This document shows, piece after piece, positions 1 through 64,000 of a DNA stretch of 64,000 nucleotides. Source of the DNA: Sarea resinae (Eukaryota); contig JAPEUD010000057.1 of NCBI GenBank assembly GCA_026026165.1, positions 62,001 to 126,000 on the forward strand. The letters are read 5' to 3'. The position numbers and the translations under genes were made by a program. Under the pieces are notes generated by a model, which worked only from the letters and a program-made list of their open reading frames with translations, did not search any database and was not told where the DNA came from. Numbering within the stretch: the first letter of the stretch is position 1; every line of letters begins with the position of its first letter.

Positions 1-2000
1 CGACAGCGCAAGAGCAGCAGCAACATCATAACGCTACAAGGCGTAGGTACTCTCCTGCAGTACAGCCAACGGGTATCTCGAACATAAGGCGGGGCGGATG
101 AGAGGCTTCCGAGCCCGTTGCGCAAGGATGAGAGGGGATGGGCAAGGATGAGAGGCCTTGCCGTCCGGAACATGGCGCACCCGCATCCGTTGCGAGTAGA
201 GAGAGTACTGCCAGAACGCATCCTGACTCGGGCGCCCAGGGCTGAGCAGTCGAGGGAAGAGGCACGAGATGGTATTGTGCTGTACTCGCGCGTGATTCCA
301 TCGGCAAATGGCAGCCACAGTCTACCCCGAGATACTTGAAGAAACCCGCCTTCCAGAATCTCGTTGTTCCAGCATCAGCGACCACGGCCATCCAACCATC
401 CCATGCGGTGATCCTCATCGCGCAAGGTCATCTCATCTCGCATTTGATGCCGTCATGGCGGCGCGTTCGGTATCCCACTCGGTATCGCTCTCCTCTTCTG
501 TGACGAGAGAGTCGACGACGGACCGAGAAGTTCCTCGATCTCATCGTCGAGAGAGACGGGACCGCCACAGTATGAGGGAAGAGACGACATGACTCGAACT
601 GTGGGGTAAGAGGACCCTGATCATGCGTTTCTCACCTTGGCGATTTGATTAGACTTTGTGGAGCGTGGAGCTTGGAGGAGTGCCACGCCCAAAGAGTAGC
701 TTAGTAAGCAGCCGTGGTACTCCGTCGACACACTGACGCATCCACGGACCCTACTCGGCCATGGTTACTATGTAGATGAGCTTGCCCGACGGGAAAGACG
801 AAAGACGAAAGAGATGGAAGAGAACAGCCAGAAGAGCGAGACGGAGATAAGGCCAATCACGCACGATGGTGCCGTCCTCAGGCTCAGCCACATCCCATCC
901 GCTGCCGTTGCCGCGTAATTGAATGGCAATTGCACTCATCCATTGCGCGCAAAGTGAGCTGATGTCTTGCGCGCCCGAGCCAGCGGGCGGATGCCAAGTT
1001 GCCCTGATGCCGCTCCCACTCGATACGCTCCGTCGCGCCTCGTCCTCTGGCATGTACGGAGTACTGCGCAGCATCCAGTACTCCCGACCAGTACGCCCGG
1101 CCAAGAGCCCTCGACTAGAGTACTCCCGGTGTATCGCAAGCCTCGGAGAGATCATGTCGGCAAATTAATGACGGGATAGTAGATCTGCATCAATCATCGA
1201 CCCCTGGGCGCGGCCACTCGACTGGAGTACTTCGTACTCGTAGGAGACGACGGAGTACTGTCCGGCGTAGGTAGAGTACATAGCCACCCAAGGCAACAGC
1301 TCGTGCGTGTCGACGGCCATCAATCGATCCAGATTGGACGTGGGGGAGCTGGAGCGACGAGCAAGCACGTACATAGTGCGTACCCACGCCGGAACCCGTT
1401 TCTTCCCACCATCTTGGATGACCTAATGGATGACTGATCCCCGAAGTTGATCCAACAGATTTCATACATGTACTGCGGTACTCTACACCCAGGCATCCTC
1501 CGGCCGGCGGCTGTCTCCATCGTCCGGCATCAGGGCATCTAGAATTACACTAGAGTAGATTTCGGATTCTCGCATCGCGGAGCTCCCAGTTGCCGCATCC
1601 TGATCTCAACGGTGGTCCCCGGAAAGTATACTTCCGTAATTAGCACTCTTCTGTCGTGCAGCGTGCGTAGAATTGAGGCTCTTCGCGGGCAGGTCAGGCC
1701 AGGATCAAGGAGGGCTGCTCATTCGGCCGACAGTGCGACCGCCCCCGGCGCGATTTGCTTTGATAAATCCATTATTGATTAGATTGATAAAGACGAGTCT
1801 GCCCCAACCCCATCTTCATACGCCTGGGAAGAAGCCAATGCACGGGGGAGACGTCCATGGTCTCCTAACCTCTATTCCGGTCTAGCAATACCGACTCCAG
1901 AATACCATCAAATACCCGTCGACCAGAGAGAATTCAACTAAGTTTGACCAGGCCGTCCACTCGCATTCGCTTGAGTGCCTTTCCACGCACGAGTGTCGGA

Positions 2001-3212
2001 TCAGCCAGAGCTGTTATTGTCCCCGTGACGGAGCCGAACGACGGGACCGTGGCCTCGCTCGCCGCGTCGCTTTGCTCGAAAAACATGACCACCGGGCGAT
2101 GCAGCTTCATCCTCTTCAGACCCCTTGCCATCAGTCTCGGACTTGTCGGTAACACCTGGTGATGGCTGTGGTGCTTGATGAGAGAGATCGTTGCTCGCAA
2201 ACGCCTGGGCATGGGTTCCGATGGCCTGCAATTCCTCGTTCTCTTGATCGTCTTTGCCGGCGACGTATTTTCGGACGACACTAAGGATGTGACTCTCGCC
2301 ATTGTTTTCTCTTTCGTGCTCCCACTCGTCGTATGCTTTCCACCACCATGTATGCGTCACGCCGTCCAGGCCGCGATAGCCTGCCTTCCCACCGGCACCG
2401 ATACGACTGGCCCAAGGCTTGTCAACAATATAATGAAGCGCTTTCACTTCGTCATCTCGCCAGATATTCTCATGCCAATTACGCATTGTCTTGATCGCAT
2501 TATACTGCCAGCCCATGCTCATCCATCTGTTCTTGAAGAAGTCGGCGAGAAAGTCTTGATCGGGAAATTTGTAGGTCTTGAGCGACGGCGTAGTATTGAA
2601 AAAGTTATGCATCCGGTCCCACAACTCTTCGCTGGGATGGAACATGAACACTCCAGAGTTTAGCAAGTGATAGGTCGGCCTTGCTTGCTCGGTGACCGGC
2701 GTGGGCGTCGATAATGCGTCTGGATGCCGCAGCGGTGTATATGGACAATTCTCTGGGGTCCAATCCTCCGGCGCCCAGGGATCATGGTCCAGATTGCAGA
2801 CGCACGCATGGTTCGCGGCCAGCCAATCCTGAGCCGGTAACCCGGTTTCAAATATATCATCCATATTCCGCATCACCATGATATCTGCATCCAGGAAGAC
2901 CAACGTCTTGTATGATGTCAGCTCGAAGACGCGTAGCTTGGTCCACGTGTCAGCAAACCGTTCAGCGATCAGATTGACGTCCCCGGCCGGCAAGAGCGAG
3001 TCGACATGCTTAATGGCCAGGTTAGTGTGTGGAGCTTCCAGCTCAAGAGCAGTAAGACATGTCGTAGGGAGCGAGTCTGTGACCAGTACGATCAGTGGAT
3101 ATTGAGAGGCCTGCTTCTTGAGCGCATAGGCCAAGACGATAACGCCGGCTAGGTATGACGGCCGAGTCAGAAGAGTTGCCCATGCGCGCCGAGGACTCGA
3201 TTGACTAGCCAT
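2001..3212 (-). CDS. Glycosyltransferase family 8 (glycogenin/galactinol-synthase-like)
   Basis: Single 403-aa ORF; AWATLLT..YL.G, DTWTKLRVFEL, DxD motif FLDADIM, LNSGVFMF.PS, FPDQDFL, YNAIKT, HYIVDKPW. Confidence 0.92.
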   Translation of the reverse strand: MASQSSPRRAWATLLTRPSYLAGVIVLAYALKKQASQYPLIVLVTDSLPTTCLTALELEAPHTNLAIKHVDSLLPAGDVNLIAERFADTWTKLRVFELTSYKTLVFLDADIMVMRNMDDIFETGLPAQDWLAANHACVCNLDHDPWAPEDWTPENCPYTPLRHPDALSTPTPVTEQARPTYHLLNSGVFMFHPSEELWDRMHNFFNTTPSLKTYKFPDQDFLADFFKNRWMSMGWQYNAIKTMRNWHENIWRDDEVKALHYIVDKPWASRIGAGGKAGYRGLDGVTHTWWWKAYDEWEHERENNGESHILSVVRKYVAGKDDQENEELQAIGTHAQAFASNDLSHQAPQPSPGVTDKSETDGKGSEEDEAASPGGHVFRAKRRGERGHGPVVRLRHGDNNSSG

Positions 3213-4266
3213 GCCAATATACTGCTAGGATGTAGGATCAACAGATGTGGTTGTCCGTGTCCCTTGAAGGAGTTGTAGATTCAGGTTGTGTTCGTTCTTC
3301 GGAATCATGTTCAAAAATTAGATCAGTAGCTCTGTGTGTCAAAAGTCCTGGAAGTCCTGCATCACACACCAACGCGTCATCGCCACAATCCTGGTTACCG
3401 GCAGGTAGGTAAGGTAGGTTACGCACCTTGACGAACAGCCAAAGTAAACAGGAACGCGTGAATCTAGACTCCGATAGTATCTTTAAACTCTCAGCTTCAA
3501 GGGAAATGGCCACAGACAGACGTATTCGACGGAATGATTGATTTGATACACCCACTTGCCTACCTCCTACCTGAGTACAGCGTGTTGCAATGATAAGATA
3601 AGATCTGTGGATCTCTTATCGAGGGATGAGATCCTTCGAATCAGTTTCGGCAACAAATTCGTCGAACGTCTCAGGCGCGTCGCGGCCCGTCTCGCTCCTT
3701 TCACGGTTCCGTTCCGCACCTCCATCCACGGCACCGTACAGTGCACGCACACGTCCTGAGCTGGCATATATATATCCCCAATCCACCTCGGTGACACGTA
3801 TAGCCTGCGGTTCAATATATCGAGCAGGTCAAGAGAAGATATCACTCGGGGATCACATCATGGATGGATCCAAAAGAGGACATTGTGGGTGCTCAATCTC
3901 AACGTTCTCGTTCTAGAGAGAAAACTAAATCTAAACATTGGGGATATCGAAACAAGAAGAATGAAAATGTCCACCCAGAATTCTCTTACACTGCCCTTGT
4001 TTTATACGATCGTTATCATCATCATCCATGGAGCGCGCTTTGGGGGCCCCATTGTTTAGTCGTGACCTCTATGCCGCATCCATGATTGAAAGTCCCCCCT
4101 TGGTCCCAATATCAGGTCGGTCCCTCCGCATGAATCCCTATGAACGCCAGTATCTCTGTCATCTCTTAAATCGACGCCTGTATCTTCACAGAAAAAAAAC
4201 CTGATCCTATCTTCACGAAGAAAAATCAAGCCATATGGAATCAAACGTAGCAAGCAAAAGTGCTGC

Positions 4267-5758
4267 TCAATTAAAATCGTCACGCGCTCGTTTCACAATA
4301 ACGGCAGGGTCATACCCTTTGGTCCCACTCAAGGGGTAATTATAGGCTCTCGGATTCACTGGAGTGCCGTCGGGCCGGATGTCGTAATTGTCGACGTCGA
4401 ATTCGACCTTTTGCCAGATCTCCAGGGGCACATTCTGCGCGTTCGCGGCCTCAATGTCAGGGGCCTGGTTGCGCGGCGTATTGATAGCCTCCTGGCTGCC
4501 TAAGCGTTCCAGCGTGGTATTCCTTCCAATTCCAGATAGTTGTCTGGTATGTAGACGGCGCCTCCATCTGGTGAAGACCCCACTCTTGGGTCTGCTAAGA
4601 TTCGAGGATCCAATTTTCGAACCTGGGGCCCCTGAGCGGGAGCTGGGACCGCCGGAGAAAGATCGGAAGCCGAAAAGAAAACGGAGGAGTGGCCACCAGC
4701 ACATGAGGTTCGCGACGTAGATAGATGTAGAGGCTTCGCGAATATGCCAGACCATGTAGATGGTCGTGTTAGGCATAGTGAAGTTGTAACATTTGTTCAG
4801 GATGGCCGCTAGCATGACAAAGACACCCAGAGAAAAGACAGCGACTAGAAGAGCTTTCCTAAATTCGTGGATCAGAACGGTTGCAGTCTTTTCGGAGCCC
4901 TGTAACGCTTACTTTTTCGGCGGGAGCTGCGATTTTAGAAGAAGAGGCAGCGGAATTGCCAGCAACAGAGCATCCGAGGAGACGTTGAAGACCATTTGGG
5001 TGATGCAGTAATTCCTGAAGTTTGCGCATTGAGGGTTGTGAACGGGGAAGGCCCAGTACTGGCTGAACGGTCGACAGTAGACGAAGAAGAATGAGATTTC
5101 GATGACAACAAATCCGAGGGCGACGTAGCATGCCACGATCTTGACAAAGAGATGCTCCTGGAGCGCCACACTATGCGCCATGTCAGTACATGCGCATTGC
5201 GCCCAACGACAGTTCGACTTACGTCATCTTCCAGCTGCAGACTCTGTTAGCAGGAGAGCTTCCAGACGAGTGATAGCGGCACTCACTAAAGAACCAGCAA
5301 GCACGTCTTGACGCCCCAGAGCGTACACAGCATGCACTGCTCCAAAGGCACATCAAGCTTGCTCCCATAGATCCGCGAGGCCACTTGCTTGGGATCCGCC
5401 AGCACCGAAGGGACCAAGGCCGGATCTAACTCGTTGGTGGCATAATGTCCAACGATGTTAATCAGAACAAGTAAGGAGATGTAGAAGCACTGACGAAGTC
5501 AGCGAGAGGGCACATTTTGCTAATTCGTCGTTGTACATACAAAAGCAATCGCCATGACACCGTCATCCGGTTGCAGTCGCTTCCAGGAGCCTCCCGAAAT
5601 CATCCTCGACCATCTGGAAAAGGTCAATCGTCACCATTCGGGGTAGGTGTACTTGATGATTCAACGTACATTCGGCCAGCGAAGATGACGCAGGCGATGG
5701 AGCCGAAAATGATGGCTTCTCGGAGGAGATCAGCACTACTTGGCGAGTGCAGCGTCAT
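4267..5758 (-). CDS. Pth11-like / fungal rhodopsin-domain integral membrane protein, multi-exon
   Basis: Spliced model starts MTLHSPSSADLLREAIIFGSIAC..; contains LQPDD, YCRPFSQYWAFPV.NPQC, FNVSSDALLLAIPLPLL, LAAILNK, WHIREASTSIYVANL; includes a 12-nt micro-exon at 5223-5234; no CFEM domain seen. Confidence 0.85.
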
Positions 5759-7352
5759 CGTAGCGAGTCGGTCATGAAGGGAGGTAAATGGGAAGCTTGG
5801 GTCGTCCTGACGCCTTCAAGGCAGCAGACAGGAGGAGGGCTTGAAGCAGGAGACATGTCAACAGGCAGAATCTGGGGATATGTATACGGTCGCGACGGGG
5901 TCGCAGAAAGCGTTATCAGCAGCCACGGGAGGTCTCAACAGTGTCGAGCAGATATCAGAGCAAAGATAGATAGCATCGCATTGGACCCGAGGGAGGGGAC
6001 TGGGCGGCACAGCACGATGGGCCGCCTCTATTGGGACGGAGACAGATACAGATAGTGTGACAAAAGCAAATACGCTACCCAGGGATTGAGGTCCCTGGCG
6101 CTAGAGTCTTCCTCTAATCACTGGCAGTCGACGTCAAAGTCGAGCTGGTGGGATGGAAGCAGTTAGGTAGGTGGGCGTGGAGAAAGGCTCCTGGAGGGCC
6201 ATCGTGTCCCGCCTATCTGTGGGTGGGAAGGCAGTAGTACGAGAGTAAGAACTAAGGGGGGTTGCGATGGGTTGGCTGTAGGAGGGTGAGAGGGCGGGAG
6301 TGAAGAAAAGTGAGAAGTGAGATACTCCGCAGTAGATTGATTGATGTGATGTGATGTGAGGGCGCAGGGCGTGCATGGGTGGATGATGTTCTCCAAGTGG
6401 TTCCGACCTAATTTCGTGGCGATCATCCAGTCCAGTACGGAACGAGGAGAGTTGAACGAGTAGAGTATGCTTTCACGTCCACTCTCTGTCCACTACGGAG
6501 TATGTCCACTCTGTTCGACCCAGGTGAAAGGATCCCACGCGCGCCTCTAGCGGTCAGTGAGCTTAACAGACTTGGTAGGTGCTCACCTTCGGTACTCTAC
6601 TGACTCCATATCTCGGCCAGGCGTGGATGGACTGGCGCGCGAGAGACCGTTTTGCATGCGCCATGCGATTGATTGAAATTAGCAGGGACCTCCCGCAGTA
6701 GTGAATATCCTATGAAGTACGTGGTGGTACTCTACTGTAGAAGTACTATGATAGGCAGGGTCAGATAGGAGGGGGATGGAGCCGGCCGGTCGAAGAGCCC
6801 TGGAGAAGCCCATTCGGTGCGTTGCACGAAGCACGAGGACCGAGGGGCCCTCGGTCCCGGCCAGAACCGACGGCGTCGCTTATCCTCCACCGTCTGGGAA
6901 CAGCCCCGAAGACGGAGACGAGTCGAAAACATGCACAAAGTCATCGTTATCTGCAGCCGGATCAAGTCATCGACGAGATTCCAGCCGCCATGGATGGGGG
7001 CCGTGGGGGTCCGGCTGTGGATGGAATTGGCGACCTGGCGAATGTGGAAATTGAGCAGACGACCCGACACCCTTCCTCCTCCTCGATGCGGTTAGGACCG
7101 CAGGCAATTGCTACCTTAGTAAGGACTCAAGAGGACGATGCTGCTGGCCGGGGCTGGCGAGGACCTTCAATCATCTGGTCGAATTCAAGATGGTCGACTA
7201 CAGCTTTCCTTCTTCCTCTTTTCCTTCCTTCAAGCAAAAGCAATTTCGATGCTGGGACGACGCGTTCCGAACCTACCGAAGTCGTCGAGTACTTCACACT
7301 ATCTGATAATTGATTGGGGGTCAGGAGACGTGGGTGCGCACGGCTTGGGATG

Positions 7353-7387
7353 TGGCGTATGGCGTATGGCGTATGGCGTATGGCGTA
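7353..7387 (+). repeat. (TGGCGTA)5 heptanucleotide tandem repeat
   Basis: Read directly. Confidence 0.95.
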
Positions 7388-7668
7388 TAGCCGTACCGTA
7401 CGGGATGCTGCGACGAGAGGAACGCGAGAGAATGTCGTCCGGACTCGCTGAAGCGCAATCGTGGAGAACTCCTTCTAGGCTCCGCCGCTAGAACATGGTT
7501 TCGAGATCTTTTACATGCCCAATTGCGTCGTGGATCAATCTACACTCGATGCTGGTGAGGGGGAGCTGTGATCTATGAATCTACATCTAAGTTGACCTAA
7601 GATGGTATGGTTTGTCCGTACACGCCGTAGTAGTGCATCAAAGTCAAGCGAAGAGGCAATGACTCCCA

Positions 7669-8567
7669 TCAACTCGTAATCGCCTTGACGATTGCTCCTC
7701 TCTCTCCTTGGTCGAGGCCATCCAGCAGCTCCATATCGTCCACGCTAAGCTCGAAATCGTAGACGTCGATGTTGCTTCGAATCCGTGCTGGCGTGTCGCT
7801 CTTGGGCAGAGGCACCCAGCCCTTCTGGAGACAATACCGAATCAAGACCTGCGCCGTCGTTTTCCCCCGCTTTTCGGCAACCGTTTGAAGGGTCGGATCA
7901 TGCGCCTTCTGGTTTCGTACCAGCGGCGAATATCCTTCGATAACGATGCCGTGTTCCTGGCAGTATTCGACGATGGCGCGCTGTTGACACCAGGGATGAA
8001 GCTGCAACCGTCAGGGCGATCCCGTCGCGATGGGAACATGTGCCTTACCTCGATCTGGTTCACATGCGGCGGCCAGACCCGAGCGAAGCTCTTCATCTCT
8101 TCGATGTGACTCCGTCCGTAATTGCTGACTCCGATACTCCTGGTCTTGCCTTCTTCGAGCAATTTCTCCAGGGCCTGCCACATCGTCTTTCTCGAATCCG
8201 CGTTCGACGATGGGGTGTGTATCAAGAAGAGATCTACATATCCGTCCTCGCCGTCAATATCCTTGACGCTTTTCAAAACACTTGCATAAGTAGACTCGAA
8301 TGATGACCCCGGAGATAAGATCTTAGTCGTCAGGAAGATCGAGCTGCGAGGCAATCCGCTCGAACGTGTGGCCTCGCCAACCTGCCTTTCATTGCCATAG
8401 TACTGCGCCGAGTCGATATGACGGTACCCGGCTTCGAAGGCAGCGAGACAGGAGGCTACGCAGACATTAGTGGCTGATCGATAGACGCCGAAACCGAGAC
8501 GAGGGATCTTGACGGCGCTGTTGGGGAGAGCAAGGACGTCCGTGATGGCGATTTTTGTGGCGCTCAT
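7669..8567 (-). CDS. Aldo-keto reductase (AKR5/YJR096W-like)
   Basis: IPRLGFGVY, GYRHIDSAQYYGNE, TTKI, YVDLFLIH, IGVSNY, VNQIE|LHPW joined over intron 8002-8048, PLPKS..P.RI; probable start MSATK at 8567. Confidence 0.95.
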
Positions 8568-8963
8568 GTTTCCTGAGCCGTGAGATTTACGGGATTCGAT
8601 CAAAGCATAGAGATCTGTGGATTTGTAGGATGATGATGGATATTGATGCGAGATATGAGGGTAATTGACGGCTTGAACGCCGGATCAGGTAGGTATCGAT
8701 GACTTCATCAAGGTATCTACTGTGGTGTTGATTGTAAACAAGACCTCCTCTACCTCCTCGGACTCAACACGAACCTCAGCAAATGGAAGTCACCACCCAC
8801 CACGACGCGTTGCTTCCCGTTCTTTCGATGGAGATGCAGATGCACTCAGTACTTCTGTTTTCTCCTCCTCGTGATCTTTTTCATCCAGTCGTCGAATGAC
8901 TGGTGATGCTCATCACAGCAACCACCACGTCAACAGCGCCTTGGGCACATATGCTTGGCAATC

Positions 8964-11900
8964 ATGTCGTCTCCTGCGGCCACTGTCAGTGATGTCGGTG
9001 CCGACCCAGAATCCTGTGTTGCTGAACATAACGTCGAATCGACTGAGCCTGTAGATGCTCTCAATTACTTCGTGTGTACACTTCGTCAGGCGGCCGTGCT
9101 CAATACTTGGAAAAAGCATGTTTACTCCACCGTCAATGAGCTTTTAGACATCCAAGCTATAGCCATTCCTGACTCTCTGGCTGTCGCTTTCCCTGATGTG
9201 TCAGATGCCATAACTGGAGAGCTGACGCCGCCCTTGGTTCCGAGGGCATGGAGTGAGTGTTCTCGTCTCGTAAAATATCAACGATCATTGACATGTGCGT
9301 TAGCGTTTGGTGATATCCAGAAGAATTCTGTAGCGTACGCCGTGGTCCTCCGGATACTTCTACGAGACCATACGATCGTGCTTCCTACCGATGATCTCAC
9401 TCAGCCAGTCCCGACGGTGGCATTGTTGGCCCGCAGTTCACCCGACTTTCTTTTCGCTTGGCTGGCCTTGATGAGGATAGGATATTCTGTGTTGCTAATT
9501 GCGTACGTTCTCTCTAACCCCCTTCTTTGGTGAAGAAGTATGATTGTTGACCACAGTCCCAAGCATTTTAGACCGCAATGTGCCCCTCCTGCTGTCGTGC
9601 ACTTATACCGGGAATCAAAGGCATGCTGCTTGCTTTACGATCCGTGCTACGAACCCCTAGTGAGCAAGGCTGCTACACTGAGCGTTGAGCGTCACCAGGA
9701 TTCTATTGGTACGAAAATGCTGTCAACCTTTCAGACGGCCAGCGCTGACTGCTTGGCAGATCTCCTTGTTCTTAATGGCGTTTCTCTCTTGGAATACAAA
9801 ACAAATTCCGACCTCATTTCCTCGTCAATGTACCCTCCGTTCCGAAAGATGGACCCAGACGACGTCGCCTACTTTCACCATACGTCCGGCACGTCTATGG
9901 GCATGCCAAAGCTCGTCCCTCAGAATCATTATGCTGCAGTTGGGGTCCTTCCTTGCTTGGACAAAGGACCACGGAAAGCAACATTTTCTACTACTCCTTT
10001 GTATCACGGGGGGATTGCTGATGTCTTCCGGGCTTGGACAAGTGGGGCCTTGATCTGGCTTTTTCCCAGCCATAAATTGCCTCTCACTGCATTCAACGTT
10101 GTCCGGTCGCTTGAAGTCGCCGACGTACTCACCAAGTACTCTGGAGTGCCAGCAGTCAAGTACTTCTCCTCGGTCCCGTACGTCCTAGAAATGGTGGCTC
10201 TCGCAGAGGATGGCTTGCAGTGGCTGCAACGCATGGATATCGTTGGGGTAGGCGGGGCCGCTCTTTCTGAAGAAGCGGGGTCCTCTCTTGTCGAACGAGG
10301 AGTGAATCTAATCTCACGTTTCGGAAGCGCCGAATGTGGCTGTAAGTGATCGAAGTCTTTGGAAGGTTCTGTGCTAAATATATTCAGTCTTGCTTTCTTC
10401 TTACAGGGATTTCTCCACCGACCGTGAATGGCAGTACTTGCGATCTCATTGCTTGGAAGCCTTATCATTCGAGCCACGGGATGGAGGCACATTTGAGCTA
10501 GTCGTAAATCCAGGCTGGCCGCACATGGTTGGTTGATTCGTCTGATCTGATGAGCTAAGACTAATGGTTCCTCAGAGCAAAGTCAATAGAGTCGACGGGT
10601 CTTATGCTACTTCGGACTTGTTCACTCCACATCCCACATTAGGAAATGCTTGGAAGTACCACGGTCGTGGAGACTGTCAAATTACGTTGGCCACTGGGAA
10701 GAAATTTGATCCTGCACCACTTGAGGCCAGTCTTGCTTCGTGTCCTTTCATAGAGGCCGCATACATCTTTGGCGACGGCCAGCTGTATCCAGGCGCCCTC
10801 ATCTTCCCTTCAGCCGAGACAAGGGGCTGGAGAGATCGGGTTCTGCTTGATATGATATGGGTCCATGTTCAAAATATGAACGCGAGCGGTCAAGCTCATA
10901 CGAAACTCTCTAAGCAGATGCTCGTCATCACCCTTTTGGGGGATCACCCGCTTGAAAGGAGCAGTAAGGGAACAGTACTAAGAGGTCAGATTGCAAGACG
11001 ATTCGCAACCCAGATACGACAAGCATACGCCGATAGACAGATTGAGGGTCCTGGTCCGGTTGAGTTTATTTGTGACGAAGAGGTTGAGGACGCGGTTTTG
11101 AAAATTGTCAATGATGTGATCGGCGGAGGAGGGGTTCTAGACAGGGATACCGATCTGTTTTCTCGCGGTGTAGACTCGGTAGCTGCCATGCAAATCCGAA
11201 GCTCCCTTCGAGAAGTATGGAGTATGGCCCTTGGTGATTGTTCATACAGACGGCTGACAACTTCAGAAATTACTTTCCCTCTCACGAAGTAATCTACCGC
11301 TAAACGTTGTGTATGATTGTGGAACTGTTACAAGGTATGTCGGATGAAATTATGAAATAACGTCTAACCCCTCTCTAGGCTCGCCAGATTCATCGTAGAT
11401 CATCGTCATGACAGAGAGACCGAGGTGGCAGATGAGCCCGCGCGTATGATCGAGCTTGTACAGAAATACAGCGTCTTCGAGACCATGAATCTCTCAGACA
11501 TCCCAGGAAGTCAAGTCGTGGTATTGTCTATGATTCTCTGGTCTTTCTTCCACTTGCTCACATTCATAGATCCTTACAGGGGCAACAGGCGCTTTAGGAG
11601 CTTTTATCCTGGATGGTCTTCGGGAACTCGGTCAGGGACTAATGGGCGGTCGTCCCATGCAGATCATGTGCCTAGTACGAGCGACTGACCCCAATGCAGC
11701 CCGAGAAAGAGTCAATCGCAGCTTGATCGAGCGCCAGATGAAGCCGCTTAGACTGAAGGACAACGTTGTGGCCTGTCCTGTGAAATTCGGAGAGAGATTT
11801 CTGGGTCTCAGCAGTGATACGTACAAGTTTCTTGCCGGAAAGGTTGCTCTCATCATACACGCCGCCTGGGCGGTCAACTTCAATATGCGGTTGGAGAGTT

Positions 11901-13660
11901 TTGTCAACGATCACATTGCCGGTCGGTCCCTTCTCAGAAAGCCCAAATCTTGCCCTCTTCGGCTAACCCTTCCTAGGAGTAAACAACCTTATCAACCTTG
12001 CTCTCGCCGCACCAGATCGCGTACCGCCTACGTTCATCTTCTGCTCATCTACGGCAAGCATGGTTTATGCCGATCAAACTCCAATTCCTGAAGCCATTTC
12101 GTTCAACCCTCACACTGCGTCTTCACTGGGTTATTCCCGGTCCAAGTGGGTTGCGGAAGGCATTTGCCACAATGCGAATAAATATACGGCATTGCAAGGG
12201 CGGATTGGAGTGCTGAGAATAGGCCAACTATGTGGAGACTCATCTCATGGCGTGTGGAATACGACCGAAGCATATCCATTGATACTGAGTACCGTTCTTG
12301 TCACCGGTACTCTACCTAGACTGGAACAAGTAAGTCTCCGTGCAGATACTCTAAATTCTCCCCCTATCATACCGTCACTGGTCTGACTGCTCACACTCCA
12401 ATTCAAGCCCTTAGACTGGCTCCCTATCGATATCGCAGCACGATCGATCCTTTCCATTTCCCTAGCACTTTTGCCTGGGTCCTCAATCGTGAGGAAAACG
12501 CCCGTCTATCATATTCTGAACCAGAATCTTGAACCCAATTGGACTACTCTCCTCGGTTGGTTCCACAATTATGTCTCCCAACCTAAAGCGGTATACATCT
12601 CGCCCCGGAATTGGATATCACAGCTTGAAAACCTCGAGGGCGAAGGAGCCAAACTTCCTCATTCGAAATTGATCGGGCTTTGGAAAGATGCGGTTCGTTC
12701 TTCGCTAGCAGCTGACCGCCGTAGACTAACCTCGTGTCTTTGTAGTATTGCCCTTCGGCCAACCCCCCGCCACCTCTGCGAGCTTGGGCGACAGACCAAG
12801 CCAAAGCAGCCGCTCCTCCTCTTCATAGGGTTGCACCAATCACGCAGAAGATGTTCTTGAGGATGTGGGAATGGTTGGAGATGGAGTGGGAAAGGAAGGG
12901 GTGGTTTAAAGCTCTAGAGGATGAGCTCCGAAGGCAAGTTGATGATTCAAAGCGAGAACCGATGGAAGAGCCAACCCAGGAGACATCTCAGGAGGCTATG
13001 CAAGGTATGGAGCAGGATACATTGGTACCCCTGGGAGAGGTGCAGGTAGAAAGGACGGCGCGGGAGACAACACATGGGCCAAGGGCATCGTTACAAATGC
13101 ATCTTACAGTGAGCGACTCGGATCTGCCCAGGCAACACGAGTCAACAAGAGACATGGAGAGGAGGTTGCTCTCTCTATTGCAGGGAGGTCGGGAGCCTTC
13201 GTCTGAGCTTTCGTCAGGACCACTGTCTGAGTCGGGAACGGACGAATTCGTGACGTCGGGTCATGTATCTGACTCGGCGGATGCAATGATGATGCAGCCA
13301 GAGCCCGTGATGGACGTTCGAGGTGACGAATTGATGGAAGAGAATCCGGTGATGACGATGGAGCAATTGATGGATTCTTTCACAGAGCACAGTGCAGATT
13401 GGGACCCGGCCGTGACGAAGGAGCAACTCATGGGCTCGCAAACAGAGCAGATGACGGGGACGGAGCAACTGATTGAGTCTCAGGCGGAGGCGACAACTAG
13501 TCCGGACTCGGTGGTAGCATTAGATGAACTGATGGAGGAGTTACAGAGAGAGCAAATGCTGCAGACGAAATCGGACCAGGCGGTCAATGGGAGGTCTGAA
13601 CAAGACGAGGACATGGAGGAGACGGAACGAAGACTCTTAGAGGCCATGGGTCTGGTTTAG
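8964..13660 (+). CDS. NRPS-like carboxylic acid reductase (A-T-R) with long acidic C-terminal extension; about 10 introns
   Basis: A domain FHHTSGTSMGMPK, RFGSAECG, YATSDLF..HP, GRGDCQITLATGKKFDP, RSSKG; T domain DLFSRGVDS; R domain ILTGATGALG, IIHAAWAVNF, GYSRSKWVAE, RIGQLCGD; after intron 12693-12746 the last exon reads in frame into ORF 12851-13660. Start and some intron borders approximate. Confidence 0.9.
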
Positions 13661-14049
13661 GGCTTCGCGTCCTGCATACTTTTGCTGTCTGCGACTTGCA
13701 TTACATTCGCTGTCTGATATTATATAGGCTCGTTGCATTTTTACTTATCCTGTTTCTTCAAAGCGAATCGCTTGCGCGGAGAGAAAGGAGGTGTCTAAGA
13801 CTTGTCTCATTAACCTGTTTACTAGATTTTCCCTGCCTATATACTAGACTATACGTTATTGTATCAAGTCTGACCACTTGAGCTCGTGTAACGGAGTATA
13901 ATACTTGCACCACGTCAACACATACAGGTTGGGCCAGTCTGAGTATTCTGATTATCGAGGATAGAAACGTACGTGATTCTGCTGTAGCTTTCACTCGTCC
14001 TGCGCATATGAAGCGAGATTCAATAGGATGATGCTATTGTCGATAGGAT

Positions 14050-15450
14050 ATCGCGCCGACTGCTTACTATCTCTCGTAGTAAGTAAAGTAAAGTAAAGTA
14101 AAGTAAAGTAAAGAATCTAAGAATTGTCTGCTGTATGACATGTATGTGTATATGGAGACGTTTGATCTGTGACTCTGTCTATATCCCAATAGGTGGAGAT
14201 GTGTTTGATTTTACTGTGTAGCAGTAGGCTAAGAAAGAGGGGAGAAGAGAGGGAGGAGAGAGAAGAGAAGAGAGAAAAGAAGAGAGGGTAGAGGATAACT
14301 AGTTGTATGTAGGGTTTACTTGCTTAGATTCAATAGTGAATAGTGTGATAGTGTGCCAGTGTGACAGTACCTAGAGTGAGTAAGAGGGAAGAGAAATATT
14401 AAAGAGTAAAGAGAGACAAGAGAGAGAGAAAAAGGGGAGAAAGAGAGGATAAGATAGCGCTCCATCTCGCTATAGGACGTTAGAGAGGAGAGAGATAGAT
14501 AGATAGCTAAGATCTTACCTTTGCTCTCATTGAGCGAGCGTTAACTGAAGAAAAGGAGAGGGAGAATAAGAAGGACAAGGAGAAGAGGAAGGATAATGAG
14601 AATAAGAAGATGAAGATAAAAACAACCTAAAGGAGAGGGGGAGAGGGGAAAGCGAGTGGATGTAAATCCCTCTTTCTATGTCTGATCCTGTTTCTCTTTC
14701 TGTTTCTCTTTACTTTTGCTTCTATCCTACGTTTCTAGATCCAAAGGGAGGTCTACTCGATATATATTCTATATACTATCTTCTAAATTTTTTTTTTCTC
14801 GTGAAAAAAGGGACAGAAAAATCTCCGAGGGGGCAGCCGGAGGGGGGAGCGTTTGCTTAGACTGTGCTAGGCTAGGCGTTTAGAGAGAGAGAGAGTTACC
14901 TAGAGAGATAGATAGATAGATAAATAAATGTTCCTTTTAGGGTTTTGTACATGTCTGGCTAATTAACTATCAGGTAGACCGGAGGCGTGCAAGGTATCTA
15001 CTAGCTACTAGCTAGCTGAAACGGTATACTACATAGTGAATTAGAGCAGCATAGCTCGAGAAAAGAAAAGAGAGGAAGAGTAGGAGGTCGGCGGAAGTAG
15101 AAAAGGGGGGTGGAGGAGGGGTTTAGAGGCAGGAAACAGGATTGTTAGGGGAGAAGGGGGAAGACGGTTACTTGGTCGACGGTGCCGTACTAGAAGGTGC
15201 CCTACCAGAAGGGCTTGCACACCTATGATAGTTTCATGTTTCATGTGCCATGGTTTCTGTGATCATTGATTTCAGCTCTGTCCTCTGTTCTCTGTTCTCT
15301 GTTCTGTCATCTATTTCCGGGTTTAGCTTTCTCATTTCTCATTTCTGATTTCTGATGTTCCCTCTATCCAGCCCCGGAGCCCCTTTCCGCTTTCAGCTTT
15401 ACGGCCTCTCAGCCGCAGTGCACCTCTAACTCCGACGTACCCTCGTCCAT
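14050..15450. repeat. Low-complexity microsatellite mosaic, including (AAGTA)6 at 14081-14110 and GA/AGAT tracts
   Basis: Read directly; lies between convergent NRPS-like and UBC1 3' ends. Confidence 0.85.
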
Positions 15451-15632
15451 CCATCCATCCGTCCGCTGTGCCGTGCTATGCTGCGCCTTTCTCTTCCAGC
15501 AGCCCTACATGTCGTCAAGAAATAAAAAATATCAATATCGTGCCTCGTATCATATCCGCTGTTTGGTCGTGTCATTTCAGGCCGTTTCATTGTGTTGTCT
15601 ACGGCTCTCGCTCTTCTCCTCTAAAGCAAAGA

Positions 15633-16509
15633 CTACGGCTCGCCCAGTAATCGCGCAGTAATGTCCCCCATGTACGCCTCCTCGAGCTCGTAGTCCTCGC
15701 CGTCCATGAGGTCGATGCCGACGAACTCGAAGGCCGAGACAACACGGTCAACGTCGAAACCCATGTTGACGAACCGGTCGATCAGGTCGGGGTTGTAGCC
15801 GTGGTAGCTTTATCATGTACTCATGTCAGTTGGGCTGTTTTCTTTGCTTCTTTTGCTTTTCCCTTTTGGACGATCATCGGGGGGATGCCATACATAGCCA
15901 ATCTCTCCCGCTCGACCTCCTCCTTGGTCTTCTGCTCGCGCGCCCGGATGGTCTCGCCCGTGGCGCCACCGCTGCCCTCGCCGTGCTCCTCACGCGGTGC
16001 CCCCGCGTACTGCGCCGCCCACTCACGGGCGACGCGGTCGAATTCCTTCGGGTTGCGCATCAGCATGCCTGCCACCTCGGCGTCCTGGGGGTCTTTCGGC
16101 TCCGGGGTGCTGAGGAGAGATTGCAGGGATAAGAGGGCGGATTTGATGGTCAGGACGGGCGACCAGGCCGACGAGAGGGTGTCGAGACAGATGGCGCCCT
16201 AATGAGTTTGAGTAAATGAATCTATAAGAAAAGAATCGAGGGGCTTACGGTCTGCGAGCTGACGTTGGGGTGCCAGAGCTTGGTTTCGAATCTCATGATC
16301 GGCGGTCGGAAGGGATATTCGCTCGGTATCTTGATGTCGACGTGGTAGGTGCCCCCCTCGTAGGGCGTGCCGGGCGGGCCCTTGAAGCTGCCTTTGAGGT
16401 GGGTGAGGTCGTCGCCGGCGCCGACAGGGGCGGCGAGGATGTTGGAGTGCGTATCCGAGTGGATGTCAGCAATCTCTTTGGCGATGCGGCGGGACCGATT
16501 AGAGGACAT
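15633..16509 (-). CDS. UBC1: Ubiquitin-conjugating enzyme E2 with C-terminal UBA domain
   Basis: [39 protein letters not shown] active site, [22 protein letters not shown]; introns 16199-16248 and 15808-15893. Confidence 0.95.
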
Positions 16510-17220
16510 GGTGGATATGACGATAGCCTTGGGGGAGTGGGGCGTGGAGAGAGTATCGAGAACGAAAGAGGCTCTGCGTGCTTCGGGGGATCACGCAACC
16601 AGTGGCAGGAGAGGAGGGGTCGAGGGTCGATTAGTATTTATCGTAGGAGATAGACGCGGCCAGGCGGAATAATAGGCGTCGATAAGGATAGGAGAATCGT
16701 GGGAGCTCCTCTGGTGACGACGATGCTCCTGATGGCAAGATTGAAGCACAAAAGGGATCAGAACATTGGGGGGACGAATTGATTGATGTGGAGATATTGC
16801 TGTTGGTGGTGTTTGGTGATGGCTGATGGTTGGTGATGCTCGAGGCAGTGCAAGTGAGGTGAGTCGACCAGTCGCAGTACCTTGGTACCGGCAGAATGGC
16901 CGTCCGAGACGTGTTCCCTATTGGGTGGGCGGTCAGCCGATCGAGCCAATGAGAGAGGCCACGCGCCCTTGATTAGTCATAGTAGCCCTTCCCGTATGCT
17001 GTACCCGTGTACCTCTGTACCTCGGGGAGCTTCCCTTCCATTGCTATGAGCGCTGATGAGAATCATCATCATCGTCGCCATCATCCGCCCTCCAGTATCA
17101 TCACGTATCATCAACATCCCTTCACCCTCTTCATCATCCTCTCCAACTCCATTCCATCCTCCAAGCCTCACCCTTTGATACATCCCCCTTCCTTGACACG
17201 TCCAACTGAGAACACCGATC

Positions 17221-18818
17221 ATGGTAAGCTGATGGCTTGGCCAGCTCCAGACCAGACAGCCTTCCTCGCTGACTGCATTCAAGGGTACCAATCAATCCCA
17301 TCTGGGCGGCAATCCACAGGGCGACAAGGACAAGAAGGATCAAAAGGTAGGCCTCGAATGCTCTCTCTCTCACTCCCTACTCACCACGTGCAGAAGGACA
17401 AGCCCAAGTATGAGCCGCCTCCACAACCAACCACCCGAATCGGCCGCAAGAAGCGTCGTCAGGCTGGACCAAACGCCTCGGCCAAACTACCGCCAGTCTA
17501 TCCCACTGCCCGATGCAAGCTGAGACTGCTGCGAATGCAACGTGTTCACGATCATCTCCTGCTGGAAGAGGAATACGTCGAGAATCAAGAGCGGATCCGA
17601 AAGGCCAAATCCCAAAACACTTCCATCCCTGCGTCTGCCGGCGGCGATTCCGATGCCCTCGATCGAAATGCCGATGAGAGAAGTCGAGTGGATGACATGC
17701 GCGGCAGCCCGATGGGTGTCGGTAATCTGGAGGAGATGATCGACGACGACCACGCCATCGTATCGAGCGCCACGGGGCCAGAGTACTACGTCTCGATCAT
17801 GTCTTTCGTCGACAAGGACCTTCTCGAACCCGGCTCTAGCATCCTGTTACATCACAAATCCGTCTCGGTCGTTGGTGTCTTGACTGACGATGCGGATCCG
17901 TTGGTTTCAGTGATGAAGCTCGATAAGGCGCCGACAGAGTCATACGCGGATATCGGTGGTTTGGAGCAGCAGATCCAGGAAGTGCGCGAGGCCGTCGAGC
18001 TGCCTCTGTTGCACCCCGAGCTCTACGAGGAGATGGGTATCAAGCCGCCAAAAGGTGTCATCCTATACGGCGGTCCCGGTACGGGCAAGACACTACTGGC
18101 AAAGGCCGTGGCAAACCAAACCAGTGCTACATTCCTGAGAATTGTGGGCAGCGAGTTGATTCAGAAATACCTGGGCGACGGACCAAGACTTGTCCGACAG
18201 ATCTTCCAAGTAGGTACCTTTGCGCTCTTGGGTGGTTCATGCTAATGTTTCAACCCTCCAGGTTGCGGCGGAACATGCTCCGTCTATTGTATTCATTGAC
18301 GAAATCGATGCTATCGGCACCAAGCGTTACGAATCTACATCTGGCGGCGAACGCGAGATTCAACGAACCATGCTGGAACTCCTCAACCAACTTGATGGCT
18401 TCGACGATCGTGGGGACGTCAAGGTCATCATGGCCACCAACAAGATCGAGACGCTCGACCCTGCCTTGATCCGACCTGGACGTATCGACCGAAAGATTTT
18501 GTTTGAGAATCCCGATCGTATGTCGCTTCTTTTGCTTCTCCAGATGATAGAGGCTAACCGTCTGCAGAAAACACCAAGCGCAAGATCTTCACCTTGCACA
18601 CGTCGAAGATGTCGCTCGCCGAAGACGTCGAGCTGGATGAGTTTATCGCCCAAAAGGACGACCTCTCCGGAGCAGACATCAAAGCCATCTGCTCCGAAGC
18701 CGGTCTGATGGCACTGCGTGAGCGGAGGATGAGGGTGCAGATGGCCGATTTCCGGACGGCGCGTGAGCGGGTGATGAAGACGAAGAGCGAGGGTGAACCG
18801 GAAGGACTGTATTTGTAG
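17221..18818 (+). CDS. RPT2: 26S proteasome AAA-ATPase subunit 4
   Basis: ATG-only first coding exon (17221-17223); introns 17224-17283, 17347-17393, 18210-18261, 18518-18567; [28 protein letters not shown]-terminal EGLYL. Confidence 0.97.
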
Positions 18819-18983
18819 GACGGTTTCATCTAGCGGAGGAGCACGCTCTTCACCAATGTGCTGCGGATGCTTTCAATTCACACACTGTATACTCTGCCTC
18901 TCCATGACCTTGAACACGAACGGCGTCGTTCTCTTGTGGTCCAATATCGACAATATCGAACTTTGCCGTGAGGCCGCGTGCAC

Positions 18984-19011
18984 GTGAAACGTGAAATGTG
19001 AAATGTGAAAT
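18984..19011 (+). repeat. (GTGAAAY)4 tandem repeat between RPT2 and ARB1
   Basis: gtgaaac gtgaaat gtgaaat gtgaaat read directly. Confidence 0.85.
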
Positions 19012-19444
19012 GGGTCACGAGCCACCATTGCACCGCCACAGCCGCGCCGCCACACGGACAGCACAAAGGCGAACTCGAGACTTAAAATTTGTATCCGACA
19101 GTCCCCACCAAACCGTCATCATCCAACCGAATCTCGTCTCGCTCCGTCTCTTTCCTCCACACCCACATCCATCTCCAACTTCCAAGGCGGCAGAAGTTGA
19201 GATTCTTCCTCTAGATCTGTCACCACGAGTTCGACAACTCACGCTGCATCTTTCATTACTCTTTGATACCCCCGTTCACGAAGAATTTGGAAATCTCGTC
19301 GGTCTATTTCCTTTCGACCGCTGCTTTAGGCCGCCGTCAGACGTAGTTGGGCATCCCCGCCAATCGATAAGGCAGCCCCACCAACTTTTCAAATTTCATT
19401 CATCTCATTCTTCCCCGACTTCCAACGCTCGCAACACCATCAAA

Positions 19445-21462
19445 ATGGTCTCTGCATCAAAGGCAGCTCGTCAGGCGAAGCGTGAGGCCGCTGGCGGCGA
19501 GAAGAAGAAGACGGCCGCGTCCAAGGTCTCATCCAGGATCGGGTCCAAGGCCGGATCGAAAGCCTCTTCCGTCAATGGTGACGAGACTCCACCGCTCTTG
19601 GATGGCGATGGAAACGCTCTCCCGGATGATGACCAGCCCGCCACCATCGACGCCAAACTAGATGATGTGAAGAAGTTGACCTTGCAAGAGGACAAAGATG
19701 GTCTTTCCGACCGTGTCACCACGGGTGTCCTGTCGTCGCTGCCTGCCAGCAAGGACGTCAAGATCACCTCCGCTTCTCTAGTGTTCCACGGCAAGGTTCT
19801 CATCACTGATACCACTCTCGAGCTCAACTATGGCCGAAGATACGGTCTACTCGGAGAGAACGGCTGTGGCAAGTCTACCTTCCTCAAGGCCATCGCTGCT
19901 CGCGAATATCCCATCCCCGAACAGGTCGACATCTATCTTCTCAACGAGGGTGCTCCTCCCAGTGAACTCGGCGCTCTTGAATGGGTCGTCAAGGAGGCCG
20001 AGAACGAGATGGAGCGACTTGACAAGCTGGCTGAGGAGATTCTCGAAAAGGACGGTCCGGAGAGTTTTGTCCTAGAAGACTTGTACGAGGTATGTATATC
20101 ATCTTGCTCTTCTGTTGCATCCTGCTTACTTTCCTAGCGCATGGAAACCATGGACCCCTCGACCTTTGCAACCCGCGCTTCCCTGATTCTGACCGGTCTT
20201 GGTTTCAACAAAGTTACCATCCACAAGAAGACCAAGGACATGTCTGGTGGCTGGAGGATGCGTGTCGCTTTGGCTAAAGCGCTCTTCGTCAAGCCCTCTC
20301 TTCTGCTTCTCGACGACCCGACGGCCCATTTGGACTTGGAGGCCTGTGTGTGGTTGGAGGAATACCTGAAGAAGTGGGATCGCACTCTGGTGCTCGTGTC
20401 CCACAGTATGGATTTCCTGAACGGTGTCTGCTCCAACATGATTGATATGCGCATGCAGCAGCTCATCTACTACGGTGGAAATTACGACTCCTACATGAAG
20501 ACCCGGACGGAACAGGAGACGAACCAGATGAAGGCTTACCAGAAGCAACAAGACGAAATCACTCACATCAAGAAATTCATTGCTTCGGCCGGTACTTATG
20601 CCAATTTGGTTCGACAGGCCAAGTCTCGTCAAAAGATTTTGGATAAGATGGAGGCAGACGGATTCATCCAGCCCGTCGCTCAAGACCGCGTCTTCACCTT
20701 CCGCTTCGCGGATGTCGAGAAGCTCCCGCCGCCAGTTCTGTCTTTCGATGATGTCACATTCTCGTACTCGGGAAAGCCCGAGGACAACCTCTACGAGCAC
20801 TTGGACCTCGGTGTGGATATGGACTCGAGAACTGCTCTCGTCGGTCCTAACGGTGTCGGCAAATCTACTCTACTTCGTATCATGACCGGCAAGCTCTCCC
20901 CAACGGGCGGTAACGTTTCTCGCCACACCCATCTCAAGCTCGGCATGTACAGCCAGCACTCGGCTGAGCAGCTCGACCTCACCAAGTCGGCTCTCGACTT
21001 TGTCCGTGACAAGTACAGCGAAAAGTCTCAGGATTACCAATTCTGGCGCCAGCAATTGGGCCGTTATGGTCTCAGCGGTGAAGCTCAGACCGCGCTCATG
21101 GGCACCCTCTCCGAGGGTCAGAAGAGCCGAATCGTGTTCGCACTTCTCGCCATCGATGGGCCGAACATGTTGTTGCTCGACGAACCGACCAACGGTTTGG
21201 ATATTCCCACCATTGATTCTCTGGCCGATGCAATCAATGCGTTTAGTGGTGGTGTTGTGGTCGTGTCTCACGATTTCAGGTATGTTTTTTTTCCTTTCTC
21301 GCTTATCACGACATTCACTGACATTGTCCAAATAGACTGCTTGACAAGATCGCCAAGGACATCATGGTATGCGAGAACAAGACGGTGCGACGCTGGGATG
21401 GCAGTATCGGCGAGTATAAGAATCATCTGAGGAAAGCCATGGTTGCCAAGGGTGCCGTGTAG
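19445..21462 (+). CDS. ARB1: ABCF-family translation/ribosome-biogenesis ATPase (ABCF2)
   Basis: [13 protein letters not shown]; two ABC cassettes ([49 protein letters not shown]); no TM segments; introns 20090-20137 and 21280-21335. Confidence 0.96.
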
Positions 21463-21479
21463 ATGCATTTATTTTCTTC

Positions 21480-23450
21480 ACTTAAAAAAGCTTGATGTTT
21501 TCTTTACTTTGGAGAGAGCGAGGGATGGAGGGATGGATGGGTAGTAGGTTGGGGCGGGGCGGGGCGGGGCGGGGTGGATGAGTTAGATTGGGCGACCTGG
21601 GTATGGGAATGGAGATGATGAACGTAACGCGCGAGGTAGAGATAGATGTTTCTAACGTTTTCACAACCACGAGTCCTTCCTCGGGAGGGGAAATGCAATT
21701 TTCTTCTCCTTTTTTAGCTTCTTTTCCTTCGCTTTCTCCCCCATTTTTTCTCTTCATATTCTACAAGTTGGCTCATCTCTTACTGTCTGGATGGCTTGTT
21801 GGTTGACTGGCTGCGTGCGTGCATGCGTACGTGTGTATGCCCCGTTTTCACCGTTTCTACCATGGTAGCTTACCTCATCACACCTAGTAGCCATGCCCGT
21901 CCCCGCCCCTCCCACCCACCCCCGTTCCGTGCCGTGAGAAACGTAGACATGGGCCCTACCTACCTTACCTAAGGTACCGTATCTAACTTAGTCACTTAGA
22001 CATCCTCCTTGCCCCCCCCTCACCCTCCCCCTTATCTTCGACGCTCTTTTCTTTTTTTTTTTTTCCAGATACTTATACATCTATACAGCTATATATTCGT
22101 TTCTATATCTGTATATCTGTCTGTCTATACGTATGGGATCGGATTCTATGCTGACGTATGTGGATGTGCTTGTGTCTGTGTGTCTGTCTACTACGTTTGT
22201 CTGTGCCTGTGTTTGTCTGTGTTTGTGTCTATGCCTGTGTCTATGCCTGTGTCTGTGGTTAAGGAGGGGGGGAGGAGGCGGGGCGCCTCTGGGCGTAGCG
22301 CGGTGCGGTGAGGCGGTTGTGGGGAGGCGGGGAGGGGAGGTGATAAGGCGGTAAGGCGGGGATGGGAGGCGGTAAAGCGGCTTACGATTAGGGGAACGGG
22401 GAACGGGGAAAGGGGAAAGTGGGGACGGAGAAGAGGAGATTAGGAAAAGAGGCGGGGGGAATGAGGCGGGGAGAAAGGGGGGAGGGCAAAGGGAGAAGGG
22501 GTAAGGGGTTGGTTTTTACTTGGATAGATGGATGGATGGATGGATTAGACTAAGTGGGTGGTTGGGTGAGTAGGTGAGTCAGCGATCAGAGGTGAGTACG
22601 AGTGGTAGGGTATAGGTATAAAATACGAGTACGAATATGGGTATGGGTATGGATATGGGTATGGATATAGATGTGGATATAGGTATGACAAACCTTTACT
22701 ATCCCTTTTATTGCCACAGTCACTGTCTCTGTCTCCTGTCCCTGTCCTAGCTATCCTTGTCCCTGCCGCTGCTACTGTCATTATCACTGTCCTTGTCACT
22801 GTCCCTATCACCGTCCTCATTGTTGTTTTCGTTGTCATCGTTGTCAGTGCTATATCTATCCTACCTTTCTACTGTCATACTATTCCACCATCCTACTGTA
22901 CGCATAAGTATACACCACAGCAACTTATCTCGATCCTTACAAGGTTAAGATTAAGGGAAAAGGAGAGAGAGAGAGGAGAGGAGAAGAGGAGAGAACGCCA
23001 GCGAGAAGGGCAGGGAGGAAGGGAAGGGAAGAGAGGATAGTGCAGCAGGCTTGTTTTTTTGTGTGATTAGTATTAAGGTTTGATCTACAGAGGGAGTATT
23101 GGATGAGGGGGAGGGATGCGAATAGAGTAGGATAAGGTAGGTAGGTAGCATAGCTAGGTAGATAGCCGGTGCGAGATTAAAGGGCTGTTATAGTGATAGT
23201 AGGTTCTTTGACAGCTTACCGTAGCTCAGCTTAGCTGAACTTGGTAGCTAGGTAGCTGGAGACTGTGGTTGGAGATGGTGGTTGTGGTTTTCTTTCTTGC
23301 GTTCTTTCTGGGATAGGTATGTCTTGTTTACTGGTTTAGTTTATTATTGTATTACTCTATTAATTGATTGATTGATTGGTTGGTTGATTGGCGAATTGAT
23401 TGATTATTCACTTTATAATTTCATCCAGCTGTCTGTCCTTGTTCTCTTCG
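21480..23450. repeat. Low-complexity microsatellite mosaic ((GGGGC)n, GGAT, TGTC, TATGGR, CTGTC, GA, GATT tracts)
   Basis: Read directly; lies between convergent ARB1 and CCL1 3' ends. Confidence 0.85.
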
Positions 23451-24519
23451 ATCTATGCGATAGATATGATACAAATCACGTCGCCCCCTCTTCCCTCACT
23501 TAGTCGCTCTCACTTTTGGATCCTAATCGAGCTCACTCCTCACTCACTGCCTCAAGACGCTACGCCATGTCTGACCTGAACCCTGACAGACCGCCTGCTT
23601 TCACCCCTTTGGTCTTGCAGAGTAGTCTGCAGCCCAGCCGCAGCTCCAGCTTGGTCCGGTTCAGTTCGGTCCGGGACCCCTATAATCGATTATAATCGAG
23701 TCCGGGCGGCGTATGCTCGGATTGGTACTAGTGGGCAGACTTAGGGGTAGTGTCTTCTGCTGCGGATAGCAGGCGCGCGTGCGTGCGTGAATTTCGGATC
23801 TTGGGGGGATGAACGGATGGTCGTTGACAGGGAAGCTGGGAGACGGGGAGGGGAGGGTTGAAGGAGTCGCTCGTTCGCTTTTTTGATGGTTGTGTCTGTC
23901 TGTGGCGTCTGCGTCTGGCGTGTGGCGTACGGTGTGGTGATGTTAGGAAATTGAGGTGCGGCGCACGGCGCGACGGCGCGCGGAAGGGTGGCTTTGGTGG
24001 ATGGAGCGAGGCAGTGATGGCGTGGTCGAGATGAGATACGTGTGGTGGCGAGAGGCGGATAGAGAGGATGGTATGAGATGCACAGACGCGGAAGCGCGGA
24101 GTCGTTTTGCTGTTGCCGAGGGTAGCCAATGAATGATTGATAGATATAGGTTTAAACGCATGTGGGCCATATGGCATGCGATATTATCGTGCGTGCGATG
24201 CGTGTGGTGCATCGAAAAATAGTCATTATTCTTGACCGGCGGGCAGTGAATCCGCAGCCCGGGGGCCTGTCCCACTTATGGAAGCTGCAGGTAAAGCGCT
24301 GATGCTGCTGCCGAATGCGTAGTAGAGGCTTTTGTTGGATCACCGACTCTGCTAGACTTTGATTTGCTTTGCTGGTTGCTACCGCCCCAGTCAGCAACGA
24401 TGAGACGGCTTCAGTCAAAGACTCAAAGAGAAGGGTGCCCACAAAGTCATCGCCCACGATCTCCGGAAATAACGTGCAAACCTCCGCACTATAGACGTCA
24501 CTCAGGGAATGTCTCCTAA

Positions 24520-25796
24520 TCATTTCACCAATGCAGGCCCAAATAGATCTCCCGCTTTCTTGCTCTCAATCTCCAACTTTCGCTTCTTGGCTGCCCTCTC
24601 CTCGTCGGCCCCATCACCACCACCGCGCTTGACGGCCGCGTTCAAACCCACTAGATCGATCTTCTCTGGATTGCGACACGCGTACAGCTTCTTATCTATG
24701 CGCTTCAATTCCTTCAGTTCCTCGGTGCTGGGCCGAGTGGTCGTGACGCTGGTGGACAAGAGAGTGGTGCAGGACCGTAGGACGGTCATTATCTTTGTCT
24801 TTTTCCCTGATTCGGTGGAAGCGAATTTGGTGTCGAGGTAGAAGCGCGTCAAGGCCTCATCGGCGAGCAGAAGGGAGGCGAGGAAGATTTGCGATGGTGT
24901 GTAGAGGAAATATGCATCTGTGAGCAGAGCGGAGGTTTTGAGGGTCTGCTTGGCCGCCTCGTAGGCGCTACGTATGCGCCCTTGAAGTGCCGTTCCATTT
25001 CCCACACCCCCAGCCAACGTCCTCTCCATCGCTTCCTTCAGCTGTGGCCCCGTGGAAGCGTCGTGGGGCAGAGATACATAGGTCCCTTTCGCCAACGCGA
25101 GTAGCTCCATCAGACCTCCTTCTAGAGCTCGGAGCGGATGTCGCACGTCAAAGGTGAAGCGTAGACCTTGCGTGACGAGGAATTCGGGCGCGACGACTTC
25201 TTCGGGGGTTGTTTTGGGCAATTTGGACGCAAAAGACGTCAAGGGCGTGTAATGGTTTTCGGTCTTTGTGGCCAGGAAGAGGATCGATGGCATGAGGGTT
25301 TTGGGGTGGTAAGTCATCGGTGAATTCGAGAGGTAGAAACGGTGGAGGTAGGTGAGCGCTGTGGCCTGGTGGTGGCCATAGTTTATTGTCAGTAAATCAT
25401 CATGGCAGTGCGCACAACAGCCTCGTTTACCTTGACGTTGGTGGGAAATCCGCAGAAATCCGCCAGTTCCATGGCCTTGACGCAATAGAAGCCCACCAGC
25501 TTCTGCTCTTCCTCAACACTGAGACATTCGATATCTTTGTCTTTGTCGGTGGCCTGCGGTGTCGCTGAGCCTGATACCGACCTGGAGCCATTGCTTGTGC
25601 CCTTCTCCCCACTGCTAATGCTGCTGGTCCCATTACTCTCAGCCGCTGCACGAGCTTCTCGAGCCCGCTTGATGGCTGCTTTCACGCGCGCGCAGGCGAG
25701 GCTGTTGGTCGTCTTGCGGAGCGAGGAGAGCGATTCAGGCGTAAAGGACCAGAGACGGTATTGGGTCGAGGTGCGGTAGGCAGCGTCTTCGGTCAT
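24520..25796 (-). CDS. CCL1: Cyclin H (TFIIH kinase cyclin)
   Basis: YRTSTQYRLWSFT, PTNVK|ATALTYLHRFYLSNSPMTYHPK (intron 25366-25430), FLATKTEN, APEF...QGLRFTFDVRHP, LTDAYFLYTPSQI, KKLYACRNP. Confidence 0.93.
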
Positions 25797-28689
25797 CTTG
25801 CAATCAATGGGATGGACCATGGAAACGAAAAGAGGTGGTATGAGAGGTCGAGGTTGAAGGTCGAGATGTTGGTAATGAATGAAGGTTGATAGTGAGCTTT
25901 TGGGAGTGTTTGACGTGTTTGACTTGTTTGATGGATTGTTTGACGAGAACGACCTCGGGAGTTTGGGAGCTGTTACATTAATACATCATCGCCAATGAAC
26001 TCCATCCTGCGATAATCATTCACTTCCTCAACATTCTCGAACAATCATGTCTGCTGTCTTTGATAAGTTTATGACTCTCTACGATCAGCATTCTGTCTCG
26101 TTCTAGTTCTTTCTGTGCTGGTGAATCGGCTGTTTGTGTTTGCCTTCTCTTTTATCCCTAATGCGCTTTCTGTTCCCATGTCACCGACTCATTCATTTCC
26201 TCTTCACGAGCATCTTTAACTTCCTATTGGAGATTTTCGGCCAACCAATATAAACCACCCTTCTGATCTTTCTGCTTGCAACCTTCTTTCTTATTTGAAT
26301 ACACAATATCTAGACAGCAAGCTTCTTTTATAATATACTAATCAGATATCTCCTACTGCATGACCGGGACTAAAAGCTTCAGGTTCTCTAAAGACGCCAG
26401 CCACAACTCACCTGCGCGGAAAGCCAGCGTCTCTCTGAAGATGCTAGACTTAGCCACCCATATAGAGGCTCACAATCGATCGTTATTACCAGCAAAGCAG
26501 GCCAAGCGAAAGTGTTTGGCCAGGAGAGTCAAGAAATTCTTCGCTCTCGTTCATACGAACACCTACGCCTATTACTCAGGAGGATGCGACAATCAGATAC
26601 AATGAAAATTTACATCGTATCAAGCACTGTCAGATATATAAGTCGCAAATTTCCAGATCAAGCAATGACTCCAGGACCACGGCTACTCACACAAGCCTAA
26701 AACTCACCACCTATCGCGGAAATCCCGACGTGGTTACTAGAAGACGTCATCGTGACTCTGAAGATACCAAACATATCCGTGATCGGCCACAGGCAAAGCA
26801 CGGCGTATACCACATCTCGTCGACCGAGCCCCGATATATATGCATGTGTCACTGGTTGCCACCTCACTGGACTGATCTAGGTTTTTGCACCAACGTGGAA
26901 CGATCCATGCTAACCCCATTTCGCAACATAAACAGGGCGCGGGACTGCGTCCGGGCTCAAGAGGCCGTCTCACGGGCAGTCAGGAGCATCTGGATCGGGG
27001 GACCAGGCATGACTTTTGAAGAGGCGAATTGGCAATGAGGGAGGCCGAGAGGATGTTGAATCATTGACAGTGACTATCAATCTATACTCTTGCTGTCTCA
27101 TCCACCGACAATGTTATTCCAAGGATCCATGAAAAATCACTTCCTCTCTGCTAAGTAGAGTTCTAGGACAAAAGACTAGCACGACTTTCTGACAACAGAT
27201 TAATTGTACTTGAGCGCAGAAATTAAGACGGGCCTGTGAGTTTTATCATGGTCAGTCAGAGAGCTTCTGATTCCAGGAGGCCGTTCCCTTTCCTCCGGTT
27301 GCATCGCCGTACATCAAACCATCGTCTACAAGAAGGTGCAGACAGACAGCCTTTGGCATACCTCTGAGCAACAAAGTTTGCGAATTAATAGAACCACCAT
27401 TCAGCCTCATCCAGTGCAAAGAAGTACCGGCCATGGAGACCCGACCCTTTCTCGTTGTCGGTCTTGTAGCCGTATGGCTTGAAGTCAGCGATGATCATTT
27501 CGATACCGGTAGCTTCATAGCGAATGCCGGACGGGGAGAGGAAATTGCGTTAAGCAATGACTTAACGGAAGACGTCCAAGTATTCAAGGTGCCTTCCCAC
27601 CGCGCGCTTGATCAGTTGGTGGAGATACTCTATCCAGAAGCAGAATACATCTCATATTCAATAGGTTTGGGCAAATTTAGCGTACACGGGTTTGATGACT
27701 TACCCAAGATATTTCAGACTAATAATCGGTATTACAGACGATATCTAGTCTCAACTTGATTGCCGCTCATCAACTTTTGTATATGAACGGAGATGATATC
27801 TTGAAGAGTCAAGAACAGGAAGACGGACAACATCTGCCTGATAGTATATGACTGCATAACATAGCACCTAGCAGACAACTTAGTTGACCGGCTGACAAAA
27901 TGTTCCGTTTAGTACTGAATCCGACCGGAACAGAATGTCCGGCGCTCAATCCATTCAATATTGTCTCAGCGAGAGCGAGCATTCCTAGCTTCTAGGAATT
28001 ACTTCTGATCCCCGGAATCTCTTCGTTGAAACCGCCTGAAAGACCGTAGCGTGGGCGCGAGGCCTTCCGTAGTGGGCCTTAGGCCATAGGATATCTCTCA
28101 TAGGCAAAGGAAAGGATGATAGTAGGGCTGCATCTTGCCGAAAACACTACTACTACTTTATTAGCAGAGAAGATCTCTTCAAAAACATCACGACAATGAC
28201 CGGCGCTAATGATGTTCGTCTGACAGGAGAATGTAGATGGCGGCAATAAGATTATCTAGTAACTGTTAAAGAGCAGGGCATTATACTAATCAACAACATA
28301 GCAAGGGCAACAGCAAATGGCGGAAGACGGCGGACCGTGCGTTTGAGAAATGCTAGGAGCTTGTGAATATGAGAGAAGAGTTTACGGAGAGTAAGAAGAT
28401 CTGAGAAGCGAATGCCCCAGTACCATCGTCAGAGAACAATGACTTATAGCCACGTTTTCCGAAATGAATTACGCTGGCCATGTCAGAGAGGATAAATTGT
28501 ATCTTCCGGGCAGCTCAAGCGCTGCCCCTAGAACGGACATGAGCGACCTTGTCCTCTTTATGGGCCTTCGACTATACGCGCATTATAAAGTATCGATAAC
28601 ATCATCACAGACCAAAATCTTCGCTCCTAGGATGAACCAAATCCCGGAGACCAAGCACTACCACTATCAAGTATCGGGACTGTTCGATG

Positions 28690-29790
28690 ATTGACGATTA
28701 TCAAAGGCTATGTTCATTGGAAGATTGATTGCATTAACGTTGGGCGTTTGATTGTTGCTGTCCAGCGACATTTCGGCAACTCTGGAGAGGTTCGGGGGCC
28801 CGCTGCAATAGGGAAGAGCACTTATGAGGGCTATAGAGCTCTATCCGCATACTTGCCTTACAACAAGTGCAGGCAGGGGTGCCCATTTCATTTGCAGGAG
28901 AGGGCTCGGATTATACTAGAACCTCGTCCGATATCTAACAGAAGCCCATCGGGGGTCTAATATCATCACCCTCGTAAGGGGATGCGAAGGGGCGAGTTGC
29001 TCCGTGATTATCTGGGCCACACTAGGATACTGGTGCCAAGGCCTCAGCGTGGAGTTTGCCTTGGAGCTGCGAAACGCTGCCAATCTTCGACAACATGGAT
29101 TTTGGCATCATGTCGCTGCCAGGTGGGGTGAGTACCTAGTCTACGGCTGCCGCTGGCTAGGTATTCTGTTCAATGTCTACGGGATCTTGGAGATGGAGGC
29201 ATTGCTGCAGAACCAACATCATGGAAGCAAGAAGATATTCAAGCTATTTCCATCAAAGAAGCCCGGTATACCTTCCATAGATAGACTGAGATGTCTGAGA
29301 GATATCAGGCATCGCAGGTACCTCCACCCGGTCTCAAGCTCACGACTCGGCTGTTTCTGCTCGGCGTCGAGCCCGCCATCGCTCTTCTCTCGCGATCTTG
29401 CGGTGTACCCCATCGACCGTAATCAATTTGACAACGAGCACACGGAGAACGTGTTATGCGTGCTGGTGCTGCTCACTCGCCTCATGGCCACCAAGGTCGT
29501 GGTCCCTGCGGACGTGCTGATCCTGACGCCATACCACGACCAAGTCCTCTTATACTGAGCTGCTATCGCCAACCTCGAACTCAAAGAGCCTAGGGTCGAC
29601 TGATCTGATTGCATTGTCCGTAGGATCGATGGCTCCCAAGGCCTTGAACATGCGGTCTGCTTTCTGGACTTGGTCGTGACTAATTACATAGGCCTTATGA
29701 ACGAAATTTTGAAACTAGACGTCGGATTTTCTCGTGCTCGTTACAGTTCCTAAATCATCGGCATGATAAGACTGGATAAATCGGCTAAAG
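28690..29790 (+). pseudogene. Decayed Upf1/DNA2/NAM7-like SF1B helicase, copy A (mainly C-terminal AAA_12 part)
   Basis: One frame gives LLQNQHH..IFKLFPS, VLILTPYHDQ (29520), IDGSQGLE (29625), VCFLDLV, IGLMNE..LDVGFSRAR (29721) with stops at 29556, 29601, 29751; possible Walker A GPAAIGKST at 28796-28822 in another frame. Confidence 0.8.
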
Positions 29791-30912
29791 ACGTTGATAG
29801 CCGTCCACTGATAGATCTACCACCCGCCTACTAACGCGATTAACAGCTAGTTCTACTACTTAGTAAAATCAGAGCAAAGACCTACTTCTAGTACGCGTTA
29901 GAGGGAAGCAAACGCTAATTAACACGAAGCCGACTTGTGACCACAATATCAGATGTGGTGGTGCTCTCCTTTGTGGCAAGTGCAAAGTGCAGTGGAAGAG
30001 CCGACTACAGACGCGGAGGCCAGAACAGTATGTAAGCCATCTTCCCACCATCAATTTCTCAAATGGAGGTTTCACTAACGACGCCGTTTGAGCTGCGAGT
30101 GTCTCAATTCCTTGCTTTGGCTGCGAGTACTGAAGAGACAGCGAGGAACGATCGAGCAAGGTCTCGCCGATCATACTAGCAAGCCAATCATTGGAACTTC
30201 AACTAGACATATTATGTTCTTGTATTCTATTCTAACCGCAGCCGCTCATTTTGGTGGTCTGTACATCTTCACCTACAGGAACGGCGTCGAAAAGCTTGCT
30301 CTACACCCAGGCTCGGGATTGGCAAGCAAGAAGTGCTCTCTGAGCGACTGAGTCCCTTGCATACCACTAAAAAGCAGCCTCTTTATTACGGACGGCAAAG
30401 TGGTAAAGGCCAAACAGCCAGAGGGCTCTAAGAACAGAGGTCGTTTAGAAGCTGATATTGATCTAGGGACAGATGTGATCTGTCTGAAATACAATACGTT
30501 GTCGAACAGACTAATATCCTAGCAGCGAGTGCTCCCTTTTAGAGGTTTAATGATCGACATATATTCTATAAAATAAACATGCTATAAGCCAATAGGCTCT
30601 GAGCTCCTACCCTCTATTACCTACACACCTAATGCCTAAATTACTCGAACTAAAGGGATTTTAGTGTGTTACAATTGCCGCCTAGCGCAGTGAATGCACT
30701 GGTGATTGTAAACAGCCCTACTGCTAGACCCTCCTCTACTAATCCTCTACTTGCAAACAGGATCGCTCTAATTCTATCACGGTTCGCTATCATCAAATCC
30801 GTGGAACCTAAAAAAGTATTCTGGGATACACATATTGTTGTCTATAGCATCTCGTTCTGGAATGCAGAGAACTTGCCTAATGATGACAGGCACAGAATCT
30901 TGGCTCGAGGTA

Positions 30913-30943
30913 AATTAGAGCCTGCCTGAATTAGAGCCTGCCT
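30913..30943 (+). repeat. Tandem duplication of AATTAGAGCCTGCCT (16-bp period)
   Basis: Copies at 30913-30927 and 30929-30943. Confidence 0.9.
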
Positions 30944-33900
30944 TAAAAGAAAAGCAGTCTCTCGAAAGCTGACATCAGCGTAAACAAGTCGAACGTTCAA
31001 AGGCAACGATGAGTCTCGAATCCCTGAGCCTAGGGGCTTCCGAGGCTGTCACTGCGGCTCTTCTTCGAGATAGCTGCAACAGTGAATAATACATTCAATG
31101 TGCCTCTTTACACTATTCGTCGTTCTTACCCATTCACCTTTCCGTGACTCAGATATTCTCTTTGACGGCTCTGGATTCTATGTTGGGCAGCTGATGATAG
31201 CAGTGTAAACGCTTCTATAGTCTATGGAGATATCCGTACATGGTGAGTCAACGAAATCGACAGATCGTTGCAAAGCGAGCCTGACGATCTAACGCGAAAC
31301 GGATTACACGAGTGAGTTGTTCCGAACATAGAAGAAAATAGGACAGCAATTATGCCAGCAGACAGCCAGCAGTTCGTGACAACGAAAACTCTCAGGATGC
31401 GGGAGCAGAAGGAAGAGAAGCGATTGCTTGTCTCACAACACTGTCTTCATATGGTGTGACCAGATGCATGCTCCGGAGATTGGAAGTACCATGACATTCA
31501 TATCTGCATGTCGAGCTGGGCCATCTCGCTCGGTGCCTCGCTGGCGGGGTACCGGTCTCGCGGGTAGGCAGCCTGCTTAAGGCCGTATAGCAGCAAGGGC
31601 TGGTAGGTCGACAGCCTAGGAAGTAAATCTTACTTTACACTGCTAGCACTTACCTCTAATTGTGTCTGCATGACAGGTTCCGGCATCTTCACTTACAACA
31701 AGCTTTGGGCCTGATCATATGATGCATCTGCTTCGACAGACTGGCCACCTGGGCAGATTTCTCTCCAACCAAGGACACGCCGTTTCCTTCAATCTCTAAG
31801 TTATCGAAGCCCTCTGACTTTACCATGACAACCATGAGGGGACAGTCTAGCAATGGAGGTAATCCTATTCCTAGATAACCTGCAAGACTTGCTACTAGAG
31901 TTGTTAGGAATAGAATCCGATCAAATCGAATGCTAAAGGTTTCGATACAGTAATAAAAGCTTGGCAAGGTCGCCTGAAGAGAATACCGAAATAGATGACG
32001 GTATGACGATCCCGACGGATCGAGGACTTGTCTCTCGAGATATGTCCCGAGAATCAAAACAAGAAAGCTCGAGTTCGAGCTCATCTCTACCACAGAACGC
32101 AAACAGAGCCCCTCTATCGGCGCTTTGTGGTCTAGAAAGAAGGGAGTGCAACCTAATACAATTCACTGTACGCTGACGTACAGGAGTGTTCCAAGACAGC
32201 TTCTTAAAAAAAGGAAACTTTTCATACGAGAAAAACATCTATACACATACTAAAACATGGCTAGAAAGGAACGAGAGCATCTGACCTCCAAATCGAGAGG
32301 GGGAGATGTGAGAAATGCACGCTGAACTGCTAGCAGCCTTTTCTCTCTCTGGTGTCTGCTCATGCTCGTTTTCAAGTAGCGAGATCGGAAGTAAATTCTG
32401 AGAAAATTTTACATTGAGAACGGCATTTTTTGTGTCCTGGCACATGCGGCCTTCTGGTTGTGTCTACACGGCTGTTCATGGAAGAATAGTGCCAGGGTTT
32501 CCTGCAATTTGCGATCTATCAGATCTGGAACCTCCTAGATGAAACAGCCAACCATCTCGCCAAAAAGAACGTGCGAGAACAGAACTTTTCCAAGCAAGGG
32601 ATCCGTCACTTCTTTCTCATTTTTTTCTGCCCACGAATACGTTCGCTAAGTGCAGTCACAAACACCGCTCGAGAAGGACAAAACGAAGTGGATGGAGTTT
32701 CCAAGGCCTTTTCCCTCGAGATGAAGAAGAGAACTATAACAATGTCTGTACTCATCAACGACCTGGATATACACACTCAGCTCGGCACCTTTTAGACAAC
32801 AGGTGGCCAATCTCAAAAGGTATCCGGCTGCTGTCACTGTCTATGCGATATGGGCAGTTCCGACGATGTACAAGCAACTGTTCAGCACCTTAAAGGCATA
32901 AATTGAACCCTCTAATTATAGCTTCCAACGCCTGAAGCAAGATGGGGAGGTCGTTGCCACTCCTACACGTCGTCGTGCCGCCAATGTCACTAGTATTTCG
33001 CCGATTGGAATCAACCCCAACACCGGTGTTTCTCTGTCGCCTGGTCTGTCCTTGGACGGGAAGTGTCACCTTTAAGCAGTTTGCGACGCAAACTGAATCT
33101 TGTGGTGGAGTGAAAGTACTTAAGACAGATCAAGACAGAGCACAGCCCTGGTATGAAAATGCTTTGCGCCTACCTACATGGAGATGATGACCGCGAACAT
33201 CTGAAAAAGAGACCAAGCTTCCGAGATCATCGAGTGAGCTTGCTGCCCTGTCTGCCGACCTAGCTGAGTCTGACCGTCTGCCGTGCCTCCGTCGAGTTTT
33301 TTTATGGGAGAAAATACATCAAGCACATCTCTACATTAGCATCGAATGGAGCTAAAAATCAAGTGACTAAATATACCTGCGAGCAGAACGAGATCGTTCG
33401 GCATTTCGATGCCAATGCCGTCCGTGGCGATATTTTCGCGCTGCAGGACAGCAAGGTCAAGCGCCTCTAGCTCTCTCGCCTAAAGGCTATCTAGAATAAC
33501 TTTATAAAGCCGGCAGATGACTCAACATGCCTAGAGCGCGAGACCCGCAGCTTCGTTCCATGCTATCCCTGACGCAACGCCAACGCTTCTAGACCGACTG
33601 GCACTAGGGAATCAATTGGTCTAGATGACGATGGCTACCTAAAGTGTGGCTGCTATTACAATGTATGTTTCACGACCTATTTGCAAGGAGTATACACGTC
33701 TGAATCTATATATAACTCAGCTTATACGCGATTACAGAACAGTCTTCCTGAATAACTCTTATAATCTAGGGACTATGAGAGATATAAGCTCTTGTTCTTA
33801 AGATAATAAATATACCTAGCATCTGGGCTTGTCTAAGCACTAGAGAGATAGCTCTATTTGCGTCCACTATCTTTACAACGCTGTGCTAATCTACTGCCTT

Positions 33901-34595
33901 TTATAGAGGGGAAAATAGTCTCACTTTTTCTTAAGCTACTTGCCACCACGGGCAGATAGTTGACAACTCCATTGGAACAACAGGAACAACGATTGGACTA
34001 GGAGAGCAGTTCTCGTCGACCCGAATGCGCCACCTCCGCAACCTAGCTTGACGATCCCGTCATTTGAGCGCATATCCTGTCACTCCAGCGTGCGCCCCTG
34101 TTTAAGCTAAGAGTGGGCTAGGTAAGGCGATATACTACTAGATTATAAAGCTGTAGTACTAAGCCCTTATACTCTCGGTCAGCCTAACACGCCTAGAATA
34201 GCCTAGAGTGGATTCTAATAGGAAACCAAATCTGCTGTTATGTTCACTCTACAGCTTACCGTAGATCCTGTATTCATACCGTTACGGACAACGGCCTTTA
34301 GCAATCAAGCACTTTACCACATACATCATCTGCAATTCGCAGCATATGGTATCGACGGCTGACAGCTAGACTGAACTCACTAGATATGATATCAAGCGGA
34401 ATATAAACGCCTTCAAAAGACAGCAGACAGAGACAGACAATAGAAGGAAGCGCAACGCAGCTCCGAACAGCGATCGCTGAGATTAGAGCTTGACTTGTCG
34501 ACTAGCTCTATAAGATCTAGCATCCCTTCTTATGAGCGCAATCTGGGAGTGTGGCTATTGCGAAGGATTTTGATATTGACGTCATATGCATTCAC

Positions 34596-34871
34596 AACTA
34601 ACCAAAGAATAAATTCACCCCGTCGCGTTCGCTTCTTCCAGCATCGACAACCACTTCAAGAGATGGCTTCTCATTTCCCAACGCCCCCCAACACGGCATA
34701 CTCACGCCGATCGATGAATAGTTCGAACAGCTCTACTTTATCAAATGGAGAATCGCATCATTATGAGCCTTTCAGGCAGGGCGCACCAGGACCTTTGCCT
34801 TGGCTTCTATTGATCAACCGTGCCATCAAAAAGGAAGACCAAATTGAACTAACCAAAGAATAAATTCACCC
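34596..34871 (+). repeat. Perfect 25-bp direct repeat AACTAACCAAAGAATAAATTCACCC
   Basis: Copies at 34596-34620 and 34847-34871. Confidence 0.92.
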
Positions 34872-35854
34872 GAATATTCTCTCGGTGAATGAGCTAGATG
34901 AATCAGAGGCCGTTGATGCTATCCCTGTCTTTCGACTAGGAGCAAAGGCAACTTTGATAGCAGATTCTATACGATGTCTGTGTACCCTGTTGCTAATACT
35001 GCTAGTACAGTATAAACCAAGTATTCCGTCGAGTTTCAATTTGACGAAACCGAAACAGCAACAGGCTCTTGAGGCAAGTGGAGTACCGAAGTTCGACGGG
35101 CTTTGCAACACTCCTGTCAACGGTCATGGCCAGCTCGATCGGACATTTTTCCCCTTGCGGGTCCTCCCTGAGCCTCTTCTTCGGGTACTGAGCTTCAAGC
35201 ACAGAGGCTCAGGCTCTGCCCAATATGTAGGCTTGCAAAGTGGCTGGAATAGTATGATAATCTAGAAAGGGAATCCAATGAGACGAGCTACGTCTCTTCG
35301 ACGCCTACAAGCTTTTACTTCTCCCCTATAGTAGACTATGTTAGAGAGTACTAACTCGCTATGTACGGGATCTCAGACACTGAAATAGCTAATCCTCAAG
35401 ATTCGATGCTTACACTTAGGTTCCGCTCAAGATCAACCGAGGTAAGAAAGTTAATACCAGGTCATCTTGGTCCTGGCAAAAGGTTTTCTTTCTCGGCGAA
35501 GCGCATAAATGACCTGACGGATCCCAGCCGCCAGACGAGGGGCGATACATTTGCAACTGGCTACAGTGCCAGGAAGCCTTCGTTCGTTTGAATAAATTGA
35601 AGGTTGTTGAATCCTTGAATAACGCTTTAAGAACAGAAACAACAGAGGCTGATAGACACCAGACACACATAGCAGAGCACCTAGCCTATCACAGCACCAA
35701 GTCGTGCGCATGGGGTGTCTGCAGGTATGAATATTCTGGCCGTAGTAAGCGGGCGATAGAGTTCCAGAGACACGTGAAGTAATCTGCAATGCGGCAACAC
35801 CTGCGGCCGCTACGGCCAATACAGGTCAGAATCCTGCCCTAGGGTCCCTGGCCA

Positions 35855-38800
35855 GTGGCGGATGAGCCATTTGAAGATGCCGAATTCTTGCAATGGTGGA
35901 CGCAGGAGCAGCGCAGGTGGGTCGTTATCGACCGTTACAGCGAGGACTTGCCCGCTCAAGGCGGGTCGCAGGCTCGGATTAAAAACCAGGTCGTCCTGGA
36001 AAGATACCTCATGCCATCGGGACAACCGGCAACCGGCGGTTTTCAAACCTGGAACGTTGCCATTAGGGCAACATGCCTGGAAACGAGGAAGCGACCCCAG
36101 GTGGGGTGGAGGGCTTCGCTGAGCCAAAACGGGATAACAATCTTTGAGCAAGAGAAAAAGGGCTCGAAGCAAAGACTGCGGCAGCGCAAGGCGGAAGCGC
36201 GTCAAGCGGGAATGGTGGCGGCCACAGCGGTCGGCCTTGACGCGGCCACAGCGGTAGCAGCAGGGGCAGCACCAGCAGCGGCGAGGATTTCGAGTGGAGG
36301 AACAGAGGCCACGGCCGCCGAAGCCGCCGCAGTGGTGATACAGGCAGCAACAGAAGCAATGAAAAGGCTTGAGGGTGGCAGGTCGAGAGGAATCCAGAGT
36401 TGGGAATTCAGAAAACACTTACTGACAGTAGAAGCAGCCCCTGACGGGACAGGTCGGAATGAACACGTATCTGATGAAAACATATCTACGCCCAAGAAGT
36501 GAGAGCTTTTAACAAGAAGCAAGAATGTGATACCATCATGGCTACAAGGCTTTCCCTCAAGGAGTGGAACCCAGAACAGATCGAAGCTATCAAAGGAAGC
36601 TAGAAACTTTGACACAGATTGTAACTGATGGCTGGGCCTAGCAGAACAGGGGAAACATCTGTTATTATTGCAATTGCAGACATGTTCGCGAGATGTGGAC
36701 TACTTGTGATTATCACAACTCCTAGTCATGCTGTCGCGGACGCAATTGCCCTAGGCTTTTTTAAGAAACTTTTAGAGGCCAGTCATATCGGTCTGACCAA
36801 TATAGCTATTAGCAATCCAGACCTTTTAAAGCCGACTTATCACTTGGTATCGACAGGAAGCTGAAGCAAATCTCTCTATATTAATAAGAGATTAACAATA
36901 GAAAGAAGCTTACTTAGTGTTATAAGCTAAGTGGATAGCAAGAACAGATAAAACATAGCTCACTCTAATAATGATATCTAGCTAGAGATTTGCTTGATAT
37001 AATAGATATGCTTTAACTTTAGAAAAGTCGCTGTTCTTATAAATTCAGGCTAAGGGGTTTCCTACAGTTGATTTTCGCCAGCAAAATTCAATGCATCCTA
37101 TTATAGCACTCCCGGCTTTCTCTAACCAACGATCGCGAGCAGGACTAGAGCCTCCTAGCGAGGAAGAGGAGCGGCCATGCAGAGACTCCCAGCAAGGCCT
37201 CGAGTATTGCCGGCCCTGTCCCCAGAACAACAGCGCCAGTCCCGCCCTGCCGCGTTTGCGATCAACGCAAACAGCAAATTAAGATAACAATTTCGCAACG
37301 GTGGCACGCTCCTACGCCTCCTACAGTAACAGCATCTGTTGACACCATCAGAGGACTTAGTCTTATGGGAACAAAGACGCGGCAGCTTCACAATTTCTCA
37401 GGAGGCGCCGTGGGAGCCGGATTAGCACCACCGCTGTTAGTCGATTACGTCCAAGAGCGAGAGATGGCACGAGAGACCGCTACAGACGCATTAGCCCTAG
37501 CCAGGAAAGTAATGATACCTTCTCACGACCTAAGGCACTACGAGCCAGATTAAAGCGCGCTTTAATCTGTCTTCGGAAAAAGACAAGTATATCTAACTTA
37601 TTTTGCGGACATGAAGGACAGCGATTGCAAAGTTGATAAAACCAGATCCAGGTCCAAAAACGCAAATATCCACTTACTAACAGCTAGCAGGACAAGAATA
37701 GAATAGATATAATTACAGAGACTGAAATAGATGACGCAACTGCTCAAGCTCTCAAAGAATGCAATTAGATATTCCCCGTCTAGAAGGTAATAACCGCGAC
37801 AGCAGAAGCAATTTCAACAGCAGCAAAGGAAGCGGTTCTCGCAACAGCAGAGATATGATAGAAGTCTGGTTGCTATATGCAACGAAGTCTCTCAAAACGT
37901 TCGAAGAGCCCTGGCGCCCGATTATTTGAGCGTCTGCCTCCCTCATGTGCGGGTCAAATACCTATCAGCATCTCTAAAGATAAATTATATGAGATGCAAA
38001 GCTCATTCCTATTATCGCCAATAATATTGAAAATATTAAAGATAAATACGCATTAGTACATCGCACAACTCGCACGAAACGAACAACTCACAACTTGCAC
38101 GACAGCTAGAATCGAGGTGTACACTAGCCTTTCTGCGGTTAGAGACAGAGCAAACAACGTCCGAGTGAATTCTTATGGCCACGACCTCAGTAGTTCTGTT
38201 GTGAAAAGCATCACTAAACGATGAATAGGAAAAGCTGGTCTAGTTCTGCAGGAGGGGCGCCTTTATTCTGAAGGAGCTTGAGGAATATAAGAAATATGGC
38301 CTTCTGATTAGGCTTGTGGCTTCTAAGGATGTCAAGTTCAAAGGGCTGGTTTGCGGATATTTCTGCACGTAAGTGCTGTATATTCTAAATATACACCTTG
38401 TTAGTATTGTCTACTCTAAGCTAACTATGTTAGTCGCCGACAATCTAGGTCCCCCGCTTGGAGCGTCCGAGGAGGGTATTGTAACCGCCTAACGGTCGTG
38501 GTGGTAACAATAATTGCGGCGGTAAAAACCGCGGCAGAGGCGGAGCTGTTTTGCCTGCCCTGCCTAATGCACAGCCCTCTAGAAAAACAACACAAGCTCC
38601 TTGTCTCTATTATACGCATCCGACTAGATATCCGCCTTCGAATAGCATCACTCGGCTAGTAAGAGGTCCTCTTAGAAGAGCTTTATCGACATAATCAGCA
38701 TATAGAGAAGGGGATATCAATTTCTAATGGTTCGCTGTCTATATCTCTTCTTCCTTCTGCTTCTGATCTTCTGTACATTTTCTGCGTCCTGCTTCTTCAC

Positions 38801-39590
38801 CTTGTTCGTCTCTAATTCCCTAACACTTAACACATTATCCAGCAGCTAAGACAGAGACGAATAGGTGTACTACGATAATAGAGGGGTCTAGCTGACTGTC
38901 ACACACAATTCTCTCAAATTCACAGGCTGTATACCCTATACAGAGACAATGCTAGCATATTTACAGTGAATGTCAGACTACAAGGAGGAAGAGGTGACGT
39001 AACTCTACCTATTTGATTCATTCCCTCACTTTGCTTTCAGGCAACTCAAGGCATTAGCACCGAAGAAACAATCGTTGACACTCCCCTCCTTATACTCTAA
39101 TCTACCCTGCCAGCTGGTCTAGGCCAAGGTAAGTCGTCGATTTGCCTATCACTTTCAGACTGGCACTCGCTCGCTCGCGTTGATTCGAAGATGATCTTGA
39201 ATAGTTTTGTCTCTTTGATATTATCTGGAAACAATCTTTCTTTGACAACTACAAGCAAGCAAGAGAGTTCTACTGTTTGACTAAAAATTTGACGAAGGAG
39301 CTCTACCTGGCTGCTATAATTGTTTGTTCAACAACCACCGGGGCGAATAATTCATACCTGTTAGATACATTTGATCCCTTTGCGGCGTTTCTAGACGAGT
39401 CGGCCCACGCCCACGACGATCAGGCCCTAACGCTTTGTCTGGGTTCTGAGAATCCGATTGCTTGTATTTGCTGGCGACCCGCGACAACTTCCACCTTTTC
39501 TTTTCAACGAAGGTGCCTGTCATGGCAATTTCGAGGGCGCGAGATCTATCCACGAACGCCTTGAGACACGAGGGTTCGTTTGCGATGAGA
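35855..39590 (+). pseudogene. Decayed Upf1/DNA2/NAM7-like SF1B helicase, copy B (N-terminal AAA_11 part)
   Basis: Q-motif WNPEQIEAI (36565) in frame, through three stops, with degenerate Walker A MAGPSRTGET (36628) and motif Ia TTPSHAVADAI; IIVCST..FLDESAH Walker B (39394); frameshifted GDPRQLPP (39473) and SIHERL (39545). Confidence 0.8.
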
Positions 39591-42500
39591 TTTATCCTTG
39601 GCGATCCGGAAACTAACATTGCCCCCAATAGTCTCCACCGAGTCCCGGACGGCGTCTTTATCCAGCTCGCGGCGAGTATCAAGAGTCATCTCCTGGTCAT
39701 GTTAGAGTTTGCCGAGCAGATCGGTCGGATCACGGCCAAGCTATCCCAGGGTACATTAAAGAACATCGAGTCTCTGCCGATTGAGCAAGCCAATGCTCTC
39801 AAGATGGTCGATATCTCGCTCCTGTCTCTTGTGACGCCAAGGGCGGCTCGGCATGCAACACCGCAACGGAAGTCGGCCTCCCCCAACCCATTATCCTCTA
39901 CAGCGAGCCTCCTAGGGAAAGACGAATGGGTAATTTTCGAGGTTCCGCGCCGAGGCAAGCGGGAGTCAGCCAAACAGAATCTGGTCACAGTCGTGATACA
40001 ATCAAGAAAACCATGGAAGCGGAGATAGTGAGTCTCCTCGAGGATGAACAGCTCGACGACGTTGCGACGATTCTGACTCCCTCACCACCATCTCGGCTGG
40101 CGCAGCCAGTATCATGTCCGTGAGGCACTGGAAGAATCGCAGCATTATTCACGGAAGAGATAAGATGCGGCGCGGGCATACACAGTCGCGCCTACAGAAG
40201 AGAACTCTTGGCGCTTTCAGCTCTATTGACTCTCCACAGCCTGTCTCCAGTCTGAAAACAAAGCAGACTCTCATGCCTATTCTTACTGTCGCAGACGTAG
40301 CGACAAGACTTTGGCCTTGTTGTTCTCCCTGAGAGAGAGCCGGACTTGTCGCTGTTCGCGAGCTTAAAGCAAATTAGATCAAGATCAAGATACTTGAAGA
40401 TTGGGGCAGCTTTTAAGACGCGACCAGCTTTTGGTCTAGAGCAACGAGCACGCTAGGCCATCGACTTGGCGTTTGACCTGCTAGTAGCGGTTGGAAGACT
40501 AGCTCATCCCAGAATATACATGGCCGCGGATCCAACGACGAACCTTGTGGCAATTTGGCAGCAAAGGTGCAAAGACATGCGCAAAAAGGAATTTCAGGCA
40601 AGTCCGCTCAAGTCCTTGGTTGAAGGCGTCAAGCAATGCATCGCCTTCAATGGCGGCAAGCAGAAGTGGGAAGATTCCCGCGACATAAAATGCGGCAAAC
40701 TGAGAACCACGTATTCGGTATTAGCTAAGGAGCTTAATTGCTCTAGTAGGACCTATTATACACATCTATTGAGTCCTAACAAAGACTTGAGAATGTTAAG
40801 CTACTCGGTATCCCAGTCTTACACGGAGCACACACCAGCACACAAGATATATGTGCAAAGGCTTCTCCTATAACAAAGGATGTTGTGTTTACTCTTATAA
40901 CAAGTGCGGCCTTAAGATCTATTAGAATTAAGTTCCTAACAAGGAAAACACTTGTTTTGCCAGCGCCTATGAGAGCGTTTCAATACCTATAAGCTATGCT
41001 AAGCATTCTTAGAACAAGAGAAGAGACTAGTTTATCTAATAAAAGGTGTACCCTTCCTCTCCTCTCTTTTCTCGGATTTGCAGCACTATACTACGTCTCT
41101 CGCATTCTATCCTCACGTCCGCAACCTCACCTCTCATCTTTCTGCCTCATATTCTCTCCTGGAACGCCTCCAGTACGAGGCAACCCAAATACGCGACCTG
41201 ACATAGCAAGTTGACGCTAGAACAGAAGACATCGACGTTCTAAAGGAAGCCTGAACTATTCCCTCACATCACTTTCAACGGTTAAAGCAGGATGGCGAGG
41301 CATTAGATACCCCTCAGCGTGTCCGCGCCCCTGACTTTGCCGGAGTGTCGCCAATCGGTATCATTTTCACGGCCAGGTTTTCCCTGGCGACAGGCCTCTC
41401 TGCTGAGGTGATGGCTATCACAAAGGGCGTTGAAGACCCTTTACAGAGATTGAGAGGAAGATCAAAGTGCTTGTCCGCGTCATCCGACGTCAGTCGAAGC
41501 TTCAGGAGACCGTGGCTATAGACAACAAAAGTACCAGCAAATTGAAAATCGAAAGATAACCGGCTTCCCCGAGAAAGATGACAAATAAGTCTAGCACAGG
41601 TGAGAAGGTCGAAGAAATATGTGACTCTAAGTAAAGATGTCGAGCAGGATTTGCTCACGTCATATTGCCTCTCGTAGCAGAGTCTTACTAGTAAGTAGAG
41701 CCAGCTTCGAAGATAGAGAGGGCAAGACAGCTCTCAGAAGGGAAGTATGAAGATTATTATAAGGGGCGGGAAAGAAGTGGCCACTGGGGAGCAAAAACAA
41801 CCTGACCCGAATCGCGATACTGGCCAACAGAGAGGAAAATAGGCGCTGTGGTGTGGGCAGTCAAGAGAGTCGTGACACAAGTTGAGCCGGCTCAGAAGTC
41901 GATCACTGTTACGGACCACAAAGACTCCTCTACCGAAGTACACGTAAGACTTTATAGGTAGGAGAGTATGTTCCTCAGCAGGCGCGCTAGGCCATACTCG
42001 ATGATAGATGCGCGCGAGAGAATTAAGAAGACAAGATAGGGGAAGTAATTAATACTGAGAACCAAATAGATAGAACACACAGTCAGTGTTTAAGGCATTT
42101 AATCGACGATAACAATCGCATGCACATAACCAGACGCCGACATACTCGCAAGGTAGATCTAGGAAGATATTCCTTAGCCACTATAATATATACAAGCATA
42201 ACCTCTATCCTCTTAGTACTGAGAGTCAGAGCTAAGTGTCTCTACTATGACTAAAACAGTATTGTTTGAAGAGGGCTACATGGTCTTATGAAAGGGTATA
42301 AGCTTAGCTTAGCTTTAACAATTTATAGAAATAACTGGTATAAGACAGTCGTCAAAGGGGCTAACTGCCTAAGTCTCTAGAGGAGTCGATTAGTCGCCAC
42401 GGGACATTATATGGCTAGTCTATTATAGCTATACCTTAACTATTGTAACTTGGAATTAAGAAAGAGCTTTGCAAGGAAAACCTGTTCTATATTAGAGGAG

Positions 42501-43457
42501 AAAACCTTCGCAGTATAGATTCGATGTACCCTTTACAGATATTGTATCAAACAAGTGCAAAGAGAGGGTGACCGTTCATTCTTTCCGACATGAGAGACAT
42601 AGAATCACATGGTGGAAAACAACACCATGTGGGATTGGCACAGCGGGTCGACCAAATCAGGGGCAGACAGATTCTCATACAGCTTTTTCCGGTGCCACTC
42701 TCTGGCGAGGACCCCAGAATGGCCGCAGGTAGATAGTGGATAGGCAATTTCGGAAAGATATAGAGCGGGGGAGCAGAGAAAGTAAGGAGCTAAGTGAGAG
42801 ACGTTGTATTGGAAAGGGGCTGAACATGCTAGCAAAATCAAAACCATGGAACGAACGTTACTCGGAGGTAGGAACAGCAACAATGCCATCACAGTCCTTT
42901 CTTAACACGCCGTCAATAAAGATCGACTAGGTAAAGAATGATTCGGTGGACGTGTTAAGCTAAATTCACATTCATAACGGAAAGAGGTTGAACGCAGACT
43001 ACAAGAGTGCCACACAGAGCTCAATAGAACATCTTCTAACACACACAGATCAGTAAACAGATCATATCGTTCTATTGAACAGTGAAACAGGACCAAGTTA
43101 ATGGTCAAGGTCGCCGTGTTATGACCGAAAAGGGAAAGCAAACAGCTACTTCACCAAGATATCAATGAGTATAACGTCACTTCAGGATTGTGTTAACACA
43201 GACTGTAATATATATAGAGGCTGGACCTCGCACTCCTCTTTTGTTTCTTCTTTCTCCTCTTTTTTCTTCTTCATCGTCTTGGACTTGAGAAGCTTCGTTC
43301 CAGATTTTGCAAACCTTCATAAAGTCCTTTTTTCAAGATCTTAGACACCGTCTGCAACTGGTCGACCTCATTCTCCTCTTTCGTCTTCGACACATAGTGT
43401 CTACTTACTTTCTCCCTTTACCTTGTTCGTTGTTACCGAGGTCTCACCCGAGTCAAA

Positions 43458-45875
43458 ATGGGTGAACAGATCATAAAGAAGGTCATCAATAAGGCCGCAA
43501 AAGCCAAGGCCATGGTCAAGCTGCTCGCAAGCTCTACGAAACGCAAGGTAATAAGCCTTCTCCGAAAATTCATGGACACATACTGATGGACCGCAGACTA
43601 GTCTCTCCCGAGTGTTTCGAACCGCCACTATCATCAAATCATACAGCCGCCGCCAGCCAGCACCACAAGGCCGGACCAATGACCTACCACCAGAGCAAGA
43701 GACAGGTGATGGGGCACCCAGAGCTTCAAGACAAGCGACACCTCAGTCCGAGGACCATGCTTGGTGGATCGGAAACGCTGCCACCCCTGTTGATGGAAAC
43801 AACCGTAATCAAGTCGGGGAAGGTGAAGTGAGTGTCACCCCGTACAATGATTACTTTGGTACAGAAGCTTATTATTGATCTAGGTGATTGCTGACGACAA
43901 CACAACTGACGAGATTGCATCGCTATACGACAACGTTGTCTCCTTGATCGAGCAGGTAGATGATTCACCAGTGAATCAAAATGCCACAACGCCTGTCAAC
44001 CGACGACTACGCCCTCGGTCCCAGAGCCCAACCAAGCGCGGCAGAGACGTTGAGCAAGCCGCAGGGTCTGGATCAAGCCATAAACCCCAGACCAGCCAAG
44101 GAGAGGCGCCTATCGAACAACGATGGACTTCTGGAACTGAGACAGTTGTCGTATCCGGAGAGTCGAGTGAACAAGGCCAAACCCCTGATAAGGGTAAGGC
44201 AGTTGCTTCAGCATCCGAAGAGGAAGAATCTATGCCCTTCGCAGTCCACGAATCGATCTTAGCGGACCTCCACGACGAACACAATGAAGTAGTCCTCGGG
44301 CTACAAGAAACAATCGACTCCCTTCAAGGCAAGATGAGGTTGTTGCAGAAGAAGGTCAAAGACAATGTCATGACGACAAGAGCCCACAAAGAGGCTATTC
44401 AGTCAAAGGAAGAAGCAATCGAAGCAACTATGAAGCAAGTAGAGGGCTTGACTCGGGCACTTTGTTCATCGGAGGAGTTGTATTCTGAAAAGATCAACAC
44501 CCTTGAGGCCGCCGAGAAGGAAACACAAAACCAAGTCACGCAGCTGGTCAAGGATAGACAAGAGTTGATGGACATGGTTGACGCACAGTCAGCCTTACTC
44601 AACACACTGCACGCCCGGAACCAGAACAAGGACGAGACTCTGGCAGGGATCAAACTGGCCAATAAGGCTTACGCAGATACCATTGATGTTCTTCGCATCG
44701 AGAAGAACGAGATTGCAAACTTGTTCCAGGACCAATTTGAAAACACAAAGGCTCTCCAGAAGCAATTGCAACAGACCGTGGAGACAAATCAATGGAAGGA
44801 CGGATTGGTGAACCAGTTCAACGAGCAGTGCGAAGGGGCAAATAAGAAGGCAAAGGATGCGGAGAAGGTGACTGTCTACGCCCAGACAGAGAACCAACGC
44901 CTTCTCAAGAAGAACAACGACTTGGTCGACGAGTTGGCAAAAGAGGAGAAATTCAACATAGACAAGCAAGTCGAAATCACCAGCTTAAATTGCAAGCTCC
45001 TGGCAACAACAGCAGAGCGCGATCTTCTCCGGTCCGGCCGTCACTGCTTGCGCGAAAACATGGCCGACATCATCGAGCTCTGGGCAGATGTCGACCGCGA
45101 CGATGAAATGCGTGTCAAATTCACCGAGAGCACGCAGGAATTCTTCCGCGACAATAAGCTGCTCACCAGCCACATTATCCGCCTACAAACCGACATCGAG
45201 GACCTCAAGTCCGAAGTCGAAACGCTCGAGGCCGCAAATGCAAAACAGCAGCCTGCCATCGACAGCGCCGTGGCCAAACACGGCGAGCTCCTAGCCGCGC
45301 ACAAGAAAGTCGAAGACGACAACGTGGCAGCGCACATGGAATTGCACGACGATAAACGCTGGATTGGCTGCTTGCAACGCGTGATAGTACAGTACGTGCC
45401 CGGCGGCATGAAGATAGCAGGGGACTACTACGACAAGCAGGTCGAGGATGGGAGAACGATGTTTTTCCGCAAAAATTTCACGTCCAGCAAGGTGGAAGAG
45501 GCGCACCGATATTACGATGAGTTGGAGCACCAGACCTGTCGGTTCGGCATGGTGTGTGATAGTCAGAACGGCGAGACCAATGGCGATGGCAAGCCCCAGA
45601 TCCAAAATGGCACCGACGGGGAGATGAAGGACGGAAACAACTCTTCTGGTTCCAGCAGTGAGGGGTACGAGGCGCTGTCTCCGGGCGCTTATCCTTTGCC
45701 TTTGGCGCCGAGGCTGAGGGAGGCTGTCATTGCTGCTCCTACTCCCGTGCCGCAAACGTTGCTCCATCAACCCATTACTCTTCCTCCACCAATTCTTCAA
45801 CGCACCATCTCATCTCCACAGTCTCCTCAAACGGCTATCCACCAAATCAACAACGAATCCCATGACCAAACTTGA
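43458..45875 (+). CDS. Unrecognised long coiled-coil protein (~770 aa)
   Basis: Phase-0 introns 43548-43596 and 43828-43883 join MGEQIIKKV.. to the 663-codon ORF; long E/K/Q/L heptad-like middle, disordered ends; pyrimidine-rich leader upstream. Confidence 0.8.
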
Positions 45876-46448
45876 AATCAAGGCCAAGGGCGACAACTTA
45901 AGCCTGAAACGGCAGATAATATCGAGGGGTCAGCGTCTTTGAATATCTCGCCCGAGTACATGGGTTACTGGGTTTGAGGTGGAATAGCGCGGACGGACCG
46001 GAACACGGAGTACGTGTGTAGTTCTTGTGGGCTGATGAAGGATTGGGAGACATAGAGAGTGAAAGGGAGAAGGAGGGTGGGGGAAGGAGGAGAGTGGACC
46101 GAAGGCTGGGGATGAGGATAGACAGATGGATGCTGCTGATGGGGGGGAAATCTGATCCGCGACGGCAATGAGAGCATCAATAATAGCAATAACATGGAAG
46201 CTGCTGGCTGTGGGGAAGTGTGAAATTGAAAAGGGGTAATGAGGTCCGCTATGGCTTTGATAAAGTAGCTATAGGAATCTTTCTATGTACATAATCAATG
46301 AGGGACCAATGGAAGCGTGATTTCAGTAGCAGAGACACAGTCACTAGAAAGCTCGCATTGGCATGACAATGCTTACATAGAGCAAGCAATCGCCATGACC
46401 AGTCTGCTTTTGTATTAGAAGTGATTCTTCCGTAAATAGTCCCCCTTC

Positions 46449-48190
46449 CTAGGCTCGCCCTTTACTTCTAACCGCCGCAAACTTGGACGCTGTCGCTGGA
46501 AATGTCTTAGAGCTTGAGGATTGATCTACCGAGGAGACACAGAAAGACCTCGGTGTCTGTTCGCCGAAAAAAGTAGTCCTGAAACCTTTCTCCACTGGCC
46601 TTGATTGTCTTCGGGCGGATCGACGGGTACGCAATGGTCATGCGGTTGATAGGGATGTGGCGATAGCTTTGGTGGTTGTTTTCCATTGGTTCTCATGGTT
46701 GACGGTTGAGCACGGAGCAATAGGGGGCCTGTGGTGGAAGTTCGGGCGGGAGCAGGTAGATAGCGTGTAGTGTGTAGGTAGCGTTTGAGGTCAAAATCCT
46801 TGTACGGGTAAACAATATTAATCTAGGAAGGATCTCGCTGATGCAGATTCGGGGGTGGACGAAGCGGATCTCGTAGGTATGATGAGATTCGTGTGAAGTT
46901 GGCCACACCTATCTCTATACAAGTCGAGGCAGGGGTCAGCAGCGCTAATAGTGTATCAACGGATTGTTGACGTGCCTCTTTAATGCAGAATAAGCTGGCA
47001 GGTCGAGGAATTTACAATGCTGGTATGTTGTTGATATGTATGTCTTGTGGTGCCTGATCATCTTATCCCACTTTGTAGCAAGTGTATGTGACTGTGTCGT
47101 CGAGGGGTAGAATGCTGTATGTGTGCTGTACGCAGATCTCGACCAACGACTAGTATCAAAGAGATTCTCGAGGATGAAGGGCAAATCTGCTGCACCGCCT
47201 CATATATCACAGCTCGTAGCTGCAACACCCTACTTGAGTGAGTGTTTGTGGGTTTTCTTCTCTGACGTGGCCCTTGTCCAGAATTTGCCGAACAGCGTCC
47301 TATCCATCGTTTGGTTTCATACGGCGTATACCCGTATTGAGAGCACTACAAACGCCATCTGGGAAAGGTTCAGCCCCGTTGATTAGCAGACGACTAACAG
47401 CATCAATCCGAACTTGCCCTAGTGGTTTGAAGGGTGATTCGAGTGATTCCTCAGAGGCCCCATACAAGTCTTTCAACGCGGGTGACAGAGCTGCATTCGG
47501 CCCCCAAGAGCAGAGGTGGCCAAGGATAGAATCTGGTGTTGCCAGCATTCTATCCAGAGCTTGCACCTGTGCCGCGCTGGAAGCTTCATGTCCCCGCAGC
47601 CATGCAAAGGTGTTCTGGACACCTGGTTGCTTTACTAAGATTTGGCATGCGTAAAGCATGCAATCTTGGCTTCGTGTAGGCCTTGGATATCCTCAATTGA
47701 TCAAATATTGATGGCCCTGATGGACCCGGACCCGCAGATAGTCAATCAGATCGTTGGAATAACCAGTTTTACTATATAGCCATTGCTTAAGGAAATCCAT
47801 ACTAAAAGTTAGCGAATTCGCCTCGGGGGAAATGGAGAGCCCATCTACCCGTCATGTTATCCCCTATCATAGTGATAATAAATATCGTATATAGCCATCT
47901 CAGTGCGAGAGGATTAATTAAGTAATCGTATATAAACCGTACGCGTTGCTAATAGCAATTTGGTTAGGATAGACCGACGGGAAGCGCTTGCGGTGTATAT
48001 AACCTCCCTGAAGGTTTGGCAAGGACGAAGAAAAAAAGATTAGGAGCGACAGATGGCAGGCTAACACTGGTTAGTGTTTGCGTGATTTCATCTGCATGTA
48101 TGATATGTACGTGACGCAGCAGGAGGCCGCTGCAAGAGCCCGTCCATTGAAGTTCCCGTCTCGCTCCCATTGCGTTCTCATCATCTGCAA
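46449..48190 (-). pseudogene. Possible decayed gene (weak resemblance to fungal BTB/POZ proteins)
   Basis: Protein-like frame DFLKQWLYSK..*..MLYACQILVKQPGVQN..KDLYGASEESLESPFKPL..*DAVRQIL broken by stops; family call is weak. Confidence 0.3.
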
Positions 48191-48872
48191 CAGGTTAGAC
48201 AATCATGAAATCAAAAGAGCTCACAAGCAAACACATTGAAACGAAAGAACATTGAAATGATCGTAGAAGTTGTAAACCTCAAGAGACGTCGCAGAGATGT
48301 GCAGCATGAGAGCAAACAAACAGATGGGAAAGAAAGGATGCAACTGTCGAGCGCGGAGCAACGTATCTTGCGGAGTGGCTAACTTGCCTACGCGTCGATC
48401 CCTTCGAGACGGAAATGAATATGTGAAGCTCAAAGGACAAATGAAAAGGAGAGGTCAAAGGCCATACCTGAGCTGATAATGGTTTTCATTCGACGTCTTC
48501 TCCCGTCTGTAGGTTATCGGCGGGGAGGCTATTTATCAAAGAACCAGATAATCACTAGTGTAGCAAACAGAGAGAAAGGCAAGTATCACGAATTATTGCA
48601 GCCGCACACAAGGTCGAACGAGGGCGGAGAATATCGAGCGAAACGGAGTACCTAGATGAGCTAACTACAAGCCTAAAAAGCGTGATAGAATCGACCACCC
48701 AAATGAGCGCGCCGGATGCGTTGATACTATGCACTCCTTTACAGAACAATCATGCGATAGGTGTAAGGCAGCGGGCCTCAAAACATCTAAACTTTAAGCT
48801 GGATGCATACCAGACCCAATCAACAGAAAGGGAAGGATACTAGTGCAAAAGCAAAGCGATCCGGCTCACCCA

Positions 48873-50486
48873 CTACCAAAGCTTCCATGACTCCCTACCT
48901 TTCACAGTCCGCTTGGAGGCACTGGAGGTCGACCGCCAGACGCTCAAACGGTTTGGTCCACCACAGAACTCGAAGTTGTCTCCGGCGCAGATCATGTCAC
49001 ATCCAGTCTGGCCAACCACGCCCCCATTTTCAAACGAGTTACCACAGTAGCCTTGATTATGTCAGTGCGGCTCTCGAGCAGGGGGGCTTTTACGTACACT
49101 CTTCTCCAAACTCTGTCCCCGCCAATTGATACCCTTTGGAAGAGCAAAAGTTCTGGCACGCTTCGGTTGTCATGTTTGGAGAATCAAGAGTAGCGCCGTT
49201 CAATGTCCTCGGGTTTGTCTCATCCGCACAGCCCACATACGTCCATCCGTTGACGATTTGATTGACCGAAGGAAGAAGTGTGGTTGTTGCGGTGATGGAT
49301 GTCGTCGGGCTTCCATTCATAGATGGTTCGACGGTATCAGCTGGACAAACCACATCTCCTACCATGGCATCCTCAGGACCCGAAGTGATGGTGATGCAAC
49401 CAGGAAGTTTTGAGATCATTCCGACTGTCGGCTCATTGATGATTTGATGTCTTGCAGGGCAATTCCACGAGAACTCGTCAGGGTCGTCCGTCACATTCAA
49501 AGGTGCACACTGTCCGATGACTCCCGTCGGGTTTCCAAACGCACACTCATCAATGGCAGCAGACAATGTGTCGATATCCCAACCATTCAAAAAGTCACCG
49601 TGGAATCCATAGCCCGTAGAATCACCGTTGGAAAAAACGTAGCGTCCACCATCCTGAGTCACACTGTCCATGGAATACAGCACCTCGTAGAAGATGTGAA
49701 CGAGCTTGACAGGATGTGTTGGTGGGCATACGCCATTGTCAATTGCTGATAGGTACGCAACATGGCTGTTATCCGACAGATACAGATCGTGGCCATTCCA
49801 GCAGGACTGGAAATGAATCTGAGCTCGAAGACCATCAGGACAGTCGGTTATAGACATGTAAGGCTAGAGAGGTCAATAGTTATTCACTTGATATCACGTG
49901 AACGCTTACCTCTTCTGGATGAGGATTGGAGTAGTCCAAGCACGCAAAACTGACGCGATTCGCTACAGGTTGTCCATTCAGGTATGTCAAGGTAGAATTG
50001 TCGTAAGATCTGGAGAGCATATTCCCAGACAACATACGGAACCCAGGAGGAAAAGGCTGAAGATCGGTTTCATTGTTGTCACGACCCAAGTAGTAAACGG
50101 CCATCCCACCATTTGCGACTGTTTCGAAAGACCCGTTTGAGTGTTCATAGTATAGCTGCGGTGTCCAGTATGCTGACTTGTCTGCCTGAACCTCGCAAGA
50201 AGTACACTCAGATTTGATAAGATCATCATACGTCGAGCTGATGTTGATGTCTAGTCAAATTAGTCGGAATTTGATGGTGATTCATTGGAACATGAAGTGA
50301 GGAGTTCGGGGACTTACTCGACGCGCCAACAATCTTGTGGGCGTGCGAAGAGATGTCACCCGGAGACACAACGGGATCGATGCGTCCTGTCTGGATGAGC
50401 CCACAACTCATTCGCCAATAAGCTGTGGCTATGCCATTGAAGGTAATGGTAGCCAAAAGCAGATGGATAGAGAACTTGAATAGCAT
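48873..50486 (-). CDS. Secreted DUF1996 + WSC domain protein
   Basis: Signal peptide; GRIDPVVSPG..SSHAH..VG, PFPPGFRMLSG, CPDGLRAQIHFQSCWNG, GDSTGYGFHGDFLNGWD; WSC WTYVGC..MTTEACQNFC..GTEFGEEC|YCGN..CGGPNRLSVW; three introns. Confidence 0.92.
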
Positions 50487-52217
50487 CGTGTCGTAATGAT
50501 CGGTCCGCTGGACTAGTTTAATTCAGATGCGAGTGAGGTGCGTGCGAGATGATGAAGAAAGAAAGCAGTCATGGCATTCATCCCCTTATATAGCTGTCGG
50601 TAGCCCGTGATCCAGGCGAGGCCCTCAACTTCCGGCTAACAGAAATTCACCGGCTTGTTCTGCATAACAGCAAGCCCAACAAGGATGAATAGCGGATGAG
50701 ATCTCATCCGGCTGGACAAACAACATCAACTATGAAGGTGGACATCACAAGACGGAAAGATTACATTTAGTTTCCTCGGAGAGGCGCTTGGATGAGGGCT
50801 ACCACGAAGAAATGAGAAGCCACTATGAAGCCAAGTTCATAGGGATGATCATGATGCTCTGCAGAAGATGTGATATGTATAAAATAGAGACAGGTCTGGG
50901 GAATCATACAGCTAAGGGAGAGCGCCGACTGAAACAGAGACAAGTTCTAGGCCTTTACTACTGAGGAAAATTTTCGGATGATGAAGATTGGAGAGATCAT
51001 CGCGAACTGCAAGGGCGACCTGGACCGCCGCATCCCTGCACATCTAGATGCCGTGGCCTCGGACGCGTCTGGGCGCATCGAACAGCTGAGCAGCTGACGG
51101 AAGAAAACACTTTGAAGCCACTGGGAGTGAAGCATACGCGAGAACGACCGGTCTATTGCTTGAATGGGTAGAGATATCCTCGTGGTATTGATAAACGTTG
51201 GATTTCTCCTTGATGGCAAACGCCAGTGTTCGAACGCTTTTCGATTATGATGCCTCAAACGAGAAGGTGGAGATGCCTCGGGGACTCGGGAACCCTAGAT
51301 TTTGCTGCAAGGGGCTGTACCTGCTTCGTAGGGTGAGACAGTCAGAAGCCTTTGCCGATGCAACAAACATCCACATTCTTCGACCTAGGCATTCGAAATT
51401 TTCAAAGACGACAAGCGGAAGATCGAAGGGCAACCGCTGATGTAAGAAAGGCAAGATGAAGCAGATTGCCGCCAGTCATTCTCTGTTGACGAGCTCATGG
51501 CCTTGGAACAATGACTCGACTCGATGAATATAACACTCTACCGCTCCGTGCGGGATGAGCTTGACCCGACCTCCCCTCGTTGATAGACATGAACATATAT
51601 CAAACAGACCGTGACGGACGGAGAAAGATGAAGATAGGCTGCTCTAACCATGCACGTCGATCCATCTACGGTAGCTCATCCGAAACCCTAGCTCGGCCGA
51701 GACCGAGGCTGTAATCGCGTGTGGAGAAGAGAGACAGTGTTCCAGCCCGGACTCCATGTCTCGACGAGAGATGACGCATGGCGCTGCTTCTGATCGGACT
51801 GCTCCCGTCGAGGTTGGTGGCTTGTCGTCGTGGTATTGCGGCACATCAACAGCATCAACAGCATCATCGTGGTCGGCGGAGGATCCATCTTATCTTATCT
51901 TATCACATGCAGATCTCGTGCCCGACTTCATGGACGTCACTATCAAACTGACATTACACGACGGCCAAGGCCAAGGCCACCGCCACCGCCAACTCGAGGC
52001 ATCCATGGCCAGAAGGTGAGAAGGCGAGAAGCATCATGTAAACTCGCATCACACCGCCCACCACCTGACCTTCTGCTTGCTCCCCGCACAGATCTGTACG
52101 ACTTCAGCAGAGCCATCTCGAACATGAATCGTTGGCACCAGCAGCATCTTCAGCATCCTCAGCATCTTCATCATTTTCATCATCATCATCAACCTAAACC
52201 TTCTCGCCCTTTTCAAC

Positions 52218-53897
52218 ATGTGGCCTCTTCAATCAGAGCCAGCGACATACCACGATCTCCTCGCTCAATACGAATCCCGATATGACGCCGGTGTCAAAGC
52301 CGGGGATTTCATTCCCTTTGTCTATCCATTTCAATCTCTAGGCCTGCTTGCTCTGTTTCTCTACCTCCTCGTACCTCACCATAGATCTCCGTATATCTGG
52401 TACGCCAGATATCCAATATTCGCTTTCATTTGCTTGCACTCAGCATATGCGATTCGAAACTGCAGGAGTCCCAGCATGCCAAACAGTTTCGGCATCGGCC
52501 TTATGCCCGCTTGGACGATTCTTTGGTCCGCCGTTCTTATCGTGTTCAATGATGCGCAGAGAGATTTCAAGCGTATTCAGCGCAATGGAAAAAAAAGTCC
52601 GGAGCAAGACCAAAGCCATGTTTCGGATGGCCATGTGAACGGTTTAGCGTCCGGGGCTGAGACATTTGATGTCCAAGATGGCGTTTCGAAGCGGAAGAGC
52701 GTTGAGACTTTGTCAAAGCGGAATTTGCAACCGGCTGAGCACGGCTCCCAGAATTTTTCCTCTGACAGCGAAACCACTTTTTCTTGGCAGCGCTATCCCG
52801 AGCACTCTTTTAAGGAGCGTCTAGATTGGGTCGTAGACGCAGCATCCAACATGCGTGGTATCGGGTGGAATTGGTGCAGCTCGACCCTCCCCACATTCCC
52901 ACCGTGGGTTCAGTCGCAACTCCGCCAGAATGGCGATGGTGGCGAGACGAACCTAAAAAACCGCGATCATCGCATCGGCGTTACAGGAAACGTCAGTTAT
53001 CAAACCCGCAAGCATCTTGTGTGGACAAAACTCGGCACGTTGGCCCTCAACTACCTTCTCCTCGACCTCTGCAAGGTCGTCATGATGGCTGATCCATATT
53101 TCTGGGGTCTCATGGACCGTCCTCCTCCCTCTTACCTCCCGGATTACATCAGCACCTCGACGACCCTCCTCCGATCCTATCGGCTCCTAATCAGCCTCAC
53201 GGGCATTCTCTCGGCCCTCCAAGCGCTCTTCTCTCTAGGCCCGCTCATCTTCTCCGGCCTCCTCGGCCCCTCTGTGATCGGAACCCGTGGCGAACCATGG
53301 CTCTTCCCCGACATCTACGGCAGCTTCAGCGCCAACATTTTCAACAAGGGCCTCGGCGGCTGGTGGGGAGGCTGGTGGCACCAATCATTCCGATTCGCGT
53401 TCGAGGCGCCGTCTAAGTGGCTGCTCGAAAAGACGGGCATCGAACGGACATCCAATGTCGGAAAGGTTCTCCAGCTCGTGCTCGCCTTCTCGCTCTCTGG
53501 CTTTCTGCACGCTTGCGCCTCATACACGCAAGCCGGACCATCCGAACCCCTCAAGGGTGCCTTTCTTTTCTTTTTCCTGCAACCCTACGGCATCATCCTC
53601 CAGATCACCCTCGCCCAGCTCCTGAAATATTACGGCATCCGTGACCGCACGCCCAAACCTCTGCGACAGGCGGTCAACTTCGTCTACGTGCACATGTGGA
53701 TGTATTACACGGCGCCGCTTCTCACGGACGATTTCGCAAAAGGCGGTCTATGGCTCTCTGAGCCCGTGCCCGTGAGTCTGGTCCGGGGCCTCGGGTTTGG
53801 CGGTCCGGGCGAGGGCTGGTGGTGTCTAGGCTGGACATCGACGTGGCCGAGGTGGGTGCGCGGCGCGAGGTGGTGGAACGTGGGGTTCGCCATCTGA
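52218..53897 (+). CDS. Membrane-bound O-acyltransferase (wax-synthase-like, MBOAT_2)
   Basis: 559-aa multi-TM ORF; RLDWVVD...MRGIGWNW, WWGGWWHQSFRFAF, AFSLSGFLH, GGLWLSEPVPVS. Confidence 0.9.
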   Translation: MWPLQSEPATYHDLLAQYESRYDAGVKAGDFIPFVYPFQSLGLLALFLYLLVPHHRSPYIWYARYPIFAFICLHSAYAIRNCRSPSMPNSFGIGLMPAWTILWSAVLIVFNDAQRDFKRIQRNGKKSPEQDQSHVSDGHVNGLASGAETFDVQDGVSKRKSVETLSKRNLQPAEHGSQNFSSDSETTFSWQRYPEHSFKERLDWVVDAASNMRGIGWNWCSSTLPTFPPWVQSQLRQNGDGGETNLKNRDHRIGVTGNVSYQTRKHLVWTKLGTLALNYLLLDLCKVVMMADPYFWGLMDRPPPSYLPDYISTSTTLLRSYRLLISLTGILSALQALFSLGPLIFSGLLGPSVIGTRGEPWLFPDIYGSFSANIFNKGLGGWWGGWWHQSFRFAFEAPSKWLLEKTGIERTSNVGKVLQLVLAFSLSGFLHACASYTQAGPSEPLKGAFLFFFLQPYGIILQITLAQLLKYYGIRDRTPKPLRQAVNFVYVHMWMYYTAPLLTDDFAKGGLWLSEPVPVSLVRGLGFGGPGEGWWCLGWTSTWPRWVRGARWWNVGFAI

Positions 53898-54441
53898 TTT
53901 GCATTCTCATGAAGCGGAAGATGGCTGCAGCGCGTTGTGGGCCAGATGAATTTGAAGTATTTGCTGTTTTGTTCTTTCCTGGGCATGGGCGTTGCTTTGG
54001 TGGATTTAGAGAGATTGACTGGACGGGAGCATGTTCTCATACGAAGCTTAGCATGCATGAGCCTGACGATTACGAATTCACGATTGCTTTTCAGTCTCAA
54101 CTATATGCACGTGTACACATCTCAAGACACCTCCCCTCCTTGCTCAAGATATCCCGACCTTTACTGTCCGCGACCATTAATACAAAGATCCTTGTATATT
54201 GCCCTCCGCTGCCCTCTGCCCTCCCCAGGACCACTGAGACCCCTGACATCTCAAGGCCTCTATTTTTTCTCTCGCAGGATGGGCTTTGCTTCAAAATGTA
54301 ACGAATGGGTACGATGCTGTATGCCCGGATTTATGCTACCTGGTCAAATGAAAGGCTAGGGTGCGATCTAAGAAGGCGAGAGGGCGAGAGGCCCTTGGCA
54401 TGATGCTATCCCTTCCCATCCTCTCCCATCCTATACATCAA

Positions 54442-55386
54442 CTACTCTGTCTCGGCAAAGAATCCCACATCCCCCTTTGCCTCGCCCAGCTCCACCAGCC
54501 TCGTCCTCATACCCTCTGCTCTCTTCCTCTCCTCCGCCTCTAGTCCCGCAAACGCGCACTCTCTCACCCACGTGCCAACGCCATGCTGTAGCACATTCCT
54601 GGCCCTGTGGCCTCCGCCCTGGATCAGCCCGACGGAGCCATGAAGCGTGGCTCTCTTCCCATCCTCCCCTTGGCCAGACGCAGGCCTATAGACTCCACGG
54701 TGCAGGATGTTGTTATCGTAGAAGACGACATCGCCGGGCCTCATATGGACGGCCTTCATATTCGGCAAGGCGGGCGCGAACGGGTCGGCGGCCCTCTCAG
54801 CCTCCGTGCGAGCGCGCCTATGGGAGCCCGGGACTACGAGGAGAGACGTATCGTCATAGAGGGCGAGGTTCCACTGGGCGTGGTAGGCGTGCTGATGCAG
54901 CCGTTCTTCTTCCTCGGCCGGGGTGGCGGAGGCCGGGATATCGTCGCGGTGCCAGCGGAGCTCGAAGGCGCGCTCGGGGTCAACGAGGAGGTTGTATAGC
55001 TCTAGGACCAGGTCGTCGTCGTGGGCGTCGAGGAGCTCTTTCACGACGCCCATGAGTCGGTCGTCAAAGTAGCTGTGGGCGAGGGCCGTGCGCTGCTCTG
55101 CTGGTAGTGGCAGCGAGGGGTGGAGGAGATGCTGGATCCCCCATATTCCGTCTTTGCCTGGGGTGGAAGGCCATGGTGGGAATTGTTTGGGGACGGTGCG
55201 GATGTGAGGCCAGTTTCCTGCGCGGGCGACGGTGGTGAGGGTCGAGGTTGCGGTGCGGAGATGGTCGAGGTCCGACGGGGAGAGGAAAGACGGGAGAATG
55301 ATGTAGCCGTCGCGGGCGAGGGATTCTTTGAGTGTGAGGGGTGGCTTTTGAGGAGAGGCGCTTGTGGTGGTGGTTATAGTAGCCAT
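54442..55386 (-). CDS. Phytanoyl-CoA dioxygenase (PhyH) family Fe(II)/2-oxoglutarate oxygenase
   Basis: RDGYIILP, IRTVPKQFPPW, HxD motif WHRDD, LLVVPGSH, PGDVVFY.NNILHRG, RARNVLQHG. Confidence 0.9.
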   Translation of the reverse strand: MATITTTTSASPQKPPLTLKESLARDGYIILPSFLSPSDLDHLRTATSTLTTVARAGNWPHIRTVPKQFPPWPSTPGKDGIWGIQHLLHPSLPLPAEQRTALAHSYFDDRLMGVVKELLDAHDDDLVLELYNLLVDPERAFELRWHRDDIPASATPAEEEERLHQHAYHAQWNLALYDDTSLLVVPGSHRRARTEAERAADPFAPALPNMKAVHMRPGDVVFYDNNILHRGVYRPASGQGEDGKRATLHGSVGLIQGGGHRARNVLQHGVGTWVRECAFAGLEAEERKRAEGMRTRLVELGEAKGDVGFFAETE

Positions 55387-55810
55387 TCTTGTTATGAGGG
55401 TGGGGTGGGTTTGTTGACGATGGTGGGGTAGCTGTGAACAGCCGAGTAGCAGTGATTCTGGTCAGGACTCGTAGGGCTGCTTGCTAATACCCATTTACTC
55501 CTTTCAGCCTCGTGCATACCGAATGTAAATGGAAGCAGTATACTATCTCGATCAAAATTATTATTCCCACCTGCACAATAAACACTACAGGACATGAAGT
55601 TGGTTTGTATTCTTCAGCTACATGCAATTAACCTTCAGCCTCAATGCAATGCCATGATAAGTCGATACAAAGCCCATACTCTTATTCTTTTCATCTGAAC
55701 TGTAATCCTTCAAGCAGAACGCTATAGCCCCTGATCTCATTCGGATACAAGCAAGCCGGATCCGGGATCGCAAGCAGCGGAAGCTCTTCCTCTAGATAGC
55801 TTCGTAGCTT

Positions 55811-57997
55811 TCATCCAGCTCGGAAAATTGCAAGGGGACAGATGTTATGAGTAGTGAGCCCTCGTTTGGATAAAGCAAGGACATTCTTGAGAAATTGTTT
55901 GATATGCCTTGAAAGATCTGCTGCGCGGAATGTTGGTGTTGGTTGCGCTGGGATTTGTGCTGCTTGTTGCCGCAGTGTCTGGAGTGTGAGGCTAGGTGAT
56001 TCTAGGCGGTGATCAAGGGGTCCTATCAATGCATATGGGAATGAGTGCACCAATGACATTCGAGTCATCATGATTATCATCTGTTGTGCCGGCAAAAGAA
56101 TGTCTTCCTTCAGAGGTAAAAACATCCGCTCCAGTCCGCTCGATAAGTCCATCCCAAAGCTCATCGTCCATGGTCTCATCCTCGATATTCAAGTATTCCG
56201 CAATTCTGAACCTTTTCCTCCTTGGCTTCCAGCTGGAGACTGCCACGTCATAGACTGGATCAAAATACTTCGAGTGGTGCTTGTTGGTGAACCACTCGTG
56301 AGATAGACCCTGTTGCGCCGACAGTCGTTTTGACTGATCTAAAACCAGAAGACTTTTGACAAAGTCTTTGGGCCGAGAGCCGACGTGCTTCCAGCTTGCA
56401 CCGATATCGATTTTGGAGAGGTCGCAGATCTGTGTCCTTTGTAAGATGACTTGCTCCGGCTGCATTTGGTAATCCGGATGGGTTTCATCAGCGAAAAAGG
56501 ATTCGCCGGTCAAGACGACGGCTGTTAGGGCACCCACGGACCACATATCGACAGACTTGGCGTATCCTGTCGGATCTTTGATCTCTCTAAGATGCAGCAT
56601 CAGCAAGGTTCAAAAGATGGCTCGGCTAGACTTACGGAGCTGCATAGTCAATCGTTCCGACCTGGGAGAACATTTTATATGCTTCACCTTCACTTTCGAC
56701 GAGTCTAGCAGCTCCAAAGTCGGCCAGGACGACCCGAACGTTGTCAACGCGTGAGGCAATAAGGACATTCTCCGGCTTGATATCACGGTGGACGATTCCA
56801 CGGTCATGCAGGTAGGCCAATGCTTTCAGGATCTGTCTGATAACAATGGCGGCATGGATATCCTGGAGGTATCCGCCTTTATAGACGATGTATGAGAATA
56901 GATCGCCGCCGGTGATCAATTCCTGAAAGATATAGCTATAACGTCAGAAAAGGCAGAGTATATTTCAAATGAAAGGGCTGCACATTGTATCTGGTGTGAT
57001 AAAGACCTTTTCCAGTGCGACAATGTTGGGCTATTCATGTCAGACTGACCTATCGCAGACCTGAAGGACTTACGTGATTGATAGATTTCATGACATCCAG
57101 TTCACGCTTGTACCTCATCAAATGCTCATCATACAAATGTTTTGATGCGAGAGCCCGAAGGCCTTTCAGATCGACCACCTTGCAGGCGAACTGTTTGTGG
57201 GATTTGGCACTGAATGCCAGGTGGACTTTACCGTGTCCACCTTCGCCAAGTTTTTGAGGACTAATAGTATAGCGATCACGAAAAAGCTATCTCATTAGCT
57301 TTGCCTACCCAGCAACCCGTACCCTTACCCGCTTCTCTGCGCTCTGAGTAGGATTCGAATCGAATGACGGTATACGTCTGCTTTGGTATTGAAACGCAAT
57401 CTCTCTATTGATCTCCATTGTATCTCCATGGCTAAGTAGAATGGCGCCCTTGTCTTTTGGCATTGGTATGCCGTTCCACAGTGTGCCGAATCGAGAGAGA
57501 TCCTGCGCATAGACCAAGGGGAGGATAGTCTCGAGGTCATCATCGTCGAAGATGACGGAATAGATTCGGAGGTGTTTGTTGGAGACATCGAGGCTGTTGG
57601 GAGCAACAGCAATGTCGCTGGTCCTGTTAGTATCCATTGGTGATAGAGGCACTCGGACGCTGACCAGACTTTAGGATCTCTCCCAATCAGTATCTCCTCT
57701 GTTGCTCGAAGAAGATACATGGTGGTATCTTCCAGGTTCGGACCAAGGGGTTGGGTAGTCGGTCTCCAGGACTTGATGAGAGCGAAGATTGAGTAGGAGA
57801 ATATATTGTGGACTAATGCAATGAGAGCTCACTCTGAGTGAAAGGTAAGGTGTCACGATAGGTTCAAGTCTTCGACCAGCGTACAGATTGAAGAGCTTTG
57901 TATTTGAGATATCAAAAACAATCTTGACTGATCACGGGCACAATACAACTCCAAATAATGACTGCCAGGTGTTTGCGAACAGATTATCCAATTCCAT
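55811..57997 (-). CDS. MEK1: FHA-domain Ser/Thr kinase, meiosis-specific Mek1-like; multi-exon
   Basis: FHA: IGRD, VSNKHLRIYSVIFD, LVYAQDLS.FGT.WNG, LLSHGD; kinase: LGEGGHGKV, FACKVV, GGDLFSY, HRDIKPEN, LADFG, VGTIDYAAP, VDMWSVG. Both ends uncertain (alternative stop at 56013 if the last intron is not real). Confidence 0.8.
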
Positions 57998-58284
57998 TCG
58001 GTTGTATTCTTCATCTGACTCCTTGCATTTGATACTTGTCGTTTCACGATGAACGAGCTGGAACATCTGGCTCAAGCAGTCCGAACAATCAAGGGAAAGA
58101 CTCGAACAATACGCGAAGTAGAATGACGTCAGAATCCTGCCTTGTGCGGTAGAATTCTGAGCAAAAGTCGTTGATGCAGCAAATCAGAAGGGAATCATAT
58201 AAAATTAATCATGGTCTACTGAGAAGTCGACCGAGTCTTTCACAGTGAAGGTTTCCATTATCGATGCTGTTTGCACGTTAATAC

Positions 58285-58372
58285 CCTCAGGGCTCCTATG
58301 ACTTGTCCATTCATTACGTCGGTTGACAGTCCCGACCGCTTTAGGATCGAGCCCTCTCGCTCAGCCCTTAGC
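58285..58372 (+). promoter_or_regulatory. Clustered AGCCCT/AGGGCT elements upstream of RPL41 (Tbf1-type RP-promoter-like)
   Basis: AGGGCT at ~58289, AGCCCT at 58350 and 58363; resemble the TTAGGGCTA ribosomal-protein promoter motif; factor identity is inference. Confidence 0.3.
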
Positions 58373-58612
58373 GCGCATTAGTGCGGTCAATTAAGCGAGG
58401 CGAAGCGAGAACACACTTCCTACTTCATAGCCCCTCCTCCGCTCACAGCTTTCCTTTCACTTACAATCCACTCATCCTCAATAACGAGTATGTTACCTTT
58501 CCATCCGTTCCATTTCCTTCAATTGTTTCCCAATCATGGCTTGATGATTGCGGCGCAGCATGGACGCTCCGAATCAATTGCTAACTTTCAAAGTTCTCAA
58601 TAGTTATCGAAG

Positions 58613-58742
58613 ATGAGAGCGAAATGGAGGAAGAAGCGCGTTCGTCGCCTAAAGCGTAAGAGAAGAAAGACTAGAGCCAGATCGTGAGCATACCCTATAT
58701 CTTTTCCGTGATCGTGTCGACTAAACCCTTTGCAGCAAGTAA
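58613..58742 (+). CDS. RPL41: Ribosomal protein eL41 (25 aa)
   Basis: MRAKWRKKRVRRLKRKRRKTRARS|K* with intron 58684-58735; probable 5'UTR intron 58488-58603. Confidence 0.97.
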
Positions 58743-59489
58743 ACGCCTTTATGACATCTCGATCCGGCCGCCCTCGCCCTTCCACAGGCCCATCACGGCA
58801 ACATCATCTACTCCTTCATCCGTTCCCGCGCCCGCGTGTCGATAACGAACATCTTCCATCCCGATCCGTCGAAAGCGAGTGTACGTCAATCGAAGAATAG
58901 CGATGGCCATAGGCCGAATCAGTGGATCAAGTGATGGGATGGGGTACAGGAGGCTGTCAATCTTCGTCGAGTGTAGAAGGGTTACTTGTAATGAGAGCAT
59001 ACGATGGATAGCTTTGGCTTGACGATAATGTTTTGCTCTGCTGGCTGATTAGATAAAGTCAATCAAGTTCTATTCTGCCAGACATATTGAGTCCTTGCAT
59101 TAATCGTGATTGTTGTGGCTAACATTAATGATTGGAGCTTATGGAGATTGTAGGTGTCGTAAAGTCAATCGCTGTCAGCATCTATGGTAATATGTATACA
59201 TGATCAAAGCTCGTAGGATGGCATAGCTCTCAAAACTGAACTGGGAGCAATGAAGCTCGGTGAGATTTAAAGCTACCTTATCGTGCTGAAGCAATGGATG
59301 GTTTAGGTCACACCAGCTGATACAGAACAGTCATTACAGTCGAGACTAGAGCATCTTATGCGAATTGATGCCATACGCTGCCGCAATTATATTCTCTTCT
59401 AGCTCTACGGGTGTCTGTATCTGAGCTGGTCATCGTATTGCCCCATTCGGTAGTGCCGAGCGTCGCGGCGCAAGCGAAAAAAGTTGCGA

Positions 59490-59533
59490 CTTTACGATTC
59501 ACGATTTACGACTCACGATTCACGATTCACGAT
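59490..59533 (+). repeat. Imperfect (ACGATTC)~6 heptamer repeat in the RPA49 leader
   Basis: tttacgattcacgatttacgactcacgattcacgattcacgat read directly. Confidence 0.85.
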
Positions 59534-59567
59534 CAACGGCAATAGATCATCTCAACACTGCACCACG

Positions 59568-61078
59568 ATGACTGAGAAAAAGCGGAAGCGGGCGTCTGAG
59601 AAAGGCGACCGTCCAAGCAAAAAGACTGCTATCGATGATGCTGCGCCGATCGTGAAGGTGTCCATGGTACCAGAGGTCGACGAATGGAGTCCCATTGTCG
59701 GTGAGTATTCAGTTGAACATTCGCAGAGCATGGCTAATCATGCAGCTTCCACGCCTGGTCTCTCACTTCCGCCGAGTATGACGCTCCATGCATACAGAAA
59801 GCCGAGATCGAATGCTCGTCCGGGCAGCAAATCTTCCATCAGCTCGTCGGAACTACTTCTGCATTCCTCGGAACATGCGAAGCTCGACTATACTGCTCGA
59901 GAGGAAGATGAGAGCTCGCATTTGAAACATTATGTTGGAATCTATGATCCTAAGACGGGGGAAATTCAGGTGGTGGAGGCACGCAAACTCACCGTCCGTG
60001 GAAAGGTGCGGGAAAGAGAAGCCGAGCAGCAGAAAGACGCGGGCAAACCTACGGTATGACATACATCGTTTCTCCACGTCACATCACTGAGAAAGCTACA
60101 GAACCAATCTCTGAGGAACCAACTGGGCATGGAATTTGGCACGAAGAAAGCGAAAAAGGCTATAGCTTCACTGTCCGAGAACGCCATAGCCGATCATACC
60201 GGCGGCTCTCCAGCCAAACCAGCAAAGGCGGACCCGCTCTCAGCAGCCATCCTAGAGATCATGGCGGCCTCGATGGAGAACATGCCCACGAGTGCTGAAC
60301 GGCAATCTCAAGCCGACGAAGCTAAGCCTCGACCAAAAGCAAACCTCAAGGCAACAACCCCCGCAGAAGTCTATCCGATAGAGGTCCTAGTCGGAGGAAA
60401 AGAGGTGATGGAGTCTCTTGCTGTTAAGGAGTGGTTGGATTCAGCACGGCAGCAGAAGAATATCCAAACCAAGAGCCGATTCGTGAGCAACCGGTTGACA
60501 AACATTGCTCTTGCCAAAGACGTGCCGCGGTTGAAAGTCCTGCGATATACGCTGTTACTGATAGATTTCTTCATGGTTCTGAAGAGTGGGAAAAAGGGGA
60601 TGAAGAAGCTGCCGCCTAGGGAGGAATTAAGAAAGGCTCTTGGGGTGTCGGATAATCTGATCGAAGGGGTTAGGAGGAGATTCGCCGACGGATCGTAAGT
60701 TTTTCATTCGGAATCGAATCGGTCAGACTGACAGTTGCAGTGCTCTGAACAAATGGAACATGGACAATCTGTACACCCACATCGCCGCGCTTGCTCTTGT
60801 GGTTGACAATTTCGAAGTTGACACTTATGACCTGAAAGAAGATCTGAGGCTTGAACCACGCGAGTATGTCCAGCCCCTCCCCTTCTCCTCAACACCATTG
60901 AAGAATTTCCTACAGGATCCGACAATACTTTCATGAAGTCGGCTGCCATATCAAGCCCCCAACCGAAGCAGATCGTGTCAAGATGAAGATTAGCAAAGCA
61001 GAGGCAGCAGCCCATCATCTGGCACAGCTGAGACTTCCACTGGATTTCCCAAAAGTGAGGGTGATTAGAAGACGGTAG
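59568..61078 (+). CDS. RPA49: RNA polymerase I subunit A49
   Basis: LLHSSEHAKLDY, HYVGIYDPKTG, RNQLGMEFGTKKAKKAI, KPRPKANL.A....VYP, YFHEVGC, LRLPLDFPK; four introns (approx. 59702-59746, 60054-60101, 60695-60739, 60864-60915). Confidence 0.9.
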
Positions 61079-61490
61079 ATGGCAGTAGAAGAGGAGAAGT
61101 CAACGGATGATTAGGAGGAGAGGCCGTCTTTGTAATTGTCAATTGGCAGCGGCGTCTATCTATGGGCGTGTATAATTGTGTATATAATCTACTCGGAGAA
61201 TGGCAGAGAGAGCTGCCGGTCAAATAGTTTCTATCCCTGTGCTGACAAAGTCCGACCAAAAGTCTGCGGATACGAACGTTGTTCAACGAGTGTCCAGAGA
61301 CATTGAGATATAGCGGAAGACAGACATTAAGCTACGGTATGAAGTGTTTTCGTTTGGTAGCATCCACCCCCTTGATTTATACGAGGGTGCCTTGCCTACC
61401 TTGGGCCATGGAAGCAAGTCAAATGTATGTCACCGTGGATGGACGCTCAATGATGACGATGTGAATTCAATTTTCATGCACACATCTAGC

Positions 61491-62448
61491 TCACGCCTTT
61501 TCCCCAACGCACTTTGTTATCTCAATACCATCCTGGGCACATGTTAGTAGTCTGCTGGTAAGGTCCGCATATGATGACCCACTGGTAAACCCGTTGGCTC
61601 AAAGCTCTCGATGAGCTTGCTCTCATAGATTAGATTCGGATTGCCTTGAACCTCCATCTTCATATCCTCCTCTCCTTCGCGTCTTCGGTATTGCCCGGCC
61701 ACCCTCTCTGCAAACCTCGAATCGACTCCATTTCGAGCTCCCGTTTGAGCTTGCTCTTTCTTCCGCTCGACCGAGCTTCGAACATACTCCAAATACGGCG
61801 GGTTGCCCGGACTGATGACATTGTCGGCGGCCATGACGGATCCTGGTCTGATTAGGTGTAGACGCTCACATAGCTTCAGATCCGTCACATATGCTGGCTT
61901 GTAGTGATCCAGAAACATCAGATCGATACATTCGAGAGAGCCTTCGGCACGCAACCGTGAGATGGAATCCGCACTCGGGCCAATGACGACCTTGACTATA
62001 TCGTCCAAGCCAGCCAGACTGATCAATGACATGACCACGGCCCCGAATTCCGGGTTTCTCTCCAAGCTGAAATATCTCTTTCCGCCCGCTTTTCGGACAG
62101 CTGCTCCGAACATGACGGCAGAATATCCCACATAGCCGCCGAGTTCGACCATGGTTTGGGGCTTCACTTGGGCAATCAGGTCCGTCACGATCTTGCCCTT
62201 GTATTCTCCGACATTCATCAGATATCTCTCCTTCCGGGCGAACTCGTCGATGGTGCGCAAAACTGCCGTTGGGGAGCCTCGAATTTCCGCTATCGAGGGA
62301 TGGTTGTAGATGAAGTGAAGGAGCTCGATTTCCCGGCCATCGTCAAACTAGAAGCTTGTGAGATGTATTTCCCCGGGCGAGGCGACAAACTTACAAAGAC
62401 CTCGGATTCCTGCTCGGCATACGCTTTCTTTTCGTCGAAGGGAGCCAT
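61491..62448 (-). CDS. Catechol-type SAM O-methyltransferase, probable mycosporine-pathway O-MT (MysB-like role)
   Basis: MAPFDEKK..EVF|FDDGREIELL, YLMNVGEYKG, VELGGYVGYS, FLDHYKPAY..DLK, ADNV..PGNP.Y, FEPTGLP|DGIEIT; two introns; divergent from DDGS. Confidence 0.88.
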
Positions 62449-63790
62449 TGGAGGTTTGACGCCTGTGGAGCAAGAAACTGCTATATGAATTCAAAATCGC
62501 ATGAGTCTGGAGTATGTCACTACATGCAATTGGCAGTAATCAACATGCAGGCTCGCAACATTGCGTATGCCGCACCAGTGCTTGGTTGGACTGGGAGCGC
62601 ATACCCGAGTCATCGAATTTCCGGCGAAAGCAGCGACCGCTGTTGATTCTAGGGCAAACGAATCAGGCTATACCATCGAGAGGGACCAAAAGCAGACATT
62701 CCAGGCCAATCCCATTCTCCTCGTGCACGCAGTCTTTGCAAGTCGGCCGAAGATCGACTTCAAAACATAACGTCAGATTGAGCCTGGACAGCGACGCGAC
62801 TACGCCCGTTCCGGTTCGTGGTGTACTTCGTAGTACTGTTCCCCGGATCTTCGACCGAACTCCGGACCTCGTAGTCTACCACGTACGGAGTAGTATCTAG
62901 CTTCGTAGTATCTTCAGCTTGCACGAACATGATGTAGTTGACAATTGGCAGGACTCTTGATGTCCTGGACCGGTTCACACAACGCCTTGCGCCTCTAGAA
63001 GTATGCCATTGGGCCTCGTGGCTGCGATGATTTGGTCTGATCCCTCTATTCGTTGCGGAACTCACCCTCACCCCAATTGCCGTGCCCTTGGTATCTCAAC
63101 GCATCATCATCACGATAGAGTCTCAAGCATCAAAGAGTCCCAGCCGACCAATGCTGAGATCATCACTAGACACAAAGTTTGACTCCCGTTCCTAGAGCCT
63201 TTCAGAGCCATCACGACAGCTGCCCTGATGCCCAAAGTGGCATTGTCGTGTTGCGAACGGCCCCTGTGGCGCTTTGACCGGCCCCGGTTCGCGTGCAAAT
63301 GCAGCTCAATCGATCCGGGACGAGATCTGGAGATCTTGCGCTAGATGCTGCCGCGAAAGGGGCCGGCGGAGCCAGCCAAGACGATTCAGCTTAGTCCAGG
63401 CCACGCTACCTGAGGAAGCACTCCAGAGCTTAATTCTTTGATGACTTCACAGATCTTTTGGTCCATAGGCCAACCAATGCGGCACGGATCGAGCACATGG
63501 CTGTTTTAGGCCGAGTCGGATTCTTCGACATCACCACTCAAGCCTGAAGCAATCCCGCCGACTAAAGCGAGATTCCATATCACTCTAGCCCAGCCGGTGT
63601 ACAGATTATTACCACGACATCAAAGCCAAGCATCTTCATGTGCCATTGAGATGGTTGACGTGATCATCTTGATGCCACAATATGCACCGTAGTCATTAAC
63701 GACCTCTAGCCAGTTTTTCTATATTTTCCTCACAGTCGTCGCAGCGAAACGCACAGCATTATATCTGCTAATCCAAGAATTGCTCTCATC

Positions 63791-64000
63791 ATGTCTGATC
63801 TCAACGCCTCCGTCAGCGAGACTTCGAACGGTTTCCACGTTGAAGGCTACGAGAAGATATCCTACGACTTTACCTTCTTGGACGGAGTCTTCAACCCTCA
63901 CAATTCGAACCTTGCCGACTGCTACAAGAAATGGGGTCGTGTTCTTGCCGTGACAGATCTCAACATCTTCAACCTCTATGGCAAGCAGATGGAGAACTAT
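63791..64000 (+). CDS. Desmethyl-4-deoxygadusol synthase (DDGS; sedoheptulose-7-phosphate cyclase, MysA-like), 5' part only
   Basis: Open to window end: MSDLNASVSETSNGFHVEGYEKISYDFTFLDGVFNPHNSNLADCYKKWGRVLAVTDLNIFNLYGKQMENY, matching my recollection of the fungal DDGS N-terminus; catalytic motifs lie outside the window. Confidence 0.88.
   Translation, partial: MSDLNASVSETSNGFHVEGYEKISYDFTFLDGVFNPHNSNLADCYKKWGRVLAVTDLNIFNLYGKQMENY

Follow-up and report, generated by a model that had tools for sequence, protein, structure and literature searches.

A gene-free island of broken Upf1/NAM7-like helicase fragments and a probable retrotransposon relic in Sarea resinae

The island and its flanking genes

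A 64,000-nucleotide stretch of Sarea resinae DNA (contig JAPEUD010000057.1, positions 62,001 to 126,000; hereafter, the window) contains a gene-free island of ca. 17 kb (26350..43150) between a cyclin gene and an open frame of the coiled-coil type. This raises the question of what the island was once made of and how it came to its present state. The cyclin gene on the left (24523..25985, minus strand; Cyclin_C_2, E 1e-28) consists of two open frames (24523-25512 and 25392-25985), while the 663-residue open frame on the right (43884..45872, plus strand) probably encodes a coiled-coil protein, with weak matches to ADIP (E 0.0035) and DUF3972 (E 0.0064).

The original prediction, in which the left-hand gene was called CCL1, held that no intact gene lies between these two, and we agree: no open frame there belongs to a recognisable family. 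None of the 125 stop-to-stop frames of at least 55 aa between the flanking genes matched a helicase or transposable element (TE) family at E<=0.01 (an EcpB_C match at E 0.0074 in the same scan was disregarded as chance-level), and PDB searches with three larger open frames of the island returned nothing. The prediction had also described coding-like remnants on the plus strand. Long frames are indeed in excess there, with 27 frames of at least 80 aa against 16.6+-3.5 expected from 200 Markov-2 shuffles, and 5 frames of at least 150 aa against 0.5+-0.7; the minus strand has an excess likewise (23 frames of at least 80 aa against 14.0+-3.3). Recognisable remnants are nevertheless confined to the plus strand. 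Between 26.1 and 43.9 kb, read-through of the minus strand yielded no Pfam family at E<=0.1, with the qualification that long read-through queries lose sensitivity (an AAA_11 match found with a shorter query was missed in this way). Read-through scans of both strands were also negative for DUF3435, Rep and viral-helicase families (E<=0.1, at the same reduced sensitivity), in line with the prediction that DUF3435 and Helitron Rep are absent. Neither tRNA genes or Rfam families nor the poly(A) tracts that mark processed pseudogenes were found in the island. Altogether, ca. 3.5 of its 16.8 kb could be assigned, and the remaining ca. 80% matches no family.

Helicase remnants and their intact relatives

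Using an HMM built from 15 full-length relatives (the family HMM), we located three helicase remnants, all on the plus strand. Remnant A (29445..29810) corresponds to the C-terminal half of the RecA2/AAA_12 domain (HMM positions 861-981, 96 bits). Pfam AAA_12 matches it at ca. 29448-29765 (E 1.7e-9; score 38 bits, cut-off 27), and a phmmer search retrieved 70 relatives (best E 2.3e-14); a word-index protein search found none. Its 122 codons contain three in-frame stops (at 29556, 29601 and 29751), and the remnant retains 12 of the 16 columns conserved in the family. The DNA upstream, 26350..29444, is decayed; its plus strand has a 190-aa open frame (26466-27035) and a 162-aa one (27271-27756), neither strand has a Pfam family, and PDB gave no match. 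The N-terminal portion of copy A might lie within it; the family-HMM matches there are at noise level (E 7.7-40), as is the hhalign result (E 0.7).

Remnant B (36529..37703) comprises motifs I/Ia followed by weak pieces (HMM 460-541, 759-796 and 833-865), all on one strand and collinear with the family HMM. The region at ca. 36.57-36.8 kb matches AAA_30 (E 9e-4) and AAA_11 (E 0.034). Its Walker A motif has GPSRTGET in place of the family's GPPGTGKT, so that the lysine is lost (K to E); there are three stops in 75 codons, and 6 of 14 family-conserved columns remain. Remnant C (39244..~40100) carries motifs II and III (HMM 669-732, E 3.6e-6, and 739-780, E 0.08), with an AAA_11 match (E 0.011) at ca. 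39.26-39.42 kb. Motif II, DESAH, lies in frame 1; a frameshift then puts motif III, GDPRQLPP, into frame 2; conserved columns are kept at 7/11 and 7/10 in the two segments. By eye, and from the translation only, a motif-IV-like ILTPSPP can be seen at ca. 40.06 kb.

The prediction thus placed SF1 helicase remnants on the plus strand correctly, as AAA_12, AAA_30 and AAA_11 matches are found at those sites. In these matches the remnants resemble Upf1/NAM7-like SF1 helicases (AAA_11 plus AAA_12; UPF1, SEN1/SETX, ZNFX1 and IGHMBP2); unlike such proteins, the island copies are fragments with stops, a frameshift or a lost Walker lysine. No single uninterrupted frame runs through both RecA domains, since stops or a frameshift break all three remnants. 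A, B and C are co-oriented, separately broken fragments of one Pezizomycotina Upf1/NAM7-like SF1 helicase family, and all three are dead.

The closest intact relatives are Upf1/NAM7-like proteins of Pezizomycotina of 900-1360 residues, typically ca. 1000 aa, in which an unnamed N-terminal region of ca. 450 residues precedes AAA_11 and AAA_12. The N-terminal region has no Pfam family and no PDB sequence match; in a predicted model it appears to fold confidently and to be beta-rich. Among seven relatives scanned, AAA_12 was present in all seven and AAA_11 in six, a TE domain was found in none, and weak Viral_helicase1 matches (E ~5e-6) were seen. Of 18 relatives whose protein clusters were looked up, 16 are singletons, each on one or two contigs (cluster size 1-3), and the only database names are "hypothetical", "NAM7" or "P-loop NTPase". 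These look like low-copy cellular genes. One of them, P0002, matches the UPF1 sequence at E 3e-31, and in a Foldseek comparison its predicted model matches the helicase core of Upf1 (E 7e-33; target-normalised TM 0.78-0.83). Searching metagenome contigs with P0002 retrieved no relative, and the word-index protein search with P0002 or with the relatives' alignment gave nothing useful.

A retroelement relic and copies elsewhere in the genome

Helicases had been thought to supply the only recognisable domains, with no reverse transcriptase (RT) in sight. The helicase part stands, whereas exclusivity and the absence of RT are contradicted by a probable RNase H relic of the LTR-retrotransposon type of reverse transcriptase at 41791..41925 on the plus strand. 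It matches RT_RNaseH (PF17917) at E 8.4e-5 with 23.1 bits, just below the cut-off of 24.8, and at E 0.0011 in a wider scan. The frame at 41806-41958 scored 0.96 in the Atlas (192 of 256 features), with 24 of 30 hits in RT_RNaseH clusters; a PDB search with the RNase H piece returned nothing. Judging from the fungal elements that carry this domain, we take the relic to be of Ty3/gypsy type; at least one pol remnant of such a retrotransposon is probably present in the island. With known relics of these elements the island would share the putative RT_RNaseH piece, which has the orientation of the other remnants; in contrast to them, LTRs, RT palm, integrase and gag were not detected here. RVT_1 (the RT palm) and rve (integrase) were absent at E<=1 from all 33 tiles of 40.4-43.1 kb and all 36 tiles of 32.3-35.2 kb.

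Several other candidates from these zones were set aside. Integrase and "ARW...ADALSR" motifs, recognised by eye at 42.0-42.8 kb, had no rve or H2C2 match in Pfam, and PDB gave only an unrelated match at E 0.73. Matches to THAP (E 0.03), Fimbrillin_C (0.044), DUF5543 (0.11), UspB (0.25) and a neurotoxin helical domain (0.11) in the Pfam scan of 40.4-43.1 kb, and to VGCC_alpha2 (0.028) in that of 32.3-35.2 kb, were disregarded as chance-level.

Self-tblastn revealed two paralogous short conserved coding pieces on the plus strand, u1 (32908..33051) and u2 (41261..41401), with 54% identity over 48 aa (E 2e-9). Over 47 codons pN is 0.26 and pS 0.78, i.e., synonymous sites are saturated. u2 precedes the RNase H relic by ca. 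179 codons and, by its resemblance, may be the RT thumb/connection. The u-piece has no Pfam family and no usable Atlas hit, and its best PDB match, a tautomerase-superfamily protein, is not significant (E 0.27). When the two putative retroelement zones were compared by tblastn at low stringency, nothing above noise emerged apart from this 140-nt piece. A helicase fragment stands upstream of a u-piece in the same orientation twice, as A then u1 and as C then u2.

Among contigs from the source run, 34 pieces resemble short parts of the compared stretch at 80-99%; the genome therefore carries parts of the island in more than one copy. In two further runs only short, unlike matches were found. The expectation of a multicopy family is borne out to the extent that related pieces occur elsewhere in the same genome. 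Multicopy parts are compatible with a mobile element as well. Cyclin homologues were found at 24 metagenome loci (39-63% identity), where the local gene order is different; none of these 24 loci of other fungi gave a family-HMM match at E<=0.01, so that the association of helicase cluster and cyclin gene is not conserved.

Origin of the island

We consider it probable (ca. 0.65) that the island is a non-functional collection of pseudogenes and transposon relics shaped by ordinary mutation and not by repeat-induced point mutation (RIP). Local duplication or rearrangement would have created helicase paralogues in place or brought them in, retroelements would have inserted among them, and everything would then have decayed through ordinary point mutations, small indels and deletions. 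The DNA would today be a spacer between two housekeeping genes and nothing more. The small assigned share of the island, the sub-threshold RT_RNaseH score with no other pol, gag or LTR match beside it, the repeated order of fragment and u-piece, and the multicopy parts sit less easily with such a history.

The helicase could instead belong to an unrecognised mobile element, e.g., a retroelement with a captured helicase fragment, the island being several dead insertions. Pieces of the island, the motif-I region 36548-36718 among them, do have look-alikes of 80-95% at equal depth elsewhere in the source run, and helicase and pol relics are co-oriented in the order just mentioned. We nevertheless judge this unlikely: A, B and C cover different parts of the protein and show no mutual similarity in self-tblastn at E<=0.01, the u-pieces are synonymously saturated, and the intact relatives have no TE domain and form very small clusters. 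No terminal repeats, direct or inverted (LTRs or TIRs), were found, direct repeats do not exceed 31 nt, and self-blastn gave a single 25-nt exact repeat. Helitrons use a Pif1-type helicase. Helitrons and Starships resemble the island in having helicase sequence within a lineage-specific, insert-like interval; they differ in that the helicase here is of the Upf1 type, matching AAA_11/AAA_12 with no Pif1 family match in the island, and that no Rep, Pif1-type or DUF3435 match accompanies it in the read-through scans. The island offers no evidence for a new helicase-bearing transposon. Full-text listings yielded no publication describing clusters of Upf1-like helicase pseudogenes or comparable helicase-bearing fungal elements, which is no proof of absence.

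It is a speculative proposal, and a doubtful one, that the ~1000-residue helicases of lichen-associated and other Pezizomycotina are an uncharacterised family with rapid turnover, born and dying in clusters beside retroelements. By analogy, such proteins might act as genome-defence (anti-retroelement or antiviral) RNA helicases in the manner of MOV10/ZNFX1, and the island would be a fossil of the arms race. Our searches retrieved no characterised member of the family. If rapid birth and death near retroelements held genome-wide, these helicases would be candidates for a role in genome defence. Interest remains in a helicase family of lichen-associated and other ascomycetes, with an N-terminal half that has no assigned function and several dead copies at one place. 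None of the four origins offered by the original prediction (a helicase-bearing mobile element, Starship cargo, a virus insert or an RNA-defence array) received positive support.

A single ordinary helicase pseudogene, scattered by insertions and rearrangement and never part of an array, would be consistent with the strong matches barely overlapping (A at 861-981, B mainly at 460-541, C at 669-780). However, motif I of B is collinear with the same remnant's weak pieces (759-796 and 833-865), which repeat a segment also seen in C (739-780). Since both B and C carry the HMM segment at ca. 760-780, they are separate copies; the original prediction had offered two or more copies, or rearrangement. 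The order along the DNA is C-terminus (A, 7 kb upstream), N-terminus (B) and middle (C), and the retention of conserved columns differs among the three. We therefore regard a lone scattered gene as quite improbable.

The island had been labelled RIP-like and could accordingly be a repeat family inactivated by RIP. Like RIP-affected regions of filamentous ascomycetes, it is gene-poor and stop-rich and contains repeat-derived sequence. Thresholds were taken from PMC6714961, with a substrate index of <=0.75 in 1-kb windows as the criterion. TpA/ApT is 0.92 in the island against 0.67 and 0.59 in the flanks, and the composite index is positive in 5 of 32 island windows, with a peak of 0.46 in window 41501-42500 over the pol relic. 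Intergenic stretches outside the island reach equal values, however (6 of 91 windows with a composite above 0), and no run of positive windows exceeds 4 kb. For the island as a whole, (CpA+TpG)/(ApC+GpT) is 1.19 and the composite -0.27. A substrate index of <=0.75, required of RIP-affected regions, was found in none of the 32 island windows (range 0.90-1.45), and neither CpA nor TpG is depleted (observed/expected 1.03 and 0.97; TpA 0.89). GC content is 0.47, against 16% given for Neurospora LRARs in PMC6714961. Differences from paralogous contigs are symmetric, with 37 G>A and 25 C>T changes against 29 A>G and 31 T>C. The original prediction had named background RIP indices beforehand as speaking against its label; the indices are at background, and the label therefore fails. 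The island is corrected to not RIP-mutated, and inactivation by RIP is very unlikely.

A degraded Starship or its cargo would account for a lineage-specific island between conserved genes, and degraded Starships are reported for lichen-forming fungi in PMC13486527, a paper in which the word "helicase" does not occur. No DUF3435 or captain-type match was found in any frame of the island (E<=0.1, at reduced sensitivity for long queries), and direct or inverted terminal repeats are lacking, which makes a Starship highly improbable. SF1 helicases also occur in alphavirus-like RNA viruses, and the intact relatives' Viral_helicase1 matches are weakly suggestive of a virus-derived insert, yet the island pieces match AAA_11/AAA_12 and not Viral_helicase1, and an origin of this kind is most improbable, the top-ranking relatives being fungal proteins of ~1000 aa with an Upf1-like fold.

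Three helicase remnants in the island

The island, ~80% of which is unnamed, is read here, with a probability of roughly 0.65, as an ordinary pseudogene and transposon-relic island that decayed without RIP. On this reading, three fragments of a Pezizomycotina Upf1-like helicase family, each broken independently, lie in it together with one or more LTR-retroelement pol relics. The window is fungal-type DNA, and the genes on either side of the island are of ordinary kinds; they include a family-8 glycosyltransferase, an adenylate-forming enzyme with a carrier domain, a proteasomal ATPase, an ABC-F protein, a cyclin, an MBOAT protein and RNA polymerase I A49. The island spans ~17 kb (26350-43150) from the cyclin gene (24523-25985, − strand) to a 663-residue open frame (43884-45872, + strand). 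Elsewhere in the window, open frames at 8907-11289 with AMP-binding, AMP-binding_C_3 and a phosphopantetheine site look like an intron-split gene for an NRPS-like adenylate-forming enzyme.

None of 125 stop-to-stop frames of at least 55 residues matched a helicase or transposon family at E ≤ 0.01. Pfam scans of frames translated with X in place of stops detected AAA_12 in 29100-29900 (E 1.7e-9, 38 bits, cut-off 27), AAA_30 (E 9e-4) and AAA_11 (E 0.034) in 36448-36900, and AAA_11 (E 0.011) in 39199-39498. Whole-frame read-through scans under-report weak relics: the AAA_11 match at E 0.011, found in a 100-residue piece, was missed at E ≤ 0.1 in an 1150-residue read-through. With 28920-29900 as the query, a full HMMER scan of 1.84 billion representatives retrieved 70 proteins at E ≤ 1e-3 (best 2.3e-14). 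Their top-scoring stretches all fell inside query residues ~116-316 and, with few exceptions, inside ~170-316.

A family profile was created from 15 matches of 850-1400 residues and run on the six-frame translation of the window. The search retrieved three groups, on the + strand only: remnant A at 29445-29810 (96 bits); remnant B, with a motif I region at 36529-36753 and weak collinear pieces at 36995-37108 (profile positions 759-796) and 37566-37703 (833-865); and remnant C, with pieces at 39244-39435 (669-732, E 3.6e-6) and 39431-39613 (739-780, E 0.08). The original prediction placed C-terminal helicase motifs upstream of N-terminal ones, and this is correct, the order of profile positions along the DNA being 861-981 (A), 460-541 (B motif I region) and 669-780 (C). 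The two weak pieces of B are unlikely to be due to chance, because among the 914 open frames of the window only about two others, one of them the proteasomal ATPase P-loop, reach E ≤ 1.5 with the profile, and because both pieces are collinear with B motif I, on the same strand and at most 1.2 kb from it.

Of 16 columns whose conservation in the family is 80% or higher, remnant A retains 12. Three in-frame stops interrupt its 122 codons; the median identity between it and family members, 0.32, equals the family's own median. Neither the family profile nor hhalign revealed a significant helicase signal 5′ of A, so that A is a 3′ fragment unless its 5′ part decayed past recognition. In remnant B, 6 of 14 conserved columns are retained, three stops fall within 75 codons, and the Walker A motif, GPSRTGET, has lost its lysine. 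Two segments of C retain 7/11 and 7/10 conserved columns and contain no stop; the frame shifts between motif II (DESAH) and motif III (GDPRQLPP).

Compared with 200 Markov-2 shuffles, long open frames are in excess on the + strand (27 versus 16.6 ± 3.5 of at least 80 residues, 5 versus 0.5 ± 0.7 of at least 150) and on the − strand (23 versus 14.0 ± 3.3 of at least 80), a surplus that fits decayed coding sequence. The frame counts by themselves do not favour the + strand; the recognisable remnants, which all lie there, do. With all three − strand frames of 26.1-43.9 kb read through, Pfam returned nothing at E ≤ 0.1. At 35810-36700, a low-complexity stretch that is GC-richer and Ala/Gly-rich has long frames on both strands (+, 219 residues; −, 202 and 165); within it, 36241-36285 is also matched by short contig pieces from sequencing runs of two unrelated organisms (X2 and X3).

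Intact relatives, copy number and neighbourhood

Pfam analysis of seven relatives detected AAA_12 in all seven and AAA_11 in six; in the five full-length ones, it found no family in the N-terminal ~400-500 residues and no transposon domain. One intact relative, P0002, matched PDB sequences of UPF1/NAM7 (E 3e-31) and SEN1 (E 7e-26), beginning only from residue ~450. Its AlphaFold model (13 aligned sequences, mean pLDDT 70, N-terminal region mostly 70-90) most closely resembled Upf1 helicase cores (E 7e-33, TM 0.78-0.83 normalised to the target), followed by SETX/Sen1, ZNFX1, DNA2 and IGHMBP2. The named relatives are an Agyrium rufum hypothetical protein, "NAM7" from a Peltula metagenome-assembled genome and a Phyllosticta P-loop NTPase; a longer one is a 2132-residue protein of Conglomerata obtusa.

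In sequencing run X1, from which this DNA probably comes, 57 contig pieces align to 24500-44499: 23 at ≥99% identity, 2 at 95-99%, 11 at 90-95% and 21 below 90%. Look-alike pieces, with depth like that of the main contigs, include among those listed 26527-26543, 31515-31598, 33435-33477, 35902-35977, 36548-36718 (the B motif I region) and 36857-36916. Parts of the island, the B motif I region included, thus have relatives elsewhere in that genome, in agreement with the prediction that the family was multicopy. This is also the main reason for considering a helicase-carrying mobile element, which we regard as improbable. Of the 18 relatives' clusters looked up, 16 were singletons, with each protein on 1-2 contigs; such copy numbers point to a cellular gene family rather than to an active transposon. 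No mobile-element features were found for the island as a whole: its longest direct repeats (25-31 nt) are internal, its inverted repeats are short and imperfect, and it contains no tRNA gene, Rfam family, notable tandem array or poly(A) tract. Its sole exact repeat is a 25-nt direct one (34596-34620 and 34847-34871, 251 nt apart).

X1 contigs at a depth of ~42-46, beside those at ~340-480, also align to the island, differing from it and carrying small indels (30081-30357, 33453 and 36007-36107; one has 430 extra letters at 30200). It looks as if the sample also contained a related genome or haplotype at lower abundance.

Somewhat less probable still is one helicase pseudogene scattered over the island, since B and C both cover profile positions ~760-780 and are therefore separate copies. 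In a self-tblastn at E ≤ 0.01, none of the three remnants resembled another, so they are old or divergent paralogues rather than a recent tandem array.

None of 24 metagenome cyclin loci (cyclins 39-63% identical; at least 8 kb present on the cyclin's 5′ side in 15) matched the family profile at E ≤ 0.01. Five of them (L008, L009, L010, L012 and L015) have both the proteasomal ATPase and an O-methyltransferase, ~17-19 kb from one to the other, and the cyclin is inverted relative to the window, where these genes (17-18.7 kb and 61.5-62.3 kb) are ~43 kb apart. These distant relatives show that the proximity of helicase cluster and cyclin is neither ancient nor conserved.

A probable retroelement relic and an internal repeat

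The original prediction reported no RT, integrase, DDE, Helitron Rep or DUF3435 motifs. As it turned out, read-through of 40000-43449 produced RT_RNaseH (PF17917, E 0.0011), located with 150-residue tiles at 41791-41925 (E 8.4e-5, 23.1 bits, just below the cut-off of 24.8), and a 51-residue frame at 41806-41958 matched ESM Atlas RT_RNaseH clusters (score 0.96, 192 of 256 features common, 24 of 30 matches). Repeat searches, Pfam tiles and a PDB search detected no RT palm, integrase, gag or LTR. Integrase-like strings seen by eye at 42.2-42.8 kb found no support from Pfam or PDB.

The sole significant internal repeat of the island links 32908-33051 with 41261-41401 (54% identity, 48 residues, E 2e-9), the latter on the strand of the RNase H motif and ~179 codons 5′ of it. 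Differences between the two are mostly synonymous (pS 0.78, saturated; pN 0.26; 47 codons), and therefore they diverged as functional sequence, in the manner of transposon family members or old paralogues, and not by recent duplication of dead DNA. The piece may resemble the last part of the RT domain, directly ahead of the connection; PDB, Pfam tiles and ESM Atlas gave no confirmation of this.

Nucleotide composition and RIP

The RIPper paper (PMC6714961) uses 1-kb windows with a 500-bp step and defines RIP by product >1.1, substrate ≤0.75 and composite >0, with >4 kb of consecutive positive windows making a large RIP-affected region. In the island, TpA/ApT is 0.92, (CpA+TpG)/(ApC+GpT) 1.19, the composite −0.27 and GC 0.47, versus 0.67, 1.17, −0.50 and 0.52 in one flank and 0.59, 1.32, −0.73 and 0.50 in the other. 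None of its 32 windows has a substrate ratio ≤0.75 (minimum 0.90); the composite is positive in 5 of 32, versus 6 of 91 outside. Observed/expected ratios are 1.03 for CpA, 0.97 for TpG and 0.89 for TpA. X1 contigs aligned to short parts of 24500-44499 at 80-99% identity differ symmetrically (37 G>A and 25 C>T versus 29 A>G and 31 T>C). The RIP-like character originally proposed is thus refuted by indices at background, the outcome that the prediction itself named as refuting it, and RIP as the cause of decay is very unlikely; a degraded Starship is slightly less likely again, and a viral insert least of all.

Raised TpA/ApT is usual for non-coding DNA of the window, for example at 13.5-15 kb and 21.5-23.5 kb. 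The sole stretches outside the island with a positive composite (0.13-0.43) are 13501-15500 and 21501-23500; GC is down to 0.41 at 14-15 kb, with a strong GC skew both there (0.40) and at 22-24 kb (0.27). These stretches may be further small repeat relics or simply AT-rich intergenic DNA.
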